From NCBI GenBank assembly GCA_029258885.1, contig JAPDJW010000009.1:32001-96000 (forward strand): a stretch of 64,000 nucleotides of DNA. Direction: 5' to 3'. The notes under the pieces are model-generated. The model made no database searches. It had not been told where the DNA came from and saw only the letters and a list, made by a program, of their open reading frames with translations. Source of the DNA: Thermoproteota archaeon. Its GTDB lineage: Archaea; Thermoproteota; Thermoprotei; Thermofilales; B9-G17. This document shows positions 1 through 64,000 of this stretch, piece by piece; positions within the stretch are counted from its first letter, which is position 1, and each line of letters starts with the position of its first letter. The translations under genes were made by a program, and so were the position numbers.

Positions 1-2128
1 CTCTACTTAAATGTTTCAATGCAAGCTCAGCAAACGCCTGTCCAAGCATATACTGGAAGGAGTACGCTAGATCCATAAATCCTGCATCAGCGGCGAGTTC
101 AATAACGTATTCAAATGCCTTAGATATATTGATCTCAAAGCTGGAGGTTAATGGGAAGCATATAGAATCCACGAGCCTGCCCTGCCAAGAGAATTCCTCA
201 AGCTTTATAGCAGGCTCACCTTCATAGGTTCTCTCATAACATACCCCAAACAATGCTGAGAGGGCATCGAGAACCCTTCCAGTACTCGAAGCATATACAT
301 ACATTCCGTTATCAACCATTCTAATAATAGTCTCCAGCTCCCTGAACCCATGTTTAAGACCAGAGATAGCCTTAAATTTACTGAATATCTCAACTACCTC
401 CTGGAAATCCATGAAACTGTAGAGGATGCAGGCAAGCATTCTAGCAGGCCATCTTACGGTTAAATCTCCCCCCGCTAGGGGATAGTATTTAATATGTCCT
501 AGGCGTTTAAACTCCCCGTAGCTGGCTAGAATAACTTCACCACCCCATATAGCCCTATCAAGACCATATCCTGTGCCATCCATAGCTATTCCAACAATTC
601 TCTCTTCATGTATTCCGTTTTCACCCATAACTGAAGCGACGTGAGCGTGGTGGTGTTGAACAAATACTATTCTACAGGAATATTCCTCAGCCCACTTCCT
701 AGCAAGCCTAGTCGAGTAATAACGTGGATGCATGTCAGCAGCAACAACTGTATCCTCAGGCCTAATATCGTAAGCTTTAAGCAGAAACTTTAGCGCGCTA
801 ATTAAATACTCCCTATTATCCGGATCATCGGCATCACCGATATACTGAGTAAGAATAACCTTATCCTCAAACGCTACAGCGCCAGCAGAGGAGAGATCCG
901 CACCAAAGGCTACTACACACCTATTGAATTTCAGGGGAACTTTAATCCAAGCTGGCGCATATCCACGGCTTCTTCTCAGAAAAGTGTACGTGTTATATGT
1001 TCTCCTTATAACGCTATCATCACACCTATTAACAATAATCCTATTATGAAGGAGAAAGTAATCCACAATATCCCTTAGATCATGCAGCGCATTACGATTA
1101 TCTATGTTTATCGGCTTACCACTCTTGTTGCCGCTAGTCATTATAAGGAACCTATCCCGAGTACTCATAAGCAGAAGATAGTGTAAGCCCGTATAAGGCA
1201 ACATTACACCTAAGCTCCTCAACCCCGGAGCAACATATCCAGAGACGGGAGCACCTTCTCTCCTCGGCAGAACTAATATCGGTTTCTGAGGAGAAGATAG
1301 AATCATTAAGTCTTCATCATTAAGCTCCACCAACTTAGAGGCTATACTCAAATTTAAAGCCATAAGAGCAAAGGGCTTAGCTGGTCTCCTCTTCCTTCTC
1401 CTCAACTCTAACACGACATCATCATTTGATGCAAGCGCGGCTATATGGAAGCCTCCAAGCCCCTTAACAGCAACAATATATCCCTCATCGATAAGTTTAG
1501 CAGCTTCGGCTATTGGATCATCTGTAGGAACCTCTTCGCCCTTCCTGTCAACTAGAAAGACCTTAGGGCCGCATTCAGGACAGCTAATCCCCTGAACATG
1601 ATATCTTCTAATATTCCCTACATCCCTATATTCGCTTAAACACTTGCGGCAGAGGGGGAAGTCTTTCATCGCAGTATTCTCTCTATCATAAATTGCGGAG
1701 TACATGTAGGTAAACCTAGGCCCACACCAAGCACACGAGTTAAAGGCGTATCTAAACCGCCTATCCCTAGGATTCAATATTTCAGCAAGGCAGTCATCGC
1801 AAATACCTATATCCGGAGGTATCATTGAGTATCCTTTAACTTTAGCACTGCTAGGCATAATCTTAAACTCAACGTAGCCCCTAGGTGTAACGTCCTCGGC
1901 CACTAACTCCTCTATAATAGCTGGAGGAGGCTTAAACTTAACAATACCTTCAATAAACCTCTCTACTCTATCCTCTTCGCCCTCAACCCATATCTCAACA
2001 CATGAGCCCCCAGTATTCTTGACGTATCCGGATAAGCCGTATCTAATCGCAAGCCTATGGATGAACGGTCTAAAGCCAACACCCTGAACAATACCTACAA
2101 CCTTAATGAGCTTAGCCCTAACAGTCAT
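1..2128 (-). CDS. hypF: Hydrogenase maturation carbamoyltransferase HypF (3' end runs off window; absent from ORF track)
   Basis: Manual translation from ATG at 2128: MTVRAKLIKVVGIVQGVGFRPFIHR (acylphosphatase-like domain), PPDIGICDDC...FNSCAWCGPRF and CRKC...CPECGP zinc fingers. The frame is still open at position 1 (FQYMLGQAFAELALKHLSR). Confidence 0.95.
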   Translation of the reverse strand, partial: MTVRAKLIKVVGIVQGVGFRPFIHRLAIRYGLSGYVKNTGGSCVEIWVEGEEDRVERFIEGIVKFKPPPAIIEELVAEDVTPRGYVEFKIMPSSAKVKGYSMIPPDIGICDDCLAEILNPRDRRFRYAFNSCAWCGPRFTYMYSAIYDRENTAMKDFPLCRKCLSEYRDVGNIRRYHVQGISCPECGPKVFLVDRKGEEVPTDDPIAEAAKLIDEGYIVAVKGLGGFHIAALASNDDVVLELRRRKRRPAKPFALMALNLSIASKLVELNDEDLMILSSPQKPILVLPRREGAPVSGYVAPGLRSLGVMLPYTGLHYLLLMSTRDRFLIMTSGNKSGKPINIDNRNALHDLRDIVDYFLLHNRIIVNRCDDSVIRRTYNTYTFLRRSRGYAPAWIKVPLKFNRCVVAFGADLSSAGAVAFEDKVILTQYIGDADDPDNREYLISALKFLLKAYDIRPEDTVVAADMHPRYYSTRLARKWAEEYSCRIVFVQHHHAHVASVMGENGIHEERIVGIAMDGTGYGLDRAIWGGEVILASYGEFKRLGHIKYYPLAGGDLTVRWPARMLACILYSFMDFQEVVEIFSKFKAISGLKHGFRELETIIRMVDNGMYVYASSTGRVLDALSALFGVCYERTYEGEPAIKLEEFSWQGRLVDSICFPLTSSFEINISKAFEYVIELAADAGFMDLAYSFQYMLGQAFAELALKHLSR

Positions 2129-2335
2129 TGCTACACCGTTAGATACGGCGAATTCTCATCAATTTAAGTAATGCTATAGCTTATTCTCAGCAATATACTT
2201 TACTACCGGATCAAAAACAATATACCACATTAATCTTAGCTAGATAACCATGGTTATAAGTTCTTTAAAAGTTCTCATATAACTTTTTATATAATATTTC
2301 ATTCATCTCTCCCAAGACAGTCCCCTAATGTTAAA

Positions 2336-2372
2336 GTATCTCCCCCCGATACCAGGTATCGCCCCCCGATAC
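2336..2372. promoter_or_regulatory. Tandem GTATC-N7-GATAC boxes (candidate transcription-factor operators)
   Basis: gtatctccccccgatac (2336-2352) and gtatcgccccccgatac (2356-2372) have a 20-bp period and sit just upstream of an AT-rich TATA-like stretch (2374-2385) between divergent hypF and the amidohydrolase. Confidence 0.55.
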
Positions 2373-2428
2373 TATATTATATTAAACAATGTATAAGGTA
2401 ATTGAATTCAAGATATGCGGTGGTATGT

Positions 2429-3574
2429 ATGTGGGCTATAAAATGCGACTTACTCTACACGGGTAAACCTAACGAAGTATTGAAGAACGTGTATATAGTG
2501 GTGGATGGAAGGAGGATAGCTGGCATAAGCCAGGAGAAGCCCGACTGTGAGGTAGTTTCGGAGGCACCCGTAGCGACACCAGCCTTCATTGATCCACATT
2601 CACACATAGGCATGGAGAGGGCGGGCGAACCATCGGCCGAGGGGGAGGCAAATGAGATGATGAAGTCCATAATAACGCTTGCAGACGCCCTGGATTCGAT
2701 ATACATGGACGACAAATCCTTTAAGGAGTCGATAGAACACGGGGTACTCTACTCCTGCGTACTTCCGGGAAGCGGTAACATTATAGGCGGTAAGGCTGTA
2801 GTTATAAGAAACTATGCATCTAATACCGAGGATGCATTTATAAAATACGCCGGTATAAAGGCTGCACTAGGATTCAACCCCAGGAGACAGACCCAGTACA
2901 AGGGCGATAGACCCTACACGAGGATGGGCGTAGTAGCACTATTCAGGAATGCATTAATTAACGCTAGAAAGCAGATGAAGCTTATAGAGAAGGGGAAGAA
3001 GGTTCCCGAGGAAATAGATCCTGAAACAGACATGTTAATGGATGTTTTAAGGGGTAAGCACGTATTGAGGGTACACTTACATAAGACGGATGACATAATG
3101 ACGCTACTAAGGCTGAGGTATGAGTTCGGGTTAAAAGTAACCATAGAGCATGCATGCGATGTCAACAACGAGGAGACATTCAGGAAGATTAAGGATGCAG
3201 GAATACCGATAGTCTACGGTCCAGTAGATGCCTTCGCATATAAGACCGAGCTTAAACACGAGAGCTGGAGGAATATAGGCAAACTAGTTAAGGTCAATCC
3301 CTTCTACGGACTAATGACCGATCATCCAGTAATACTACAGAGAAACCTACTGCTACAATTAAGGTTCTTCAGGAGGTTCGGATTAAGCAGGAGCGAATGT
3401 ATATCGATAATAACGAAGAATAATGCAGAGATACTCGGCTTAGATAGGGAGCTCGGAACGATAGAGCCTGGAAAGTGGGCGTCAATAGTATTGTGGAACG
3501 GCGATCCGTTCTCCCTCGAATCCTACCCAATAGAAGTCTACGCTGAGGGACGTAAGGTATACGGCGGCAAGTAG
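2429..3574 (+). CDS. Metal-dependent amidohydrolase (imidazolonepropionase-like family)
   Basis: PAFIDPHSH metal motif, VHLHK, IEHA, MTDHPV, GTIEPGKWASIVLWNGDP. The ORF track starts at 2402; ATG 2429 (MWAIK), after the SD-like GGTGG, is the likelier start. Confidence 0.85.
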   Translation: MWAIKCDLLYTGKPNEVLKNVYIVVDGRRIAGISQEKPDCEVVSEAPVATPAFIDPHSHIGMERAGEPSAEGEANEMMKSIITLADALDSIYMDDKSFKESIEHGVLYSCVLPGSGNIIGGKAVVIRNYASNTEDAFIKYAGIKAALGFNPRRQTQYKGDRPYTRMGVVALFRNALINARKQMKLIEKGKKVPEEIDPETDMLMDVLRGKHVLRVHLHKTDDIMTLLRLRYEFGLKVTIEHACDVNNEETFRKIKDAGIPIVYGPVDAFAYKTELKHESWRNIGKLVKVNPFYGLMTDHPVILQRNLLLQLRFFRRFGLSRSECISIITKNNAEILGLDRELGTIEPGKWASIVLWNGDPFSLESYPIEVYAEGRKVYGGK

Positions 3575-3578
3575 GAGC

Positions 3579-4358
3579 ATGCCTATGAAGTTCTCCTTCG
3601 TTGATACGCACTGCCATATACACATGGAGGAGTTCGACCAAGATAGAGATGAAGTAATAAGAAGAGCCCGACAGACAGGCGTAGTCGCAATAGTAACCTC
3701 AAGCATAACCAGGGACGGTTTCTGGAGAGCTAGGAGGATAGTCAACAGTTATCAGGGCTACGTACACCATTCGCTTGGGCTGGATCCATCTATAGTCGAC
3801 TTTAAGATAGCAAGGGAGATGATGGAGCTAGCCGAGGAGTACTACGATAAGATAATAGCAATAGGGGAAGTTGGATTAGACTACTGGAGAGTAAAGGATC
3901 CCGGATTAAGGGAGAGGCAAAAGCTAATTTTCATAGAATGGATTAAGCTAGCTAAAAAGCTCGACAAACCAATAGTAGTACACTCCAGAAGCGCTGGCAA
4001 ATACGCCATAGAGATATTATTGAGGTACTCAGCCACAAGGGTATTAATGCACGCGTTCGACGGCAGGCCATCGAGAGCTAAGCTGGGCGTACTAAACGGC
4101 TTCTACTTCTCAATCCCTCCCTCGGTAAACTACTCCAACCAGAAGATGAAGCTAGCCAAAAACATACCTCTTGAAAACCTCGTACTGGAGACGGACTCCC
4201 CAGTGTTAGCCCCCGAGAGGGGCGTCAGGAATGAGCCTGCAAATATAGTGTACAGCGCTAGGAAGATATCGGAGTTAAAGGGGATAGAGCTTAAGGAAGT
4301 AGCTAAGGCGACAACTAGAAACGCTGAAGAGCTTTATAACATGGAGTTTACAGCCTAA
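3579..4358 (+). CDS. tatD: TatD family nuclease, paralog 1
   Basis: DTHCH, AIGEVGLDY, VHSR, MHAF, ETDSP, RNEP motifs. Confidence 0.92.
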   Translation: MPMKFSFVDTHCHIHMEEFDQDRDEVIRRARQTGVVAIVTSSITRDGFWRARRIVNSYQGYVHHSLGLDPSIVDFKIAREMMELAEEYYDKIIAIGEVGLDYWRVKDPGLRERQKLIFIEWIKLAKKLDKPIVVHSRSAGKYAIEILLRYSATRVLMHAFDGRPSRAKLGVLNGFYFSIPPSVNYSNQKMKLAKNIPLENLVLETDSPVLAPERGVRNEPANIVYSARKISELKGIELKEVAKATTRNAEELYNMEFTA

Positions 4359-4416
4359 TTTTTCTTTAGTTAATCCTTATTTACCATAGGTTACATCTAG
4401 TAGATGGTGTGTCCTT

Positions 4417-5169
4417 ATGAATGATGTTAATGCATTACAGAAGCTTGGCTTCAGGGATAGGGAGGCGAGAATTCTCGCTGAGTTAATGAAAAATATGTGG
4501 ATGACCGTTGATGAAATAGCTAATAGGACGGGAATTAAAAGACCTCATGTATACGTTATTCTTAATGATCTACAGCGTAGAGGCTTCATAGTTAAAAGCG
4601 CTGGAAGACCATCAAAATATGCTCTAAATCCCGACTTAGAGCTCTTTAAGAAGCTAGCTGTGAGAAAGATAGAGGAAATAAATGAGTCGATAGAAACATT
4701 GGCTAAAACGTTAAGTAGTAGAAGGCTAAAATCCGGTATGGCTATGTATAGCGACGCTCAACTATTCATCAAAAACCTCCTAGATCATTTAAATAGGGTA
4801 TCCATGAGAGCGTGGGCTTCAGTGCCAACCCCCTTGGTTTTAGATATTAACCTTCCAAAACTACTACGCAATCTTGCTTTAAAAGGCATTGAGGTAAGGC
4901 TAATAATCGGTGACTTTGACTACTTTAAGAATAGGCATCACGACTACAGGTTTTTAAGATACGTTGAGCCGCTCCCCCCTTTTATACTATTCTTTCTTGA
5001 CGATACAGTCTATCTCGGCCTCATATATAATAGCAGGGTAGTGTATGGCTTCATAGTCTACGATGAAAAGCTTGTCCAGAACCTAGAGAAGTATTTTGAG
5101 CACATATGGAGCGAGGATTATGCTAAGACGCTATATAGAGTTAAGGCTAGGTATCCAAGGCCGTATTAG
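4417..5169 (+). CDS. TrmB family transcriptional regulator
   Basis: N-terminal wHTH (LGFRDREARILAEL...EIANRTGIKRPHVY..L..L...GF...GRPSKY) plus a PLD-like C-terminal effector domain ending F..IW. Confidence 0.85.
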   Translation: MNDVNALQKLGFRDREARILAELMKNMWMTVDEIANRTGIKRPHVYVILNDLQRRGFIVKSAGRPSKYALNPDLELFKKLAVRKIEEINESIETLAKTLSSRRLKSGMAMYSDAQLFIKNLLDHLNRVSMRAWASVPTPLVLDINLPKLLRNLALKGIEVRLIIGDFDYFKNRHHDYRFLRYVEPLPPFILFFLDDTVYLGLIYNSRVVYGFIVYDEKLVQNLEKYFEHIWSEDYAKTLYRVKARYPRPY

Positions 5170-5907
5170 GTGGTTGCACTGTTTGTAGATATTCACTGCC
5201 ACCTCTACGAGTTTGATCCAAGGGAAATAAGCAGGTTTAGCAATATGATCATTGTCGCAGTATCCGATGACCTAAATTCCTCAATAAAGACCCTAAAACT
5301 AGCTGAAACTTATGGGAATGTTGTTCCATGCGTAGGTCTTCATCCATGGGAAATAGATGAGAATTCACTAGACGTAATTGATAGAATTATAGATATAGCC
5401 ATTAAAGCTAACGTTAAGTGTTTCGGGGAAATAGGTCTTGATAAAAAATTCGTACCGGAAAGCTATGAGCTTCAGTATGAAATATTTAAGGAATTCATCG
5501 ATGCGGCGGTTAAATATAATATAGCTCTAAACATACATGCAGCCGGGGCTTGGAGGGATGTTTTCAAGCTAATATATAGGCGCGATATTTCCAGGGCGGT
5601 TTTCCACTGGTATACTGGTCCGCTCGATCTATTGAAGGAGATAGTTGAATCAGGATACTTCATATCCATTAACCCAGCGGTAAAAATACAGAAAAAGCAC
5701 CTGAGAGTTCTGGAGAAAACTCCTCTTGAAAACATTCTCACCGAGAGCGATGGATCATACAAGTATAGGGGGCTATATTTAACCCCACTCATGATTCCAG
5801 AAACCGTAGAGCTTATAGCTAAGGTTAAGGGCGTAGACTTAAACGTTGTTAAAAAGGTTATTATAGAAAACTTTAAGAAGTTTATAGGCGAGGCCGATAA
5901 TGAGTGA
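5170..5907 (+). CDS. tatD: TatD family nuclease, paralog 2
   Basis: DIHCH, GLHPW, FGEIGLD, IHA, FHWY, TESDG. Confidence 0.88.
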   Translation: MVALFVDIHCHLYEFDPREISRFSNMIIVAVSDDLNSSIKTLKLAETYGNVVPCVGLHPWEIDENSLDVIDRIIDIAIKANVKCFGEIGLDKKFVPESYELQYEIFKEFIDAAVKYNIALNIHAAGAWRDVFKLIYRRDISRAVFHWYTGPLDLLKEIVESGYFISINPAVKIQKKHLRVLEKTPLENILTESDGSYKYRGLYLTPLMIPETVELIAKVKGVDLNVVKKVIIENFKKFIGEADNE

Positions 5908-6241
5908 AGTTGTCACGGTAAAGATAACTAGACACTGTATCAAACGCATCGTTGAGAGAGCGCTCGTCTATGGCTTTAAGGAAGCCCTTAAGCTAATAGA
6001 TGAAATACTTAAGAACGGCTACATCGTTAGGAGGCGTAAAAACTTCATACTAGTAAACTTTAGAAATCACTATTTATTGTTGAGGGAGTGTAGGAATGGC
6101 TATCTAGCGTTAACCTATCTAGCTAAGGTCGAGCCTAGGGGTTTTAACGGCAAAGTTTATAGAGAAAAATTTCCAAAATATAGAATTGTGCTGAGTAGGA
6201 GGGCCAAAAGGAGGATAAAACATATATGTGGAGAGAAATAG
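5900..6241 (+). CDS. Small basic hypothetical protein, possibly DUF4258/RelE-like fold
   Basis: Overlaps both neighbours in operon style; ITRHCIKRIVER resembles the T.HA..RM.ER motif. Confidence 0.5.
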   Translation: MSEVVTVKITRHCIKRIVERALVYGFKEALKLIDEILKNGYIVRRRKNFILVNFRNHYLLLRECRNGYLALTYLAKVEPRGFNGKVYREKFPKYRIVLSRRAKRRIKHICGEK

Positions 6242-7263
6242 CTGTCGTATTATCGCTACTACTCGTCCTGACGAGCATCTCTTCGAAACCTCTTATAAGC
6301 TACTATAGTTACGATAGATCTGTTAAGCTTAATCCTGAGATAATTTTCTTTAAGGAGGGGGCCAACTATAAGGCGTATAAGGTTTACTACGATAGCATAA
6401 ACGGAGTTAGAGTACCAGCTCTTCTAATGCTACCTAAGAAGGGCAATCCCCCCTACCCATGTGTAGTATTTCTACATGGCTATGGAGGGCGTAAGGAGGA
6501 TGCGTTAAACATTGCAGAGATAGCTGGAGCAGAAGGCTACGCAGTATTTTCAATAGACGCTGTGTATCATGGAGAGCGGAAGGTTCCAGGCAAGGAAATG
6601 TATTCTCCAAACGTCACCGAATCGATTAGCGCGGTTATACAGACTGTAGTGGATCTCAGGAGAGGCATAGACTTCCTGAAAACTTTATCATATATAGATG
6701 GCAGTAGGATAGGCTACCTAGGGGGAAGTATGGGTGGAATTCTGGGTTCAATATTCATAGGTGTTGAACATAGAATTAAAGCGGCAGTTATAATTGTCGG
6801 GGGAGGCAACATGACCCTAATGATCATGACCAGCATACATCCCTCAGTCGTTAAAATTAGGGAGTACATGAAACAGCACAACCTAACTATAGACGAACTT
6901 AAGGACGTATTGCAGATAATCGACCCACTAAACTTCATAAATAACACGAATATACCGATACAGTTCCACCTAGGCAGGCACGATAAAATCGTACCCTACG
7001 AGGCAGGTCTCCAGCTATACGAGAAGGCTAACCAGCCCAAATTCCTATACGTATACGACTCAGGCCACGACGTCCCACTGGATATAGTAGCCATTAGAGT
7101 CCTAGACTTCTTCGATAAATATCTTAAGGAGGAGACGTGGCTCATATCTAGGGAGCAGTTCCGAATAATTATAAGCATGCTGATAGTATTAATCATGTGT
7201 TCAGCTATAGTAGCCATGGTATTCTACACATATAGGCTTACAAAATCTGGTAGAGCACTATGA
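6226..7263 (+). CDS. Secreted, C-terminally anchored alpha/beta hydrolase (esterase)
   Basis: Signal peptide, VFLHGYGG, nucleophile GGSMGG, GRHD..V, DSGHD, C-terminal TM helix. Confidence 0.85.
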   Translation: MWREIAVVLSLLLVLTSISSKPLISYYSYDRSVKLNPEIIFFKEGANYKAYKVYYDSINGVRVPALLMLPKKGNPPYPCVVFLHGYGGRKEDALNIAEIAGAEGYAVFSIDAVYHGERKVPGKEMYSPNVTESISAVIQTVVDLRRGIDFLKTLSYIDGSRIGYLGGSMGGILGSIFIGVEHRIKAAVIIVGGGNMTLMIMTSIHPSVVKIREYMKQHNLTIDELKDVLQIIDPLNFINNTNIPIQFHLGRHDKIVPYEAGLQLYEKANQPKFLYVYDSGHDVPLDIVAIRVLDFFDKYLKEETWLISREQFRIIISMLIVLIMCSAIVAMVFYTYRLTKSGRAL

Positions 7264-8768
7264 GAAGGTATATACTGATACTCATAATACTGGCATCCAT
7301 AGGCTACAACGCTTATTCGAAGCCCATATATGTAAGACCTAACTGGATTCTCAAGTACACGGGGGATATTAAGCTAACAGTATATACCCTTAAGCCCACA
7401 TCATACCCAATAGATCCTAAAATATGCCTAGAGGTAGAAGTCGAGCTAAATAATAGCAGAAACACGTATAAAGGATGCTATCTGCTTAAAACAGGGCATC
7501 GCATCTCAGGGAACCTCCCATGGAGCGTATTTCCACTAATTATACCTAGATACCTAGATTTAAACTCGAGTATAGAATTCGATGATGGAGAATGGAGGAG
7601 CACAGGCTTCGAATATATTATCTTCAAGGGTTACGGGATCAAGACCATAGTCTTTAGCAGGGGTAAGCTCTATAGGCTTTACGACTGGAATACCGGTCTG
7701 CTAATCAAGGGATACATAAGCTTCAGCGGAAAATACTATCTAATAGAGCTAAACGATACAAACCTAGAGTGGATATACATTAGGTACAGGAACTTCTATG
7801 TAGACTACAGAAACCTAACAATCTATCTAATGGAGATGAATAGAAGCTATACGTACGTATACCTCCACTCCATAGGCAAATCCGTCCTGGGCAACGATAT
7901 ATGGGCATTAGAAATAGGGCCTAGGAGTGGAAGAGCCATAGTAGTAAGCTCGTGTATCCACGGCCCTGAAATGCTCGGCATAAAGGTTTCAATATACGCA
8001 ATAAATAGAATAGTTTCAAATAAAACAATAATAGACTCCCTTAAAAACAGGAATATAAAACTGGTTTTCATAATGCCCCTAAATCCAGACGGCCTCGAAT
8101 TCTCGAAGCTCGCACCACCAGAGAGGGAGTACAGGGGCTACGTAAGGAAAAACGCTAGATACGTGGATCTAAACAGGAACTTCAACTTCAGCTGGAACAC
8201 CCAGCGGGCTTCAGCCGATGTAAACGCCTGGAATTACAAGGGGCCGAGCCCCCTATCGGAGCCCGAGGCTGTAGCTTTCTCCTCATATATAGCTGGAGAG
8301 GACGTAATCATGCACATAGACCTACACACCGGAGAGTACGGCGTAGTAATACCCCCAGCATACGGCGGAAAAGTCGATAAACTTGCAGAATACATCGGAA
8401 AGAAGATAGCTGAAATGATGAATCTACCCTACTATAGGGGCTCCATAATTTCAGCGGCATACCTACAGACCTACATGATCTATCAGAAAGGCTTAACCCT
8501 AGCATTCATAATAGAGCTACATACGAGCGATTCCCCAAGATGGTTTGAGAGATACAACGTTATATCGCAGTCGAAGCTGAACGATATATCGGAGAAATTC
8601 TATAAAATGATAGCCTACTTCGCCGACGAGTTCGACTGGAACAACATAAAGATTCCAGAGGAAGAGCCAAGCTACAGTAGGCTAGCTATCGTAACACTAA
8701 TAGCCATTATTTTAGCTGCCATGATAGTAGCAATATATAGAATGGCTAAGCAAGGATACAGAGTCTAA
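7260..8768 (+). CDS. Secreted, membrane-anchored M14 zinc carboxypeptidase-family protein
   Basis: IGKSVLGNDIW, IHGPE (HxxE), NPDG, RKNARYVDLNRNF, PLSEPE, DLHT, IIEL; N-terminal signal and C-terminal TM. Confidence 0.85.
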   Translation: MRRYILILIILASIGYNAYSKPIYVRPNWILKYTGDIKLTVYTLKPTSYPIDPKICLEVEVELNNSRNTYKGCYLLKTGHRISGNLPWSVFPLIIPRYLDLNSSIEFDDGEWRSTGFEYIIFKGYGIKTIVFSRGKLYRLYDWNTGLLIKGYISFSGKYYLIELNDTNLEWIYIRYRNFYVDYRNLTIYLMEMNRSYTYVYLHSIGKSVLGNDIWALEIGPRSGRAIVVSSCIHGPEMLGIKVSIYAINRIVSNKTIIDSLKNRNIKLVFIMPLNPDGLEFSKLAPPEREYRGYVRKNARYVDLNRNFNFSWNTQRASADVNAWNYKGPSPLSEPEAVAFSSYIAGEDVIMHIDLHTGEYGVVIPPAYGGKVDKLAEYIGKKIAEMMNLPYYRGSIISAAYLQTYMIYQKGLTLAFIIELHTSDSPRWFERYNVISQSKLNDISEKFYKMIAYFADEFDWNNIKIPEEEPSYSRLAIVTLIAIILAAMIVAIYRMAKQGYRV

Positions 8769-9004
8769 TAACTCTAAAGCTATTAAATGAGCAATTGTTT
8801 ATACCTAGATAAAGCTAAAATCTATTTAGTTACATGCCTTTAGCAAATTGCAAATCGCAGATCGAATATAAAGGATAGAGTTAAAATAGAATTGTTAAGT
8901 TTGGATTTTTAACAAAAATATCTAGCTGGTAAAGGATGATACTTATATATTCAGGAATATAAGTAATCTATTTTAGAAGATACTAAAATATACCGTGATA
9001 AATT

Positions 9005-10366
9005 ATGATTAAAAGTAAGCTCCTCTCTGCTATTATTTTAATTATTTCAATTATCATCTCAATCACATACTACGCATTCTATGGATATGCCAGTTCTAAT
9101 AGAAGAGGCACAGTACCTATATACTATATGATTGAGACTTTAGGTAAGAAGGTCGATGTTCAGGGATACTACCTTAGAAGGGATGATAAAGCTATGGCTG
9201 GTGTAGCCTATCAGGAGATATTTAAAGCGAAGGAGAGTTTAGGGCCGTGGAAGCTGACGCATTTCCGTAGAAGTATAACTTGGAATGCCGCAATTAATGT
9301 AAAACTTAATTTAATACTCTATGATAGAGTAGAGCTTTATCCCAAGTTTCTATCCCTCTGGCTTAAGCCAGGTGTAGATAGTCATACTATAGTTTTCGAT
9401 AGAAACGTTACGATAACCTACTCGTATGTCATGCCTGTATATATGATTGAAGGCTATATCAATTCTAGTATTGCCGCGGAATTCTCCGATTACATGTTAC
9501 TCGATTTAAATATCAATGTACCACCGTTTCCACATAGCTCAAGCTATCATGTAACGTTAATCTTTAATTCAAGTATTTTAAGTATTGAGAAGCTAAGCTT
9601 TAAGCCTGGAAACCTACCTGAAATGCTCACTCGGGAGGCTTCGCTTGAGGAGAAGTACTATAAGTCACATGTGATAAGGTTTGCTGACCTAGATAGAATA
9701 CTGTATATTTCATGTATTCCCAACGGCGTCATTAGCATTAGAGTCATGGTTGAAAAATACAGAGCTAGGCTTGAAGATAAACCACTATTTATGCTTCAGG
9801 CAGTCTATAGCTATCCTCCCAACTACCCAGTACCCATATTTAAGGTTGATAACTGGAGCCTGTATAGAGTAATGTTTAGATATAAATCAGGAATCGATTT
9901 TCACCCAGAACTTGCAGGCCATATAGGCTACATCTATTATTTCCAATCACATATCCTTGGAGACCGCTTAACTATTGGAATAGACAGCTTAAACAATGTA
10001 TATCCAATCGGTCTGCTACCTCCCCTCTACATTATAGGGCTTCCCACAGAATCTTGGAGCCTATATTGTTTAATTGGTGAGCTTAATTTCTCAGCGTACA
10101 GGCTTAACAATAAACTGCATTTAAGGCTTTATCTGCCGAACTTCACGGATATAACGTCAAGATATAGGCACGTGTTAACTCCTATATACCTGATATATGT
10201 ATATCTCAAATTCACACAGGTAGAGATATTGAAGGTTGAGCCGAGCCTACCTATAGACTACGCCATAGCCAATTATCCCTGCGGAACACTAATAGTCCTA
10301 TATGTTCGTCCTGAAGCTCAGCCAAAGCTTATCCCCCTTAAAGTAGAGCTAGTAGTAGAAGATTAA
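9005..10366 (+). CDS. Hypothetical protein with N-terminal membrane anchor/signal peptide
   Basis: 453-aa ORF, hydrophobic N-terminus, beta-rich; no motif recognised. Confidence 0.7.
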   Translation: MIKSKLLSAIILIISIIISITYYAFYGYASSNRRGTVPIYYMIETLGKKVDVQGYYLRRDDKAMAGVAYQEIFKAKESLGPWKLTHFRRSITWNAAINVKLNLILYDRVELYPKFLSLWLKPGVDSHTIVFDRNVTITYSYVMPVYMIEGYINSSIAAEFSDYMLLDLNINVPPFPHSSSYHVTLIFNSSILSIEKLSFKPGNLPEMLTREASLEEKYYKSHVIRFADLDRILYISCIPNGVISIRVMVEKYRARLEDKPLFMLQAVYSYPPNYPVPIFKVDNWSLYRVMFRYKSGIDFHPELAGHIGYIYYFQSHILGDRLTIGIDSLNNVYPIGLLPPLYIIGLPTESWSLYCLIGELNFSAYRLNNKLHLRLYLPNFTDITSRYRHVLTPIYLIYVYLKFTQVEILKVEPSLPIDYAIANYPCGTLIVLYVRPEAQPKLIPLKVELVVED

Positions 10367-10466
10367 ACATGCAAACCTATGTAAAGGACTATTCGTTTAT
10401 TTGGGATATTTTGGGAACGCTATATTTATATTTCTCTTTTTGTTTGGATGTTTGGTGCTATCAGGC

Positions 10467-10712
10467 TTACGCCGATGACGGCTTACCCCGTAACCCGCAC
10501 CCAGTGGTGTGCGGGAATGTAGCTCCCAATAAACCACCGAAAAATGAAGTGAATGAGGAAGAAGCCCCTGCAAGCCATCAAAATATCGAAAATACCCAAA
10601 GATAATGCACAGGCAACCATTCACAGTAAACCTCATCATATACCTTAAGGAAATGATTAGGCTATTCCAGCCCGAAGAGATAGGCGTTGCTGAAAGCCGA
10701 GGAATTACCCAT
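10467..10712 (-). pseudogene. Possible decayed membrane-protein fragment
   Basis: One frame reads MGNSSAFSNAYLFGLE*PNHFLKVY...YLWVFSIF*WLAGASSSFTSFFGGLLGATFP with two in-frame stops and hydrophobic, MFS-like composition. Confidence 0.25.
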
Positions 10713-10881
10713 TACTTTAGCGCTGAACGGGAACTATTCAGTTAAAATTTTTGCCTATTGTCCATAAACGCTAAATTGAGGGGATATTTAGAAGCGTAAT
10801 GTTTAGTTAAGCCCTATATTTCTCAGCATTAATAGAAACATTTATTAATGTCGATGAATAGCTGGTTTACTCCGTGATATT

Positions 10882-13056
10882 ATGGATTCGTCCGGCTCCC
10901 TAGATTCAGGGGAGGAGGAACCACCAGATAAAATAAGGAAGATAATTGAGGATAAAGTTGGGGAGCCGGTAATCTACCTGGCTGAAAGCGACCTAAATAG
11001 GGACGGCTTCTTCGGTAGAGAATATCTAGCTGTAATCGACGGAAGAATACTAGTACTTAATCGAGACTATGAGATAATCGGCGAATATAGGCTGAGGGAT
11101 ATTGACTCAATTGAGGTCAGGGACTACCTGGGGGGAGGCGAGGTAGAGGTCGAGATGGCTGGACGCTACATAACGTTAATAAGATTCACGAGAAGCAAGG
11201 TCGATGAATTTAGGAAGCTCGTGAGAGTAGTATACGGAATAAAATACGGTGGTCTAAAGCCCGAATATCTAAATGAAGATTATTCGAGCAATAATAACTC
11301 CGCTAAGAAGACTGATACGTTAAGAAGGTTGCTGAAGTATCTGCTTCCATATAAGAAGCTTGGAGCTCTAGCCCTAGCTTTATCACTGATATTAACTGGA
11401 TTAAATCTAGCTCCACCATATCTATTTAAGATACTGATAGACGATGTTTTAACGGGCGGAAACGTAAGTCTCCTACCAAATATTATAGCCATGCTAATAG
11501 CAGTATACGCCCTGAAGACGATCGTCGATATAGGTAGAAGCTACATTCTATCGGTGTTAAGCCAGAAGGTAGTATTCGATATGAGGAAGGAGCTCTTCGA
11601 GCACATACAGAAGCTATCGCTAGGATTCTACGATAAATACAGCTCAGGCAGGCTACTCTCCAGAATAACCTCCGACACAAGCAGGATCATGTGGTTCCTA
11701 ACCTGGGGAGTCCAGTCGCTAGTAATAAACACGTTGACCGTAGTCGGCATAGGGGTAATAATATTCTCGATAGACTGGAGGCTATCGCTCTTCGCCCTAG
11801 CCCCCGTACCGATAGTAGTCGCTGGCATATACAAGTTCAAGAAGAAGTCCAGGAGAATATACCATAAGGCGTGGAGGAAATGGTCGGATGTAAACGTAAT
11901 ACTCGTAGACACAATTCCAGGAGCAATAGTAGTTAAATCCTTCAACAGGGAGGACTACGAGTTCAGAAGATTCATATCAAGACTCAGGGACGTAGTTAAG
12001 GCAAACATAAACGTAACCAAGTTGAGGCTAGAGTTCTTCCCAGCACTAGGATTCATAATGTCCCTGGGAGGAGCGGTAATATGGTGGATAGGCGGAATGG
12101 AGGTATTAAAGGGAACACTAACCCTAGGAACATTAACTGCCTTCATAAGCTACATGTGGCAGTTCTACGGACCAATCCAATCCCTAAGCAACCTCATACA
12201 GCCCCTACAGGAGGCGCTAACCTCTGGAGAAAGGGTATTTGAAATACTCAACGTAAAGCCTGAAATAGAGGACCAGCCGGATTCGGTGGACTTCGAGTTC
12301 AAGGGACATATAAAGTTCGAGAACGTATGCTTCGGATACGAGAAGTACGTAGATACGGTAAGGGACATAAACCTAGAGATAAGGCCGGGCGAGGTAGTAG
12401 GAATAGTCGGCCCAAGCGGCTCAGGCAAAACCACTTTAATGAAGCTACTACTGAGGTTCTACGATCCATCCAGCGGAAGAATACTAATAGATGGAGTAGA
12501 CATAAGGAAGATAAAGCTAAGCTCCCTCAGGAGGCAGATAGGGATAGTCCTACAGGAGCCAATATTATTCAGCGGAACAATAGCCCACAACATAGCCTAT
12601 GGAAAGCTTGATGCAGAGCCGGAGGAAATAATTGCAGCTGCAAAGGCCGCATACGCCCACAACTTTATAATGAAGCTACCGCTAGCCTACGATTCACCAG
12701 TAGGTGAGAGAGGCTCACGACTATCCGGGGGAGAGAGGCAGAGAATAGCCATAGCTAGAGCACTGATAACGGATCCCAAAATACTGATACTCGATGAAGC
12801 CACGTCATCGGTAGATACGATAACCGAGAGGCTAATACAGAAGGCGTTGGAAAACCTCATCAAAGGAAGGACGACGATAATAATTGCACACAGGCTATCC
12901 ACGGTAAAGAACGCCGATAAGATAGTAGTTATGCATAATGGAAGAATAGTTGAAGTTGGAACACACAGCGAACTACTGAGGAGAAACGGATTATATAAGA
13001 GACTGTGGGAGGCACAGTTCGAGGAAACAAAGGTCGAGGCAATAAAGGTGAGATAA
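10882..13056 (+). CDS. ABC transporter, fused permease/ATPase with N-terminal extension (DUF1854-associated type)
   Basis: Six-TM ABC_membrane region, Walker A GPSGSGKTT, LSGGERQR signature, ILDEATS; ~140-aa N-terminal PH-like extension. Confidence 0.93.
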   Translation: MDSSGSLDSGEEEPPDKIRKIIEDKVGEPVIYLAESDLNRDGFFGREYLAVIDGRILVLNRDYEIIGEYRLRDIDSIEVRDYLGGGEVEVEMAGRYITLIRFTRSKVDEFRKLVRVVYGIKYGGLKPEYLNEDYSSNNNSAKKTDTLRRLLKYLLPYKKLGALALALSLILTGLNLAPPYLFKILIDDVLTGGNVSLLPNIIAMLIAVYALKTIVDIGRSYILSVLSQKVVFDMRKELFEHIQKLSLGFYDKYSSGRLLSRITSDTSRIMWFLTWGVQSLVINTLTVVGIGVIIFSIDWRLSLFALAPVPIVVAGIYKFKKKSRRIYHKAWRKWSDVNVILVDTIPGAIVVKSFNREDYEFRRFISRLRDVVKANINVTKLRLEFFPALGFIMSLGGAVIWWIGGMEVLKGTLTLGTLTAFISYMWQFYGPIQSLSNLIQPLQEALTSGERVFEILNVKPEIEDQPDSVDFEFKGHIKFENVCFGYEKYVDTVRDINLEIRPGEVVGIVGPSGSGKTTLMKLLLRFYDPSSGRILIDGVDIRKIKLSSLRRQIGIVLQEPILFSGTIAHNIAYGKLDAEPEEIIAAAKAAYAHNFIMKLPLAYDSPVGERGSRLSGGERQRIAIARALITDPKILILDEATSSVDTITERLIQKALENLIKGRTTIIIAHRLSTVKNADKIVVMHNGRIVEVGTHSELLRRNGLYKRLWEAQFEETKVEAIKVR

Positions 13057-13544
13057 TGTATAGGAAATGGATAAACCTAGTAGATCCAAAGGAGGTAGAG
13101 GCACGTTTTTCAGAGAAAGGCAACGCCCTAACACTCAAGGTAAACGGCGTAACATACAGCGAGGTAGTACCTAGAAAACCATTCCCACTATCTAGGCCGA
13201 ATTTCATAATATTCACAACAAGAGATGGAGAGGAAATATGTGCAGTAAAAGACTACACGAAAATGGATCCAAGCTCAGTTAAAGCGGTAGAGAAGCTACT
13301 AAACAAAATGTACTTCATACCAAAAATAAAGAGGGTAATCGCCCTAAACTACGAGGGTGGAGCCTATGTATGGGCGGTTGAAACAGATAAAGGCAGGAGA
13401 GAGTTCAAAACAAGAGGAAGAAGAATATACCAAATGGATGACGGAAAAATAGTAATCACAGATACTCATGGAAACGTATATTTGATAGAAAACCCAGCAA
13501 GACTAGATAGAAGAAGCAGAGAAATGCTAGAAGAAATAGTCTAG
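13056..13544 (+). CDS. DUF1854 family protein
   Basis: PRKPFPLSRP, YFIPKI..V, W.VETDKG.R.F, DTHGN.Y.I. ATG 13056 overlaps the ABC stop (TAATG); the ORF track start at 13005 is too long. Confidence 0.8.
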   Translation: MYRKWINLVDPKEVEARFSEKGNALTLKVNGVTYSEVVPRKPFPLSRPNFIIFTTRDGEEICAVKDYTKMDPSSVKAVEKLLNKMYFIPKIKRVIALNYEGGAYVWAVETDKGRREFKTRGRRIYQMDDGKIVITDTHGNVYLIENPARLDRRSREMLEEIV

Positions 13545-13740
13545 TAATCGAAGGATCTCTCCAGAAACTCTCTTTTAAATGAAACTCCTCATGTCAGAGG
13601 CCGACAACATATGTTATTTTCTCAAAATCCTTAAGTTTTCTATAATATTTTAGCTTTTTACTAGCCTACCAGTTCTCGCTTAATTGATGCAACACTTATG
13701 ACACAGAAATTTTATATATCCCCTTGCTCAACGATTAAAC

Positions 13741-13941
13741 GTGAAGACAATAACGATAAGCGATGATGTATATAGAAAGCTTGTTGCAATTAAGGGCAAT
13801 AGAACATTTTCTCAGATTATTGATGAATTAATTACACGTGACATTAGTAGGCGAGTGGAAGAGATAATTAGAATCGCTACCAGTAGACCTGAAGGTGTCA
13901 ATGAGCTTGAAAGAATAGTTAAAATAATTAGGGAGCCATGA
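13741..13941 (+). CDS. VapB-type antitoxin (MKTITISDDVY family); no adjacent toxin
   Basis: MKTITISDDVYRKL..IKG..TFS.II.ELI signature. Confidence 0.8.
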   Translation: MKTITISDDVYRKLVAIKGNRTFSQIIDELITRDISRRVEEIIRIATSRPEGVNELERIVKIIREP

Positions 13942-14023
13942 CGTAATCTAATACTTATAATGGGGAATTAGTGAATATGCCTTCAAAACTTTTTCTATAA
14001 AAACTAAAGGCTAAAGGTTGAAT

Positions 14024-15397
14024 TTATGAAATAAATTTATACATACTCTTTATTTTTTCTATATTCTTTCTTATCTGCTCCTCAGGATAGTAGTATGGCT
14101 TCAAGTTTCCGTTAAAATACTCTTCATATGCCTTCATGTCGAAGAATCCATGCCCACTTAAATTAAACAGTATAGTTATCTCCTCATTTCTCTCCCTAGC
14201 CTTAACCGCTTCATCTATCGTCGCCTTAACGGCGTGAGCCGACTCCGGAGCCGGCAGAATCCCCTCAACCTTAGTGAATAGGGTTGCAGCCTCAAACACG
14301 CTAACCTGATCATAGGCGACAGCGTCCACGTAACCCTCAACTATAAGCAGGCTTAGAGTCGGCGCATTGCCGTGATACCTTAATCCGCCAGCGTGTATAG
14401 GCGGTGGAATAAATTCATGGCCTAAAGTGTGCATTTTAATTAATGGTGTAATACGTGCAGTGTCTCCGTGGTCGTACGTATATATTCCTCGTGTTAAAGT
14501 GGGGCATGCGGTAGCTTCGGCCGCAATAAACCTAATGTCCTTAGGAGCCTTACCGGAGACCTTATCGTAGTAGAAAGGCCAGAAGAGACCGGAGAAGTTG
14601 CTGCCTCCTCCAACACACCCTATAACAACGTCGGGATAATCGTCCATAAGCTCTATTTGATGCTTAGCCTCGAGGCCAACGACCGTCTGATGCATTAAAA
14701 CGTGGTTTAGAACGCTGCCCAGCGAGTACTTGGCATCATCATGAGTAACTGCATCCTCGATAGCCTCACTAATAGCAATACCCAAACTACCCGGATTATC
14801 GGGATCCATCTCCCTAAGCCTCCTACCGTACTTCGTCCTATCGCTTGGACTAGGCACAACATCGGCACCATAGGCCTGCATTAGAACCCTCCTATAGGGC
14901 TTCTGGTAGTAGCTCACCCTAACCATATATATTGTAGCCTTCAATCCGAAGATGGAGCATGCGAAGGCAAGCGCCGAGCCCCACTGCCCAGCTCCAGTCT
15001 CTGTTGTAAGCCTCTCAATACCCTCCCTCATGTTGAAGTATGCCTGTGCAACCGCAGTATTAGGCTTATGACTACCGGGAGGACTAACTCCCTCATATTT
15101 ATAGTAGATTCTAGCCGGAGTCTTAAGGTACTTCTCAAGCCTAGCAGCCCTAATTAAAGGCGTAGGACGCCATAGACTATACGCCTCCCTAACCTCCTCA
15201 GGTATGGGTATCCACCTATCCATAGAATACTCTTGTCTAACGAGTTCCTTAGCGAAGAGAGGTTCAAGATCTGATGGCTTAACTGGCTCCCCAGTAGCAG
15301 GGTTAATCATGAGTGGAAGAGGCTTAGGGAGATCCGGCAGAATATTATACCACTGCTTGGGTATCTTATCCTCATTAAGCACTATTTTTCTCATCAT
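14024..15397 (-). CDS. trpB2: TrpB2 (tryptophan synthase beta-like PLP enzyme)
   Basis: [17 protein letters not shown] (PLP lysine), [37 protein letters not shown]. Confidence 0.95.
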
Positions 15398-15518
15398 ATT
15401 TGATCACCGTAACGCAGAAACATACTATATTTAACATTTATATACTTTATTGTACAAAAAAGTACATTATTGAACTGACAATAATACTTAAATTCGATAT
15501 CCGTATATCAATATGTAG

Positions 15519-16031
15519 ATGAGAATCTGGGACGTTATTGAGGAGAAATTTGGGAGAAGCAGTAAAAAAATTGCAGTAATTAAAACACTAATGATGTATG
15601 GGTTTAGAATAGACGGGAATGGTATAATATACTGTGGTAAAGTAAAGATACCGTATGTTTCTGTGGCTAGGGCATGTAACGTGGATAGGAGAACAGTGAA
15701 GGAGACGGTAAAAGATCTGCTTAAAAACAATATACTAAGAGAGTTTTTCATGAATCTAGAGCCGGCTGGCGCATTCCTGAGGAAGGTGGCTAAGATCTTG
15801 GGGTATAGGTGTCTAGTTATAAGGGCTGTTGAGGATAAGCCCGGCATATTAGCTATGGTTTCAACAGCATTAGCTAAGAGGAACGTGAATATTGTTCAGG
15901 TGATAGCTGAAGACCCCAATCTATTCGAGAACCCAAGGCTATACATAATAACGAGCAACGAGATACCTGGCGATGCGATAAGCGAAATCCTGCAGAATAA
16001 GGATATGATAGAAAGCCTAACAATATTTTAG
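15519..16031 (+). CDS. ACT-domain regulator of amino-acid metabolism (archaeal)
   Basis: N-terminal HTH (VARACNVDRRTV) and ACT motif DKPGILA.V...LA...VNI.QV; divergent from trpB2. Confidence 0.85.
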   Translation: MRIWDVIEEKFGRSSKKIAVIKTLMMYGFRIDGNGIIYCGKVKIPYVSVARACNVDRRTVKETVKDLLKNNILREFFMNLEPAGAFLRKVAKILGYRCLVIRAVEDKPGILAMVSTALAKRNVNIVQVIAEDPNLFENPRLYIITSNEIPGDAISEILQNKDMIESLTIF

Positions 16032-16098
16032 TCAAGCTATTTTCTCAGCTACAGGTCATGGAGAATATATTTTTAAACATATTTGATTAACTAGTACT

Positions 16099-16896
16099 GT
16101 GGATGTGATCGATTTGAGGATAATTAGGCAACTTGAAATAGTTAAGCATTATATGAATGAGTTTACCCTATATATGAAGAGGAAAGAAGATATATATTCG
16201 CTTGAAAGATTAGTTGAGCTTTTAACACAATCCCTTCTAGACTTAGGAGCTATGTATTTAGTAGCTGTTGGAGAAGCTAAACCCGACACCTATAGGGGCG
16301 TTATTAGGAGTTTTGCGGAGAGGGTTGGTTTAGATAGCAGGCAGAGGACTTTTCTAGAGGAGCTGGCAGGATTTAGAAATATTCTAGTACATAGATATGC
16401 TGAGATAGATAGAGAGGTCGAGCTAGTAGCATTTAAGGAAATACTAGATAAAATTCCTGAAATAGTTAAAGCTATAGGCGATTTCCTAGAGAAGGCGGAA
16501 GTGGGTCCAACGATTTCTGATTTAGAGGTTAAGTTGAGTAAAGTCTTTAAGAGGCATGGAGTTAGGTATGCCGTTGTCTTCGGCTCTATAGCTAGACAAG
16601 GCCATGGTAGAGATATCGACATAGCTGTTTCATGGAATATAGATAGCATGTTAAAGCTTGGACGGCTTTTAGTGGATATCGCTGATGCACTAAACGTTCA
16701 CGAGGACACGATAGACCTGGTTCACATAGAGTCAGCACCGCTATCCCTTATTAAGTCAATAATAGAGGATGGCAAGATAATATATGGAGATAGAGATATC
16801 GTACTTAAGGAGCTAACAAAATACTACCTAGAATATCTGGATGTAAACGAGACCTACAGGTACGTTAAGGATGTGCTGAAAAAACCTTATAGCTAG
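16099..16896 (+). CDS. HEPN (HepT/DUF86)-MNT fusion protein
   Basis: N-terminal LAGFRNILVHRY (RX4HXY) and C-terminal FGSIARQGHGRDIDIAV (GS-x-DxD) in one uninterrupted frame. Confidence 0.85.
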   Translation: MDVIDLRIIRQLEIVKHYMNEFTLYMKRKEDIYSLERLVELLTQSLLDLGAMYLVAVGEAKPDTYRGVIRSFAERVGLDSRQRTFLEELAGFRNILVHRYAEIDREVELVAFKEILDKIPEIVKAIGDFLEKAEVGPTISDLEVKLSKVFKRHGVRYAVVFGSIARQGHGRDIDIAVSWNIDSMLKLGRLLVDIADALNVHEDTIDLVHIESAPLSLIKSIIEDGKIIYGDRDIVLKELTKYYLEYLDVNETYRYVKDVLKKPYS

Positions 16897-16910
16897 AGCA
16901 AACGTTATAG

Positions 16911-17834
16911 CTACCCTAAGGGTATGTATATCGGCTCATTATCCGTGGCTATCCGGGAATGCCTTGCAAGCCTCTCCCTAAAATCCTTCGTTAATACGAA
17001 TATCCTACTATGTGTAACGCCGTCGTATGCTCTAAGCCCATTAATTCGATGCTTAGCCAACATTTCATCAATATACTCAGCCTTCATCTCCGATGCACGC
17101 CTCCCACTCTTAGACGCTATAGTAAAGCTCCACTCACTAAAGAAGGCTGGAACAAACGTATGGTATACCTCAACGGCAGGAAATACCTGAGTCAACGTCT
17201 TATATATCGTCCTCAAAACGTCCTCTTGGAAGTATAGGCTTCCCGACTGGGTCACAAACACTCCATTATCGCTAAGCCTATCATATATAAGTCTATAGAA
17301 CTCAAGGGTATACAGGTATACTGCAGGACCTCCTTCGAGAGGATCAACTAAATCGGCTATAATGACGTCGAAGGCATCCTTAGACTCCTCAATATACTTT
17401 CTGCCATCAGCTATAACTAGCTCAACGCGTGGATCATCAAATGAGCCTCTATGCCACTCAACGAGATTTCGCTTAGAATATTCTATGAAGTCTCCATCGA
17501 TATCAACCATAACTACATGCTTAACACAATCGTACCTTAAAACCTCCCTCAATGTAGCGCCTTCACCACCGCCTAAAATAAGCACTTTCGAAGGGTTGCC
17601 GTGAAGCAACATAGCTGGGTGAACCAGCGTCTCATGGTATATGTATTCATCGTAGAGGGATGACTGAAGCTTGCCGTCAATAAATAATGCCTTACCGAAG
17701 AAAGGCAATTCAACCAAGTCGATTTGCTGATACTTGGTCTTAAACGAGGAGATGTAGTGTTTAACACCATATATACATCCAACCTGGGATGGATAATACC
17801 AGTCTATAAACCAGCTGCGAATACCCGAACTCAT
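16911..17834 (-). CDS. speE: Polyamine aminopropyltransferase, paralog 1 (GGGEG type)
   Basis: YQQID, GKALFIDGKLQS, YHETLVHP, LILGGGEG, VDID, DVIIADL. Confidence 0.92.
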   Translation of the reverse strand: MSSGIRSWFIDWYYPSQVGCIYGVKHYISSFKTKYQQIDLVELPFFGKALFIDGKLQSSLYDEYIYHETLVHPAMLLHGNPSKVLILGGGEGATLREVLRYDCVKHVVMVDIDGDFIEYSKRNLVEWHRGSFDDPRVELVIADGRKYIEESKDAFDVIIADLVDPLEGGPAVYLYTLEFYRLIYDRLSDNGVFVTQSGSLYFQEDVLRTIYKTLTQVFPAVEVYHTFVPAFFSEWSFTIASKSGRRASEMKAEYIDEMLAKHRINGLRAYDGVTHSRIFVLTKDFRERLARHSRIATDNEPIYIPLG

Positions 17835-18067
17835 AGCTAAGATAATAGGAAAACAAAGTATTTAAACCCATCTCCAAGCAAGTGAAGAGGGTATACAATG
17901 CAGAATTAACATCAGTTACCATTATCAAACCAGTATTTCACGAATGAACTAAAAAATACAGCTCAATCCATAATATATTCTAAAAAATTAGCTATATCGA
18001 AGCCAGCAATCTAAAATAAATCAATATAATAAGGATTTACTCTCGTGCTTAATAGCGTGGATAAAGG

Positions 18068-18988
18068 TTATTCGTATAACACTACCTTGTTTTCATCCGT
18101 AAGTATCCTCTTATCCTCGGATAGACGCCTACGTATATGGGGTGGAATAGCAAATAAAGCCATTAACGTATCCTCAGTTAGGAACTTAGTCTTACCCTCA
18201 AGCATCCCCTTAAACCTGCTGGACAACACGTTTAAATCTAATTCTCTGTCGGAGGCTATAGTGAAAGTCCACTCATCGATAAACGATCTAACATAAGCCT
18301 TAGCAAGCCTAACGTTCCTAAAAACGCTATTGACGGTATTATAGATGAGGCTAACATACTTCAACTGGTAGTGTAGCCCAAGGCTCTGAGTAACGAGAAC
18401 ACCGTTCTCATTAAGCCTACGTTTAGCAGCCCTATAGAACTCCCTAGTATAAATGTGGGCTGAAACATCAGATAAATCGGTTACATCAACTATAATAACA
18501 TCAAACTTCCCATCATGTTCCTCAATATACTTCCTACCATCCATATAAACGACCTTAACCCTAGGATCCTTGAAGGCGCCGTCCGGTATCATAGGCATAA
18601 ACTTCTCAACAAGCTCAATAACGCTAGGATCAAGCTCAACCAGAACAACAGATTCAACGCAATCGTACTTTAAAACCTCCCTTAACGCCCCGCCATCCCC
18701 GCCGCCTATAATTAAAACCCTATGGGGGGAGCCGTGGAAAAGCATTGCAGGGTGAACCAGTGCCTCATGGTATATCCACTCATCCGAGACACAGACCTGA
18801 AGATGATTATCAATATACAGCGATAGCCCGCCATCAACAATATCCAGTACTTCAACGACCTGATGCTCCGAACGCTTGGAATAAACAACATCCTTAACCT
18901 CATCAAAAGTGTAGAGGCTATCAGTAACCTTCTCCACATAATACAGTTTATCCCCAATCCTCCTCAAACCAACAGCAACCCCAGACAC
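18068..18988 (-). CDS. speE: Polyamine aminopropyltransferase, paralog 2 (GGGDG type)
   Basis: YHEALVHP, LIIGGGDGG, VELD, DVIIVD. The ORF track starts at 19030; GTG 18988, about 25 nt after a TTATAT box, is the more plausible start. Confidence 0.88.
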   Translation of the reverse strand: MSGVAVGLRRIGDKLYYVEKVTDSLYTFDEVKDVVYSKRSEHQVVEVLDIVDGGLSLYIDNHLQVCVSDEWIYHEALVHPAMLFHGSPHRVLIIGGGDGGALREVLKYDCVESVVLVELDPSVIELVEKFMPMIPDGAFKDPRVKVVYMDGRKYIEEHDGKFDVIIVDVTDLSDVSAHIYTREFYRAAKRRLNENGVLVTQSLGLHYQLKYVSLIYNTVNSVFRNVRLAKAYVRSFIDEWTFTIASDRELDLNVLSSRFKGMLEGKTKFLTEDTLMALFAIPPHIRRRLSEDKRILTDENKVVLYE

Positions 18989-19089
18989 AAGGGGATAAAA
19001 CCAAATACACCATATAAGCTTTACCTTCACTAAAATAAAGAGCTAAGCCATAAGTAAATTCATAAGCCATATAGATAAAGGTAGACTGT

Positions 19090-19329
19090 ATGCGTAAAAG
19101 ACAAGTAAACCTTAAGCTAGAGGCCAGCCTAGTTAAGGAGGTCGAGGAACTCGTAGAAAAAGGGTATTTTAGGAGCAAGACTGAAGCATTCACGAAGGCA
19201 CTACAGCTCCTAATAAGAACCTATAAAGCCAAGGAAATAAGGGAGAAAATTGAGGATATTAGAAGGGAAACCGAAAACCTGCCAAGCACAACTAAAGCCG
19301 TAGCAGAGCTACATGAGGAAGAGGATTAA
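19090..19329 (+). CDS. Ribbon-helix-helix (CopG/ParD-like) antitoxin or regulator; no adjacent toxin
   Basis: QVNLKL...LVKEVEELVEKGYFRSKTEAF..AL..L. Confidence 0.8.
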   Translation: MRKRQVNLKLEASLVKEVEELVEKGYFRSKTEAFTKALQLLIRTYKAKEIREKIEDIRRETENLPSTTKAVAELHEEED

Positions 19330-19470
19330 CGTTATCCGCTAAGGAAGCCGTAATCCTTCGATACTCTTAAAGCGGCCTAATAGAGGCGAAATGAAACATC
19401 ATGTAAGTAGGGAATATATTCGTAAACTAAGTTAGCAAAATTAAAGAACCGTAGTCAATATTTTTCAACT

Positions 19471-19824
19471 ATGAGAATTAAGACGGGCTTCGGATGGATA
19501 GAGGTAAACGGAGAAACATATAGGGAGGACATAGTCATACACGTCGACGGAAAAATAACCTACAGGGATAAATCGCTATCAAGACATTTAAGGCACCTCT
19601 ACGGTCACACACCATTAACGAAAAGAGAACTGGAATTCCTAGAGCAGGAGAAGCCTGAAATAGTATACATAGGCACGGGACAATATGGAGCACTACCAAT
19701 AACGGAGGATGCAAGGAAGTACCTAAGCAAATTTAAAACAATAATAAAGCCAACACCAGAAGCAATAAAAGACATAGAAAAGGAAAACAGAAAATACACA
19801 GCAATACTACACGTAACATGCTAA
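19471..19824 (+). CDS. Mth938-like (DUF498) domain protein
   Basis: FGWIEVNG..Y..DIVI, PEIVYIGTGQYG, TPEAI, AILHVTC. Confidence 0.88.
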   Translation: MRIKTGFGWIEVNGETYREDIVIHVDGKITYRDKSLSRHLRHLYGHTPLTKRELEFLEQEKPEIVYIGTGQYGALPITEDARKYLSKFKTIIKPTPEAIKDIEKENRKYTAILHVTC

Positions 19825-19858
19825 GTAAACAGATAATCAAAAATGAGGTTAAAGATAT

Positions 19859-21041
19859 TTATTCAGCTTCTCTACTCTTAGAAGACTTTCTTCGCTTCCT
19901 TTTCCTCTTCCTCTTTTCCTCCTTCTCCCTCTCCTCCCTCATCTTACAGAGAGCATGACCAACCATAATCGATGCATACAGGTGAAGCTTCCAAGCCTCA
20001 GGACGATCCATATACTCCCAAACAACCTTCCTAGCAAGATCCCTAAACTCAACAGCTTCCTCATAAGTCAACTCATCCTTCTCAAAAAGCTCCTTAAGCC
20101 TCCTAAACTCCTCCTTAGTAAGAGGATTAATCACAGCAAGCCTTATCAAACTCTCAGCCTGACTCTTAACAAAAGTAGCCTTCTCCCTAGCCAAAACACC
20201 CTCAGAAGTCAAATACTCAACAAAAAAACTCCTGATAACTAACAAAAGCCCTACCCAACCCAACGACACGCCTACTTAAAACATCAAACCTAGAATCAAC
20301 ATACCTCCTAAACTCCCCAAACTCCTCCACAAGCTCCCCGACCCTACCCTCCAAAACCCCAACACGATCAACAAGCTCCCCAACAACCCTCCTCAAATCA
20401 CCAACCTCACCCTCAAGCCTACCAACCCTACCACCCAACTCCCCCACCACCCCCTCCAACCCAACAATCCTATCATTCAACCGACCAACCTCACCCTCAA
20501 GCCTGCCTATTCTACCATTTAACTCGCTCAATCCACTTTCAAGCTTTTCGTTTCTCTCCTCAAGCCTACCCATTCTACCGTTCAACAGGCTCGCCTCATT
20601 CTCAAGCTTACCTATTCTGCTATTAAGCTGGCTTACCTCGTTCTCAAGCTTTCCAGTTCTCTCCTCAAGCTTACCCATTCTACCGTTAAGCTAGTCTACC
20701 TTACCCTCAACCCTCCCAAGTCTTTCCTCAAGCCCCCCTACCCTATCCTCCAATGAATCCATTCTATTTTCCAGCGCCTTCAACCTATTCTCAACGCCAT
20801 CAAGCCTCTCCTCAATCCTCCCAATCCTAGACTCCACATCAATAAACTTCTTCTTAAACCAGTCAGAATTCTCCTCAAGAGACCTAATCCTAGACTCAAT
20901 AACATCAAACCTCTCATAAACCCTCCTAAACTCCCCCTCAATAGATGAAAACCTCCCCCCAAGCCAGTAAACGATACCACCAAGTACAGAAATAACCGTA
21001 ACACCTGTACCAACGATAGCCAACAGCAACTCAAACTCCAT
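19859..21041 (-). pseudogene. N-terminally anchored heptad-repeat coiled-coil protein broken by one in-frame TAG and one frameshift (three ORF-track pieces)
   Basis: GAC TAG CTT AAC GGT AGA ATG: the stop at 20691-20693 is in frame with the 20678 ORF. A T7 run (20222-20228) gives GAG TTT TTT TGT TGA, whereas T6 would give EFFVEYLTSEG and continue into the 19859 ORF. Confidence 0.8.
20401..20687. repeat. Heptad-scale DNA repeats inside the coiled-coil gene
   Basis: ccaacctcaccctcaagcct at 20401 and 20485 (84 nt apart); 31-nt copies at 20552-20582 and 20657-20687 (105 nt apart, 1 mismatch). Confidence 0.8.
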
Positions 21042-21187
21042 AATACCACATAATAAAATAACAAAAAACTAAATAAAACTAACGCAAAACCATTACACAA
21101 GTCCTATAAATAACAATCCACCCTAACAAACATATACAGACTAATATCACACCAACTAAATAAAACCAATCACAACTTAAAGGGAAA

Positions 21188-22249
21188 CTACCCTAAAGCC
21201 TCATCAATACACCCCATAACCTCCCTAGCATAAATCAGCAATTTCCCCTTCTCATCCCTACTTAAGGATCTAAAGTGCATAGCATTATTCCTAATATACT
21301 CCAACTCCTTAAGCCTAGCCCTTACGAAATCCTCATCCTTAAACACATATTTGAATACGTCCATCCAATTATCTCTCCGAGGAATTATCTTGCTATAATC
21401 AGAGAAATTAATATATGCTATGGGGGTATTCTTCTCCTTTGCACTTATCCAAGGCTATATCGACTTTTCTTTTCAGCATTCTCCCTTACATCGCTTGAAA
21501 TTCTCTCAATTCACCACTTTTCAGTTAACTCTAGAAGCTTTGCCACTATAAGATTTCTCAGTGAAAGCTCTAAATTCTCAATTACCTCATAATCTCCAAT
21601 TTTCTCACTTTCTGCTTTTAACAAGCTCGAAAGAGACAATACTACATCCCTAACTAAAGGTTTAATAATACTTATTACTAAAAGCAGTACATTCCGAGAC
21701 AGACATCCACCACAAATAAACATGTCCAATAATCCTTGCTAACTCTAAAAGCGTGTGCAAAATTAAAAGCAGTATGTTCACTTCAGCTAACTTAGCTAGT
21801 GCCTCCAGCGACTCCATTCTATTTTTCTCAAAAGTTTCTAAAAAATCATGCACCTCTAGTAAAAGACTCCTCTCTTCTGATAGCTTAGTAGAGGATAAGT
21901 ATTCTGTTAAAATTCTGCATGCCTTTTTTAGAAGTTCTCTATCATTCCTTATATCTTCAGTAAAATCATCAAGCTTTTTCCTCAAAGAAGAATATTCCCC
22001 TCTAATGAAGTTATACAGTTTAATTAGTTCTAGGAAATTCATAGAGAAATCATCCATCACCATCTTAAAATCCACGCCATCTAAAAGTTTCACAAGCTCA
22101 TCAGCGGCATCTAACCTCTCCCTTGGTGTCTCCGCCTCGGTGATTCTCCGAATTAAGGACCGCACCTCTTTAACAGACATATTCCCACATATAGCAGGTT
22201 GATTCGTAGATAGATAATTAACACGTAAATATAGAACCAGAGGATTCAT
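21188..22249 (-). pseudogene. Decayed protein with N-terminal helical region and C-terminal Swt1-like HEPN domain
   Basis: Stitching frames gives YEVIENLELSLRNLI..KL...EKW*IERISSDVRENAE...PWISAKEKNTPIAYINFSDY.KII...DNW.DVFK..F......ARLKELEYIRNNAMHFR...EALG*. TGA at 21511-21513, frameshifts near 21450 and about 21670; stop at 21188-21190. The HEPN part is not in the ORF track. Confidence 0.7.
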
Positions 22250-22457
22250 AGGAGCAAAATAACTTATTCTATAATCTTACAGTTTAGCTAAACTATTCCT
22301 CCTAATCGGGGGCCTACATTCTCTAAGCGAAAAACCTTCTGGCTAAATAATCTTAAAAAGCCTTACTTAAGCCACGTGAATGTGAAAGCGCTTAATCTAG
22401 AAGAAAACAAAATTTTTTAATGCAAAATACTTAGGAAGATTAAATAGGTGAATATGT

Positions 22458-24478
22458 ATGACTGGGAGAATAGGGCATTATACCATAATACTATGTCATC
22501 TATTAATCATTAGTAATTTTCTGCTATTAATATCTCCGATAAAACTTTACTCAGAACCACATCCTGTATCCCTAGTAAACGATGCTTCAGGAGACGTCGA
22601 TTTAAGCTATATCGACATAATCTCAGCCACCATCCAATCTTCAGCTGAAGGGTTAACCCTAACGATTAGTCTACGGGGAAAGGTGCCGGAAGACTTCAAG
22701 GGCGATCAACTCATATACAGGTGGCGTTTCGACACGCTAAACAACTACAGGAGGGGCTCATCCTATAGGGGGATTAGAAACGATTTCACTTTTAAAATAA
22801 TGTATACTCCTCAGAAGGGATGGATAATAGATGAGGTAGCTCAAGCTAAAATAATCAATTTTAGGAGAGACTGGATTATAATTAGTGGTTCACAAGTTAT
22901 TTTAAATATTCCAGCTGGCTTCTACTGCATGCTATATGGGGAGATCAGATGGATTATTGAGGCCCTAGCATATCAAGGTGGAGCTAATAAATTAGATGTA
23001 GCGCCGAACGATGGGTATTTTACAGCCTATATACCAAGCGAGCTAAGGCAGGCTCCCGAAGAACTGCATAATGTGGGTCCACGAGACTTCGAAATATTCG
23101 TGGGCAGAAGGGACTCCAAGGATACATATCACGTGGGCGCGGGTAAAGTAAACTCAATATCGTATAGTATCAGTAATACGAGTATTCTATATATAACATT
23201 AGGCGGAACATTCGGCTCCGGAGGAGTATATAAAAGCCTGGATGGCGGGAAAACGTGGATAAACGTATGGAGTGGTGAATGCACTTATGCAAGCTACGTT
23301 TTAGTTCATCCTGAAGATAGCGAGAGGGTAATAGTAACAACGATGTTTAAGGGAATATACATTACGAGCGACGGCGGTAGGACGTGGCAACAAACCTACA
23401 GTCAATGTACAGTCTGGCAGCTAGCACTGGATCCCCTAGATCCAAACCATGTATACGCTGCAAGTATAAAAGGTATTTTAGAAACCAGAAACTTTGGATG
23501 GACTTGGAAGCTGGTGTATAGGTCGGATAAGCCACTATACTCTATCTCGGTGGCAAGAAGCGGAGGACATATCTACGTATATGCTGGAGGTATAGGCGGT
23601 TGCCCCGATATAGTTGTTCTTAAAGACAACCTACTACGTAGAATAGACGTAAATAATGAGATAGATTCAACAGTTCATATAGTAGGTAGCCTAGCAGCCT
23701 CACAGAATACGCCCGGACTGGTATACGGACGCTATGCGGAAAAACGGAGTCACTATACGTTTCCACGGATTATGGTGCACACTGGAGTAAGGTGTCGGAG
23801 CCTGTAAGGCTAATATACTTTGATCCAATAAATGAAAGCATCCTAATAGGCGAAACATCATACAGCATCTCCATCAGCTATGATCAGGGAAAAACATGGC
23901 ATCAACTATTCCCATACAACATTAAGAACATTGACATACGCTATATTTCAATAAATCCAGTAAACAACGACAACATCTACATATGCTCCGATCAAGGACT
24001 GTGGGTAACGTACGATAGAGGCAAAACATGGGTACCGCTAAATAATATCAGCAACACATTAATCTATAATTCCGCAATAAATCCTAGATATAAAAACATC
24101 ATAATAACGTCCGTACAAGACTACTCGCCATTTACGTCGTTCGATGGAGGAATAACATGGCTACAATTGGATGCAAATAAAATAATAAATAATCCACCCG
24201 TAGGCGAGGGAGGAACAGTAGCTTTTAACCCATTTAGGCCTGAGCTAGCATACGCTTATACAACGGTTGGTTTTCAAATATCCGAAAACTACGGATACAG
24301 CTTTAGACATATATGGAATCTTCCGCCCATTTCAGCAAGTTCACCTGATGCAATAGCCTTTAACTACTCAAATCCCAAGGTGGTGTATCTGGCTACATCT
24401 AAGGGAATATACGTCAGCTTAAGCTTAACCCGATCCATACGCTATAAATGCATTACAACAATAAATCATTTAACCTAA
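22458..24478 (+). pseudogene. Secreted Asp-box (BNR/sortilin-like) beta-propeller protein, frameshifted and truncated
   Basis: Repeated S/T.DGG.TW motifs in both ORFs. One missing base near 23729 joins GLVYG to TLCGKTESLYVSTDYGAHWSKVSEPV. The C-terminus breaks mid-repeat after GIYVS. Confidence 0.8.
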
Positions 24479-24673
24479 AACAAGAGCGAATAGTTAAATG
24501 GGTGCTAATAACTTTATGTAATACGTATCATATCGCCTACTGTGGCTACACTAGCTACAACACTTCTATCTAAATAAGCTAGAACTATAGTACCATTCCT
24601 AAATCGAATAGAAGATTAAATCGTTAAATGTCTTTTAATAATGTAAGTATTTTAGATTTTAACTTATGCTTTT

Positions 24674-25714
24674 TTATTGTAGAAACCTAGTAATTTCATT
24701 AAGCATGGTCTTAAGCCTATTGTATAGCTCTTTAGCTTTATTCAGAATCTCTCTAGACTTAGAGGGATTAGACTTAATACGGTCGATATAGTTTTTAAGT
24801 TCCTTGATGCCCTTAGAGACCTCAAGCAGAAGGACTCCAGCCTCCTCAATACACTTCAAATCATCCAAATCCATAGATGATAAAGCATTATACGATGCAT
24901 ATGACAAAAACACATCCCTAAATCCAACATAATCCCCATAAAGCTCATCAACCATCCTCTCAATAGCTTCAGCTGCATTAACAATCCTAAAAACATTCCT
25001 TATAGCCTTAGAGGAAAACCTAGCTCCATCACGCTCCAAAACAACAACAGCATCATACAAGCCACTGAGAGCATCAGAGGGAATAACCCACCTAAAATCA
25101 ATAGTGGCCTCACACTCCCCAGCCCTAAATTGCTTACCAGAAGTACAGTAACGCCTATCATTTGAATGAACAAAGCAAACGTAAACAACACCTCTAACCC
25201 TCTTAGCACAACGTAACTTAATAGAAATCTCAACAATGTCACCAGCGAAAAACTCACCGCCAGAAACCTCAAACCCAGAAACCAAAAATAAGGATCTATG
25301 CAAAACCCAAGAAATAGCATAGACAAACAAAGAAAAACCAACAATAAACCAAAAATACCGAGAAACAAAGCACATAAGCCAACCACCACAACAATCGAAG
25401 ATATAAACGCAATTATCTGTGCTTCCTACAGCCAGTAATCCGTTATTGCTCCATGCAACACGTTCAATAATGCCTCCTGCCCCATATTTCCATTTTAGGT
25501 TGCCATATGTATCAAAAACATAAATGTTATCATCGCAGCTTCTTACTGCAAGCAATCCGTTATTGCTCCATGCGATACATTTGACTGTGCCTCCTGTCAT
25601 GCGTCTCCATTTTGGGGTTATTTCGATTTGTATAATCGAGGCTGTTATTGTTACTATTAAAATTATAGTTGTTATAAGTGTGAGTTTTTTAAAACTGCTT
25701 TTAATATTAATGTT
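24674..25714 (-). pseudogene. Chimeric or partial WD40/PQQ-repeat protein with a frame-disrupted signal peptide
   Basis: Two repeats closely resembling those of 27237..29954, then a hydrophobic segment, an Ig-like beta region and a helical tail. An upstream ATG (about 25714, MKNSTLILKAVLK) joins the KLTLITTIILIV signal frame only via a -1 shift at TTTTAAAAAAC. Confidence 0.55.
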
Positions 25715-25779
25715 GAGTTTTTCATTGCTATTAGTAAATTACTTTTAATGATTATTAATTTAACTATTCTTGGAGTTTA

Positions 25780-27138
25780 TTAGATGTTCTTGTAGAGGTT
25801 TAGAATCCAGTTCCACAGTGGTGTTACTTTTATCTTTTTATTATTTTTCCTTATTTCGTCTTCTTGGCTCCATGTTATTATCTCTAGGTTTCTGCATCCG
25901 AGTGTTTTTGAGGCTTTAAATAGCGTCTCTACCTCTCTCCTCCACTGTTCCCTATCATCATACTCTAGATGGTATGTGACCTGTATCAGTTGCTTCACTC
26001 TCCCTTCATCCAGTACTATGAAGTCTACTTCCCTGCCGTTTTCCCTATAGTAAAATATATCTTGGTTCTCCCTGAGCCCCTTCTTTCTGAGCTCCATGAA
26101 TACTAGGTTTTCTAGGAGTCTTCCATAGAGCTCTGCCGTATGTATACCGTACACTCTTGTTAGTCCATTATCGACTACGTATAGCTTGGGTATACTCTGC
26201 TCAACTATCCTAAGGGATTTCGAGTATCGTTTGAGAGGAAAGGCTATGTAGGCGTCGTTCATATATTCGAGGTAGTTATAGAGCGTGTTTCTACTAACCT
26301 TCAGCCCAATGCTCTTCATATAGTTTGTAGTCCTCTTAATCGAAAATTCCCTAGCAAAGCCCGTAAACACGGCCTTGAAGAACAGTTTAACAAGCTTCAG
26401 GTTCTTCAGCCTATGCCTTTCAACGATGTCCCTATATAGCATCACGTTTGCATACTCCCTCAATATCCTATCCTTCTCCTCCTTTAAGACGACTTCTGGG
26501 AAGCTTCCATACTCCAAATAGCTTCTAAGCTCTTTCCTCACAAGAGCCTCAGTCCTCGTGGACATATACCTATCCACGGATACTCCTCTAGCCCTAAGTA
26601 TCTCGTTAAAGTTGAAAGGGAATATTTCGTAAATTAAGGTTCTACCCCTAAGTATAGATGCAATCTCCTTAGATAGGAGTTTGGAGGAGGATCCCGTAAC
26701 GAAAACTAGGCATCTGTCTCTCTCAACCATCCTCTTCACAAACCTCTCCCAGCCCTCAACCTCCTGAACCTCATCGAGAAAGAGGTACCGAATCTCCCTT
26801 CCAGAGTAAATACTCCTCAAAACCTTCACGGCAAGATCTAGATCGGATAGGGATGGCGGATAAAGCCTATCATCATCAAGCGGCAGGAAGCCTGACGGAT
26901 ACTTATCCCTAACCCGCTGATACATATATAGGAGGAAGAAGGTCTTCCCAGCCCTTCTAGGCCCAACAATTGAAATAGCCTTACGGAGAGAAACATTAAG
27001 CGGGACCTTTAAATCCCTACGTACAATATCCTCCCTTCTCTCCTCAAACTCCCTAATCACTTGACCGATAACATACTCTCTATCCATGTTAAGTATAGAG
27101 TGCAACTTTCCAATAAAGTTTCCCTCCATAATTAACAT
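25780..27138 (-). CDS. AAA_14 ATPase with DUF4143 domain
   Basis: IVGPRRAGKT, FLDEVQ, VTGSSS, LRGR, YLEYGSFP, KLYVVDNG, LLENLVFMEL, EVDF..QLIQV. Confidence 0.93.
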   Translation of the reverse strand: MLIMEGNFIGKLHSILNMDREYVIGQVIREFEERREDIVRRDLKVPLNVSLRKAISIVGPRRAGKTFFLLYMYQRVRDKYPSGFLPLDDDRLYPPSLSDLDLAVKVLRSIYSGREIRYLFLDEVQEVEGWERFVKRMVERDRCLVFVTGSSSKLLSKEIASILRGRTLIYEIFPFNFNEILRARGVSVDRYMSTRTEALVRKELRSYLEYGSFPEVVLKEEKDRILREYANVMLYRDIVERHRLKNLKLVKLFFKAVFTGFAREFSIKRTTNYMKSIGLKVSRNTLYNYLEYMNDAYIAFPLKRYSKSLRIVEQSIPKLYVVDNGLTRVYGIHTAELYGRLLENLVFMELRKKGLRENQDIFYYRENGREVDFIVLDEGRVKQLIQVTYHLEYDDREQWRREVETLFKASKTLGCRNLEIITWSQEDEIRKNNKKIKVTPLWNWILNLYKNI

Positions 27139-27236
27139 ATAATTACACGAGGAAACAGCAATTAGACTACCTAAGATATGTAACTAAATTAATTGTTTTC
27201 TTTTCTATTAGATAAAAACGTAGATATACCGTAGTT

Positions 27237-29954
27237 TTACTTCTTTTTATTTATGAATTTATGTTTATGTCGGAAGATAATGTAAATAGCTATAGTAAGG
27301 ACTATTACTGTGGCTGATATGTAAATGTAGGGTGAGAGAGTTTTTCTCCATTTAGCCTCTATGGTCATGGGAGAGTTGACGGTAATGTTAAGCGTAGGGG
27401 AGCTTGTTGTCATTTTGCTGTTGATGTACCATCCCTCGAATACTATATCGTATGGGAAGCCAGGGTAATACGTAGTATTCACCTTTAATGAAATTATGGA
27501 TCCCTCATCGTACCATCCGGAGACTGAAACATAGCCGTACTCGGATACAACTTTAACGTAGTACTGCTTCCTCCACATGGCTTTAAGCGTGTAAGGTTTA
27601 TCCACGGTAAACGTAAGGTTTAGACTAGTGGATACAATGCTATTATTCACCATCCATCCAGTGAAAACCACCCTAGTATCATTTCCATAGTCGATTGTAG
27701 AGGGGGATAAACTTACCGTAGCGATAGAGTCTTCATCATACCATCCTGAACCCGATATATTACCGTATCTTGACGTAGCGTTAACGTAGTATTGTCTCCT
27801 AAATATAGGCTTTAAAAGTACGTTATCCGTTAAATTCACTATCCTGAATGTAGAGGTTGAGCCATCGCTCCATTTAATGAAAATATGCTTAGTGTTATTT
27901 ATTATATAAACTGGTTCAATAGATATATTGTAGCATCCCCTAGGCAGTATAGTGCAGGAGCCATAGCATTTTGCTCCATTAACGTAGAAGTAGAAGCCCT
28001 TAAAGACGTCGGTGAAGATGAGTTGAACCCCGCCGAAAACCCCGTAATAGTAGTCGCCGCCAAAAGCCAGTAATCCATCACGCCAACTAACCGAGTAGAC
28101 CCAGCCTTTCACCCAGTATTTCCACTTTAAATTACCATCCGCGTCGAAGAGATAAAGATAGCCATCACAGCCTCCAACCGCCAGCAAGCCATAGATATTC
28201 CATGCAACGCATTTAATACACTCCTCCGTCTCATATTTCCACTTTAAATTACCATCCGCATCGAAGACATAGACATAGTGGTCGCAACTACCCACTGCCA
28301 ATAGATTACTATTACTCCATGCAACACACCAAACCCACCCTTCTGTCCTATACTTCCACCTTAAATTGCCGTTTTCATCAAATACGTATATATGGCTGTC
28401 AAAGCTACCAACAGCCAATAAACCATTATTGCTCCATGAAACACACTCAACACGGCTATTAGTCTTATACCTCCATTTTAAGTCACCCTTCTCATTAAAA
28501 ACATAGACATAGTGATCATCGCTTCCCACTGCCAGAAGGTTATTATTGCTCCAAGCAACGCAGTAGATAGGGCCATTTGCCTTATACTTCCACTTTAAAT
28601 TGCTGTAGGCATCGAACACATAGACGTAACCATCCCAACTTCCCACAGCCAGCAGATTATTGCTACTCCACACCACGCATTCAACATGGTCCCCTGTCCT
28701 ATATTTCCACTCTAAACCGCCATCAACGTTAAAAACGTAGACGTAGTTATCCCAGCTTCCAGCAGCTAGCAGACCGTTACTGCTCCATGCAACGCATTTA
28801 ACGTAATTATCTACCCTATACTTCCATTTTAAACTACCATAGGAGTCGAAGACGTAGATATGGCTATCAAGACCGCCCGCTGCCAGCAGGCCACCACTAC
28901 CCCATACGATACAGGAAATAGAACCTCCTGTCTCATACTTTGTTTTCAATGCACCATGGCCGTTGAATATGTAGACGTAGCCGTCCCAGCTACCAGCCGC
29001 CAGAAGATCATTATTGTTCCATGCAATACATGCGATATCTCCTCCTGACTTATATTTCCACTTTAAATTGCCCCACGAATCAAACACATATACGTAATTA
29101 TTCCAGCATCCTACAGCAAGCATGCCGCTGTTACTCCATGCAAGACAGTAGACGGGTTCATCCATCTTACACTTCCACTTTGGATTACCCTCCGAATCAA
29201 TTACGTAGATGCAGAAATTGCTTCCTACAGCAAGCAAATTACTGCTACTCCACATAATACAGTAAATAGGTCTTCCCAACTCATACTTCCACTTTAAATC
29301 ACCACTGGAGCTAAGGACGTAGACACGTCCATTAAGGCTCCCAATAGCCACTAATTCATTGTTGCTCCATGCAATACGGTGAATAGGTCCATTTATCCGA
29401 TACTTCCATTTCAAATTGCCCTCAGCATCAAAGACATAGACGTATCTATCCCAGCCCCCAGCGGCAAGCAAACTACTGTTACTCCATGTAACACACTCGA
29501 TATCCTCCTCCGTCTTGTATTTCCACCTCAAATTACCGTAGCTATCGAATACATAGACGTAGTCATCATCGCCTCCAGCAGCAAGTAAATTATCATTGCT
29601 CCATGCAACATACTCAATGCATGCTTCTGCCCTATACTTCCACCTCAAACTACCGTTTACATCAAATACGTAGATGAAGCTATCCATGCTCCCCACAGCC
29701 AGCAGACCATCGTTACTCCATGCAACACATTCAATACGGCCCTCAGCTCTATACTTCCACCTTAAACTACCGTTTACATCAAGCACCAATATGTAGCCGT
29801 TCCTCGTCCCTACAGCCAATAGGTCATTATACCAGCTTAAAGTTAACGGCGTACCAAGTATCTCCACTATCCACATCGGCTGCGGCTGAGCATTCACAAT
29901 CTGAAGCTGCAAAATTACGAAAACAAAGAATATAGCTAATCTCCGCATATCCAC
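27237..29954 (-). CDS. Surface WD40/PQQ-like beta-propeller protein (about 16 blades) with divergent InlB-B-like repeats and C-terminal TM anchor
   Basis: Signal peptide, 15 W(K/R)Y...C(V/I)AWS.NGLLAVGS.D..VYVFD..G.L repeats of 40 aa, F.GW and GSGWY repeats, TM plus basic tail. Confidence 0.9.
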   Translation of the reverse strand: MDMRRLAIFFVFVILQLQIVNAQPQPMWIVEILGTPLTLSWYNDLLAVGTRNGYILVLDVNGSLRWKYRAEGRIECVAWSNDGLLAVGSMDSFIYVFDVNGSLRWKYRAEACIEYVAWSNDNLLAAGGDDDYVYVFDSYGNLRWKYKTEEDIECVTWSNSSLLAAGGWDRYVYVFDAEGNLKWKYRINGPIHRIAWSNNELVAIGSLNGRVYVLSSSGDLKWKYELGRPIYCIMWSSSNLLAVGSNFCIYVIDSEGNPKWKCKMDEPVYCLAWSNSGMLAVGCWNNYVYVFDSWGNLKWKYKSGGDIACIAWNNNDLLAAGSWDGYVYIFNGHGALKTKYETGGSISCIVWGSGGLLAAGGLDSHIYVFDSYGSLKWKYRVDNYVKCVAWSSNGLLAAGSWDNYVYVFNVDGGLEWKYRTGDHVECVVWSSNNLLAVGSWDGYVYVFDAYSNLKWKYKANGPIYCVAWSNNNLLAVGSDDHYVYVFNEKGDLKWRYKTNSRVECVSWSNNGLLAVGSFDSHIYVFDENGNLRWKYRTEGWVWCVAWSNSNLLAVGSCDHYVYVFDADGNLKWKYETEECIKCVAWNIYGLLAVGGCDGYLYLFDADGNLKWKYWVKGWVYSVSWRDGLLAFGGDYYYGVFGGVQLIFTDVFKGFYFYVNGAKCYGSCTILPRGCYNISIEPVYIINNTKHIFIKWSDGSTSTFRIVNLTDNVLLKPIFRRQYYVNATSRYGNISGSGWYDEDSIATVSLSPSTIDYGNDTRVVFTGWMVNNSIVSTSLNLTFTVDKPYTLKAMWRKQYYVKVVSEYGYVSVSGWYDEGSIISLKVNTTYYPGFPYDIVFEGWYINSKMTTSSPTLNITVNSPMTIEAKWRKTLSPYIYISATVIVLTIAIYIIFRHKHKFINKKK
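28080..29860. repeat. Approx. 120-nt tandem repeat array encoding the propeller blades
   Basis: Recurrent tacttccac...aaa...cc and ttattgctccatgcaac units at about 120-nt spacing. Confidence 0.85.
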
Positions 29955-30241
29955 CTATAGCATCCTACTAAACCAAATATATATTTTCCTTTACAATCCC
30001 CTATATTCTCTATCGTAGAAATCCTCAATTTTCTCCTTTACTGATTCATCAAAAAGCAACTACACCCCTTCGAAGTAACTTCGCTCCTGTGAAGTAAAAT
30101 TACCTTGAATCATTAGAATGCTTAACTCTAAGATCAGCCTGAGAGTAGCATAACACAGCCTAATACATTGCCATTTAAATAGTTAGATTATTAAAGGATA
30201 TATTTTTCTACATAGCATCTAGTTTTCATAGTGGGATCTCT

Positions 30242-30754
30242 ATGATACTGGGTAGATCTGAGTTGCTTAGACGTTTAAATGATAATCCGCCGCTAATTGA
30301 GGGTCTTATCGACCCCGAAATTCAGGTTCAGCCCGCAGGTATTGAGCTTACCCTAAGGAAAGTCTACAGGATTTGTGGTGCCGGCTCAATAGATTTTGAT
30401 AATAGCGGGAGAATTATACCCAAGTATGAGGAGCTCAAGTTTAACGGTGAGTGGATTCACCTAGGCAGGGGCATCTATATTGTTCAATATAATGAGGTAG
30501 TGAATATGCCGCTCGACCTCGTTGCTATAGCTAGGCCCCGCTCATCCCTAGTCAGGTGTGGTGCAACTGTCGAAACTGCTGTGTGGGATCCGGGCTATAG
30601 GGGTAGAAGTTACTCCCTACTCATAGTATATAATGGGGAGGGTATAAGGTTGAAGAGGAACGCTAGGCTAGTACAGCTAGTTTTTATCAAGGTAATGGGA
30701 GATACAGGTGGAGGCTATAAGGGGGCATACCAGTTCGAGGGATTAAGGAAGTAG
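30242..30754 (+). CDS. dut: Trimeric dUTPase (dUTPase/dCTP deaminase family)
   Basis: QPAGIELT, RPRSSL.RCG, WDPGY.G, R.VQLVF, Y.GAYQ; the deaminase Glu is not seen. Confidence 0.8.
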   Translation: MILGRSELLRRLNDNPPLIEGLIDPEIQVQPAGIELTLRKVYRICGAGSIDFDNSGRIIPKYEELKFNGEWIHLGRGIYIVQYNEVVNMPLDLVAIARPRSSLVRCGATVETAVWDPGYRGRSYSLLIVYNGEGIRLKRNARLVQLVFIKVMGDTGGGYKGAYQFEGLRK

Positions 30755-31138
30755 CTCCTCTATTCTAACGAATTTAGCTCCACCTCTTTCTAGCATCCGT
30801 TTATCGTTTTCAGACATGATGTGTATTTCGAAGGGGTAGAAGAAGGAGACGCCCCTATCTTCCATCCTCCTCCATATCTCATCGATTATTCTAACCCTTT
30901 CCCTGGCGCTCTCCGGGACCTTATCAACTATAATAGCTATATCTATATCGCTATCCACCGTAAGTTCTCCTCTAACAGCTGAGCCGAAGACGTAAACTGG
31001 CCTATTTCCTAGAACCTCTCTCACGGAATCCCTAACTATGGGCAACAGCTTTCTCCATGAAAGCAGCTCCTTAAGCCTTTTAATCCTAGTCTCAAAGTAT
31101 ATATCCTTAGCTGAAGACTTCCCTTTCAATCTTATCAA
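30743..31138 (-). CDS. Minimal nucleotidyltransferase (MNT) antitoxin
   Basis: YVFGSAVRGE...DSDIDIAI; PFEIHI. Confidence 0.9.
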   Translation of the reverse strand: MIRLKGKSSAKDIYFETRIKRLKELLSWRKLLPIVRDSVREVLGNRPVYVFGSAVRGELTVDSDIDIAIIVDKVPESARERVRIIDEIWRRMEDRGVSFFYPFEIHIMSENDKRMLERGGAKFVRIEELLP

Positions 31139-31529
31139 CCATATCTATAATTCTCCTAGCGATATTAATGCACTCCTCCGAGTCAAGCCTAGAGTATCCG
31201 GTTAAGAGGTATCTTCCGCCAGTATATGCGTCTTCCAGTAACCTTAAGGAGCTCCTATTTTCACGCATGAAACGTCTAATCTCTTTAACCTTAGGATAAC
31301 CCAGTTTATCTAGCGCGTCCGAGAGTATGCCCAGTATCTCTCTCATGCTATGTGTTCTAGGTAGTGAGCCATATATTCTCAGTATGAGAGATTTTAGGCG
31401 GAGCTGAACAGCTTGTTCGGCAAAGAAGCAGGATAGATCGTATTCTCCCCTCTCTAAGGCTTCAATTGAATACTGTAGGAACTTAGAGGCTCTTTCCCTC
31501 AAAACCCTAACGTGATCATGTGTAGACAT
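31107..31529 (-). CDS. HEPN domain protein paired with MNT
   Basis: A..FL..S..AL..G.YD.SCF.AEQAVQL.LK, PRTHS, LEDAY...RY; overlaps the MNT gene. Confidence 0.9.
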   Translation of the reverse strand: MSTHDHVRVLRERASKFLQYSIEALERGEYDLSCFFAEQAVQLRLKSLILRIYGSLPRTHSMREILGILSDALDKLGYPKVKEIRRFMRENRSSLRLLEDAYTGGRYLLTGYSRLDSEECINIARRIIDMVDKIEREVFS

Positions 31530-31599
31530 GGTTATCTAAATCAAATATATTTAAGAGCTATTTATTTTCTCGCATTAATTATAGAAACGTTTATATTCA

Positions 31600-33096
31600 A
31601 TGAAACTATCGGTCTGGTGTCGTATGCATGGGAATAACTTAGAGTTGAGGAGGTTTATCAACTTAATACTGCCTGTAGCGCTATTCCTTACAATAGTTAT
31701 AACTCCTAGAGATTTCGCTATCAGCCATAGTTCAAACGGAAATTTTCAGGTAGTTGTCAAGTCGATTACGTGGGAGCCCGAAGACATTACGGTAGGTACC
31801 AGCTTTATAATCAGGATAACTCTGAAGTGTAGCGGCGAAGCCAGATACGTAGAGACACGCTTCTATGTAGTCAAATACTCCCTCGATGGATTAAGCAAGC
31901 CCACCAGGATTTCAACCTTAGTTACGCCGATAATAAATGGGATAGCCAGAATAAACGTTAGCTGGAAGCCCATGTTTCCGGGATTCTATAGGCTGATATT
32001 CTCAACGAACCTCAGCGTATCGATTAGGCAGACGATATTCGTGAACAATGGATACAAGACATTTAGGTTTATTGTATGTGGGGACTGTAGGCCAGCCCGC
32101 CCGAACGACCCGATACCGGAGACGTTTAAGAGGCTGATAAGCGTAGTCAATTTAATTCACCCTGATTTCCTCATTATTGCAGGCGACCTAATATACGGCT
32201 ATCATGCAACGGGGAGAAACTTAGAGAGGCAATACTTAGAGTTCGATAAGTGCATTAACGCATGCATAGTTCCAGTCATTACTGCTGTTGGAAACCACGA
32301 CACCAAGACTGGCCGTAGACACGGGAGCGGCGACCCCTACGCCGAGCAACTATACATCCGCCTATACGGTAGGCTCTACTACTCCTTCAACGTAGGAAAT
32401 ACCCACATTATAATACTCGATACCGATGTCGTTGGAAGCGCCGTGGAAATTAAGGGTACTGAGCAGGGATTATGGCTTGAAAACGACCTAAAACAGCATG
32501 GCTCATGTAACCCAATATTCGTTATTATGCATAGACCCGTAGTCGGGGGTTCATCTGGGTGGAGCAGGGAGGATATAGAGTACCTGACTAACTTATTCAC
32601 TAAACATCGCGTCAACGCGGTCTTTCAGGGCCATATACACCTATACCGTAACATATCGTATAGAGGCGTAACATACTATATAACGGGCGGAGCGGGAGCA
32701 CCGTTGGGAGGAAAACCGATAAATGGAGGGATACACCACTTCCTACTAGTAGAGGTAAATGGAAGTAGCTTTAAAGTAAAGTTTTATCCAATTGACGTGA
32801 TAAGGGTGCACTACTATCCAGCCAACAATGGAAGACACTATGTAGTGAACGCATCGGTATCCCTATTGTTTGCTACTCCCATCAAGGTATCAGGTAAATA
32901 CATTAGACCTGAACCATTAAGACTTGATGGAGTAAGGTTCATAATGCCTATAGCTATAGGCTACGTAGTTGAGGGTGGAAGAATAGTTAAGGTTATCCGG
33001 AGACAGATGTACTGCATAGTTTACGTATCAGCTCTAGTGAATCCCGGTAGTACTAGGAATATCCGGATAACTGCAGTACGCGAGCCTGAGATATAG
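31600..33096 (+). CDS. Secreted calcineurin-like metallophosphoesterase with N-terminal Ig-like domain
   Basis: GDCR, AGDL, VGNHD, MHRP, FQGHIH, ITGGAGAP. Confidence 0.87.
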   Translation: MKLSVWCRMHGNNLELRRFINLILPVALFLTIVITPRDFAISHSSNGNFQVVVKSITWEPEDITVGTSFIIRITLKCSGEARYVETRFYVVKYSLDGLSKPTRISTLVTPIINGIARINVSWKPMFPGFYRLIFSTNLSVSIRQTIFVNNGYKTFRFIVCGDCRPARPNDPIPETFKRLISVVNLIHPDFLIIAGDLIYGYHATGRNLERQYLEFDKCINACIVPVITAVGNHDTKTGRRHGSGDPYAEQLYIRLYGRLYYSFNVGNTHIIILDTDVVGSAVEIKGTEQGLWLENDLKQHGSCNPIFVIMHRPVVGGSSGWSREDIEYLTNLFTKHRVNAVFQGHIHLYRNISYRGVTYYITGGAGAPLGGKPINGGIHHFLLVEVNGSSFKVKFYPIDVIRVHYYPANNGRHYVVNASVSLLFATPIKVSGKYIRPEPLRLDGVRFIMPIAIGYVVEGGRIVKVIRRQMYCIVYVSALVNPGSTRNIRITAVREPEI

Positions 33097-33121
33097 CCTA
33101 ATAAGTTATGGTTTATAAAAA

Positions 33122-34552
33122 TTACTTTTTCCTAATTAATATTGCAGCCAATATAACAGCCACGGATACTATTATAACGGCAGCGTTTTCCATTATTAAA
33201 GTCTTCAGAAGCTCTATCTTATTAACGAGGTAAGCCTCGCCGCCTATTACTGGGGGTAGCGGGAACACTATCTTTATGTCCTTAATAGAGCTATGGAATA
33301 CCTTAATATAGAGTATTTTCTCGTATTTATCGTAGTACCATACGTTGCTCGTAGCTGTTAGGTATTTATCCTTCGATAAGGTATACGGTATTAATACGCC
33401 GTCTACTTCAACCGTGTAGGGCCGGTCGTTTGACGTGATTTTGGTTTCGGATGCTGTGCCAGCTGGTGCATCAATTGATATTATGAAAACTCCCTTATCT
33501 GCATCGTAGGATGCCTGAACTATCGTGCCATTAGTTATTGTCGTATATGGGGAGTCAAACGGCCTAAATGCATAGTTTGCTATAGTTATCTCATCCTCCA
33601 CATCATCCGCTGAGGAGATGGAGGTCTCATACACCTTGCCGATGTCCGGACTAACTACCTCGATAACATACGATTCTCCAGGCACTAGTGGAAGGATTCC
33701 TACCCCCTTCATGTCGGTTGTCGCCGAGAACCCGTTAGCTAGTAGCTGATGCCCATATAATCTCTTCCCCAGCGCATCCTTAAGGGTTACATTATACTTC
33801 GCTATATCAATTCTAAGGTAGGTTGTTATATTATCGTGATCGCTCCATTCATTGGCTTGATCGTGTACATTATCGTTATAGGGTATGCTTGAGACAGCGC
33901 TACCATCCCCGCCAGTAATATATACTACCAAGTTGATTTCACTGGGTACACCCCCTAGAGCAGACCACGGCACCTTAACTTTAAATAGGGTTGAGCCACT
34001 GTGATCAGAGGCAACAGGGGTATAGCCTCCACCCACGCTTACAAGATCATTGTAGTACCATACGTACCAGTGGTGTACGTCGGGGTCTCTAACAATGGGC
34101 GGATAGCTCTCCCACATATACCTATTAAACTGGGCGGTTGTTATTGTAGAGCCGTCGTACCAGAAGTATGATATATAGTCTGGATAGTAGGGCGACGTAT
34201 GGTTGAAGAATCTGCCCCAGCAATCCCTCCACGTGGAGTCGTCGGGCTCATATACTGCTCCAAACCCTATATTTGGATCCTTATTAATGTCAAAGGCTAT
34301 TCCTAAAGCTAATCCCCAGCCGTCCGGGGCAAAGTCGACACCTATATATAGGAAGCTTGAATCCCAAGTCACATATAGGAGCGATAGATTAGCTGGCTTA
34401 CCTGGAGCATCTTGATCAACTTGAGCCACTTTCTCATCCGACGAGAAATCGTTTGAATTAGTACTCATATCTATCGTATGCGGCGGCTTCGCAAGAACCG
34501 AACCGAAAGCTACGATAGTTAATAGTAAAAATACTAGCAGTATTCTTTCCAT
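33122..34552 (-). CDS. Secreted, C-terminally anchored protein with DOMON/glucodextranase-like N-terminal domain
   Basis: Signal peptide; LYVTWD..FLYIGV, GI..D, KVPWSALG pattern; C-terminal PPVIGG...TM-RKK. Confidence 0.6.
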   Translation of the reverse strand: MERILLVFLLLTIVAFGSVLAKPPHTIDMSTNSNDFSSDEKVAQVDQDAPGKPANLSLLYVTWDSSFLYIGVDFAPDGWGLALGIAFDINKDPNIGFGAVYEPDDSTWRDCWGRFFNHTSPYYPDYISYFWYDGSTITTAQFNRYMWESYPPIVRDPDVHHWYVWYYNDLVSVGGGYTPVASDHSGSTLFKVKVPWSALGGVPSEINLVVYITGGDGSAVSSIPYNDNVHDQANEWSDHDNITTYLRIDIAKYNVTLKDALGKRLYGHQLLANGFSATTDMKGVGILPLVPGESYVIEVVSPDIGKVYETSISSADDVEDEITIANYAFRPFDSPYTTITNGTIVQASYDADKGVFIISIDAPAGTASETKITSNDRPYTVEVDGVLIPYTLSKDKYLTATSNVWYYDKYEKILYIKVFHSSIKDIKIVFPLPPVIGGEAYLVNKIELLKTLIMENAAVIIVSVAVILAAILIRKK

Positions 34553-34662
34553 AAAATCACCTTTGCTATGATATACTTTCTAAAGACTTATAAATTTTAA
34601 TACTGTAGCGTAATTAAGTACTTCATAGCGCTCTCAAAGCTTAACAAGCTAGGTATCTATTT

Positions 34663-35637
34663 TCATCTATTCAGCATACCCGTTATTAGATATGCAAAAA
34701 TAAACACTGCTAAGAACAGTAGGAATGTTAGAACTAGAGTACTAGAACTTGCAGCCCCCGACTCCACGGGCAGGGCAATACATACCTCCGCATCAGATAC
34801 AACATACATTCTTCTCTCGTCGTATTTTACGCCGTCTTTCTCTATCCTAACTCTATATTCACCGGGATTAAGTTTAAGATTTACCCTACCCTCGGAATCC
34901 GTATGTAGGAGGTAGCTCTCCCCCTCCCCCTCAATCCTCACGGTTATGCCGCTAATAGGACTGCCCGATAGGCTTACGATCTTAATAGTAACGTTTAACC
35001 TCTTTAGGCCGTGGAGTGAGGTATATAGCTCCCTCACATAGTTCATAAACTTTATCCAGTTGAATGTTGATCCCGGATCTGTATGATGGCTTCTACCTCC
35101 CCCTACCCTGGGGTTGCTTGGATCGGGCACTTGAATATGCCCTATAATGCCGGAGGATTGGAGAGGACTTGGGGGAGCAACGCCCTCAACCCATACTAAT
35201 GCAACATTATAGTTTTCGTGAAGCCATACGGCAAGCTTAGCAAGGTTTTTATAGAGTGTGTCAGGCCAAATAGTGCTCCCAACATAGCCGGCAATCTCTA
35301 TGCCTACCGAATACCTATTATAGAGGGAGTTTCCAGCATGCCATGCAATATCCTTAATTCTAACCATCTGTGTGAGATGTGTACCAGCTTCATTTATAAC
35401 AAAGTGTGCACTAACTCTAGCTTTAGGATTCTTAAACCAATTAATAGTACCCCCGTAGCTTCCCTCAGCAACATGTATTATAAACCATCTAACATCTTCT
35501 CTGCCTCTATTACTGCTTAAATAGTTGCCTGGATCTGCTGGATTCCATATAGCTCCGGGGTAGTCCGGCTGAGAATATACTTTCACTGCCACAATCACCA
35601 TTAATAATATAATTAATAATGATAGTATTCCACGCAT
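34663..35637 (-). CDS. Membrane-anchored N-acetylmuramoyl-L-alanine amidase (Amidase_2/AmpD family)
   Basis: IIHVAEG, VSAHF, AWHAG, N..SVGIE, IIGH.QV, HTDPG (Zn ligands H/H/D and catalytic E); then a beta-sandwich and a C-terminal TM; N-terminal signal peptide. Confidence 0.9.
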   Translation of the reverse strand: MRGILSLLIILLMVIVAVKVYSQPDYPGAIWNPADPGNYLSSNRGREDVRWFIIHVAEGSYGGTINWFKNPKARVSAHFVINEAGTHLTQMVRIKDIAWHAGNSLYNRYSVGIEIAGYVGSTIWPDTLYKNLAKLAVWLHENYNVALVWVEGVAPPSPLQSSGIIGHIQVPDPSNPRVGGGRSHHTDPGSTFNWIKFMNYVRELYTSLHGLKRLNVTIKIVSLSGSPISGITVRIEGEGESYLLHTDSEGRVNLKLNPGEYRVRIEKDGVKYDERRMYVVSDAEVCIALPVESGAASSSTLVLTFLLFLAVFIFAYLITGMLNR

Positions 35638-35688
35638 AGAGGCCCGAGGAAAAATAGGTATTAACAGTTATTTAAATATGCTTCCGAG

Positions 35689-35737
35689 TCAGTGTTCGGA
35701 ACTTCGTTCATCGATCCCTCGAAACCTCCCTCATCAT
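35689..35737 (-). ncRNA. Candidate C/D box guide sRNA
   Basis: Minus strand reads ATGATGA (C) GGGAGGTTTCGA GGGA (D') TC GATGA (C') ACGAAGTTCCGAACA CTGA (D): 49 nt, intergenic, typical archaeal size and spacing. Confidence 0.65.
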
Positions 35738-35770
35738 CCAAGTATTTACTCCATAAACGGAGATATATTG

Positions 35771-37096
35771 TTACCTTCTAGTTTTTATCGCAAGCCCCAA
35801 TCCTAGAATAGCTAGTGTAATTGCCCAGACTAATGTTTCGTGGAATACTAACACTATAGTTAGGGCGCATAGAAGTACTCCTATGAGCGACGTTACGGGA
35901 ATATTTAGGGGGGCTAGCGGTATCTTAAATGGTCTCTCAGCATCCGGATATCTTCGCCTCAGAATAAGCACCGAGAAGTTCACAAAAATAAATGCTATTA
36001 GACAGCCCAAATTGGAGGACTTAGCGACAACATCTATAACCTTTATGGGATCCTCATAAAACCCTGATACTACCACCTCAAAGAGAGCCACGAACCCTGC
36101 CAATATAACTGAATAGTGCGGAGTTTTTCTTCGAGGATGCACTAAGGAGAGCTTGGGGTTTAGCATGCCATCGTACGACATTCCATACGCTATCCTAGAG
36201 GATGATACAAGGAAGCCCAGGATGGTGTTTGAGGTCGAAAATAGGGCAATAGACGCTAAAAGGTACCAGCCCATAGAGCCTAAAACCGATTTAACAGCTG
36301 AAGCAAGTGGTGCGCCAGCAATAGCTAGTTCCTTCCAATCCATCAGCTTAACTACAGATAAGGCAACCAATAGGTATAGTAGTCCGCATACAGTTAATGC
36401 AAGAATAATTGCCTTAGGCATTGTTCTTCTGGCATCAATTGTTTCTTCACTAGTCGTAGCCATAAGCTCAAAGCCGACATACGCAAAGAATATTAAGGCA
36501 GCTCCTTGAAGTATTCCAATCCAGCCTTTAGGAGGCATTGATACGTAGTCAGGGTTAACCCTGCCAAAAAGCGCTCCAAGAATTATTACAATTATTAGTC
36601 CGCTTACTTCCACTAGCGTGAATGCTATATTTAATTTACTGCTCTCCTCTATCCCAAGATAGTTTACATAGGTAAATATTAGTATGGCTACCGCCGATGC
36701 AAGTATTAACGTAATGTTTCTATTAAATATATTCAGCTGAAATATCTCTATAAAATACCTGGAGAATCCAACAGCTGCTGTCGCAGCACCACTAGCTGCC
36801 TCGAAAAATATCATCCATCCTACAAGAAAGGCCAGCATTTCCTGCTTATCAAATGCTCTTTTAACGTAAAAATAGCTACTTGAAGCCTTGGGATATAGAC
36901 CTGAAAGCTCTGCGTAGCTTAATCCAGTAAATAAAGCTATTAAACCAGCTACAACAACTGAGAGCCAAATTAATGGCCCGGCGTATGCTGCGGTTCGACC
37001 TATAACGACATATATCCCAGCTCCCAGTATTAATCCAATTCCAAACATTGTTGCCTGCCATAATCCTAGAGCACGCTTTAGCTCACTCATAGTCAC
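35771..37096 (-). CDS. APC family amino-acid permease
   Basis: G.GLILGAGIY, SYAELS..YP, FFAYVGFE, SRIAYGMS.DG.L, RRRYPD.ERPFK; about 12 TM. Confidence 0.93.
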   Translation of the reverse strand: MTMSELKRALGLWQATMFGIGLILGAGIYVVIGRTAAYAGPLIWLSVVVAGLIALFTGLSYAELSGLYPKASSSYFYVKRAFDKQEMLAFLVGWMIFFEAASGAATAAVGFSRYFIEIFQLNIFNRNITLILASAVAILIFTYVNYLGIEESSKLNIAFTLVEVSGLIIVIILGALFGRVNPDYVSMPPKGWIGILQGAALIFFAYVGFELMATTSEETIDARRTMPKAIILALTVCGLLYLLVALSVVKLMDWKELAIAGAPLASAVKSVLGSMGWYLLASIALFSTSNTILGFLVSSSRIAYGMSYDGMLNPKLSLVHPRRKTPHYSVILAGFVALFEVVVSGFYEDPIKVIDVVAKSSNLGCLIAFIFVNFSVLILRRRYPDAERPFKIPLAPLNIPVTSLIGVLLCALTIVLVFHETLVWAITLAILGLGLAIKTRR

Positions 37097-37117
37097 ACCA
37101 GCATCTGCTATTAAGCC

Positions 37118-39127
37118 TTACCTTATTAATAACTTTTTAACAACTATTAACGCTGCAGCCACAGCTACAATGATAAGCACTAGTATGAGCTCGATCGGCA
37201 TCTCTTCCCTCTTTTCTTCCACGTGTACTACTAATATAGCGTATGTAGGCTTCCAGTACGGATTTCCCTCAAAGGCTACTTTAACGTAATAGTTTCCCGT
37301 TTCATAGGGCTTCCATAGATGTGTGAATTCGCCGCTACTATTTGTCGATATTTCACACATAAAGCTCCACTCTGAGGTATATTCGGGTCTAAAGTATATC
37401 TTCAAGTTTACGCTTATTCTCGGCTCCACGTAGCCCGATATTTTTACCCACTCTCCAAACACCGCTGAAATATTATATGAAGCAAGGTTTATCTTGAGGC
37501 TTGATTTAGGCTGAACCTCTATAGTTAAAGTATGCTCTGATGGAGCGTAGCTCTTCGATCCGTTGTAGCGAGCTTTAATGCAGTATTTTCCCTCGGTTTG
37601 AGGCCTCCATACGTATTTAAATTCCCCCTTATCATCCGCTAATACGCTGCTTATCTTAATCCAGCTTCCATCGGTCGAGTAGTAGAGGTCTATTTGAGCG
37701 CCAGCTATCGGTGGATTTATTTTACCGCTTATTTCAACGTAGCTACCTACTACGGGTGATGTATTATTTACCTTTAGCGTAAGGTAGGTTTTAGTCTGTA
37801 TTAAGGTTACTCTTATCGTTACTAGCTCATAATCTCCAAGGTAGGCTTCGCTCCCGTTCCACTGGAATAACACTAGATAAACCCCACCCTTAGTTGGGAG
37901 GAACTCGTAAATGAAACCTCCCGTATTATCAGTAGTAACCGTTTTATCCAGTATCCACGTTGCTCCGTTATCGAGGCTATACATGACGTATATTTTAGCT
38001 TTAGGTATCCCCGGCTCAAGCCTACCTTTAATTTCATACCTCTCATATCCCTTACAGGACTTAGGGTACGTTTCGATAACTATATCCGATAGATTTTTCC
38101 TATTTACCTCGTCGAGCGCGTTCCAGAAGCTAGAGTCCTCTATGCCAACATACCATACGGCGACGTATTTAAGCCCGAATTTTTTAATTAGTTTAAGCCT
38201 ATCAAGGTGGCTTGCAGGTCCCGAAAACCATACCTCATGGCGTTTTCTGCCTGCTGTATAGGAGTAGTGGTATTCCCCCTCCTTGTAATCGTATAGGACT
38301 TTAACTCTTAAAGCCTTAGCTCTAGATATTGCGGAGCCATACGTGACTGCCTTCCCTGTTCCGCCGACTGGCCAGTCTATACCGTAGGCGGGAATCCCTA
38401 TAATAAGCTTGTTGCTGGGCACCTTGGTTAATGCATACTCTATTATGTCCTGAATCCACCATATTGGAGCTACAGGACCTGGGGAACCCCCCGGATAGTG
38501 GTAATCGTACGCCATTATCACTACATAATCCACGACTTCAGCTATTTTTTCATAGTCGTATCCAGTAACCACGTCTCTGGTTTTAGGGAATACATCCACG
38601 CTAACTTCCTTATCTCCAATCTGCTTTAGCCTAAGCTTAAGCCTCTTTAGAAAGCTTACAAAGGCCTGTCTATCGCTACTATATACTCTTTCAAAGTCTA
38701 TATTTACCCCGTCGAAGCCGTAGTCTTCCACTACTTTAGCTATTTCCTCAACCACGTCCCTACTAGTCTGATTATTAAGTATAAGCTTAATCAGGGATGA
38801 GCTATGGCATATAACTGTGGGAACAACCTTAATTCCCTTATCCTGAGCGAAGGAGACGAAGTTCTTAAATGTGTCTCCAATAGACTTTATCGGGACAACG
38901 CTTCCATCGTCATCCACCTTAAACCAGAACGGTGATACGTGCGAGAAATACTTATACTTAGAATACAGCTTACTTGTATCAAAGTTCCACCAGGCAAACC
39001 ATCCAAATAGCTTTATCTCATCTGAAGCATTTCCCTGAGCATCTACGGGTAAAGTAGGCGTTAAGGCTACCGATATCATTAAGAGCCCTATACATAACAC
39101 GTTAATTCTAGCATTCAAAGCCATCAC
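37118..39127 (-). CDS. Membrane-anchored GH18 hydrolase (YaaH/SleL/YdhD-like) with Ig-like repeats
   Basis: FDGVNIDFE, IMAYDYH, GPVAPIWW, GIPAYG, HEVWF, AVWYVGIED; three Ig-like repeats; signal peptide and C-terminal TM. Confidence 0.9.
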   Translation of the reverse strand: MMALNARINVLCIGLLMISVALTPTLPVDAQGNASDEIKLFGWFAWWNFDTSKLYSKYKYFSHVSPFWFKVDDDGSVVPIKSIGDTFKNFVSFAQDKGIKVVPTVICHSSSLIKLILNNQTSRDVVEEIAKVVEDYGFDGVNIDFERVYSSDRQAFVSFLKRLKLRLKQIGDKEVSVDVFPKTRDVVTGYDYEKIAEVVDYVVIMAYDYHYPGGSPGPVAPIWWIQDIIEYALTKVPSNKLIIGIPAYGIDWPVGGTGKAVTYGSAISRAKALRVKVLYDYKEGEYHYSYTAGRKRHEVWFSGPASHLDRLKLIKKFGLKYVAVWYVGIEDSSFWNALDEVNRKNLSDIVIETYPKSCKGYERYEIKGRLEPGIPKAKIYVMYSLDNGATWILDKTVTTDNTGGFIYEFLPTKGGVYLVLFQWNGSEAYLGDYELVTIRVTLIQTKTYLTLKVNNTSPVVGSYVEISGKINPPIAGAQIDLYYSTDGSWIKISSVLADDKGEFKYVWRPQTEGKYCIKARYNGSKSYAPSEHTLTIEVQPKSSLKINLASYNISAVFGEWVKISGYVEPRISVNLKIYFRPEYTSEWSFMCEISTNSSGEFTHLWKPYETGNYYVKVAFEGNPYWKPTYAILVVHVEEKREEMPIELILVLIIVAVAAALIVVKKLLIR

Positions 39128-39307
39128 CTATACAATTTGCTAATACATGATTACCCTTAGGGGATTAAAATAGATCTACTATTAAAGATCAATTCAGTAT
39201 ACACCTATATTCATATGACGAAGATATTTACGGATCTTGCCAGGGCAGGTGCCGACTATAACTCTATGTTGGAGATCTTAGGCTAAGGCAACAACTTATA
39301 TTTTTAA

Positions 39308-40192
39308 TTGCGAACTAAGTCTATGGGATTTAAAGTGAGCCTTGATAATTTAGAGCAAGCTATTGAGAACTTTAAAGTAGATATAGTTAATAGGGATTTT
39401 CTAAGCGATATTATCGATGCTATAGGCAGGGACGGCAAACTAGTTAGGGTAAATACAACAGAAGACGTGTATTTTATCGGAGACCTGCACGGGGATTACG
39501 AGTCGCTTAAAAGAATTATCAGCTTATCGTACGAGAGGAGTGGAATATACGTCTTCCTTGGGGACTACGTGGATAGAGGGCCTTCTCAGCTTGAAACGTT
39601 CCTAGGAGTACTTATATTTAAGCTGTTCAATAAGGATAGAACTATAGTTTTAAGAGGAAACCATGAAGACCCATTCATGAACGAGTACTACGGTTTCATA
39701 TACCATTTAATGTCGAGGCTTAAGGGGGAATGGAGAATCTTCTACCAGAACTTCATAATACCCCTATATGTCAGCCTCCCCGTTTCAGCAGTTATAAAAC
39801 TCGGCGAAGGTCTGAGAATTTTTGCAGTACATGGAGGCATACCTATAGAAGCCCCGAGCCTAGATGAATTAGAGAAAATTCCAGAACAGGAAACGATAAC
39901 TGATTCAATTCTGCTCCAACTGTTATGGAATGATCCACGTGAAGGGCTTGAGGAATATGAGCCTAGCTTTAGGGGTCCAGGAATATACTACTTTGGCAGG
40001 AGGATTTTAGAGGATTTCTTATCTAAAAACGATCTAAGTCTAGTTATTAGAGCGCATGAGCCCGTTGAAGACGGTTACGAAGCTTTATTTAACGGAAAAC
40101 TATACACGGTATTTACTTGTAGATTCTATGGAATAAAGCCAGCAATACTCAGAATAACAAAAGAAGGCATCATCGAGCCTATCTTTATCTAA
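39308..40192 (+). CDS. PPP family Ser/Thr protein phosphatase
   Basis: GDLHG, GDYVDRG, LRGNHE, VHGG, LLWNDP, IRAHE. Confidence 0.92.
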   Translation: MRTKSMGFKVSLDNLEQAIENFKVDIVNRDFLSDIIDAIGRDGKLVRVNTTEDVYFIGDLHGDYESLKRIISLSYERSGIYVFLGDYVDRGPSQLETFLGVLIFKLFNKDRTIVLRGNHEDPFMNEYYGFIYHLMSRLKGEWRIFYQNFIIPLYVSLPVSAVIKLGEGLRIFAVHGGIPIEAPSLDELEKIPEQETITDSILLQLLWNDPREGLEEYEPSFRGPGIYYFGRRILEDFLSKNDLSLVIRAHEPVEDGYEALFNGKLYTVFTCRFYGIKPAILRITKEGIIEPIFI

Positions 40193-40253
40193 ATGATAAG
40201 ATTTATTGATTCCTAGCAAGAATAATTTTATATATAGATTAGTTGTGGTGTTT

Positions 40254-40499
40254 ATGGGCAGGGTTATAAAAGTTTCAGATGAGGTATATGAACGTCTAAA
40301 GGTGTTGAAAAAGCCAGGAGAATCGTTTTCAGATGTTATTCTACGTTTGTTAAATTATAATAAACCTAGACTTATTGGCTTAATTGGGAGGAGAACTATA
40401 ACAAGTAAAGAATGGGATAGGATTAGGATGGAACTTAAAATTCGGGAGGAGCTGGATGAGATAAGGAAAAGCTATTTGCTTAGGTTGATGGAGAGATGA
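40254..40499 (+). CDS. VapB-type antitoxin (DUF217-like); no adjacent toxin
   Basis: IKVSDEVYERL..LKKPGESFSDVI.RLL; ATG 40254 after an SD-like GTGGTG. Confidence 0.8.
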   Translation: MGRVIKVSDEVYERLKVLKKPGESFSDVILRLLNYNKPRLIGLIGRRTITSKEWDRIRMELKIREELDEIRKSYLLRLMER

Positions 40500-40567
40500 A
40501 TTATCTGGTTATCTGCAGATATCTTCAGTAGGGGAGGTTCCATTTCCTCTATCTATACAGCTGGACG

Positions 40568-41581
40568 GTGAATCTATTGATCAGCGATATTATATGGATT
40601 TTCACTGCGAAATGTGGATTGAACTGTCCCCACTGCTATGTTAAGCCTAGGTTTTCGAAGCTGAGGGAGCTTTCGAGTAGTGAGAAGATAAGGCTTGTCA
40701 GGGAGGCGGCCGAAATGAACGTAGAGTGGATAGGCTTAAGTGGTGGTGAACCATTAATCCACCCCGACTTTAAAGCTATAGTTAGGGAGGCATCGGAGCA
40801 CAATATGGAAGTCAGCGTAGTAACCAGCGGTATAATGTATATGAAGGAGTCGCTAGACGTCATAAGAAGGCATAATGTATATGTAACTGTAAGCCTTGAT
40901 GGAGCTACTATTAAGAGCCATGAACTAGTAAGAGGAAAGGATGCCTGGAAAAAGACGGTAGGCTTTATTGAGAAGCTTAGATTGATGTCTATAGAATTTT
41001 CAACGGTAATAGCCGTAAACCGCTTCAATTACCTTGAGGCCGGGGAATACGTTGAGTTATCAATGGAGCTAGGCTCGAGATGTGCATGCCTTATACCGAC
41101 TATGAAGACTGGCTCAGCTGTTTCAACTGGAATGTACGTTACGGCACCTAAGTATCTGGAGGCGATAAAGAAGGCTGAGGAAAAAGCTGATGAATTAGGT
41201 TTTCCAGTATCCCTATGGTGTTCGCCCTTTGCCGGACTATATGTTCGCTCGCCATACGTGAAATACGGCAACTGTAGATTCTGGGATAACGTTGACATAG
41301 ATCCTGCAGGGAGAATACTGCTATGTGACACTATAGACATAGTCCTGGCGGAATACAGGGGCAACCTAGCTGAAGCCGTTGAGGAAAGTCTAAGAAATCC
41401 GATAAATAAGCTGGTGGAGGAGGTAGAGGACGACATATGCCTAAAATGTAGAAACTACAGGTTCTGTAGAGGCGGCTGCTTCGCTAGAGCATACATGGAA
41501 TATGGCGACCTAAGGAGACCTGACCCACTATGTCCAGTAGTATTTTATTCTAAAAGAAATTACTATATTAATAAGAAATAG
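40568..41581 (+). CDS. Radical SAM protein with SPASM domain
   Basis: CGLNCPHC, SGGEPL.HPD, VSLDGA, C...IDPAG....C, CLKC....CRGGC.ARA...DPLC. Confidence 0.92.
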   Translation: MNLLISDIIWIFTAKCGLNCPHCYVKPRFSKLRELSSSEKIRLVREAAEMNVEWIGLSGGEPLIHPDFKAIVREASEHNMEVSVVTSGIMYMKESLDVIRRHNVYVTVSLDGATIKSHELVRGKDAWKKTVGFIEKLRLMSIEFSTVIAVNRFNYLEAGEYVELSMELGSRCACLIPTMKTGSAVSTGMYVTAPKYLEAIKKAEEKADELGFPVSLWCSPFAGLYVRSPYVKYGNCRFWDNVDIDPAGRILLCDTIDIVLAEYRGNLAEAVEESLRNPINKLVEEVEDDICLKCRNYRFCRGGCFARAYMEYGDLRRPDPLCPVVFYSKRNYYINKK

Positions 41582-41668
41582 CCGTTGCTATCCTATGCTA
41601 TTTAGATATTTGAATTTAAGGACTGTGTATAGATTCTTTGTTTGCTCTCGGGCGAAGGGATTGTGCTG

Positions 41669-42667
41669 TTAGTCTATCTCTTCCTCGACAGCTATTTTAG
41701 TTAGGGATGTGCTTATAATCCTGCCATATTCCTCGACTAGAACCATTATTGCGGCTCTAGGCGGTATTATCCCTTTCTCGGTAATTATTGCATCAATATA
41801 CTCCGGTGGAGTAACGTCGAATGCCGGATTTCTTACAATAATATCACTATTTTTCTTAATGTATTCCTCAGGGACAACCTCTAGCGGGCTCCTCTCCTCA
41901 ATTACTACAAGTTCACCTAGAACGGTTGCTGGACTAAACTTATAAGTTTCGCTGGCGACAAAAAACCTAACCCTGGCCTCCTGTGCGGCAAGGGCTATCT
42001 GTGACGTACCTATTTTATTAACAACAGCTCCGTTGGCTGCAATGGTATCGGCACCTACAATAACCTTATCAATCTTCTTTATGAAGAACCTAACGGCCGA
42101 ATCCGTTATTAGAGTGACATCTATACCTAAATCCCTCAAAGTCCTGTAAGTTATAAGTCCCTGAAACTTAGGCCTAGTCTCGGTTGCGAAAACCCTAATC
42201 TCCTTCCCTGATAGGAAGGCGTGCCTTATAACGGATATTGCCGTCGAGCTATTACAGTGAGTTAAAATAGTATCACCACTTGAAATAAGCCTTGAACCTA
42301 TTCTACCAATCTCCTCAACAGCCTTCTTCGATATCTCAATAAAGCTCTTAGCCGAGTTGATAGCTATACTCCTAAGCTCACTAAAACCCATACCCTCCTC
42401 AAACCCCTGAGACACCCTTATTAGCACGTATCCAACAGCGTTCGGAAGAGAGACTGCCGTAGGCCTAGTAGACTTAAGGTAATCTCCAACCAAATTCAGG
42501 TAATCAACAAAGCTTTCAGGATCTCTAGATAAATCGTACTTCTCAGCAGCTATCTTCAAAGCCTTAGCCGCCGCTCTAGCTATCCTACCGGCCCCCCTAA
42601 TTTTCATAGATTTAATGCCTTCAGCTATCTTAACAACCTCGGGAGGAAAATACTGTGGCGCTACCAT
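41669..42667 (-). CDS. Ribose-1,5-bisphosphate isomerase (eIF2B-like)
   Basis: MKIRGA, TRPTAVSLPNA, LTHCNS (catalytic Cys), ETRP..QG, TDSA (Asp), GADTI..NG...NKIGT, NPAFDVTP. Confidence 0.88.
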   Translation of the reverse strand: MVAPQYFPPEVVKIAEGIKSMKIRGAGRIARAAAKALKIAAEKYDLSRDPESFVDYLNLVGDYLKSTRPTAVSLPNAVGYVLIRVSQGFEEGMGFSELRSIAINSAKSFIEISKKAVEEIGRIGSRLISSGDTILTHCNSSTAISVIRHAFLSGKEIRVFATETRPKFQGLITYRTLRDLGIDVTLITDSAVRFFIKKIDKVIVGADTIAANGAVVNKIGTSQIALAAQEARVRFFVASETYKFSPATVLGELVVIEERSPLEVVPEEYIKKNSDIIVRNPAFDVTPPEYIDAIITEKGIIPPRAAIMVLVEEYGRIISTSLTKIAVEEEID

Positions 42668-43656
42668 AGCTTCACCTCAATCTCCTTCAAAAGATCATCG
42701 AGCTCCGGGAACTTCGGCGGCCAGCCATATATGTCTCTAAGTAGGAATATTACCGCCTCAGGCGCTACAAGTCCTTTCTCGGTAATTATTGCGTCAATGT
42801 ACTCGGGAGGAGTAACATCAAATATTGGTAGAATGGACTTCACATCGCCGAGCTCCTTGATGGCCTCACCAATAAACTTTTCGGACGGCCTCTTAATAGT
42901 CAACTCGACGAGCTCTCCGAAGATGGTTTCCGGGCTGAACTTATGGGTTGAGGATGCTATAAACACTCTAACCCTAGCCTCGTGTGCAGCCAGCGCTATC
43001 ATCGACGTACCAACCTTATTTATAACGGCACCGTTCGCGGCTATCGCTTCTGCGCCAGTAATAACCTTATCCACATCCTTCATAAAATACCGGACTGCGG
43101 AATCAACAAAAATAGTGACAGGAATTCCTAGCTCCCTCAGCTTTTTAGCCGTATAGAACCCCTCGGATCCAGGCCTAGATTCAACCACGTAGACCTTAAA
43201 CTTAACTCCTCTATCCCATGCCTCCTTAAAGAGCCTATAAACGGTACCGCTATATGAAATAGTTAAAATGGTCTCTCCGGGATTAATCCTCCTAGAGCCT
43301 ATGATAGCAACAGCTTCAACAGCCTCCCTTAACTCCTGTTTAAGCGCCTCAGCCTCCCTCTTCACGGAATCCTTAATCTTTTCAAAATCCCTAGTCTCAT
43401 CCAGAGCTATATTCAGCCTATGTAGAAGCCTCCTAAGAGAGTTGGCCATCATAACCGACGTAGGCCTAGCGGAATAGAGCTTCTCTACGGCAGTGGAACA
43501 GTATTTAAACGCTGTATTAATATCGCTTGAGTATTCGAAGGCCTTAACGAATACTTCTATTCCAGTAGTTACTACATCGGTTGAACTATATATGTTAAAT
43601 AGAGAGATATCTTCAACCGCCTTATCTAAAACATCGTAATAGTTAGAACTAGACAT
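42661..43656 (-). CDS. Degenerate eIF2B/R15P-isomerase paralog
   Basis: SARPTSV, TISYS in place of THCNS, ESRP..EG, VDSA, GAEAI..NG...NKVGT, FDVTPPEYID. Confidence 0.8.
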   Translation of the reverse strand: MSSSNYYDVLDKAVEDISLFNIYSSTDVVTTGIEVFVKAFEYSSDINTAFKYCSTAVEKLYSARPTSVMMANSLRRLLHRLNIALDETRDFEKIKDSVKREAEALKQELREAVEAVAIIGSRRINPGETILTISYSGTVYRLFKEAWDRGVKFKVYVVESRPGSEGFYTAKKLRELGIPVTIFVDSAVRYFMKDVDKVITGAEAIAANGAVINKVGTSMIALAAHEARVRVFIASSTHKFSPETIFGELVELTIKRPSEKFIGEAIKELGDVKSILPIFDVTPPEYIDAIITEKGLVAPEAVIFLLRDIYGWPPKFPELDDLLKEIEVKLW

Positions 43657-43892
43657 ATCATCACGGTTTTTGAATAATATTCATCACATAATTATTTTAT
43701 AAACGTTACTATGCCTCTCTGCACATTACTACGATCTTACGCATCCCTACAGCCGGAAGCTACTGGTTTAAATTCTGTAATTTAAATAGCAATACCATCA
43801 AAATTAATTATTATCATGGTGCAAACAATAAAGATTTATTAAATGATTAGGCTAAAAGAGTAGTGGAAACTCCCGTAATCTAGGGTGGTTAC

Positions 43893-45239
43893 TTGAGCTA
43901 CTTTAAAGATAAGGCCGATGAGATAGCATCCTTCCTCTCAGAGCTTATAAGGTTCAATACAACAAATCCTCCCGGAAACGAGCTTGAGGCAGCAAAGTTT
44001 GTGGCAGAAAAACTCGGAGAATACGGCATCAACTGTGAGATACTCACGAGCAACTCAAATAGAGGTAACGTTATAGCCAGGATATCTGGATCCAGCAGTG
44101 GACCACGTCTACTATTGCTATCACATTTGGATGTTGTACCAGCAAAACCTAGCGACTGGAGGCATCACCCATTCAGCGGTGAAATAAAAGACGGATACGT
44201 GTGGGGTAGAGGCGCGATAGATGATAAAGGCCACGTAGCAATGGAAGTATTCACATTGATAGCGCTCATCGAGAATAGGGTGGAGTTCAACGGCGAAATA
44301 ATATTTGCAACCACAGCCGACGAGGAGATGGGAGGAAAATACGGCGCTAAATGGCTTGTTGAAAACCATCCAGAGAAAGTTAAGGCGGATTACGTTATAA
44401 ACGAGGGAGGAGGCTTCGGACTACCAGCTGGAGACAAGATAGTCTTTGCCATTCAAACAGCCGAAAAAGGAGTGTACTGGTTTAAACTTAAGGTTAAAGG
44501 TAGACCTGGACATGCATCAATGCCACTAAGCGGTGAAAACGCTATAGTAAAGATATCTAAAGCCATTAAAGAGCTGGAGGAACATAAAATGCCTATAACA
44601 CCAAACATACACGTTAAACTATTTATTGAGACCCTAGCCTCAGCTACAGGAAAAGGACTTTTATCGAAAATACTCCTATCAAGAGCACTCGGAGAGCATG
44701 CTTTAAAGAGAATCTATAGGAGCGATAAATCCCTCGCAGCACTACTAGACGCTATGCTTAGAAACACAATCACACCCACCGTAATTAAGGGAGGATACAA
44801 GGAAAACATTATACCCGATGAAGTTGAATGCATATTCGACTGCAGGCTCCTTCCAGGCTTCAACGAGAAGCACGTCCTAAACCACCTCAAAGAAGTACTC
44901 AAGGGACTAGAATACGAGGTAGAATTCCTACACAAGGATCCATCAACCCAATCCCCAATAAACACCCAACTCTTCAACATAATAGATAAGGTACTGAGGA
45001 AAAACGTTCCAAACGCCATAGTCACCCCATACATGAGCACCGGAGGAACAGACTCAAGATTCTTCAGGAGAAAGTTCAACAGCATAGCCTACGGCTTCGA
45101 GCCGATAGTAATTGAAGGACCGTTAAAGGAGTTTATGTCAATGATCCATGGAATAAACGAGAGAATATCCATCAAAAACCTAGTATTTGGAACAAAAGTA
45201 ACCTTCGAGACGATAGTAGAGCTAATGAAGGCCAGATAA
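43893..45239 (+). CDS. M20/M25/M40 family metallopeptidase
   Basis: LSHLDVVP, WGRGAIDDKG, ADEE, NEGG, GHAS, GGTDS, IHGINER. Confidence 0.92.
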   Translation: MSYFKDKADEIASFLSELIRFNTTNPPGNELEAAKFVAEKLGEYGINCEILTSNSNRGNVIARISGSSSGPRLLLLSHLDVVPAKPSDWRHHPFSGEIKDGYVWGRGAIDDKGHVAMEVFTLIALIENRVEFNGEIIFATTADEEMGGKYGAKWLVENHPEKVKADYVINEGGGFGLPAGDKIVFAIQTAEKGVYWFKLKVKGRPGHASMPLSGENAIVKISKAIKELEEHKMPITPNIHVKLFIETLASATGKGLLSKILLSRALGEHALKRIYRSDKSLAALLDAMLRNTITPTVIKGGYKENIIPDEVECIFDCRLLPGFNEKHVLNHLKEVLKGLEYEVEFLHKDPSTQSPINTQLFNIIDKVLRKNVPNAIVTPYMSTGGTDSRFFRRKFNSIAYGFEPIVIEGPLKEFMSMIHGINERISIKNLVFGTKVTFETIVELMKAR

Positions 45240-45285
45240 TCAAATAATAAATATATAATGAATGATTATTGTTAAGGTGAACTAA

Positions 45286-46176
45286 TTGGTAGACCTAATA
45301 CTGGCTGGCTCTTCCTCAATAATGCTCGCAGTGGATGTTGCAAGGAGAATGGGGCTGAACGCTATAATACCCGTCGTAAGAAAGTTTCCAGATGGAGAAA
45401 TATACGTGAGAATAACTAAAGCCGTCGAGGATAAAAGCGTAGCCGTAATTCATACGCTGGGAGGAAATCCAAATGACCTACTTATAGAATACCTACTAGT
45501 CGTAAAGACTCTCAAGGATCTCGGCGCTAAGGAAGTTATAGCGGTAATTCCCTACTTAGCCTACGCCAGACAGGATGCTAGATTCAAGGAGGGAGAGGCC
45601 GTTAGCGCGAGAATTATAGCCGAACTAATCGAGAGCGCAGGTATATCGAAGGTATTAACTATAGACGCCCACCTACATAGAATCGAAAGCATAGATAAAC
45701 TATTCAATATAAAGGCCTTAAACGTATCCGCAGTCCCAGAGCTAGCAAAATACATCGCCAACAACTACAGCCTAAGAAACCCAATAGTCGTCGGGCCCGA
45801 TGAGGAATCCGAGCAATGGGCTAAAGTAGCCGCCAAAGTCCTGAATACCGACTACATAGTTCTTGAGAAGAAAAGGCTGGGGGATGAGGAGGTAATCATA
45901 GAATCATCCGTAGACATAGTCAAGAATAGGGATGTAGTAATAGTCGACGATATTATAAGCACCGGAGGAACGATGGTTGAAACAATACACAAGCTCAAGG
46001 AGGCTAATGCAGGTAAAATACTGGTCTCGTGTATACATCCAGTGTTATCGGCCAACGCCTTAAATAAGATACTTCTAGCTGGAGCATACGATATAGTAGC
46101 GACCGATACTATTCAGAGTCCAGTAAGTAAAGTTACAGTTTCACCCGTAATAGCTGAAAATCTACCCAAACTCTAG
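45286..46176 (+). CDS. prs: Ribose-phosphate pyrophosphokinase
   Basis: FPDGE, IPYLAYARQD, DAH, VGPD, VDDIISTGGT. Confidence 0.95.
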   Translation: MVDLILAGSSSIMLAVDVARRMGLNAIIPVVRKFPDGEIYVRITKAVEDKSVAVIHTLGGNPNDLLIEYLLVVKTLKDLGAKEVIAVIPYLAYARQDARFKEGEAVSARIIAELIESAGISKVLTIDAHLHRIESIDKLFNIKALNVSAVPELAKYIANNYSLRNPIVVGPDEESEQWAKVAAKVLNTDYIVLEKKRLGDEEVIIESSVDIVKNRDVVIVDDIISTGGTMVETIHKLKEANAGKILVSCIHPVLSANALNKILLAGAYDIVATDTIQSPVSKVTVSPVIAENLPKL

Positions 46177-46328
46177 CCTACTTTTAATAGCTATTTCTAT
46201 TCTTCACAGCATATTTAGCCACTATAGGTAGTTTAAATAAGCTTTCCTATGCGAAAAATTTAAATATGTTTTTACGACATAATTTATTGTCTCTAAAACA
46301 AAAATTATTGTTTTAAAATGGTGGTATT

Positions 46329-47036
46329 ATGGATGGTGAAGAGAGGGAGGAGAAGGCTGAGGAGTTTGAGGTTGTTGCGGAGTGGGTCATTAGGAGGTTA
46401 AAGAAGATAGAGACGGACGACGTTGAGAAGGTTAAGAGGTGGGTTCTCACATCCCTAGGCTTGGATGAGCTTGCTCAAAACATCTACCTTTATCTCGAAC
46501 GGGTTGAAAGCAGTACTACTACTGAGATAGCTAAGGTTTTCGGTATAAGCCCAACTACTGCACGCAGTAAGCTTGATGATCTCCACACAGTTGGATTAGT
46601 TGACTATATTGGCAGGGAGTATCACCTCACCTACGATTCTATTGCTAAGGCATTAAACTACGTGCTTATTCCGAGGATAACAGCTACCCTGAAATCCATA
46701 GCTAGGGTTGCCGCTGAAGTTGAGAGAGGTATAAAGAAGAGTATTAAGGTTCATGTAAGTAGGAATGAGCTTACTAGGGGCATGGTTGAGGAGTTATCGT
46801 TCTTTGGAAGCACCGTCATAACTAGGGGATTAATTGAGGCATTCCATAACAGGGGTAAGAGGATAATCATTAAGGGATTCGGTAGTCTCGTTTTTGAAAA
46901 GGATATTGATCCCGAACTTGCTGATGCAGTTATTGAACGCATAGTATCGTTTGGCCCAGTTAAGATATCTAAGGATCTCTATTCAGCTATAGCTCACAAG
47001 TTTAAGAGTATGGGTAACTTGGAGCTATATGATTAG
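46329..47036 (+). CDS. wHTH protein (TrmB/ArsR-like N-terminus), paralog 1
   Basis: IYLYL......TTTEIAKVFGISPTT....LDDL...GLV. Confidence 0.75.
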   Translation: MDGEEREEKAEEFEVVAEWVIRRLKKIETDDVEKVKRWVLTSLGLDELAQNIYLYLERVESSTTTEIAKVFGISPTTARSKLDDLHTVGLVDYIGREYHLTYDSIAKALNYVLIPRITATLKSIARVAAEVERGIKKSIKVHVSRNELTRGMVEELSFFGSTVITRGLIEAFHNRGKRIIIKGFGSLVFEKDIDPELADAVIERIVSFGPVKISKDLYSAIAHKFKSMGNLELYD

Positions 47037-47047
47037 GAGGTGGTTTT

Positions 47048-47770
47048 GTGGAGGAGAGTATTTTAGCTGAATGGAGGATAAGGAGGCTTAAAAAACCATC
47101 TGTAATAGAGAAGGAGGATGTTATTAAGTGGGCTCTATATTCCATAGGTGTGGAGGGTAAGAGTCAGGACGTATACCTATACCTATTGAATAAGGGCTCC
47201 TCAACAGTAGGTGAGCTAGCTAGGATATTTGGATTAGGCGAGGAGGAGGTACGTGGGATAATTGATACCCTATATACCTATGGACTCGTGGATAGGATAG
47301 GTAGTGAAGTTATTGTTGGGGATGATTTAGCCTCATCTATATCCAAGAGATATATACCTAGGCTTGAAGATACTCTTAATAGAATACTTGAGGTTCTCGG
47401 CGGAGTTTCCCCTGGAATAGCTAGGACTGTTAAACTTAGAGTTCAAGCTAAGTTTGACTTTGCGGGAGAGCTGGACTCTATGCTGGCTTCAATTGATAAG
47501 CTATCAGGGTCTGTTAAAGCCTTAAGAACTAGGATTAGCGAGTTATACGGGAGGTATAATCAGGAGATTATAGATGATATATCCGACGAGTTGGGGGATA
47601 TAGAGGATGAAATAAGCTCTATTAGGGAGGATATAGAAGATAAGGTTAGCGATCTGGAGGACTTTAGGGGTGATATGGAGAGCGAGCTTGAGAAGATAAG
47701 GGAGCGGATGAACTATGTATCAGAGAAGCTTCAGGAATTAGATAGGCGAATTGAGTCCCTAACCAAATAG
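47048..47770 (+). CDS. wHTH protein, paralog 2, with C-terminal coiled coil
   Basis: Same EW.IRRLKK...W.L.S.G and LYL...wHTH N-terminus; acidic heptad C-terminus. Confidence 0.75.
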   Translation: MEESILAEWRIRRLKKPSVIEKEDVIKWALYSIGVEGKSQDVYLYLLNKGSSTVGELARIFGLGEEEVRGIIDTLYTYGLVDRIGSEVIVGDDLASSISKRYIPRLEDTLNRILEVLGGVSPGIARTVKLRVQAKFDFAGELDSMLASIDKLSGSVKALRTRISELYGRYNQEIIDDISDELGDIEDEISSIREDIEDKVSDLEDFRGDMESELEKIRERMNYVSEKLQELDRRIESLTK

Positions 47771-47885
47771 TCTTTTTCCAAGCACCTAAAACTCCTTATG
47801 ATAAGTGAAGTTCATCTCCATATCATATTTTACTCCACTAAAAATGTAATGTTTTCTTTGAATTCTAAAGTATATAAATATATAT

Positions 47886-48110
47886 CGTGGTATTACCGTT
47901 ACGCTGCTATTAAATGCTCAGCCTAGTCTCGTTTTAACTATTAAGAGTAAGCCTAGCAGTAACTATGATACAGTCTTCGCAGTACATGAATACGGTGATC
48001 CAATCTATATTGTTGGTTATGAGAAGTATCTTCCCGAGAAGAACGAGGGCTTTTGCATCGAGGTGAGGAGGAAAAAGAAGCAGCTTCCCCTGTCACCGCC
48101 GCTAAGCTAA
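47886..48110 (+). pseudogene. Truncated remnant of a secreted beta-propeller protein
   Basis: Open frame without a start codon: ITVTLLLNAQPSLVLTIKSKPSSNYDTVFAVHEYGDPIYIVGYEKYLPEKNEGFCIEVRRK (signal-peptide end plus one propeller-like repeat); not in the ORF track. Confidence 0.4.
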
Positions 48111-48294
48111 CATCAACACATAGTTCCCCCGTTTTCATTATAGTTTGATTTTATATTCACATGCTTCCTACTAGCTTGATCCTCCATTTTAATTCTCTAA
48201 ATATCTCCGCTTTAGGCACGACCTTGTTCAAAAATCTATTTTAGGTAAAGCAGGTTTTATAAGGAGTTTTAGTTTTCATAATTTGGTGCTGTAG

Positions 48295-49446
48295 TTGAGG
48301 GTTACGGTATTTACTCTTGAATTCCCACCGAACATTTACGGTGGGGTAGGAGTACATGTATCCAATATTACTAGGATTCTAGCGAGATATTGTAGAGTAG
48401 AAGTTAGGACTATAGGTGAAAAATACTCCTCTGAAAACTACCATGGTGTTCATGTTAAGAGATATCCATGCTGGAGTGATCTGATTTCAAGGACATACGA
48501 GAAGTTTAGGCCCGTATTTAAGGCGTACAGTATCAGCTTAGCTGTAAATAGTGAGCCTATAGACTCGGATATAGTTCACTTCCACACCTGGTATATGGCT
48601 CTAGGAGGACTATACGCTAAAAAGCTGTATAATGTTAAGCTGGTGGCTACAGTTCATAGTTTAGAGCCTATGAGGCCGTGGAAGAGGGAGGCTCTTGGCT
48701 CGGGATATAATTTATCCATGTGGGCTGAAATTCAGGGATTAAAGGGGTGTGATGCAATTATAGCTGTAAGCGGGCAGACTAAGGAGGATATAGTAAAGTC
48801 CTACGGTATAAGCAGGGATAAAATACACGTTATACATAATGGGATAGACGCTGAAGTATGGAGGCCTGGAGAGGATCTTCGAGTGCTTGAGAGATACGGT
48901 ATAAGAAGGCCATATGCGCTATTTGTTGGTAGGTTATCGAGGCAGAAGGGGATTTTCACGCTGGTCGAGGCGGCCAAAATTGTTGGTGAGAATTGTCAGT
49001 TTGTCTTTGCTACGGGTAAACCTGATGAAAGGAGTATTCTCGAGGAGTTTAAGAGGAAAATTAGGGATATAGATAATATTGTCTGGATAAATAAGATGCT
49101 GAATATCAATGAATTAATTCCCTTATATACGATGGCTTCCGTATTTGTCTGTCCAAGTATATATGAGCCATTTGGCATAGTTAACTTGGAGGCTATGGCC
49201 ACTGAGACGCCAGTTGTGGCGAGTAGGGTTGGGGGAATACCAGAGATAGTTAAGGATGGAGAGACAGGGATTCTTGTTGAGCCGAATAACCCGGAGCAGC
49301 TTGCCGATGCAATAACTTACCTGCTTGAAAATCCTGAGGAAGCCGTAGAGATGGGGAGAAGAGGTAGAAGGAGGGTTCTTAAGGAATTTACTTGGGAGAA
49401 GATAGCCGAGAAAACATTTAAACTATACTGCAGCCTGTTGGACTAG
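48295..49446 (+). CDS. glgA: GT4 glycosyltransferase, actinobacterial GlgA/GlgM type
   Basis: EFPPNIYGGVGVHV, HFHTWY, HSLEPMRPWKRE.LG.GY..S.W.E, FVGR.SRQKG, CPSIYEPFGIVNLEAMA. Confidence 0.85.
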   Translation: MRVTVFTLEFPPNIYGGVGVHVSNITRILARYCRVEVRTIGEKYSSENYHGVHVKRYPCWSDLISRTYEKFRPVFKAYSISLAVNSEPIDSDIVHFHTWYMALGGLYAKKLYNVKLVATVHSLEPMRPWKREALGSGYNLSMWAEIQGLKGCDAIIAVSGQTKEDIVKSYGISRDKIHVIHNGIDAEVWRPGEDLRVLERYGIRRPYALFVGRLSRQKGIFTLVEAAKIVGENCQFVFATGKPDERSILEEFKRKIRDIDNIVWINKMLNINELIPLYTMASVFVCPSIYEPFGIVNLEAMATETPVVASRVGGIPEIVKDGETGILVEPNNPEQLADAITYLLENPEEAVEMGRRGRRRVLKEFTWEKIAEKTFKLYCSLLD

Positions 49447-49454
49447 CGGAATTA

Positions 49455-49688
49455 CTATACTATTACGGGGATGTTCGCATCCCTAAGTAGTTCTCTAAAC
49501 TCCTCAATATTCATTTGAGCAATCTTAGACGCTCGTCTAATATCGCCAAATTCAATATAATAGATTAAAGCCGCCCTTATTCTAGGCCTCTGTTTCCTAA
49601 TAAACTCCCAATTAGCCTCTCTTCTCCTAATCCTCCTGGCCTCCTCCTCAAGCCTACGCCACTTCTCAAGCTTCTCTTCTAAGCTCAT
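49455..49688 (-). CDS. Small antitoxin-like protein (copy B)
   Basis: Paralog of 50213..50446; C-terminal GD...A..IA.M.IEEF..L...ANIP (UPF0175-like HTH). Confidence 0.75.
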   Translation of the reverse strand: MSLEEKLEKWRRLEEEARRIRRREANWEFIRKQRPRIRAALIYYIEFGDIRRASKIAQMNIEEFRELLRDANIPVIV

Positions 49689-50223
49689 TTAAAACCTCCT
49701 CCAGGTCTCTTCTCGGAAAATAATGTCTAGTCTCACATTCATATTCTCTAAACACATCGAGAGGATTTCTAATGCTAATTATCCCTCGTATAATAGCTTC
49801 TCTTATTACCTCTAGGGCTCTCCATACAACTACGCTGCTTAGTTCACTGAATATATCAACACACATTAACGCGCCTCTATTTTCGGTAAGTACCACGTAG
49901 CCTCTTCTACGCCCAACGACTAGGCAAACCGCTTCAGGGAGATCAACGCCTCTCAGCCAAGGCATCCCATGCGTCATCTCTATAAGTCTTCTAGCTTCCT
50001 CTAATATCTCGTGGGTTTCGGTGAATAAAGCTAGCTCTCCCCTCGAGAGCAACTCTGAAATCCATAGAAGCGTATTTTCACTCCTAATTTCATCTAGAAC
50101 TCTCTCCGGTACGAATACAGTTCTAAACAATCTAAATAAAATATCTCTTCTTCTCCATCGAGACCAATCAATTAGAAAGCAGGTATCTGCTATCGCATAC
50201 AATACCTTACACCTAAGCAACAT
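49666..50223 (-). CDS. PIN-domain (VapC/DUF3368-like) protein
   Basis: AIADTCFLID, VPERV.DEI, D..EA.C, VLTEN. Confidence 0.85.
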   Translation of the reverse strand: MLLRCKVLYAIADTCFLIDWSRWRRRDILFRLFRTVFVPERVLDEIRSENTLLWISELLSRGELALFTETHEILEEARRLIEMTHGMPWLRGVDLPEAVCLVVGRRRGYVVLTENRGALMCVDIFSELSSVVVWRALEVIREAIIRGIISIRNPLDVFREYECETRHYFPRRDLEEVLNELRREA

Positions 50224-50446
50224 TAGGTATATTAGCTTTAATCCTCAATTCATTAAACTCCTCAATAGTTAAGCCAGCAATACGTGAAGCTACATATAGA
50301 TCTCCTGTTTCAACGTAAAACTTTAAGGCTACCTTTATCCTCGGAGGCTGATTATTTATAAACTCCCAATTAGCCTCTCTTCTCCTAATTCTCCTAGCTT
50401 CTTCCTCAAGCCTATGCCACTTCTCAAGTTGCTTTAAGTTCATCAC
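50213..50446 (-). CDS. Small antitoxin-like protein (copy A)
   Basis: LEKW.RLEEEARRIRRREANWEFI shared with 49455..49688; an identical 32-nt block at 50358-50389 and 49600-49631. Confidence 0.75.
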   Translation of the reverse strand: MMNLKQLEKWHRLEEEARRIRRREANWEFINNQPPRIKVALKFYVETGDLYVASRIAGLTIEEFNELRIKANIPNVA

Positions 50447-50570
50447 TATAATATGTAGCGAGGTAGCTTATAGATATTATCTTACAAGCCCCCAGTTTTT
50501 CAGTATTACTGCTATTAGTTTAGCCATAGATATAGAGAGCATTAATATACTCTAGTTGCTTAATTAAACA

Positions 50571-51950
50571 GTGTCCTGTAGTAAGTATCTTTTAAGGATG
50601 TTTAGGATAGCTAGGTGGAGCAGTTTTCATGATGTAGCTGAGCTAGAGGTTTACATCGAGTGGATGAGAAGGCTTAAAGGAATGGATTTTACGGTATTTA
50701 GGGTAGAGGGCGACGGCAAGGTTGAGAGATACTATGTTCCATTAATATCCTCTAGCAGTATTCCTGAAGGATATCCTAAGGATAGAGCATATAAATTAAA
50801 TTCCCGCTACTTTCTAGAGGCTGAGTACTTTAAGGAGTATACATGGATTATATTTCAGTGCGAACTAGATTGCGACGAGCTGATCGTCAAAGGGAAGCTA
50901 GACCTCAACGACGAGTTTAAGGTAAAACCATTGAATGTAAGCACGACTAACTGTCTCAGTTACATTGGATCGGATACTGTCTCGTATGTTTTAAAGTCTT
51001 ATAGGAAGATACCTAGGGTTAATATTGAGGCTAAGATGCTCTGGAAGCTTACGAGAAGAGGCTTCAGAAATATCCCTAGGCTCTACCTTCAGCTTATACA
51101 TAGAAAGTATGGACCATTATCCATCTATCTCGAGTATGTAGATAGTCTAGGAGATGGCGGTTACCCGTTTGCAGGAAACTTTATTAACTACCTTGAGGGC
51201 AGAGAGCCCGTAGATGTTAAGCTGGCCCGAGAGCTCGGTAAAACCACCGCATACCTACATCTAAATCTTGTGGATCATTATGATGACTTCTTCAAGCCTG
51301 AAAGTATTTCAAGTCTTGACGTAGGGCTGTGGATTAAAAGGATCAAAGGCATCTACCTTAAATTCCGAGAAACTATCCCATGTAGTGGCGATAGGCTACA
51401 TTCAATCCTGGATCTATTTGAATTATACCTAGGCAGGATTAAGGCTAGGACTCATCAGGATTATCACTTAGCACAAATACTGTATGCTAGGGATGGCAGA
51501 TTTGTAATACTGGATTTTGAGGGCGAGCCTAATAGAAGCGACGAGGAGAGGCTCTTAAAGGAGCCATTCTTGAGGGATGTAGCATGTCTGCTGAGGAGCT
51601 TCGACTATCTAATAGCATTTACCCTAGCGTTTAAGAACGGAATTAGCCTTAGGGATGCATGTAATATCCTGCTTAACAAGGAGAAGAGAATATTTAACTG
51701 GTATAGAGAGGTATCCCTAAATCTCCTCGAAAGCTACATTAAAACACTCGGTCCAAAGACTGAGGAGGCTACTGGATTCGACCGAGGTACCTTAGAGGAT
51801 GAAATAGTGCAGCTTTTAGCTCCGTGGATGCTTGAGAAGGCGATATACGAGCTGAAGTACGAACACGACTATAGACCTGAGAATATTATTGTCCCTCTCA
51901 CGGGAATAAAGATGCTGCTTGAGGGAACTCATCCCATATATAGTTTATAA
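50571..51950 (+). CDS. Maltokinase (Mak/Pep2)-like kinase
   Basis: RELG...A.LH..L, RTHQDYHLAQIL, ILDFEGEP, LRDVA.LLRSFDY, LEKAIYEL.YE...RP....VPL.G. Confidence 0.8.
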   Translation: MSCSKYLLRMFRIARWSSFHDVAELEVYIEWMRRLKGMDFTVFRVEGDGKVERYYVPLISSSSIPEGYPKDRAYKLNSRYFLEAEYFKEYTWIIFQCELDCDELIVKGKLDLNDEFKVKPLNVSTTNCLSYIGSDTVSYVLKSYRKIPRVNIEAKMLWKLTRRGFRNIPRLYLQLIHRKYGPLSIYLEYVDSLGDGGYPFAGNFINYLEGREPVDVKLARELGKTTAYLHLNLVDHYDDFFKPESISSLDVGLWIKRIKGIYLKFRETIPCSGDRLHSILDLFELYLGRIKARTHQDYHLAQILYARDGRFVILDFEGEPNRSDEERLLKEPFLRDVACLLRSFDYLIAFTLAFKNGISLRDACNILLNKEKRIFNWYREVSLNLLESYIKTLGPKTEEATGFDRGTLEDEIVQLLAPWMLEKAIYELKYEHDYRPENIIVPLTGIKMLLEGTHPIYSL

Positions 51951-51969
51951 ATTACCTAATGTGAAATAG

Positions 51970-53268
51970 TTATAAATTAGCTATGTATCTTGTTGATTTC
52001 CCATAGCCTATCCTTTTAACCAAGTCAAGTTGAATAAGCCTATTAATTCTCCGAAGCACGGTATCTTTGCTTACACCCAACCTTGAGGCTAGCTGACTGC
52101 TCGATAAGCTTTCCTCGGCTACTAAATCCATTATTTTCCTTTCAATATCATCTAATGTGGCTACTATCCTGCTAAATGTTAACCTAGTTTCGAAGGAATC
52201 TAAACTATACGTAAGCTTTATCCTGCTTGCCGCACACAACTGTTTCATTCTAATAATCCCTACTCCGTACTTCTCCATAAAGCCCATATCATACATATAC
52301 TGGGATAATATGGGATTCCTAGGCTTATGGGTCGGCTTATCCGGCGAAACTCCGGGAGGGAATGAGCCCGGATTTATAAATACTATCTTAAAGGGGTAAA
52401 TGAACACCCTTACATCTCCCGGATCAAAGTAGTTCCTATGAGTTAGCGCGTTAACTAAAGCCTCCCTCAGAGCCTCCAGTGGATACTCGTACTTCTCAAT
52501 TCTCCTAAAGCCTACTATTGCACCCATCTTAGCCATATATTGCATCATGTAGTTTTCGAAATCCTCAACAATCTTCCATAGCGGGCCAGAGAAATCCCTC
52601 CTATCCATGTATTCAAGCATATCCTCGCCACGAAATACTATTAGCCTAACGTAGGCGTTTGGAATGAGGTCTTGAGGTCTATCGGAGAAGAATAGTATGC
52701 CAGCGTTAGTCGGTTTACCGTTAACGGTAGCACCTATAACTTCAAGTATTCTCCTGTACGGCAGCCTGGGTATATCCACGCCCCTGTTCCTACGCCTTGC
52801 CTCCAGATACATTTCAACATAATCCCTATTTATATCGCTGATATCGGCTCTAGTACATTTCTGCTGATCGAAGTTTATGAGAAGTCTTTCGGCAGCTAGG
52901 GAAACTATCTCTGAAGCCTGCAGTGGCCTGACGTTCCTACCGGACCTTATGTAAGTAACATAGCGGTAAGAATGTATCTCCTTAATCTCCTCAACCTCGA
53001 TAACGAGCACGAGCTTACCGTTAACTACATGCTTATATACCCTAAACCTGGGAGGAGGGGAAATTGATTGAACTACATCGGATATCTCCTGCGAAACATC
53101 AGGAGTACCGACTATATTCCCTCTATCGTCTACTCCTATCAAGATATATCCTCCATGGGTATTAGCAAAAGCACAGATAACCTTAGCTATCTCACTGGAA
53201 AACCTAGCCTTAAATTCTATCCTATCGCTCTCTCCCTTCTCGATAAGCTCACGAATATCTAGACTTAC
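51970..53268 (-). CDS. AlbA_2 (Schlafen-like) + HATPase_c_4 + C-terminal HTH protein; no canonical start codon
   Basis: The frame extends upstream of the track's 53142 start: SLDIRELIEKGESDRIEFK...CAFANTHGGYILIGVDD; also REALVNALTHRNY, NPGSFP, RNP.L, G.GI. No in-frame ATG/GTG/TTG precedes the domain (GTA at 53268). Confidence 0.85.
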   Translation of the reverse strand, partial: VSLDIRELIEKGESDRIEFKARFSSEIAKVICAFANTHGGYILIGVDDRGNIVGTPDVSQEISDVVQSISPPPRFRVYKHVVNGKLVLVIEVEEIKEIHSYRYVTYIRSGRNVRPLQASEIVSLAAERLLINFDQQKCTRADISDINRDYVEMYLEARRRNRGVDIPRLPYRRILEVIGATVNGKPTNAGILFFSDRPQDLIPNAYVRLIVFRGEDMLEYMDRRDFSGPLWKIVEDFENYMMQYMAKMGAIVGFRRIEKYEYPLEALREALVNALTHRNYFDPGDVRVFIYPFKIVFINPGSFPPGVSPDKPTHKPRNPILSQYMYDMGFMEKYGVGIIRMKQLCAASRIKLTYSLDSFETRLTFSRIVATLDDIERKIMDLVAEESLSSSQLASRLGVSKDTVLRRINRLIQLDLVKRIGYGKSTRYIANL

Positions 53269-53277
53269 ATAAGTAAT

Positions 53278-53313
53278 ATTTGCGACGCAAAAGATATCTT
53301 TTGCGTCGCAAAT
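53278..53313. promoter_or_regulatory. Perfect 36-bp palindrome (candidate operator or cruciform)
   Basis: atttgcgacgcaaaagat|atcttttgcgtcgcaaat, flanked by the direct repeat tagacttac at 53260 and 53329. Confidence 0.8.
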
Positions 53314-53371
53314 TAGGCGAAAATATTTTAGACTTACCTATATAAAACAGTTAAATCATCAATAAATATAC

Positions 53372-55924
53372 TTATACTTTGCTCGTAGGCGAAAATCTAC
53401 GTACTGTACTAATCCAAAGAACTAGAAGCGCCACTACAACTATTGCAAAAACCATAATAATTACTACTATTGGCTCCAATGTAAACCCTATGGTGAATGG
53501 CTGTATTTCTCCTCCAGTACTCCCGAAAACTATCCTTATAGTTCCATCGCTATTCATAGAATACTTAAGCTTCACTAACCCCGTCTTATTATCGTATTCC
53601 AGGGATACCAGTTTTCCATTCAATATCGAAATATCGGCGGGTTTCCTACTAGTGTATATGATCAGGCTTTCAGACCCCTTCTTCACCTTAAGCCTGAGAA
53701 CCTTGCTCAATCTGTCGTACAGTAACTCCCTAAATACGACTTTCGAGAAAGGTATGAACTTCCCCTCAAGACCGAAGACGTAGAGACCATCATCTATCTT
53801 CGGACATATTATGAAATACTTTATCTCCATAGGGCCTATGGTTCCCTTAATGACGGTATTCGCATCTGCCAACATGATTTTCTTCTCAAAGAAGCTATAC
53901 ACTAGGGTCTTTCCCGTAACCCCTACCTCGGAAAGACTAAAGCTGAAGCTTCTACTATTGCTACGGTCAATGTTTATAACTGCAACATATATCCATGAAT
54001 ATCCGCTAACGTTGGAATACGTGTAGACGTAGAACACCTTCTCGATAAGCGGGTCATATGTGAAACATTTCTCTAACGGCAACGCTGGAACGTCGGGCTT
54101 TAAAACCTCCCAGTTACTATCAACAAGCATCAATAGAACATCCTTATCCACCACATCTGTTTTAACTAGGAACGCTACAGGACCGGCAGATAAAGACCTC
54201 AATAGGGCTTCCTGAATATAGTAAGGCTCCCTAAACCAACCAGCCTCAACGCTAGGCATCGGATGGAATTTATCCCAGAACGTATAAGCGCCCAACGACC
54301 AGGATAAAAGCTGAGTGAAGCTGTACTGATACCACTCCCAATCATTTCCCTTACCCATACCTAGGAACTCATAGTCGTTGCCACCACGAATAAATATAGT
54401 ATTAACGCTCTCGGGAAGCATCATATACCCCTTAATTCCAGGCATACAGCTCATAATCGAAATATTATACTCCGCAAACGCCTCACTCATGTTAATATAC
54501 CAGGAATCGAAGTAGCCGTATCTGCCCTGAAGCCATATGTGTCCAGCATCCTTCCTATACTCCTCGATAAAATAGTCCTGCCAAGCCACGCAGATGCCCC
54601 AGCTGGAAAAGTTCCTCGCAATATCATAGTAAATCTTAGCAGACCTCGGCCAGGCAGCCAGAACCCTGCCACCCTCGACATACTTGACCCAATCATACCT
54701 CCAGTAGTAGGAGGCGGCAGCTGGACACCAATGGGACATCCAGCATACCATAGGCAGATCGGTAGCCTCAACTATAACTTTAAGTCCATCCCAGCCATCA
54801 TTAGTAGCTACACGGTCAAACCCGAATGAGCTACAGCTCGGCTTCAAAGCCACCTGAGCTACACCCCATTTTAAAACAGGATCACTACCCAGTACCTGCC
54901 AAACATAGTTAGCAGTTGTCCCTGGCCTAATACCCTTTGACCTAAGATAGTTAACCATATCAATGTATTGTTCTGTGGCATTACCGGCATGGAGGATAGG
55001 CCATGCACACAAATACTTTAGGAAAATATTGTTCCACGGCTTAGGTGGATTGGGCTTACTGTAATAAAGCCTCATCAGGGAGCCCCATTTAAGCATCGTA
55101 TCTACTACGCCCTTATCTCCGAATACGATTATAGACGCCATCCTAGAGCTGAAGGGCACCTCCCTTATAGTGGAGTCGAGACATACTGCTATAGCCTGAA
55201 CTCCGTATTCAGTAACTTTTCTAACTAGCAGGTTTCCGAGAGGATAGAGGGGCGAGAGAATGGAATATATATCCCTAGAGTTATGTAGAATTAAGGGAGT
55301 TAATATCGTATACTCATTAATGCCTCTAAACCATTCCCTGAAGCCTTCCTCAGCCCTAGCTACGACCGTTCTAAGCCAATATTCATTATTCGGAGTATAT
55401 GCAAAGACGTATAGGTTTGAAACATTACACTTATGAGAGTAAAATATAGGAAATCTTATGGCAGCAATTTCTTCGGGGCCATAACATTTAAATGTATTAG
55501 CGAACAGCAATTCGAAAACTAATGCCGGCTCATCCTGATATACCTTAAATATCGTATAAAATGATAGAGTTAATCTCCTAACGGTTTTAAGATGCCAAAA
55601 AACTCTCAGACACTTGTATCTGCCTAGAGCATCACTTCCCTCTTTCTCTGTAACATCTACAATCCTAAACCTTTCCGACAGCTTTTTCTCTATAGGATTA
55701 TAGGATACATACCTAACTCCCTCCTCAAAGATGCTTAAGTATCCTAGTCCATAGAATGCATAGCCCCTATAGCTAACCTCATATGTTCCAGTTTTAGAGT
55801 TAAATAGGAAAGCAATATTGTGTTTAGTACTATTAATGATATATGTGCTGACATCTAATGCGAAAATACGTATAAGGCTAAGTAGCAACAATAAAGAGAG
55901 TATTGTTGAAAAGGCTTTACCCAT
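53372..55924 (-). CDS. Membrane-anchored glycoside hydrolase, GH36/Sip1 (clan D)-like
   Basis: Signal peptide and C-terminal TM; W.SHW, AWQDY (nucleophile position), SCM, IRGGNDY (acid/base position), WDKF, SLSAGPV, LKPD.PALP...C...DP. Confidence 0.6.
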   Translation of the reverse strand: MGKAFSTILSLLLLLSLIRIFALDVSTYIINSTKHNIAFLFNSKTGTYEVSYRGYAFYGLGYLSIFEEGVRYVSYNPIEKKLSERFRIVDVTEKEGSDALGRYKCLRVFWHLKTVRRLTLSFYTIFKVYQDEPALVFELLFANTFKCYGPEEIAAIRFPIFYSHKCNVSNLYVFAYTPNNEYWLRTVVARAEEGFREWFRGINEYTILTPLILHNSRDIYSILSPLYPLGNLLVRKVTEYGVQAIAVCLDSTIREVPFSSRMASIIVFGDKGVVDTMLKWGSLMRLYYSKPNPPKPWNNIFLKYLCAWPILHAGNATEQYIDMVNYLRSKGIRPGTTANYVWQVLGSDPVLKWGVAQVALKPSCSSFGFDRVATNDGWDGLKVIVEATDLPMVCWMSHWCPAAASYYWRYDWVKYVEGGRVLAAWPRSAKIYYDIARNFSSWGICVAWQDYFIEEYRKDAGHIWLQGRYGYFDSWYINMSEAFAEYNISIMSCMPGIKGYMMLPESVNTIFIRGGNDYEFLGMGKGNDWEWYQYSFTQLLSWSLGAYTFWDKFHPMPSVEAGWFREPYYIQEALLRSLSAGPVAFLVKTDVVDKDVLLMLVDSNWEVLKPDVPALPLEKCFTYDPLIEKVFYVYTYSNVSGYSWIYVAVINIDRSNSRSFSFSLSEVGVTGKTLVYSFFEKKIMLADANTVIKGTIGPMEIKYFIICPKIDDGLYVFGLEGKFIPFSKVVFRELLYDRLSKVLRLKVKKGSESLIIYTSRKPADISILNGKLVSLEYDNKTGLVKLKYSMNSDGTIRIVFGSTGGEIQPFTIGFTLEPIVVIIMVFAIVVVALLVLWISTVRRFSPTSKV

Positions 55925-56154
55925 AACTATGTGTTAGTATAATAGCAAAATAAGCTTAACGAAGCTTCTTACTTAAGGCGGTTGAAATCACAGAATCTAT
56001 ATGTAGCGTAATTCCTTTAAATACGTAAAGATAAAACTAAATGCATTAGCTAAAGTCGATAAATGGCGGAAAATCTTAGCAGCATTATGTTAAAACTTAT
56101 ATACTCTAAAGAATAGAATAATTTTGCATATTAGAGTTTTCGGGTGAAGATTTT

Positions 56155-57390
56155 ATGAGGAAGAGTATTTGGATTCTAGCATTACTGCTTTTATCGATAT
56201 CTCTGCCTGCTCTAGTCCGTTCGCAACCTCAATGGGTAACTATTACAGACAACACAATTGTAGCTGAGAACAACTATTACAAGATAACGTTCAACCTAGA
56301 AGTCGGTGGCAGGCTTTCAAGCTGGATAGTAAAGGCTATAGATAAGGATGTAGTTTCTCCCTATCTTCCATTCAACTTAGAGATAGCATTATACTCTGAT
56401 CCAAACGAAATGTATCCATATGCGCAGCAGTTTAAGCCTTGGACCGGAAAGATAACTACAGTTTCTGACGATGTGGTAGTAGTGGAGCTCTGGCCAATAT
56501 ACGACGAAAACGTAACGACACATCTAGAAGGTCTCCTCATAAACGAGACGGTAATATTCTATAAGAACAAGCCATACATAGACGTAATATTCAAGCTGAC
56601 AAACCCAACAAACGATACAGTATACTTAGCTGGCAAGGCTTGGAACTGGCTGGACTTCGGCTTCGGAATAAACATAAACTCCTATGTTGAGGGAGAATCC
56701 ACTGATGATTTCGTACAGATATTCTGTGTCGTAAACGCCACAGGAACATATATTGAAACTGGAAAATGGCATTGGGTAGGAATGGGTCCATGGAGCCATG
56801 GTGAGGGAGCATTCTTCCCATGGGCTGGAATAATAAACGAGAAGCTTAACATAATAGTAGCTGCAAGAGCCTTAGAGCCAAACGGAGTATGGCATATAAA
56901 CTTTGAGAGAGATTACTACGGCTCGCCTGCAATAAGAGCTATGCTAAGATTCAAATCCACATACATAGCTCCAGGAGGTTCAGTGACCTTCGCCTTCAGA
57001 CTAATAGCGACAACGATAGATGATGTACTAGGCACAGAGGAAGCTGGATTAATAGGCTTCGCCAACAAATATAACCCAGGAGCATATGAAGGATTAAAGC
57101 AAGCATCGGAGACAATAACACAGTTACAGTCCCAGATATCAAACCTACAGACACAGATTACACAACTTGAGGAGCAGGTAACAAGCCTACAGGATCAGGT
57201 AAACACTCTACAGAGTGAGCTTTCAGCTAAAACTAGCGAGCTTGAAACAACAAAGTCCGAGTTAGATAAGACAAAGAGTGAGTTAGCTCAGGCACGGTCG
57301 ATGCAGCCAGCGTACCTCGTAGGAGGCTTAATAGTAGGCATCATTATTGGAGTTATTGTAGCAAAATTCCTATTTAAGCCCAAAAAATAA
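56155..57390 (+). CDS. Surface protein: beta-supersandwich (aldose-epimerase/DUF4432-like) domain, coiled-coil stalk, TM anchor
   Basis: ENNYYKITFNLEVGGRLSSW, F.LTN motif, Q/T/S-rich heptads, TM plus KPKK tail. Confidence 0.65.
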   Translation: MRKSIWILALLLLSISLPALVRSQPQWVTITDNTIVAENNYYKITFNLEVGGRLSSWIVKAIDKDVVSPYLPFNLEIALYSDPNEMYPYAQQFKPWTGKITTVSDDVVVVELWPIYDENVTTHLEGLLINETVIFYKNKPYIDVIFKLTNPTNDTVYLAGKAWNWLDFGFGININSYVEGESTDDFVQIFCVVNATGTYIETGKWHWVGMGPWSHGEGAFFPWAGIINEKLNIIVAARALEPNGVWHINFERDYYGSPAIRAMLRFKSTYIAPGGSVTFAFRLIATTIDDVLGTEEAGLIGFANKYNPGAYEGLKQASETITQLQSQISNLQTQITQLEEQVTSLQDQVNTLQSELSAKTSELETTKSELDKTKSELAQARSMQPAYLVGGLIVGIIIGVIVAKFLFKPKK

Positions 57391-57480
57391 ATTTCTTTTT
57401 TATTACTAACTTATACGTATCCTGCGTGGGTCTTAAGGTGAGTAAAGTTTAAATTAATATAAAACTCTATATTTCTCAAG

Positions 57481-58593
57481 GTGATTTTTATGAATAAATC
57501 TATTACCGTGACTATACTTTTGCTAGTATTCACATTGTCCATGTTAAAACCTACATTAGTATATCCGCAACCTCAGGCTCTAGCGTATGTCGATAAGGGT
57601 AAGGTTGTACTTGAAAATGATGCTATTAAAGTATACTTTAAGCCTGATGAAGGAGCTAAAATAGTTAGGTGGATTGTAAAAACATTAGCTAATGTAACAC
57701 CCATAACTGAGTCTAGGTATCCATATGAATGGATACCTACCGGAACATGGCCAGGAGAAATATTTAGCGCAAACTTTACTTATCAAATAGTAAAGGAGTC
57801 CGGAGACGAGGCAGTAGTAGAGTTTAAGGTGAACCTAGCCACTGATGCCCCAGGATTGGAGTTCACGAAAATTGTTACCATAAAGGCAGGCGAACACTAC
57901 TGGATAAACATAACATACATCCTCGATAATAAGGGCACAGCGGCGCTCAAAATACAGAACCCACCCGCATGGGGAAGGAAGGCTGGCTTCATGATTGAAA
58001 TAGGCGCTAAAATAGGCCGCAACGATACTAATGATATTCAGATATGGAAGTTCGTCGGTCAGGATCCAATAATAACTAAAGAATCTTGGGTAGTATACCC
58101 ATTAGATAAAACTCCCACCGACACCGAGTGGATAGGATTATTTGATAATTCGACCGATGCCAATATGGTAGATAATGCAACCTATGGATTATTCATAGGG
58201 TTAAAATTGCTGGATCCGTCGGAGGGATGTTTTATATGGCTTGAGGCAGCGGCTGGGTGGACGTCCATTAGAACTGAGCTGAAGCCGCTCACCCTAGAGC
58301 CAGGCCAAGCTAAGATCTACAAGACTATATGGTACTGTGGTCCGATATGGAAGGAATACCTAGAGGAAGCAGGATTCAATGGAGTATTTGAAGCTATAAA
58401 GCCCTCAAACCTACCTGAGGAGCCTCCAGGGGAGAAGAAGGTTGAGGAGAAGCCTAAGGAAATTATACCACCAACAGCCTTACCGTTACAGCTTACATGG
58501 AGCAATATTGTATGGATAGTGGTTGGAATACTAGCTGCTGTAGGTTTCATATTCCTAAAGATTAAGGCCAGAAAGGCTAGGAGTACATCCTAA
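57481..58593 (+). CDS. Surface protein paralogous to 56155..57390 with Pro/Glu linker and TM anchor
   Basis: LENDAIKVYF.PDEGAKIVRW, ITY.LDN, LEPGQ...Y; EEPPGEKK linker; TM plus basic tail. Confidence 0.65.
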   Translation: MIFMNKSITVTILLLVFTLSMLKPTLVYPQPQALAYVDKGKVVLENDAIKVYFKPDEGAKIVRWIVKTLANVTPITESRYPYEWIPTGTWPGEIFSANFTYQIVKESGDEAVVEFKVNLATDAPGLEFTKIVTIKAGEHYWINITYILDNKGTAALKIQNPPAWGRKAGFMIEIGAKIGRNDTNDIQIWKFVGQDPIITKESWVVYPLDKTPTDTEWIGLFDNSTDANMVDNATYGLFIGLKLLDPSEGCFIWLEAAAGWTSIRTELKPLTLEPGQAKIYKTIWYCGPIWKEYLEEAGFNGVFEAIKPSNLPEEPPGEKKVEEKPKEIIPPTALPLQLTWSNIVWIVVGILAAVGFIFLKIKARKARSTS

Positions 58594-58605
58594 TAGGGTG
58601 AAGCA

Positions 58606-61600
58606 TTGAAAAAGTCTATTTTTATAATAGCCTTACTTATACTTACAATTGCCTTGAGGTTCGGTTTAGCCGATCCATCAGCTTCAGTCAGCATAGATGA
58701 CATCGTCGATTATGTTGAGAAGATAAATGGCTTTAAGCCTAGATTCACGGGATACGAGGGCTGTAGGGAGGCGGCTAGATATATCTTTAATGAGTTTTCA
58801 AAATACCTAGACAACGTTACCTGGGAGACCTACCCTATATTAATACCGTACGATGCTGGTTCCACATTGATTGTTAAAGTCGGCGGTGAGGAGTATTCCT
58901 TTAAGGTATATCCATTTCTACCCAATGATGTACAGACATGCTACGGAGAATATGAGGGAAAATTAGTCTACGTAGGGGATGCAAGCTATACTAGCCTGAA
59001 CGGTAAGGAACTTAATGGAAGCATAGCTGTAGTTGAATTAGACTGCTATATTAGCTGGGTTAGGCTGATAGACTTCGGAGTAAAGGCTGTAGTATTCATA
59101 CCTAAATATGATGTGAATAGGCTTCAAATGGAGGGTAAATACCTAGATATACCCGTAAAGTTTCCAAGAGCGTTATTATCGCTTAATGATAGAGAAAGGA
59201 TAATACGCTTACTTAGGGAGAATATGGAACTGGAAGCCAAGCTTAAAATAGGTATGAAGTGGGAGGTTAAGAGTTGTGACGTAATATACGGCTACATAAA
59301 TGGAGCAAGTAAACCCGATGAAGTGGTGGTGCTACTTTCCCATTTCGATTCCTACTCGTGGGCTCCATCTCTTCCCACGGGAGCTTCTGATGCAATAGGT
59401 ATATCGATACTAATGGAGCTTGCAAGAGTATTCTCTGTAAATAGGCCTGAAAGAAGCATACTATTCGTAGCTGTATCGGGACATTACCAGGGACTTTATG
59501 GCACGAGGATGTTTATTGAGAGACATATTTTAAATGAAAGCGATAGGCTCAATCTTCTAGCTTCAAATAAGAAGATCTTCGTAATCGATCTAAAAGTATT
59601 TGACGATGATTCCAGGGTATCCTTCCTATATGTCTCGTACTTCTATGATGCATCAACAGGAGGAATATCTGTTAGTGCTAGACAGAGGTACGTTGAAGTA
59701 GCTAAAGGTATAGACAAAGTACTAGACTATCTGAGCTCAAACATGCCTGAAGGCTTAGATGAGGAGTACATAAGTCACGAATATGAAATGCTGAGTATAA
59801 GTCAGGGAACAAACGATTGGCAGAGGTTATTTCCACGCCCAATACACATCGATGCTGAAGCATTCTTCAGGGTGGGATTAGCTAGCGTATGCTTTCATAC
59901 CGCATACAGCTTCAGAAAATATCTTGGAACGGAGCTTGATACACCGGAGAGGATAAACTGGGAAAACGTCCTGAAACAAGCGGTATTTATTGAAAGCGTG
60001 GTAAATACTATAGTAAACGATGTTAAATATGGTTTTTTTGAAAATTTAGTTTCAGGATTAGCTACAACTGGACCTAAGAGATCGGGCAGCTATGGTGAGT
60101 CATTTGGGGATTTTGTAGGCAAAATTGTCACATGGGATCCGGATAAGGCAAACTGGGTTCCATTGTCGGAAGCTGGGCTAAAACCAGCTATTGTCTCAAT
60201 TAGATTAGGCGGAGCTACCTTCTCCGGATCCCAGTGGAACGTAAGATTCTACCTATTAACTGATAAAGACGGAGTCTTCACGTTAAATGGTTCGCTCATA
60301 GGCTGGGGAGCCAGCTATGAGGTTAGAGCATACATAATGGATGAAAACTATAACATTATCTATGTTTCAGACTTCGGTAGGCATGGAGGTGAAGTCTGGT
60401 CCAACACTTTTCTCCTAAACGCTCCAATAGTGGGAAGCAAGGATAATCCAAGACTTTTTGTAGTATTCAAGGCATCCGGCATAGTACTGCCTAAAATACT
60501 GGATCCTCTAGTGGTATCCGAACCTCTCTCACAGTCAAACAACCTGTATCCGGATGGAGCATACGAGAACAGCTTTAGTATTGAAGTTCTAGAAGAGGAT
60601 ACGGGCGTACCCCCGGACGCTTACTCCTGGTATATGGATCCGAAGGGTATTGGAGTAGTATTTCTTCAACCCAACTCAAAGGCTCTCGTGGTAATGAGAA
60701 CTAAGGGAAGAGAATACCCGATAGGTTTCATAATAGTTAACTCAGGAGATGCTGGAACAGAAGCTATCTATACGAGATTTCTTGAGAGGATATCCTTAAG
60801 CGTTATGAAGCTAGCCTTAGAGAGGAGAAATAGGCTGAAGAGCTTTGGTGTAACAAACTATATGCTTGAAAAATTCATATCCATGGCTAGTGAAAAGGAG
60901 GCTAAACTCCAAGCCTTAATTGAAGATAAACGCTATGATGAATACTTTGTTGAGTCGGTCGATTTACTGGGGTTAGCATACAATTCATATGCCTTCTCCA
61001 GAGGCCTTTACATGGACGTGATACTCTCAACAGTATTGCTCTTCATACTAATACTTGTCTTCTCAATACTGCTCGAAAAGACTTTAACTGGAGATAAGAG
61101 TGCTAAAATAAGAGCGTTTTCGCTCATATCGATATTTACCGTAACTCTAGTAACCTTATCAATACTTCATCCGGGCTTCACTTTAGCAGCAAATATTATA
61201 ATGGTTGAAATAGGCTTCGTAATGCTACTATTCATAGGCTTAATACTATTCATACTATTCCTGGAGTTCACAGTCTTTCTCCAAACATATAGGAGGGAGA
61301 GGCTCGGCGTCCACTTCATGGAATCCAGAGGAATAGAGGTCGGAGTTCTAGCGATGTCCACGGGAACGGAGTACATGAAGAGGAGGAAAATTAGAACCCT
61401 ATTAACGCTAATATCGATAACAGTAATAGCGTTCGCTCTAGTCACCTTCACATCCGGACAGACGATGATCGTAATCACGCCTAAAGTTTTCGAGCCTGAA
61501 CTTAAGAAGACGCTATACAACGGCATACTCTTGGAGAGAATAGCTACCGTTAACAATCCTCTATCGATAGAGCTATACGAATACCTAAAAATCAAGCTTA

Positions 61601-63054
61601 AGAACATAGGATTAGCCACAATAAAAATATGGTCACTTCAGCCTAGGGGGGCGGCAGGCCAGCAGTTCATAATTCATGCAGTGGATCCGGCTACACTCAG
61701 GAAGATGGATATAAGGGGAATATATGGGCTTATGCCTGAAGAATACGAGTTAGTAGCTAAAAACATAACTCTCATAGAAGGCAAATGGTTTGACGAAACA
61801 GATGTATTTGTCTGTATTATACCCGAAAGCCTACACGAGCTGTTTGAACTGAACGTCGGAGACGAAATACTGATACAGGGGCTTAAGCTTAGGATTATAG
61901 GAATATTTAGCGATACATTGCTGGCGAACTTAAGGGAGATAGATAACCGCGAATTAACGCCAATAATAGGTAGCCAGGGAGGCCTTCCGATACATTCGCG
62001 TCCATCATACACGATTATAGTCCCGGTTAAGCTTGTGATCTATCAGCCATGGCTCACGCAGGGAGTAGGCGTAGACTTCCAGGTAGCGCAGATAACTGCT
62101 AGAGTTGAGGCAGATAAGGAGAGGCTAATGGATATAGCCGAGGAGATAGCGTTAACTCATCCAGGCTTCGATATATTCATAGGCTACGGCGACAAGATAT
62201 ACCACTTGAGTAAAAGAGCGGCGCTCCAGGTGGCTGGACTAGAGTATATGATCATACCCATCATAATTTCGGTATTAAATATTGTAACAATGGTTCTGGC
62301 AGCTGTCTACGAGAGAATGCGTGAAATATTTGTCTACTCTGCCTTAGGCCTAGCCCCGGTACATGTCGGACTAATGTTTCTAGCAGAGTTTTCAGTATAT
62401 GCCATATTTGGATCATTAGTCGGATACACTATAGCGGTAGCTTTCCTCAGAGCGTTTTCCGGCATGGTTGGAATATATCCGAACTATATATCAGCCTACG
62501 TAATGATGACGATAGGAATATCGGTACTGTCGGTACTCGTTGCAACGCTGTATCCAATGTTTAAGATAACTAGGATAGCATTACCTTCGTTAAAGAGGAG
62601 GTGGGAACTGCCCACAAAGCCCGCGGGTGATATCTGGAATATACCATTGCCATTTTTCGCATCCTCAAGAGAGGAGGCTATAGGGGTTCTATGGTATTTA
62701 GCTGAATTTGCTGCAATGCATAGAAGTGAGGAGTTCGGAAAATTTGTAGCAACAAATATCTCCGGAGCAATATCTGAAGATGAGATGGAGCTCAAATTTA
62801 GGGCAAGAATAGCTCCGTGGAGAGCAGGCATAGAGCAGGATGTAGCAATTAAGGCAATGTATTTCAAGGAGAGGAATAACTGGACGTTTAATCTCGTACT
62901 AAAGAGGATAAGTGGAGACTATAGGACATGGAGATCGGCCAACTACGTATTCGTGGATACTGTTAGGAAGCAGTTCCTGCTCTGGAGAAGCCAACCGCCT
63001 GAGAAAAAGAAGGAGTACTTCGAGAAGGGGCTTAAACGTTTTAGCGGAGGATGA
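58606..63054 (+). CDS. M28-like/PA extracellular domain fused to an FtsX-type permease
   Basis: RFTGYEG, PA-like insert, SHFDS, GASD..GISILMELAR, SGHYQGLYG; TM block; RRKIRTLLTL (FtsX), ERMREI..YSALGLAP.HV..MFLAE. Confidence 0.85.
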   Translation: MKKSIFIIALLILTIALRFGLADPSASVSIDDIVDYVEKINGFKPRFTGYEGCREAARYIFNEFSKYLDNVTWETYPILIPYDAGSTLIVKVGGEEYSFKVYPFLPNDVQTCYGEYEGKLVYVGDASYTSLNGKELNGSIAVVELDCYISWVRLIDFGVKAVVFIPKYDVNRLQMEGKYLDIPVKFPRALLSLNDRERIIRLLRENMELEAKLKIGMKWEVKSCDVIYGYINGASKPDEVVVLLSHFDSYSWAPSLPTGASDAIGISILMELARVFSVNRPERSILFVAVSGHYQGLYGTRMFIERHILNESDRLNLLASNKKIFVIDLKVFDDDSRVSFLYVSYFYDASTGGISVSARQRYVEVAKGIDKVLDYLSSNMPEGLDEEYISHEYEMLSISQGTNDWQRLFPRPIHIDAEAFFRVGLASVCFHTAYSFRKYLGTELDTPERINWENVLKQAVFIESVVNTIVNDVKYGFFENLVSGLATTGPKRSGSYGESFGDFVGKIVTWDPDKANWVPLSEAGLKPAIVSIRLGGATFSGSQWNVRFYLLTDKDGVFTLNGSLIGWGASYEVRAYIMDENYNIIYVSDFGRHGGEVWSNTFLLNAPIVGSKDNPRLFVVFKASGIVLPKILDPLVVSEPLSQSNNLYPDGAYENSFSIEVLEEDTGVPPDAYSWYMDPKGIGVVFLQPNSKALVVMRTKGREYPIGFIIVNSGDAGTEAIYTRFLERISLSVMKLALERRNRLKSFGVTNYMLEKFISMASEKEAKLQALIEDKRYDEYFVESVDLLGLAYNSYAFSRGLYMDVILSTVLLFILILVFSILLEKTLTGDKSAKIRAFSLISIFTVTLVTLSILHPGFTLAANIIMVEIGFVMLLFIGLILFILFLEFTVFLQTYRRERLGVHFMESRGIEVGVLAMSTGTEYMKRRKIRTLLTLISITVIAFALVTFTSGQTMIVITPKVFEPELKKTLYNGILLERIATVNNPLSIELYEYLKIKLKNIGLATIKIWSLQPRGAAGQQFIIHAVDPATLRKMDIRGIYGLMPEEYELVAKNITLIEGKWFDETDVFVCIIPESLHELFELNVGDEILIQGLKLRIIGIFSDTLLANLREIDNRELTPIIGSQGGLPIHSRPSYTIIVPVKLVIYQPWLTQGVGVDFQVAQITARVEADKERLMDIAEEIALTHPGFDIFIGYGDKIYHLSKRAALQVAGLEYMIIPIIISVLNIVTMVLAAVYERMREIFVYSALGLAPVHVGLMFLAEFSVYAIFGSLVGYTIAVAFLRAFSGMVGIYPNYISAYVMMTIGISVLSVLVATLYPMFKITRIALPSLKRRWELPTKPAGDIWNIPLPFFASSREEAIGVLWYLAEFAAMHRSEEFGKFVATNISGAISEDEMELKFRARIAPWRAGIEQDVAIKAMYFKERNNWTFNLVLKRISGDYRTWRSANYVFVDTVRKQFLLWRSQPPEKKKEYFEKGLKRFSGG

Positions 63055-63179
63055 ATATTATGGGTTTTAAATATATTTATAAATTCAATGGGATATTAAA
63101 GAAGTTTTCACAAAAACTTATATACTCTTAGAGGATATTATTATCTATCCATAACTAATATTAAGGAGGTTCTTTACGT

Positions 63180-64000
63180 ATGTCAGACTCCTCTGAATTC
63201 TTGGGTATTTCTAGAAAAGCATTCCTAACGGCTATATTAATCTCAATAATTCTACCGATAGTCCTGCAGCTTAACTACGCTCTCCTATTCCCGTACACGT
63301 ACGCTGAATGGGGATGGATGAAAGGGCCCTGGATAGTTGCGCTAATATTGGGTCTATTCATAGGACTCTTATCGCGAGTATCGAATAAGTTCAGGATAAG
63401 CAAGACGGACTTCACCGTAATATATGCAGCTATCCTCATATCCTCAGTATTCTACCTAGTACCATCATATACGTTAGGCTGGTTCACGTACATGGTTTAC
63501 GATGAAGGAAGGAGACTTAAGATACTTGGAGGAGAGGATGCACCTTTCATGCCGGATCTATGGGTTCCAAAGAGCATAGATGTACTCGTGGGAATGTTTA
63601 AGCCCGGTAGACCCTACGTACCGTGGGGCGCCTGGGCTGGGCCACTAGGATACTGGATAGTATTCTTCATAGCGCTAGGGCTAGTTCAAATAGGTATAGC
63701 AACAATACTGAGGAAACAGTTTATAGAGATTGAACGGCTACCCTTCCCTTACGCTATGGCGGGCATCGATATATGGCGGGCATCAAACATAGCTGGCTTT
63801 GAGGAGAGGCCCGGAAAGATATTCGGGATAAACTCCCTATGGCTCGGCGCGCTTCTAGCGTTCATACTGTATCTGCCGGGAGCCCTCGCATCCCTATCGG
63901 CTGGAGCTATAAGTCCACCACAGGCATACTGGGACAATATATGGCCTGGATGGGGGATCGATTTATCTCCAGTTATAACCTATAACGTTGCACTAAGAGT
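63180..64000 (+). CDS. Polytopic membrane protein, DUF6785/OPT-like (runs off window; absent from ORF track)
   Basis: ATG 63180 after GGAGGT; open to the window end; multiple TMs; P.LWVP, PWGAW..PL.YW, LRKQFIEIERLPFP motif. Confidence 0.75.
   Translation, partial: MSDSSEFLGISRKAFLTAILISIILPIVLQLNYALLFPYTYAEWGWMKGPWIVALILGLFIGLLSRVSNKFRISKTDFTVIYAAILISSVFYLVPSYTLGWFTYMVYDEGRRLKILGGEDAPFMPDLWVPKSIDVLVGMFKPGRPYVPWGAWAGPLGYWIVFFIALGLVQIGIATILRKQFIEIERLPFPYAMAGIDIWRASNIAGFEERPGKIFGINSLWLGALLAFILYLPGALASLSAGAISPPQAYWDNIWPGWGIDLSPVITYNVALR

Follow-up and report, generated by a model that had tools for sequence, protein, structure and literature searches.

In sediments, peptidoglycan makes up a large store of carbon and nitrogen that is fairly resistant to decay, and bacteria are usually held responsible for breaking it down. 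In Bacillus subtilis, MurNAc is recovered through the products of the operon murQ-murR-murP-amiE-nagZ-namZ, where the characterised substrate of NamZ is MurNAc-beta-1,4-GlcNAc (PMC8054146), and in Staphylococcus aureus the bifunctional amidase/endo-beta-N-acetylglucosaminidase Atl yields peptides and MurNAc-GlcNAc (PMC6262408). Genes for bacterial wall hydrolases are also known from archaea, such as the antibacterial GH25 lysozyme-type gene of Aciduliprofundum boonei (PMC4241558) and GH23 genes in Woesearchaeota MAGs, for which a predatory use has been proposed (PMC9723730). Papers on AnmK, MurQ, NamZ or murein catabolism in archaea were not found in a full-text literature search of incomplete coverage.

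Here we describe a locus in the genome of a murein-less archaeon of hydrothermal and marine sediments that carries predicted surface wall hydrolases together with a complete MurNAc-specific cytoplasmic route. The locus lies in a window, that is, the whole stretch of DNA analysed, of 64,000 nucleotides. Two of its products, GH18_A and Amidase_A, appear on balance to be the membrane-tethered, outward-facing part of the extracellular arm of a genome-wide system for the consumption of bacterial peptidoglycan, and because the rest of the genome encodes a MurNAc-consuming pathway, the archaeon probably feeds on bacterial cell walls.

Results

The locus was first read, from the sequence only, as three co-oriented genes for a GH18, an APC permease and an Amidase_2, and this is borne out by the ORFs and their Pfam matches (Table 1). 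Only 21 nt separate the GH18_A stop from the permease start, and these two genes form a probable operon. The spacer between permease and amidase contains a C/D-box-sRNA-like element, 3' of which, upstream of the amidase start, is a TATA-like box, TTTAAATA. Since both Amidase_A and the downstream gene p476 have promoter-like elements of their own, as read from the sequence, the operon is at most GH18-permease. No RNA datasets matching the 6-kb stretch, or the amidase gene alone, were listed.

Table 1. Features of the locus, with positions in the window.
Feature	Position	Strand	Basis
GH18_A, 669 aa	37118..39127	-	ORF + Pfam Glyco_hydro_18
GH18_A signal sequence, residues 1-31	39035-39127	-	
GH18_A GH18 domain, residues 44-327	38147-38998	-	
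GH18_A catalytic D139/N142/D144/E146	38690-38713	-	
GH18_A three Ig-like/CarboxypepD_reg-like repeats, about residues 355-640	37208-38065	-	
GH18_A C-terminal TM, residues 644-664	37136-37198	-	
APC-superfamily amino-acid permease, 441 aa	35771..37096	-	ORF + Pfam AA_permease_2
C/D-box-sRNA-like element (ATGATGA ... GATGA ... CTGA), permease-amidase spacer	35689..35737	-	read from sequence letters
Amidase_A, 324 aa	34663..35637	-	ORF + Pfam Amidase_2
Amidase_A signal sequence, residues 1-22	within 34663..35637	-	
Amidase_A Amidase_2 domain, residues 47-189, with H55, E114, H167, D187	35071-35499	-	
Amidase_A CarboxypepD_reg beta-sandwich, residues 216-277	34807-34992	-	
Amidase_A C-terminal TM, residues 297-320	34678-34749	-	
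p476, 476 aa, co-oriented downstream neighbour	33122..34552	-	signal sequence, CBM74-like domain, beta-sandwich region, C-terminal TM
p476 CBM74-like domain, residues 22-255	33788-34489	-	

Amidase_A matches Amidase_2 (PF01510) with 80.5 bits against a cut-off of 26, and CarboxypepD_reg as well, and it was recovered again in a whole-genome family scan for Amidase_2; its PDB matches include XlyA and T7 lysozyme. In a profile alignment, H55, E114, H167 and D187 correspond to the zinc ligands (H34, H154, D164) and catalytic Glu (E116) of AmpD, where H55 was placed by conservation and not by the PDB alignment, and all four residues are conserved in 13 homologues, which upholds the proposal of intact H/H/D ligands and a catalytic Glu. 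The enzyme reads HHTDPG, such that His185 takes the place of the Lys found at the AmpD K162 and T7 lysozyme K128 position; we take this position to be variable in PGRPs also, and a His there presumably does not exclude activity. Amidase_A is thus read as a predicted zinc amidase of the AmpD/PGRP fold that would cut between MurNAc and the stem peptide.

The second enzyme, GH18_A, scores 106.5 bits with Glyco_hydro_18 (Pfam cut-off 29.6). Its assignment to the YaaH/SleL type is confirmed by DGVNIDFE at residues 139-146, by the MAYDYH and W..G.ED motifs, and by its best solved relatives, which are B. subtilis YdhD (E 2.2e-44), YaaH (1.7e-38) and the cortical-lytic SleL (1.7e-33). Within DxxDxDxE the D-x-E is intact, including the acid/base Glu, and the second Asp is Asn; in YdhD and YaaH this residue is Thr or His. 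LysM, SH3, PG_binding_1, SLH or Amidase_3 domains occur on bacterial homologues of the GH18; a Pfam search of GH18_A found no LysM, SH3 or PG_binding domain, and it has Ig-like repeats and a TM anchor instead. We infer a predicted N-acetylglucosaminidase of the YdhD/YaaH/SleL type. The signal peptides and C-terminal TM anchors first noted on both enzymes are visible as hydrophobic N-termini and TM segments, and the features of the two proteins support their reading as murein-type hydrolases that are intact and exposed on the surface of an organism without murein of its own.

Transfer from bacteria was addressed with quick, unrooted trees, in which the search method restricted the sampling of bacteria. 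Amidase_A clusters with four archaeal sequences (SH-aLRT 90), and the sister group consists of bacterial and metagenomic sequences; in the GH18 tree, the short archaeal GH18s make up one clade (SH-aLRT 93). Archaeal clades are thus recovered for the amidase and the short GH18s, but neither donor nor direction can be named and GH18_A is not placed, being a long-branch singleton within an unresolved polytomy. Among the relatives found, the only full-length one is a form of the same species at 98%, and identity to anything else is at most 40%. Because of this low identity, the long branch and its position in the tree, GH18_A could differ in specificity from the shorter archaeal GH18s that bear the co-occurrence signal described below.

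Profile searches of the genome (99.9% complete, 0.6% contamination) found MurQ, AnmK, NagZ and NamZ. On contig C1 there is a second pair, a GH18 and a PGRP-type Amidase_2 in divergent orientation, beyond which lie an AP_endonuc_2 protein and AnmK (486 bits, cut-off 387). A third locus contains an M28-FtsX fusion, an OPT-like transporter, an anchored C39-like peptidase, LysA (456, cut-off 298), NagZ (209.1, cut-off 207), a NagK-like kinase, MurQ (336.6, cut-off 302), NamZ (NamZ_N 253 bits, NamZ_C 193 bits) and a PBP4B-like protein. Signal sequences are present on the GH18s, the amidases and the C39-like peptidase and absent from the cytoplasmic enzymes of the pathway. The genome also has a PIG-L deacetylase; canonical NagA, NagB, LdcA, and alanine and Asp/Glu racemases were not found in it (TIGR00221, PF01182, PF02016, PF01177, PF01168). 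Tetranucleotide composition of C1 and C5 correlates with r = 0.99, and the composition of each of the three loci lies inside the range seen for random genome segments. These values do not indicate MAG chimerism or an artefact of recent horizontal transfer.

The organism is archaeal: its closest permease orthologues come from MAGs labelled 'uncultured Thermoproteales archaeon', and neither Mur ligases, PBP transpeptidases nor SLT were found in the 99.9%-complete genome. The premise that this Thermoproteota host has no murein therefore stands, and because Mur ligase and PBP transpeptidase were not found, the enzymes are not autolysins.

Among relatives, the YaaH-like GH18 and Amidase_2 genes are almost confined to genomes with NamZ/MurQ. 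Among 61 genomes of the class, all nine holders of a strong YaaH-like GH18 have NamZ and eight of the nine have MurQ, and an intact Amidase_A-type gene occurs in three (G000, G008 and G033), each of which has GH18, NamZ and MurQ. Across the 301 sampled Thermoproteota genomes, where NamZ occurs in about 11% and Amidase_2 in about 4%, NamZ is present in 10/13 Amidase_2 holders against 22/288 others; kin are not independent in these counts, but the holders span at least six families. One genome of another family (G010) has PBP4B-like, AnmK, NagK-like, MurQ, NamZ and LysA genes within 11.5 kb.

The neighbour p476 was considered as a wall-harvesting component and rejected. In Foldseek its N-terminal domain (model pLDDT 90) matches the Sas6 starch-binding module CBM74 with probability 1.0 and TMq 0.59-0.69, domains of this type are appended to GH57 enzymes in homologues, and its paralogy to a gene of locus B is confined to the C-terminal stalk. 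The protein p476 is probably an alpha-glucan-binding surface protein outside the murein function.

Discussion

In the pathway that we propose, Amidase_A would strip stem peptides from MurNAc, and GH18_A, acting as an endo-beta-N-acetylglucosaminidase, would cut the GlcNAc-beta-1,4-MurNAc bonds of the glycan strand to give MurNAc-GlcNAc units, which would then be imported, possibly via the OPT-like transporters encoded beside the cytoplasmic genes. The genes present for the cytoplasmic steps point to NamZ splitting MurNAc-GlcNAc, NagZ taking off terminal GlcNAc, AnmK and the NagK-like kinase phosphorylating anhMurNAc and MurNAc/GlcNAc, MurQ converting MurNAc-6-P to GlcNAc-6-P and LysA converting meso-diaminopimelate to lysine. 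Such a pathway, with the frequencies of NamZ and Amidase_2 given above, suggests that bacterial cell wall feeds part of the archaeal heterotrophy in hot sediments, and the two anchored enzymes are its directly testable parts, as thermostable candidates for muralytic assays.

It could be argued that GH18_A is a chitinase, chitodextrinase or endo-beta-N-acetylglucosaminidase whose substrate is chitin, poly-GlcNAc exopolymers or chitobiose-core N-glycans, and that it is near the amidase by chance, where only the amidase, if anything, would be directed at murein. We consider this unlikely. GH18 is mainly a chitinase/ENGase family and GH18_A has weak matches to GH85, the EndoS TIM barrel, Endo H and ChiD, but named chitinases are matched at E 1e-12 or weaker, against 1e-33 to 1e-44 for YdhD, YaaH and SleL, and the second Asp of DxxDxDxE is replaced as it is in that subfamily. 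Many homologues are fusions with GT2/PgdA-type poly-GlcNAc machinery (GT2 and polysaccharide deacetylase), and this points to further GlcNAc polymers as candidate substrates, whereas peptidoglycan-binding modules are found on the nearest bacterial GH18 homologues. NagZ and the PIG-L deacetylase could serve chitin catabolism, and GH18_A is divergent and unplaced in the tree; set against this, its paralogue is head-to-head with an Amidase_2 beside AnmK, and YaaH-like GH18s in the class are confined to holders of NamZ.

Murein-directed enzymes could also be used for attack. It is rather improbable that the tethered amidase/GH18 pairs open the walls of touched bacteria by contact-dependent bacteriolysis, with the wall then consumed via AnmK, NamZ and MurQ. 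In that case the surface pair would serve for attack in a predatory or necrotrophic way of life and not as a passive tool for scavenging debris. That the anchored pair is mainly a weapon for contact lysis of living bacteria, in antagonism or predation with nutrition secondary, is about as improbable. An amidase and a glucosaminidase tethered on short stalks would first have to get past the outer membrane of diderms, the flanks of the trio showed no genes for pore formation or delivery, and the complete cytoplasmic catabolic route includes AnmK, which acts on anhMurNAc, a compound formed by turnover in growing bacteria; this fits scavenging. These points stand against the predicted location of both enzymes at the cell surface and the archaeal precedents, which are the lysozyme-type antibacterial genes (GH25, Aciduliprofundum; PMC4241558) and the predatory use of GH23 proposed for Woesearchaeota (PMC9723730).

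The sequence-only reading had joined all three genes into a cell-surface module that digests walls and imports the amino acids. Of this, murein as the substrate is backed by the genome-wide genes and their co-occurrence, but the permease as a dedicated importer is not, and there is only a slight chance that GH18, permease and amidase are one digest-and-import module with the permease importing freed (D-)amino acids. The permease matches AA_permease_2 (PF13520, 183 bits in Pfam), its closest models are below cut-off (TIGR00909 283 against 556.8; BcaP 247.6 against 690), and its specificity is predicted no further than the APC superfamily. Co-orientation and the short GH18-permease gap favour a module, as does an arrangement kept in three near-identical metagenome contigs, the only ones in which the trio was seen; these are about 98% identical and therefore give no independent support. 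In the synteny survey the proposed anchored cluster was not co-conserved, since the amidase orthologues (L110, L115, G008, G033), an amidase remnant in G001 and the permease orthologues (L126, L127, G006, G013 and others) are in contexts without the trio, and no hydrolase lies within 6 kb of the permease orthologues with 63-66% identity. The permease family occurs in 24/61 relatives and is common in the order whether or not wall-degrading genes are present: every one of the 8 genomes of genus g5 has it yet lacks GH18, Amidase_2, NamZ and MurQ, searches of the amidase holders G001, G008 and G033 did not find it, and only G000 has both permease and GH18. Within the locus the sRNA-like element and the amidase's own TATA-like box part amidase from permease; elsewhere in the genome, no racemases or LdcA were found, and it is OPT-like transporters, not APC permeases, that flank the cytoplasmic murein genes. 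The trio is a species-specific juxtaposition and not a conserved module, and hence an annotation of the permease as importer of muropeptides or D-amino acids should be avoided. Most likely it is a general amino-acid importer that shares an operon with GH18_A by chance in this species, and its contribution would at best be the uptake of amino acids set free close by.

Finally, bacteria and phages use Amidase_2 and GH18 cortex-lytic enzymes as autolysins or endolysins (XlyA and T7 lysozyme are among the PDB matches), but remodelling of an endogenous murein-like or pseudomurein wall, or an origin as prophage lysins, is close to refuted by a near-complete genome in which no Mur ligase or transpeptidase was found, by flanks without phage genes and of native composition, and by the signal sequence, stalk and TM anchor of a resident surface protein.

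Consumption of foreign murein, the reading preferred here, has counterparts in bacteria. Like the B. subtilis operon, the archaeal genome has MurQ, NagZ and NamZ, each scoring above its curated cut-off, with a beta-lactamase-fold protein next to them, and the logic is common to both: GlcNAc, peptide and MurNAc are removed, and MurNAc-6-P then becomes GlcNAc-6-P. In B. subtilis, however, NagZ, AmiE and NamZ are secreted proteins and a PTS brings MurNAc in, whereas the archaeal counterparts are without signal sequences, a NagK-like kinase and AnmK stand in for the PTS, and there is no host murein to recycle. The Amidase_2 and GH18 of the window are not members of that operon.

For these two, Atl provides the comparison. 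The Atl glucosaminidase is a GH73 enzyme, not a GH18, and Atl is one polyprotein bound to its own wall, whereas the archaeon would use two separate TM-anchored proteins on a foreign wall; the intracellular cleavage enzyme would be NamZ in the archaeon as opposed to MupG in S. aureus. Atl is nonetheless the closest match to the proposed mechanism, with a surface amidase and glucosaminidase whose MurNAc-GlcNAc product is taken up and split inside the cell.

At the level of single enzymes, GH18_A has the catalytic D-x-E in common with the Bacillus spore proteins YdhD, YaaH and SleL (PDB 3cz8, 4s3k, 4s3j), and the second Asp of the chitinase motif is replaced in both, but identity is only about 30-40%, and GH18_A has no LysM, has three Ig-like repeats and a C-terminal TM, and belongs to a non-sporulating archaeal host. 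Amidase_A has the fold family, H/H/D zinc ligands and catalytic Glu of AmpD, AmiD and PGRP (PDB 1j3g, 2bh7, 4bj4). AmpD is cytoplasmic and specific for anhydro-muropeptides, whereas Amidase_A is predicted to be exported and anchored on a CarboxypepD_reg stalk, with Lys162 changed to His. The archaeal GH25 and GH23 cases are similar in that bacterial wall hydrolase genes in archaea are read as acting on bacteria; they differ in that they are single genes of other enzyme families, given an antibacterial or predatory reading and reported without a MurNAc catabolic pathway.

Anchored enzymes encoded in the window

The sequence-only reading had described three co-oriented genes, encoding a GH18 (GH18_A), an APC permease and an Amidase_2 (Amidase_A), with their catalytic residues and with signal sequences and transmembrane (TM) anchors on both enzymes, and this description was right in every detail checked. 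Together with the neighboring gene p476 they form four co-oriented ORFs at 33122-39127 (see table). Pfam matches, all well over cut-off, are to Glyco_hydro_18 (106.5 bits) for GH18_A, AA_permease_2 (183 bits) for the permease, and Amidase_2 (80.5 bits) and CarboxypepD_reg for Amidase_A. Both enzymes have an N-terminal hydrophobic signal sequence and a C-terminal TM segment, and the stalk in between is a beta-sandwich, one CarboxypepD_reg domain in Amidase_A and three Ig-like repeats in GH18_A.

Genes and loci considered here; positions are those of the window unless a contig is named (G000, source genome; G001, a genome of the sister genus)
Feature	Position	Strand	Description
GH18_A	37118-39127	minus	ORF, 669 aa
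APC permease	35771-37096	minus	ORF, 441 aa
C/D-box-sRNA-like element	35689-35737	minus	ATGATGA, GATGA, CTGA
Amidase_A	34663-35637	minus	ORF, 324 aa
p476	33122-34552	minus	ORF, 476 aa
IF-2B-family paralogues	41669-43656		two, tandem and overlapping, 332 and 331 aa
M28-FtsX fusion of C5	~58669-63018		OPT-like partner just past window end
Locus B	G000:C1, ~184-201 kb (184000-201500; L142 + flank)		second surface GH18/Amidase_2 pair + AnmK
Locus C	G000:C1, ~209-225 kb (209000-225100; L163)		LysA, NagZ, kinase, MurQ, NamZ, PBP4B-like
Third YaaH-like GH18	G000:C1:417475-421183 (L143 8461-12184)		366 aa, N-anchored
Amidase_A orthologue remnant	L140 7940-8065, on G001:C56		42 residues

The nearest relatives of the GH18_A domain are three Bacillus spore enzymes, YdhD (E 2.2e-44), YaaH (1.7e-38) and SleL (1.7e-33), and named chitinases match it at E 1e-12 or weaker. 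Its motif, D139-G-V-N-I-D144-F-E146, retains an intact catalytic D-x-E and, like those of YdhD and YaaH, has another residue in place of the chitinase motif's second Asp. The sole full-length relative found for GH18_A is its 98% form. Bacterial homologues of the domain frequently carry LysM, SH3_3, PG_binding_1 or SLH modules, with Amidase_3 in one, and a second group of homologues consists of fusions to GT2 and polysaccharide-deacetylase domains, which keeps poly-GlcNAc substrates in play for the GH18. When a profile of 13 amidase homologues was aligned to AmpD, H167, D187 and E114 of Amidase_A matched AmpD H154, D164 and E116; H55 is nearly invariant and a His occupies the position of AmpD Lys162.

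The fourth ORF appears to have a different role. The N-terminal 234 residues of p476 recur in large surface proteins and, in metagenomic homologues, fused to GH57 enzymes at their C-terminal end. The confident model of this domain (pLDDT 90) has the starch-binding CBM74 of Ruminococcus bromii Sas6 as its first match, with glucodextranase and CBM9 modules next. This CBM74-like domain sits on an archaeal TM-anchored stalk, and p476 is read as a probable anchored alpha-glucan-binding protein with no relation to murein. Elsewhere in the window, a VapB-like antitoxin and a HEPN/nucleotidyltransferase pair lie near the two IF-2B-family paralogues.

A probable murein pathway elsewhere in the genome

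The decisive evidence on murein as the substrate is outside the window, at two loci on contig C1. In locus B, a GH18 (351 aa, N-anchored) is head-to-head with a PGRP/T7-type Amidase_2 (480 aa, 21% identical to Amidase_A) that has a signal sequence, stalk and TM segment, and the pair is followed by an AP_endonuc_2 protein and then by AnmK, which is over two NCBIfam equivalog cut-offs. In locus C, LysA is an equivalog match (456 bits), NagZ scores 209 bits against a cut-off of 207, MurQ is over the cut-off of three models, the kinase is NagK-like (BadF-type), and the best match of a beta-lactamase-fold protein is PBP4B; an anchored C39-like peptidase is also encoded. The substrates of AnmK, MurQ and NamZ are MurNAc or anhMurNAc, sugars of bacterial murein, and the characterized substrate of NamZ is MurNAc-beta-1,4-GlcNAc (PMC8054146). 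All three GH18s of this genome, both amidases and the C39-like peptidase carry signal sequences. None is present on NagZ, NamZ, MurQ, AnmK, LysA, the NagK-like kinase or the PBP4B-like protein, and the pathway therefore has an outer and an inner arm. The third GH18 adjoins an EamA transporter and a polytopic M28 peptidase.

Both loci also contain an M28-FtsX fusion and an OPT-like transporter. The genome encodes eight such large fusions of ~1470 aa each, four on C1 and one each on C2, C3, C4 and C5, and seven of its eight genes for OPT-like polytopic transporters adjoin one of them. Two of these pairs flank the murein loci. The fusions and transporters are a candidate system for oligopeptide or muropeptide uptake.

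The host itself makes no murein or pseudomurein, since no Mur ligase, PBP transpeptidase or SLT lytic transglycosylase was found in its 99.9% complete genome (2.10 Mb, 26 contigs, 0.6% contamination; the window is C5:32001-96000). Nor are the murein loci a binning artefact, because the tetranucleotide signatures of C1 and C5 match (r = 0.99) and the window locus and loci B and C are ordinary in composition. DNA of the species was found in 12 hydrothermal-vent and marine-sediment metagenome runs from 10 studies (at least 40% of sampled words in each), one of which may be the source of the assembly. Relatives of the same class include closed genomes of 1.6-2.3 Mb.

Co-occurrence in relatives

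The inner arm is not confined to this genome. In G010, from another family, genes for PBP4B-like, AnmK, NagK-like, MurQ, NamZ and LysA proteins lie within 11.5 kb (L166), and among 61 class relatives MurQ is present in 17 and NamZ in 18, many with an adjacent MurQ-NamZ pair; NamZ is also encoded on a closed chromosome (G058). All nine class genomes with a strong YaaH-like GH18 have NamZ and eight of them MurQ, and the three with an intact Amidase_A-type gene all have GH18, NamZ and MurQ. Across 301 genomes of the phylum, where Amidase_2 occurs in 13 and NamZ in 32, NamZ is found in 10/13 Amidase_2 holders versus 22/288 others (Fisher's exact test, 1e-8, a significance that is overstated as related genomes are not independent), though the holders come from at least six families.

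The three genes are not a unit

It had also been proposed that the GH18, permease and amidase genes form a dedicated module that digests bacterial walls and imports the freed amino acids. The enzymes and their probable substrate survive from this interpretation; the module and the role of the permease do not. The gene order occurs only in three contigs whose amidases are ~98% identical and hence from the same species. The next amidase relatives, which form one archaeal clade with Amidase_A (SH-aLRT 90), are in other contexts: an intact gene with a GHL10 glycosidase-like gene on one side and a sulfatase on the other (metagenome contig L115), a remnant in the same context in G001, a gene among oxidoreductase and BNR genes (L110), and one with unrelated genes beside it (G008). 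The permease has its closest orthologues in MAGs labeled 'uncultured Thermoproteales archaeon', and no hydrolase was found within 6 kb of its orthologues (63-66% identity). Its family is present in 24/61 class relatives. These include genus g5 in full (eight genomes), in which GH18, Amidase_2, NamZ and MurQ are all absent. Among the 61 class genomes the permease family was not found in any amidase holder other than the source genome, where alone it accompanies a YaaH-like GH18, and it shows no co-occurrence link like that between Amidase_2 and NamZ. GH18_A and the permease may be co-transcribed, as only 21 nt separate stop from start. The permease-amidase spacer is 133 nt, with the C/D-box-sRNA-like element immediately upstream of a TTTAAATA box, and the amidase-p476 spacer has its own A/T-rich box and GGTGA.

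Proposed pathway

The genes and the families they belong to, the catalytic residues, the predicted topology and the co-occurrence in relatives are shown; the route that follows is inferred. The tethered amidase would remove stem peptides, and the GH18, by a substrate-assisted mechanism requiring GlcNAc in subsite -1, would cleave GlcNAc-MurNAc bonds to give MurNAc-GlcNAc units, which would be imported, perhaps via the OPT-like transporters encoded at loci B and C. NamZ and NagZ would then free monosaccharides, the NagK-like kinase and AnmK would generate MurNAc-6-P, MurQ would convert this to GlcNAc-6-P, and LysA would convert meso-DAP to lysine. The presence of AnmK in a genome lacking SLT points to additional use of anhydro-muropeptides that growing bacteria shed. 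No canonical NagA, NagB, LdcA or racemase turned up in this 99.9% complete genome, whereas a PIG-L deacetylase is present; GlcNAc-6-P may therefore go to the host's own glycan synthesis rather than to glycolysis, and the D-amino acids may go unused. L-amino acids liberated at the surface may enter through the permease, but nothing ties it specifically to wall use.

Comparison with known systems

The interest is in pathway-level biology, and the two anchored enzymes allow a direct experimental test. In a full-text literature search, neither an AnmK/MurQ/NamZ pathway in archaea nor anchored amidase/GH18 pairs were found described, and the phyla named in the NamZ paper are bacterial only (PMC8054146). 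Isolated murein hydrolases have been reported from archaea, a GH25 in Aciduliprofundum (PMC4241558) and a GH23 in Woesearchaeota (PMC9723730). The product pair proposed for the amidase and GH18 is the same as that of staphylococcal Atl (PMC6262408). Here the proposed glycan cutter is a YaaH-type GH18 and not a GH73 or GH25, and a signal sequence, beta-sandwich stalk and C-terminal TM segment replace LysM, SH3 or choline-binding modules. The families are known throughout, and what differs is that they occur in a host without murein.

Follow-up and report, generated by a model that had tools for sequence, protein, structure and literature searches.

Gene organization of the locus

The locus described here raises the question of how a membrane module built around an FtsX-type permease could work when no ATPase gene stands beside it. 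It lies at the end of the window (the whole 64,000-nt stretch of DNA that was analysed), and an ORF check placed its five genes exactly where the preliminary description had put them (Table 1). The locus is cut by the window end, and the co-oriented, tightly spaced gene run goes on past 64000. Reading the sequence beyond 64 kb, as had been proposed, showed that the operon continues with the DUF6785/6784 gene, an OPT-like gene and two GH57 genes, with a TrmB regulator gene beside it. The DUF6785+DUF6784 gene (L003:10181-12172) ends at the extrapolated window coordinate 65171, the window coordinate being the L003 coordinate plus 52999. The gene set of the locus was found to be syntenic in Staphylothermus marinus F1.

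The explanation that we favour, and hold to be moderately probable when taken as a whole, is that these genes form the upstream half of a locus of ~19 kb with which a Thermoprotei archaeon from a hydrothermal vent utilises alpha-glucans of the starch/maltodextrin/pullulan type. In it, two OPT-superfamily proteins would act as importer, and the FtsX giant, a pseudo-peptidase, would be a mechanotransducer that receives its energy in trans. No published description of this system was found in a literature search, and the three-protein membrane module (giant, DUF6785 and OPT-like protein) is undescribed.

A GT4 glycosyltransferase gene was observed upstream of the locus (48295-49446), and a glycogen synthase gene upstream of the syntenic locus of S. 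marinus. The GH36-like gene and the GT4 gene fit poorly with a simple starch story.

Table 1. Genes of the locus and segments of the 1482-aa giant (window coordinates unless marked L003 or C5; residues where stated)
Feature	Position	Strand	Remarks
GH36/Sip1-like gene	53372-55924	(-)	850 aa, divergently transcribed
Surface protein gene	56155-57390	(+)	411 aa
Anchored protein gene	57481-58593	(+)	370 aa
Giant M28/PA-FtsX gene	58606-63054	(+)	1482 aa
Giant, signal/anchor	residues 1-22		
Giant, M28-like+PA ectodomain	residues ~23-480		
Giant, beta-sandwich domains and three-helix stalk	residues ~480-804		
Giant, three extra TM helices	residues 805-885; 61018-61260	(+)	hydropathy scan; upstream of FtsX unit
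Giant, FtsX TM1	residues 931-949		
Giant, putative MacB-type periplasmic core domain (PCD)	residues ~950-1215		
Giant, FtsX TM2-4	residues 1216-1320		coupling helix ERMREI at ~1236-1241
Giant, cytoplasmic tail	residues 1321-1482; 62566-63051	(+)	novel, ~160 aa
DUF6785+DUF6784 gene	63180-64000 in window	(+)	open at window end; first 273 codons of 663 aa
OPT-like gene	L003:12183-14081	(+)	632 aa
Anchored GH57 gene (GH57_973)	L003:14149-17070	(+)	973 aa
PSMA-like GH57 gene	L003:17082-18992	(+)	636 aa, predicted cytoplasmic
DUF6612 protein gene	L003:18989-19870	(-)	293 aa
TrmB regulator gene	C5:104944-105720	(-)	258 aa

The giant M28/PA-FtsX protein

The 1482-aa protein had been described as an M28/PA ectodomain joined to an FtsX permease, and both calls were confirmed, the ectodomain by Pfam profile and fold search and the permease by Pfam profile. 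Pfam gave matches to Peptidase_M28 (PF04389, E 5e-13) and to FtsX (PF02687, E 3.3e-8, 34 bits against a cut-off of 25.5 bits, residues 1216-1324), while MacB_PCD scored 26.1 bits, slightly under its 27-bit cut-off. The sequence match to MacB (5lil) was weak (E 0.004) and spanned residues 1158-1313 only. The match to the PA-domain M28 aminopeptidase 2ek8 had E 9e-13 by sequence, and a model of the ectodomain (pLDDT 85) matched 2ek8, the transferrin receptor and GCPII in Foldseek with E values of 1e-21 to 1e-23.

The catalytic Glu-Glu pair of M28 peptidases was replaced in 10/10 giants, by H-[WY] in eight and by Y-[HY] in two; the 2ek8 motif AEENGL aligns with SGHYQGL of this giant. The ectodomain is thus predicted to be a non-catalytic pseudo-peptidase. 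The ER..EI-type coupling-helix motif between TM2 and TM3 was kept in all ten giants, and recurs in small as well as mini FtsX proteins. The highest conservation peaks among giants are cytoplasmic (coupling-helix loop, post-TM4 segment and tail); the top peaks fall at residues 1334 and 1456 and the coupling-helix loop ranks third, whereas the ectodomain at 312-804 and the PCD are the most variable parts. The three extra TM helices, absent from canonical MacB/LolC, are moderately conserved and may form a contact site for the OPT-like proteins.

The cytoplasmic tail has near-invariant motifs directly behind TM4 and close to its C-terminal end. No relatives of it were found in the PDB or the Atlas, and the HMM search of the genome matched only the eight giants. 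Used as a giant-specific marker, the tail was found in 57/301 genomes. One bacterial giant was seen, in Ca. Hydrogenedentes.

The permease pair

The protein starting at 63180 had been called DUF6785, and this was upheld with E 1e-17 for the part inside the window and 3e-30 for the full length. It carries the R.Q..E.ERL.FP motif attributed to it (RKQFIEIERLPFP), with ERLPFP encoded at 63732-63749. The complete protein has 663 aa and ~13 TM helices and matches PF20581 and PF20580. Its 632-aa neighbour matches PF03169 with 33.9 bits (cut-off 25.8 bits), and the profile of this OPT-like family matches the OPT/YSL transporter HvYS1 (7wsr) with E 1.3e-6. In hhalign the DUF6785 and OPT-like families were homologous over the full length of DUF6785/6784 (probability 99.9, E 5e-32, 17% identity). 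By these profiles, both proteins are divergent members of the OPT superfamily.

OPT relatives are secondary transporters (TC 2.A.67). To our knowledge, the substrates described for OPT transporters are peptides and metal chelates and do not include sugars, whereas the context of the modules suggests oligosaccharide or muropeptide substrates for the pair; uptake and its energy coupling are predictions. Genomes of the G057 type have about 20 solitary DUF6785 genes and a single giant, so the OPT-like permeases need no adjacent giant. Coupling between giant and permeases is suggested by one line of evidence, gene adjacency.

Surface proteins and glycoside hydrolases

The 411-aa and 370-aa proteins had been presented as two paralogous anchored beta-sandwich proteins. 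Their anchoring was confirmed, with hydrophobic segments at both the N- and C-terminus, but the two are only weakly paralogous (29% over ~200 aa, blastp E 9e-6). The 411-aa protein consists of a signal/anchor, an N-terminal domain weakly like that of its 370-aa neighbour, a coiled-coil stalk at ~305-390, where Pfam gave only coiled-coil noise (300-390), and a C-terminal TM anchor. It also matched the 515-aa stalk protein of module C1:79023 (blastp E 1.6e-8).

Over residues ~38-300 the 370-aa protein shares homology with the N-terminal domain of GH57_973 (blastp E 6e-19), and both proteins match YidC_periplas (E 0.0015 and 3.7e-6, respectively). The beta-sandwich call is drawn from this homology and the YidC_periplas match of GH57_973, and the 370-aa protein may be an alpha-glucan-binding beta-supersandwich. 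Its 607-aa counterpart in S. marinus is 31% identical (E 8e-21); its Atlas neighbours are weak leads.

GH57_973 matched PF03065 in Pfam (E 1e-28) and 7e1y (E 3e-87), the amylopullulanase of S. marinus (PMC12106739), and is predicted to be a membrane-anchored extracellular enzyme of the amylopullulanase type. The 636-aa PSMA-like GH57 matched 4cmr (E 5e-7) and is probably a cytoplasmic enzyme of the maltose-forming type. The regulator encoded beside the locus matched TrmB with E 3e-23.

The GH36/Sip1-like assignment of the 850-aa protein was supported by its relatives, family profile and fold. The protein itself had no Pfam match, while Raffinose_syn was matched by 11 of 36 relatives; 337 distant relatives were found in all. 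The family profile matched the GH36 enzyme AtRS6 (7exf) with E 1e-14, and the model (pLDDT 86) matched 7exf in Foldseek with E 9e-29 and a target-normalised TM score of 0.70, followed by GH97, GH36 and GH31 structures. Asp450, Asp517 and Asp551 were invariant in the 36-sequence alignment and are candidates for the catalytic nucleophile and acid/base. The protein has a signal/anchor at its N-terminus and a TM helix at its C-terminus, and its only close relative (97% identical) is from a 'Thermoprotei archaeon' MAG. Since the gene is absent from the syntenic locus of S. marinus, its membership of the module is uncertain.

Eight modules in the genome

The triad of giant, DUF6785 and OPT-like protein was found eight times in the 2.1-Mb genome, and the eight are predicted to be paralogous uptake modules that differ in substrate. 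Its neighbours differ by module and include GH130 with TrmB; GH94; Melibiase (GH36) with the Leloir genes GalK/GalT/GalE; a murein-recycling set of AnmK, a MurQ-like protein, GH3 and Amidase_2; and a C25 peptidase. These neighbours are largely cytoplasmic oligomer-processing genes, and the extracellular hydrolases of the modules bear signal and anchor segments. No other transporter genes were found within the eight modules. Because the eight triads stand beside different catabolic gene sets, the earlier reading as a PUL-like locus for oligosaccharides or glycopeptides is supported, as it is by the extension of the operon to the GH57 and TrmB genes and by the synteny in S. marinus. The features of a PUL in the broad sense are present, namely co-localised CAZymes, surface binding proteins, a transporter, a regulator and multiple substrate-specific copies.

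FtsEX-type systems regulate extracytoplasmic hydrolases. The OPT-like pair might accordingly import alone while the giant, like FtsEX, makes no contact with the substrate and through ATP-driven motion activates the anchored glycosidases and stalk proteins at the cell surface or S-layer, positions them or sets them free. Such proteins or enzymes adjoin the giant in every module, the transferrin receptor and nicalin use a non-catalytic M28/PA fold as a platform for binding proteins, and the stand-alone DUF6785 genes of G057 show that permeases can work without a giant. We nevertheless consider this alternative unlikely, since the giant nearly always directly adjoins the permease genes rather than the enzymes, in a conserved order and overlap (DUF6785 then giant in 8/19 loci; triad in 8/8 modules).

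The question of the ATPase

The system had been proposed to be ATPase-independent or ion-driven. A LolD/MacB-type ATPase gene just downstream, named beforehand as refuting, was absent, and none of the 47 ABC_tran matches in the genome fell inside a module. The statement that no ABC ATPase is visible in the window has to be corrected: a fused ABC_membrane+ABC_tran exporter at 10882-13056 contains such a domain, 45 kb from the locus and unrelated to it. In a whole-genome FtsX scan each small FtsX gene had an adjoining ATPase gene. Two candidate ATPases of the LolD/MacB type were found, the orphan C2:342683 amid housekeeping genes and C2:376287 beside a 220-aa mini-FtsX.

In S. marinus, two LolD/MacB-type ATPases and a mini-FtsX are encoded ~7 kb downstream of the giant, ~0.6 kb past the triad gene run. 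The candidate ATPases (G000) are 73-76% identical to their S. marinus orthologues, whereas the triad proteins reach 30-37%. In genomes with one triad, ATPase_B is encoded 2-7 kb away from it, and ATPases are linked to the triad in S. marinus, G085, G098 and G173. Across the phylum, a high-identity ATPase was present in 55/57 giant-tail genomes versus 14/244 others, an association among related genomes rather than independent events, and in 57/58 DUF6785-positive genomes. Within-family contrasts in ATPase and giant occurrence were seen in f2 and f10. Five genomes without the candidate ATPases had only FtsX genes of 384-504 aa. Since 14 genomes have the ATPases but no giants, the candidates are not dedicated to giants; one such genome, G240, lacks any FtsX longer than 430 aa. 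Support from docking prediction was weak.

An ATPase-independent, ion-driven triad, whose FtsX fold would be a passive scaffold or an element coupled to the proton-motive force and never dock an NBD, would agree with the absence of an ABC ATPase in or beside all eight modules and with the secondary-transport character of OPT relatives, and the unique tail of the giants could stand in for the NBD partner. The coupling-helix motif, retained among the most conserved segments of the giants, together with the orphan LolD-type ATPase and the linkage and co-occurrence of ATPases and giants, makes this quite improbable, and the claim was not sustained. Judged from sequence, the ATPase that seems to be missing is most probably shared and encoded at another place in the genome. 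Even with ATPases acting in trans, the system is not an 'ordinary ABC system'.

Proposed mechanism

In the favoured explanation of an OPT-superfamily importer with a mechanotransducer giant, the anchored GH57 amylopullulanase-type enzyme would, by homology, cut alpha-glucan outside the cell, and the two anchored stalk proteins, one with a GH57_973-type N-terminal domain, would probably bind the polymer. Oligosaccharides would then enter through the DUF6785/6784 and OPT-like pair, probably a heterodimer and, by analogy with OPT transporters, probably driven by the proton-motive force. The giant would be a type VII (MacB/LolC/FtsX-class) ABC mechanotransducer, whose non-catalytic M28/PA ectodomain may capture substrate, hand it over or position the enzymes. 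It would be energised in trans by the shared C2:342683 and C2:376287 ATPases, and the ectodomain-less mini-FtsX may pair with the giant to complete an asymmetric permease dimer. Degradation would be completed by the cytoplasmic maltose-forming-type GH57, with the TrmB regulator encoded beside the locus. The evidence for this mechanism is computational throughout.

A more specific proposal, which we regard as tentative and rather doubtful, is a hitherto undescribed class of archaeal nutrient-uptake machine. In it, a substrate-specific giant FtsX and a common mini-FtsX would form an asymmetric type VII ABC mechanotransducer, which a shared heterodimer of the two LolD-type ATPases drives and which physically loads or gates a heterodimeric OPT-superfamily channel. 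If true, oligosaccharides, muropeptides and peptides would enter through a hybrid importer that draws on both ATP and the proton-motive force and needs no binding protein, and the interchangeable modules would be an archaeal counterpart of PULs.

Characterised MacB-class machines expel, extract or activate, and we know of none that assists import. Their outward action, together with the GT4 and glycogen synthase genes upstream, which point to synthesis, could favour export or flipping of glycan, glycolipid or surface-protein cargo by MacB-like expulsion. This is very unlikely, because the flanking catabolic enzymes (the phosphorylases GH130/GH94, GalK/GalT, AnmK/MurQ-like, PSMA-like GH57) need imported oligomers, TrmB sugar regulators flank modules and the extracellular hydrolases carry signal and anchor. 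A peptide system, in which the M28 domain would be a catalytically active aminopeptidase on the cell surface that supplies an OPT oligopeptide transporter, is hardly credible given the loss of the Glu-Glu pair and the glycoside hydrolases, sugar kinases and TrmB that flank this locus and most others, even though the OPT family owes its name to oligopeptides, one G000 module adjoins the C25 peptidase and Smar_1400 of S. marinus was called a peptide transporter (PMC2678158).

Comparison with known systems

The giant resembles type VII ABC proteins (MacB, LolCDE, FtsEX) in its four-helix FtsX unit, a putative periplasmic core between TM1 and TM2, the ER.REI coupling helix, the weak match to MacB 5lil and the LolD/MacB-type ATPases in the genome. 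It differs by ~900 extra N-terminal residues, the three extra TM helices, the novel 160-aa cytoplasmic tail, the lack of an adjoining ATPase, the apparently shared ATPases and ectodomain-less mini-FtsX, its partners (two OPT-like permeases and glycoside hydrolases), its import context and its archaeal host. The permease pair is like OPT/YSL transporters in profile membership and in the E[RK]LPFP motif common to both, but is very divergent and forms an adjacent heterologous pair.

MsiK (Streptomyces) and MsmX (Bacillus) are MalK-type 'multitask' ATPases of type I importers, which work with binding proteins. Like them, the candidate ATPases are unlinked, would serve many ATPase-less permease operons and are more conserved than their clients; unlike them, they are of the LolD/MacB type, comprise two paralogues with a mini-FtsX, and serve the giants by prediction.

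The ectodomain shares the protease-like and apical/PA architecture of the transferrin receptor, nicalin and GCPII, and with the inactive members (transferrin receptor, nicalin) the loss of the Glu-Glu pair. In contrast to these receptors it is fused to an FtsX permease, and since HxD and the bridging Asp/Glu survive in part and a conserved His-Trp/Tyr replaces the pair, a modified metal or ligand site is possible.

No SusC/SusD families were among the Pfam matches of the locus genes scanned. Archaea have no outer membrane, and the strict term PUL therefore applies by analogy only. The modules share with the PULs of Bacteroidota (SusC/SusD) and Gram-positive bacteria the multiple paralogous loci, surface binders, surface and cytoplasmic CAZymes, transporter and regulator, but instead of a solute-binding-protein ABC importer their transporter core is an FtsX giant with two OPT-like proteins.

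Gene content of the locus

Every open reading frame was found at exactly the position assigned in the preliminary description. The window corresponds to C5:32001-96000 of a 2.1 Mb genome (26 contigs, 99.9% complete), and when contig C5 was read past 64 kb, the gene run stayed on the same strand and remained tightly spaced.

Features of the locus, its surroundings and the LolD/MacB-type ATPases encoded elsewhere in the genome (C2 and C5, contigs; L003, locus handle)
Feature	Position (strand)	Length (aa)	Remarks
Fused ABC_membrane + ABC_tran exporter	window 10882-13056 (+)	724	sole ABC ATPase domain in window
GT4 glycosyltransferase	window 48295-49446 (+)		upstream of locus; weak starch-synthase-type match
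Protein without Pfam match	window 50571-51950 (+)	459	upstream of locus
Schlafen/AlbA_2 protein	window 51970-53142 (-)	390	also HATPase_c_4 and C-terminal winged-helix; directly adjoins GH36-like gene
GH36/Sip1-like protein	window 53372-55924 (-)	850
Anchored protein	window 56155-57390 (+)	411
Anchored protein	window 57481-58593 (+)	370
M28/PA-FtsX giant	window 58606-63054 (+)	1482
DUF6785 + DUF6784, full-length	begins in window, ends beyond (same strand as run)	663
OPT-like protein	past window end (same strand)	632
GH57_973	past window end (same strand)	973	signal and anchor; N-terminal domain homologous to 370-aa anchored protein
PSMA-like GH57, cytoplasmic	past window end (same strand)	636
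DUF6612 gene	L003:18989-19870 (-)		convergent, just beyond window end
TrmB regulator			adjoins DUF6612 end of locus
ATPase_A, orphan	C2:342683	246	amid housekeeping genes
ATPase_B	C2:376287	240	adjacent solely to the mini-FtsX, a 220-aa four-helix FtsX without ectodomain

The proposed M28-FtsX fusion was borne out by Pfam, the giant matching Peptidase_M28 at residues 229-311 and FtsX at 1216-1324. A MacB_PCD match at residues 952-1104 scored 26.1 bits, below the cut-off of 27 bits. Hydropathy indicated about nine TM segments in the giant. The gene truncated by the window end, described as a DUF6785-like transporter, was indeed assigned to DUF6785. No meaningful Pfam match was obtained for the 850-aa, 411-aa or 370-aa proteins, the 411-aa protein giving coiled-coil noise at 300-390 only and the 370-aa protein a weak match to YidC_periplas; all three have hydrophobic segments at both termini. 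Leads for the 370-aa protein in the ESM Atlas were all below 0.9.

The 850-aa protein had been called GH36/Sip1-like, and rightly so. Exhaustive HMMER searching recovered 337 distant relatives, and Raffinose_syn was matched by 11 of the 36 that were aligned. The family profile matched the GH36 enzyme AtRS6 (7exf) with an E value of 1e-14, and 7exf was also the best Foldseek match of the AlphaFold model (pLDDT 86; E 9e-29, target-normalised TM 0.70), followed by GH97, GH36 and GH31. Word-index search gave two relatives for this protein, five for DUF6785 and nine for the giant ectodomain.

Beyond the window, the catalytic region of GH57_973 matched PDB 7e1y (E 3e-87) and the PSMA-like protein matched PDB 4cmr, which are the amylopullulanase of Staphylothermus marinus F1 and a maltose-forming GH57 of Pyrococcus, respectively (PMC12106739). 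Because of these two matches, the locus is identified by homology as an alpha-glucan utilisation locus. The DUF6612 protein is membrane-anchored and carries a run of eleven prolines at its N-terminus ahead of the TM helix. The 390-aa Schlafen/AlbA_2 protein may be a regulator. Since a GT4 gene lies upstream here, and the syntenic triad (giant, DUF6785/6784 protein and OPT-like protein) of S. marinus is preceded by genes for a glycogen synthase and a GH57 glucanotransferase, genes for alpha-glucan synthesis and uptake may be neighbours by descent.

Eight triads and their catabolic neighbours

The whole-genome scan returned 20 FtsX matches, among them eight giants of 1471-1520 aa, and an OPT-like and a DUF6785/6784-type neighbour stood beside each giant (8/8). 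Alignment with hhalign (probability 99.9, E 5e-32) showed the DUF6785/6784 and OPT-like families to be homologous over their full length, and the OPT-like profile matched the solved OPT/YSL transporter HvYS1 (7wsr) with an E value of 1.3e-6; on these grounds each module is assigned two divergent OPT-superfamily permeases. The motif E[RK]LPFP is common to both.

The catabolic gene sets differ from module to module. Besides the GH57 enzymes of the present locus, the neighbours comprise GH130 and TrmB; GH94 and a glucoamylase-like protein; Melibiase/GH36 with GalK, GalT, GalE and PfkB; Amidase_2 with AnmK and GHL10; GH3 with a MurQ-like SIS protein, a BadF-type kinase and a DAP-decarboxylase-like enzyme; a DUF6259, GH-like protein; and a C25 peptidase. 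Judging by their families, several of these enzymes (phosphorylases, sugar kinases, AnmK/MurQ-like) would act on imported oligomers, and no further transporters were found inside the modules. These two points are the main argument for regarding the triad as an uptake device and the loci as PUL-like; the polymer-utilisation reading of the preliminary description is backed by the GH57/TrmB continuation and by the varied neighbours of the triads.

Two adjoining triad modules (C1:190000-222000, loci L019 and L020) are located amid genes typical of bacterial peptidoglycan recycling, the flanks encoding a secreted Amidase_2, AnmK, GH3 (NagZ-like), a MurQ-like SIS protein, a BadF-type sugar kinase, a DAP-decarboxylase-like enzyme and a C39-like peptidase. 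Such a setting suggests that the archaeon scavenges murein fragments of bacterial origin.

The related G057-type genomes (family f16) have about 20 solitary DUF6785 genes and a single giant, so the permeases need no adjacent giant; expansion of the permease family has been independent in this lineage. At loci L061-L064 of G057, stand-alone DUF6785-type genes lie beside soluble proteins of about 440-500 aa. A bacterial M28-FtsX giant of 1490 aa, annotated 'M28 family peptidase', was found in a Candidatus Hydrogenedentes MAG (P0012 / L055), which shows that the architecture is not limited to Archaea; the gene is at a contig edge and its neighbourhood was uninformative.

Candidate ATPases near the locus and in trans

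The earlier statement that the window holds no ABC ATPase needs amending, as one ABC domain is present, but none is tied to the locus: the exporter at 10882-13056 was rejected as a partner because its ABC_membrane and ABC_tran domains are fused and it is unrelated to the locus. No LolD/MacB-type ATPase, which would have made this an ordinary ABC system, was encoded just downstream of 64 kb. The next ABC ATPases (C5:106850-110364) belong to two exporters on the opposite strand in which ABC_membrane and ABC_tran are fused; they are not of MacB type and were likewise rejected, as was the ATPase at C4:109347 near the module on C4, which is part of an ArsR/ATPase/ABC-2 unit. None of the 47 ABC_tran matches of the whole genome fell inside any module. 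An ATPase gene is adjacent to each of the three FtsX genes of about 390 aa. At C1:604586-605476, a LolD-type ATPase frame disrupted by TAA stops adjoins an FtsX gene of 283 aa and is probably the remnant of a decayed small FtsX/ATPase pair.

The nearest named DUF6785 relative was Smar_1399 of S. marinus. The syntenic order in strain F1 (Smar_1397-1401) is beta-sandwich protein, giant, DUF6785, OPT and GH57. A GH36-like counterpart is absent from this locus, so the divergently transcribed 850-aa gene may not be part of the module. Some 7 kb downstream from the giant, and about 0.6 kb beyond the GH57 gene and a 183-aa gene closing the run, the other strand encodes two ATPases and an FtsX protein of 183 aa in the order mini-FtsX, B, A. 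Both ATPases scored best as LolD/MacB. Their orthologues in the present genome, ATPase_A and ATPase_B, showed 73% and 76% identity, compared with 30-37% for the triad proteins. Among the matches listed for ATPase_A, bacterial LolD-type ATPases reached at most 55% identity, and no named archaeal loci appeared there. In the single-triad genomes G085, G098, G173 and Staphylothermus G046, a B-type ATPase was located 2-7 kb from the triad.

Conservation of the giants was also evaluated. Ten giants shared about 27% overall identity, and the top three conservation peaks were all cytoplasmic, namely after TM4 (~1334), in the C-terminal tail (~1456) and, at ~1236-1241, in the TM2-TM3 loop with the coupling-helix motif ERMREI. 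Conservation was lowest in the ectodomain (312-804) and the periplasmic core domain. A conserved cytoplasmic side with a variable outside is the pattern that would be expected of a common cytoplasmic partner and variable substrate-facing parts, and it does not readily fit loss of the ATPase. The tail (residues 1321-1482, window 62566-63051) is a giant-specific cytoplasmic stretch of about 160 aa with near-invariant motifs, and no relatives of it were found in the PDB or the ESM Atlas.

A predicted complex of giant residues 886-1482 with ATPase_A, built on shallow alignments, gave an ipSAE of 0.53 (0.53-0.54 in three runs; best control 0.00), with partner pLDDT at least 77 and run agreement of at least 60% of contacts. 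In calibration, 58 of 80 solved complexes and 2 of 110 mismatches attained the mark, passes up to 0.60 being more often wrong than right unless the pairing is likely beforehand. The score may mirror likeness to solved MacB-type NBD-permease complexes; it was counted neither for nor against.

The ATPase-independent reading is not supported: conserved LolD/MacB-type ATPases are encoded in trans and are linked to the triad in single-triad genomes, and the giants keep the coupling helix.

The ectodomain model (pLDDT 85, pTM 0.87) consists of a PA-type beta domain inserted into an M28 alpha/beta domain, followed by beta-sandwich domains and a three-helix stalk. Foldseek matched it to the PA-aminopeptidase 2ek8, the transferrin receptor and GCPII. 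In the alignment with 2ek8, the HxD and the bridging acidic residue are retained and the catalytic Glu-Glu aligns with His-Tyr. Glu-Glu occurs in none of ten giants, eight having His-Trp/Tyr and two Tyr-His/Tyr, and by the canonical criterion the domain is a pseudo-peptidase. Because the replacement motif is highly conserved among giants, the altered site probably still binds something.

Phyletic association of ATPases and giants

Giants were marked by their specific tail in 301 genomes of the phylum. ATPase identity was bimodal, at 63-83% versus 59% or less. A high-identity ATPase was present in 57 of 58 DUF6785-positive genomes and in 55 of 57 tail-positive genomes versus 14 of 244 others, counts that describe association since the genomes are related. 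Of the two tail-positive genomes lacking it, one was 70% and the other 89% complete. In families f2 and f10, genera that have giants also have the ATPases, and the remaining genera lack them.

Five 'ATPase-only' genomes were examined. Three encode single-FtsX proteins of 945-1020 aa (in one of them immediately next to the ATPase/mini-FtsX pair), another encodes double-FtsX proteins and the fifth has no FtsX above 430 aa. In five genomes without these ATPases, only FtsX genes of 384-504 aa were found. From these sizes, the ATPase/mini-FtsX set seems to accompany large-ectodomain FtsX proteins generally. The tail was rejected as a marker of every ATPase client, as FtsX proteins of about 950-1350 aa lack it.

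Proposed mechanism and significance

By homology, the locus combines an extracellular anchored GH57, a cytoplasmic GH57, TrmB, an OPT-superfamily pair and an FtsX/MacB-class permease keeping its coupling helix, with LolD-type ATPases elsewhere in the genome. We propose that the OPT-like pair would translocate maltooligosaccharides and that the giant would act as a mechanotransducer, which captures substrate, passes it on or positions the enzymes. Power for all giants would come in trans from the two ATPases, with the mini-FtsX as a possible second permease half, although the ATPases are also present in some giant-less genomes. The gene order in S. marinus and the co-conservation of two distinct ATPase paralogues are the sole basis for the idea of an asymmetric heterodimer. 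We know of no characterised MacB-class system that assists import and of no OPT member that carries sugars.

The sequencing runs listed as containing the locus were hydrothermal-vent and sediment metagenomes, with no RNA runs among them. Within the literature collection searched, no paper named DUF6785 (or DUF6785/6784), and nothing relevant was found on FtsX/M28/OPT or MacB in archaea. In the S. marinus genome paper, Smar_1400 is given simply as an OPT peptide transporter (PMC2678158). As annotations, 'M28 family peptidase' and 'OPT peptide transporter' probably mislead in this case. The hypothesis is directly testable, because cultured S. marinus F1 has a syntenic copy adjoining a biochemically characterised amylopullulanase.

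Oligosaccharide uptake after the action of surface glycosidases is poorly known in many heterotrophic Thermoproteota, and the module is widespread: about one fifth of the 301 sampled genomes have it, some of them in as many as about ten copies. Its parts belong to known superfamilies; their combination and deployment are undescribed. If the proposal is true, sugars and muropeptides would become substrates of OPT-superfamily permeases, a role on the import side would be added for MacB-class mechanotransducers, and the sharing of in-trans ATPases by many client permeases would extend from MalK-type to LolD-type ATPases.
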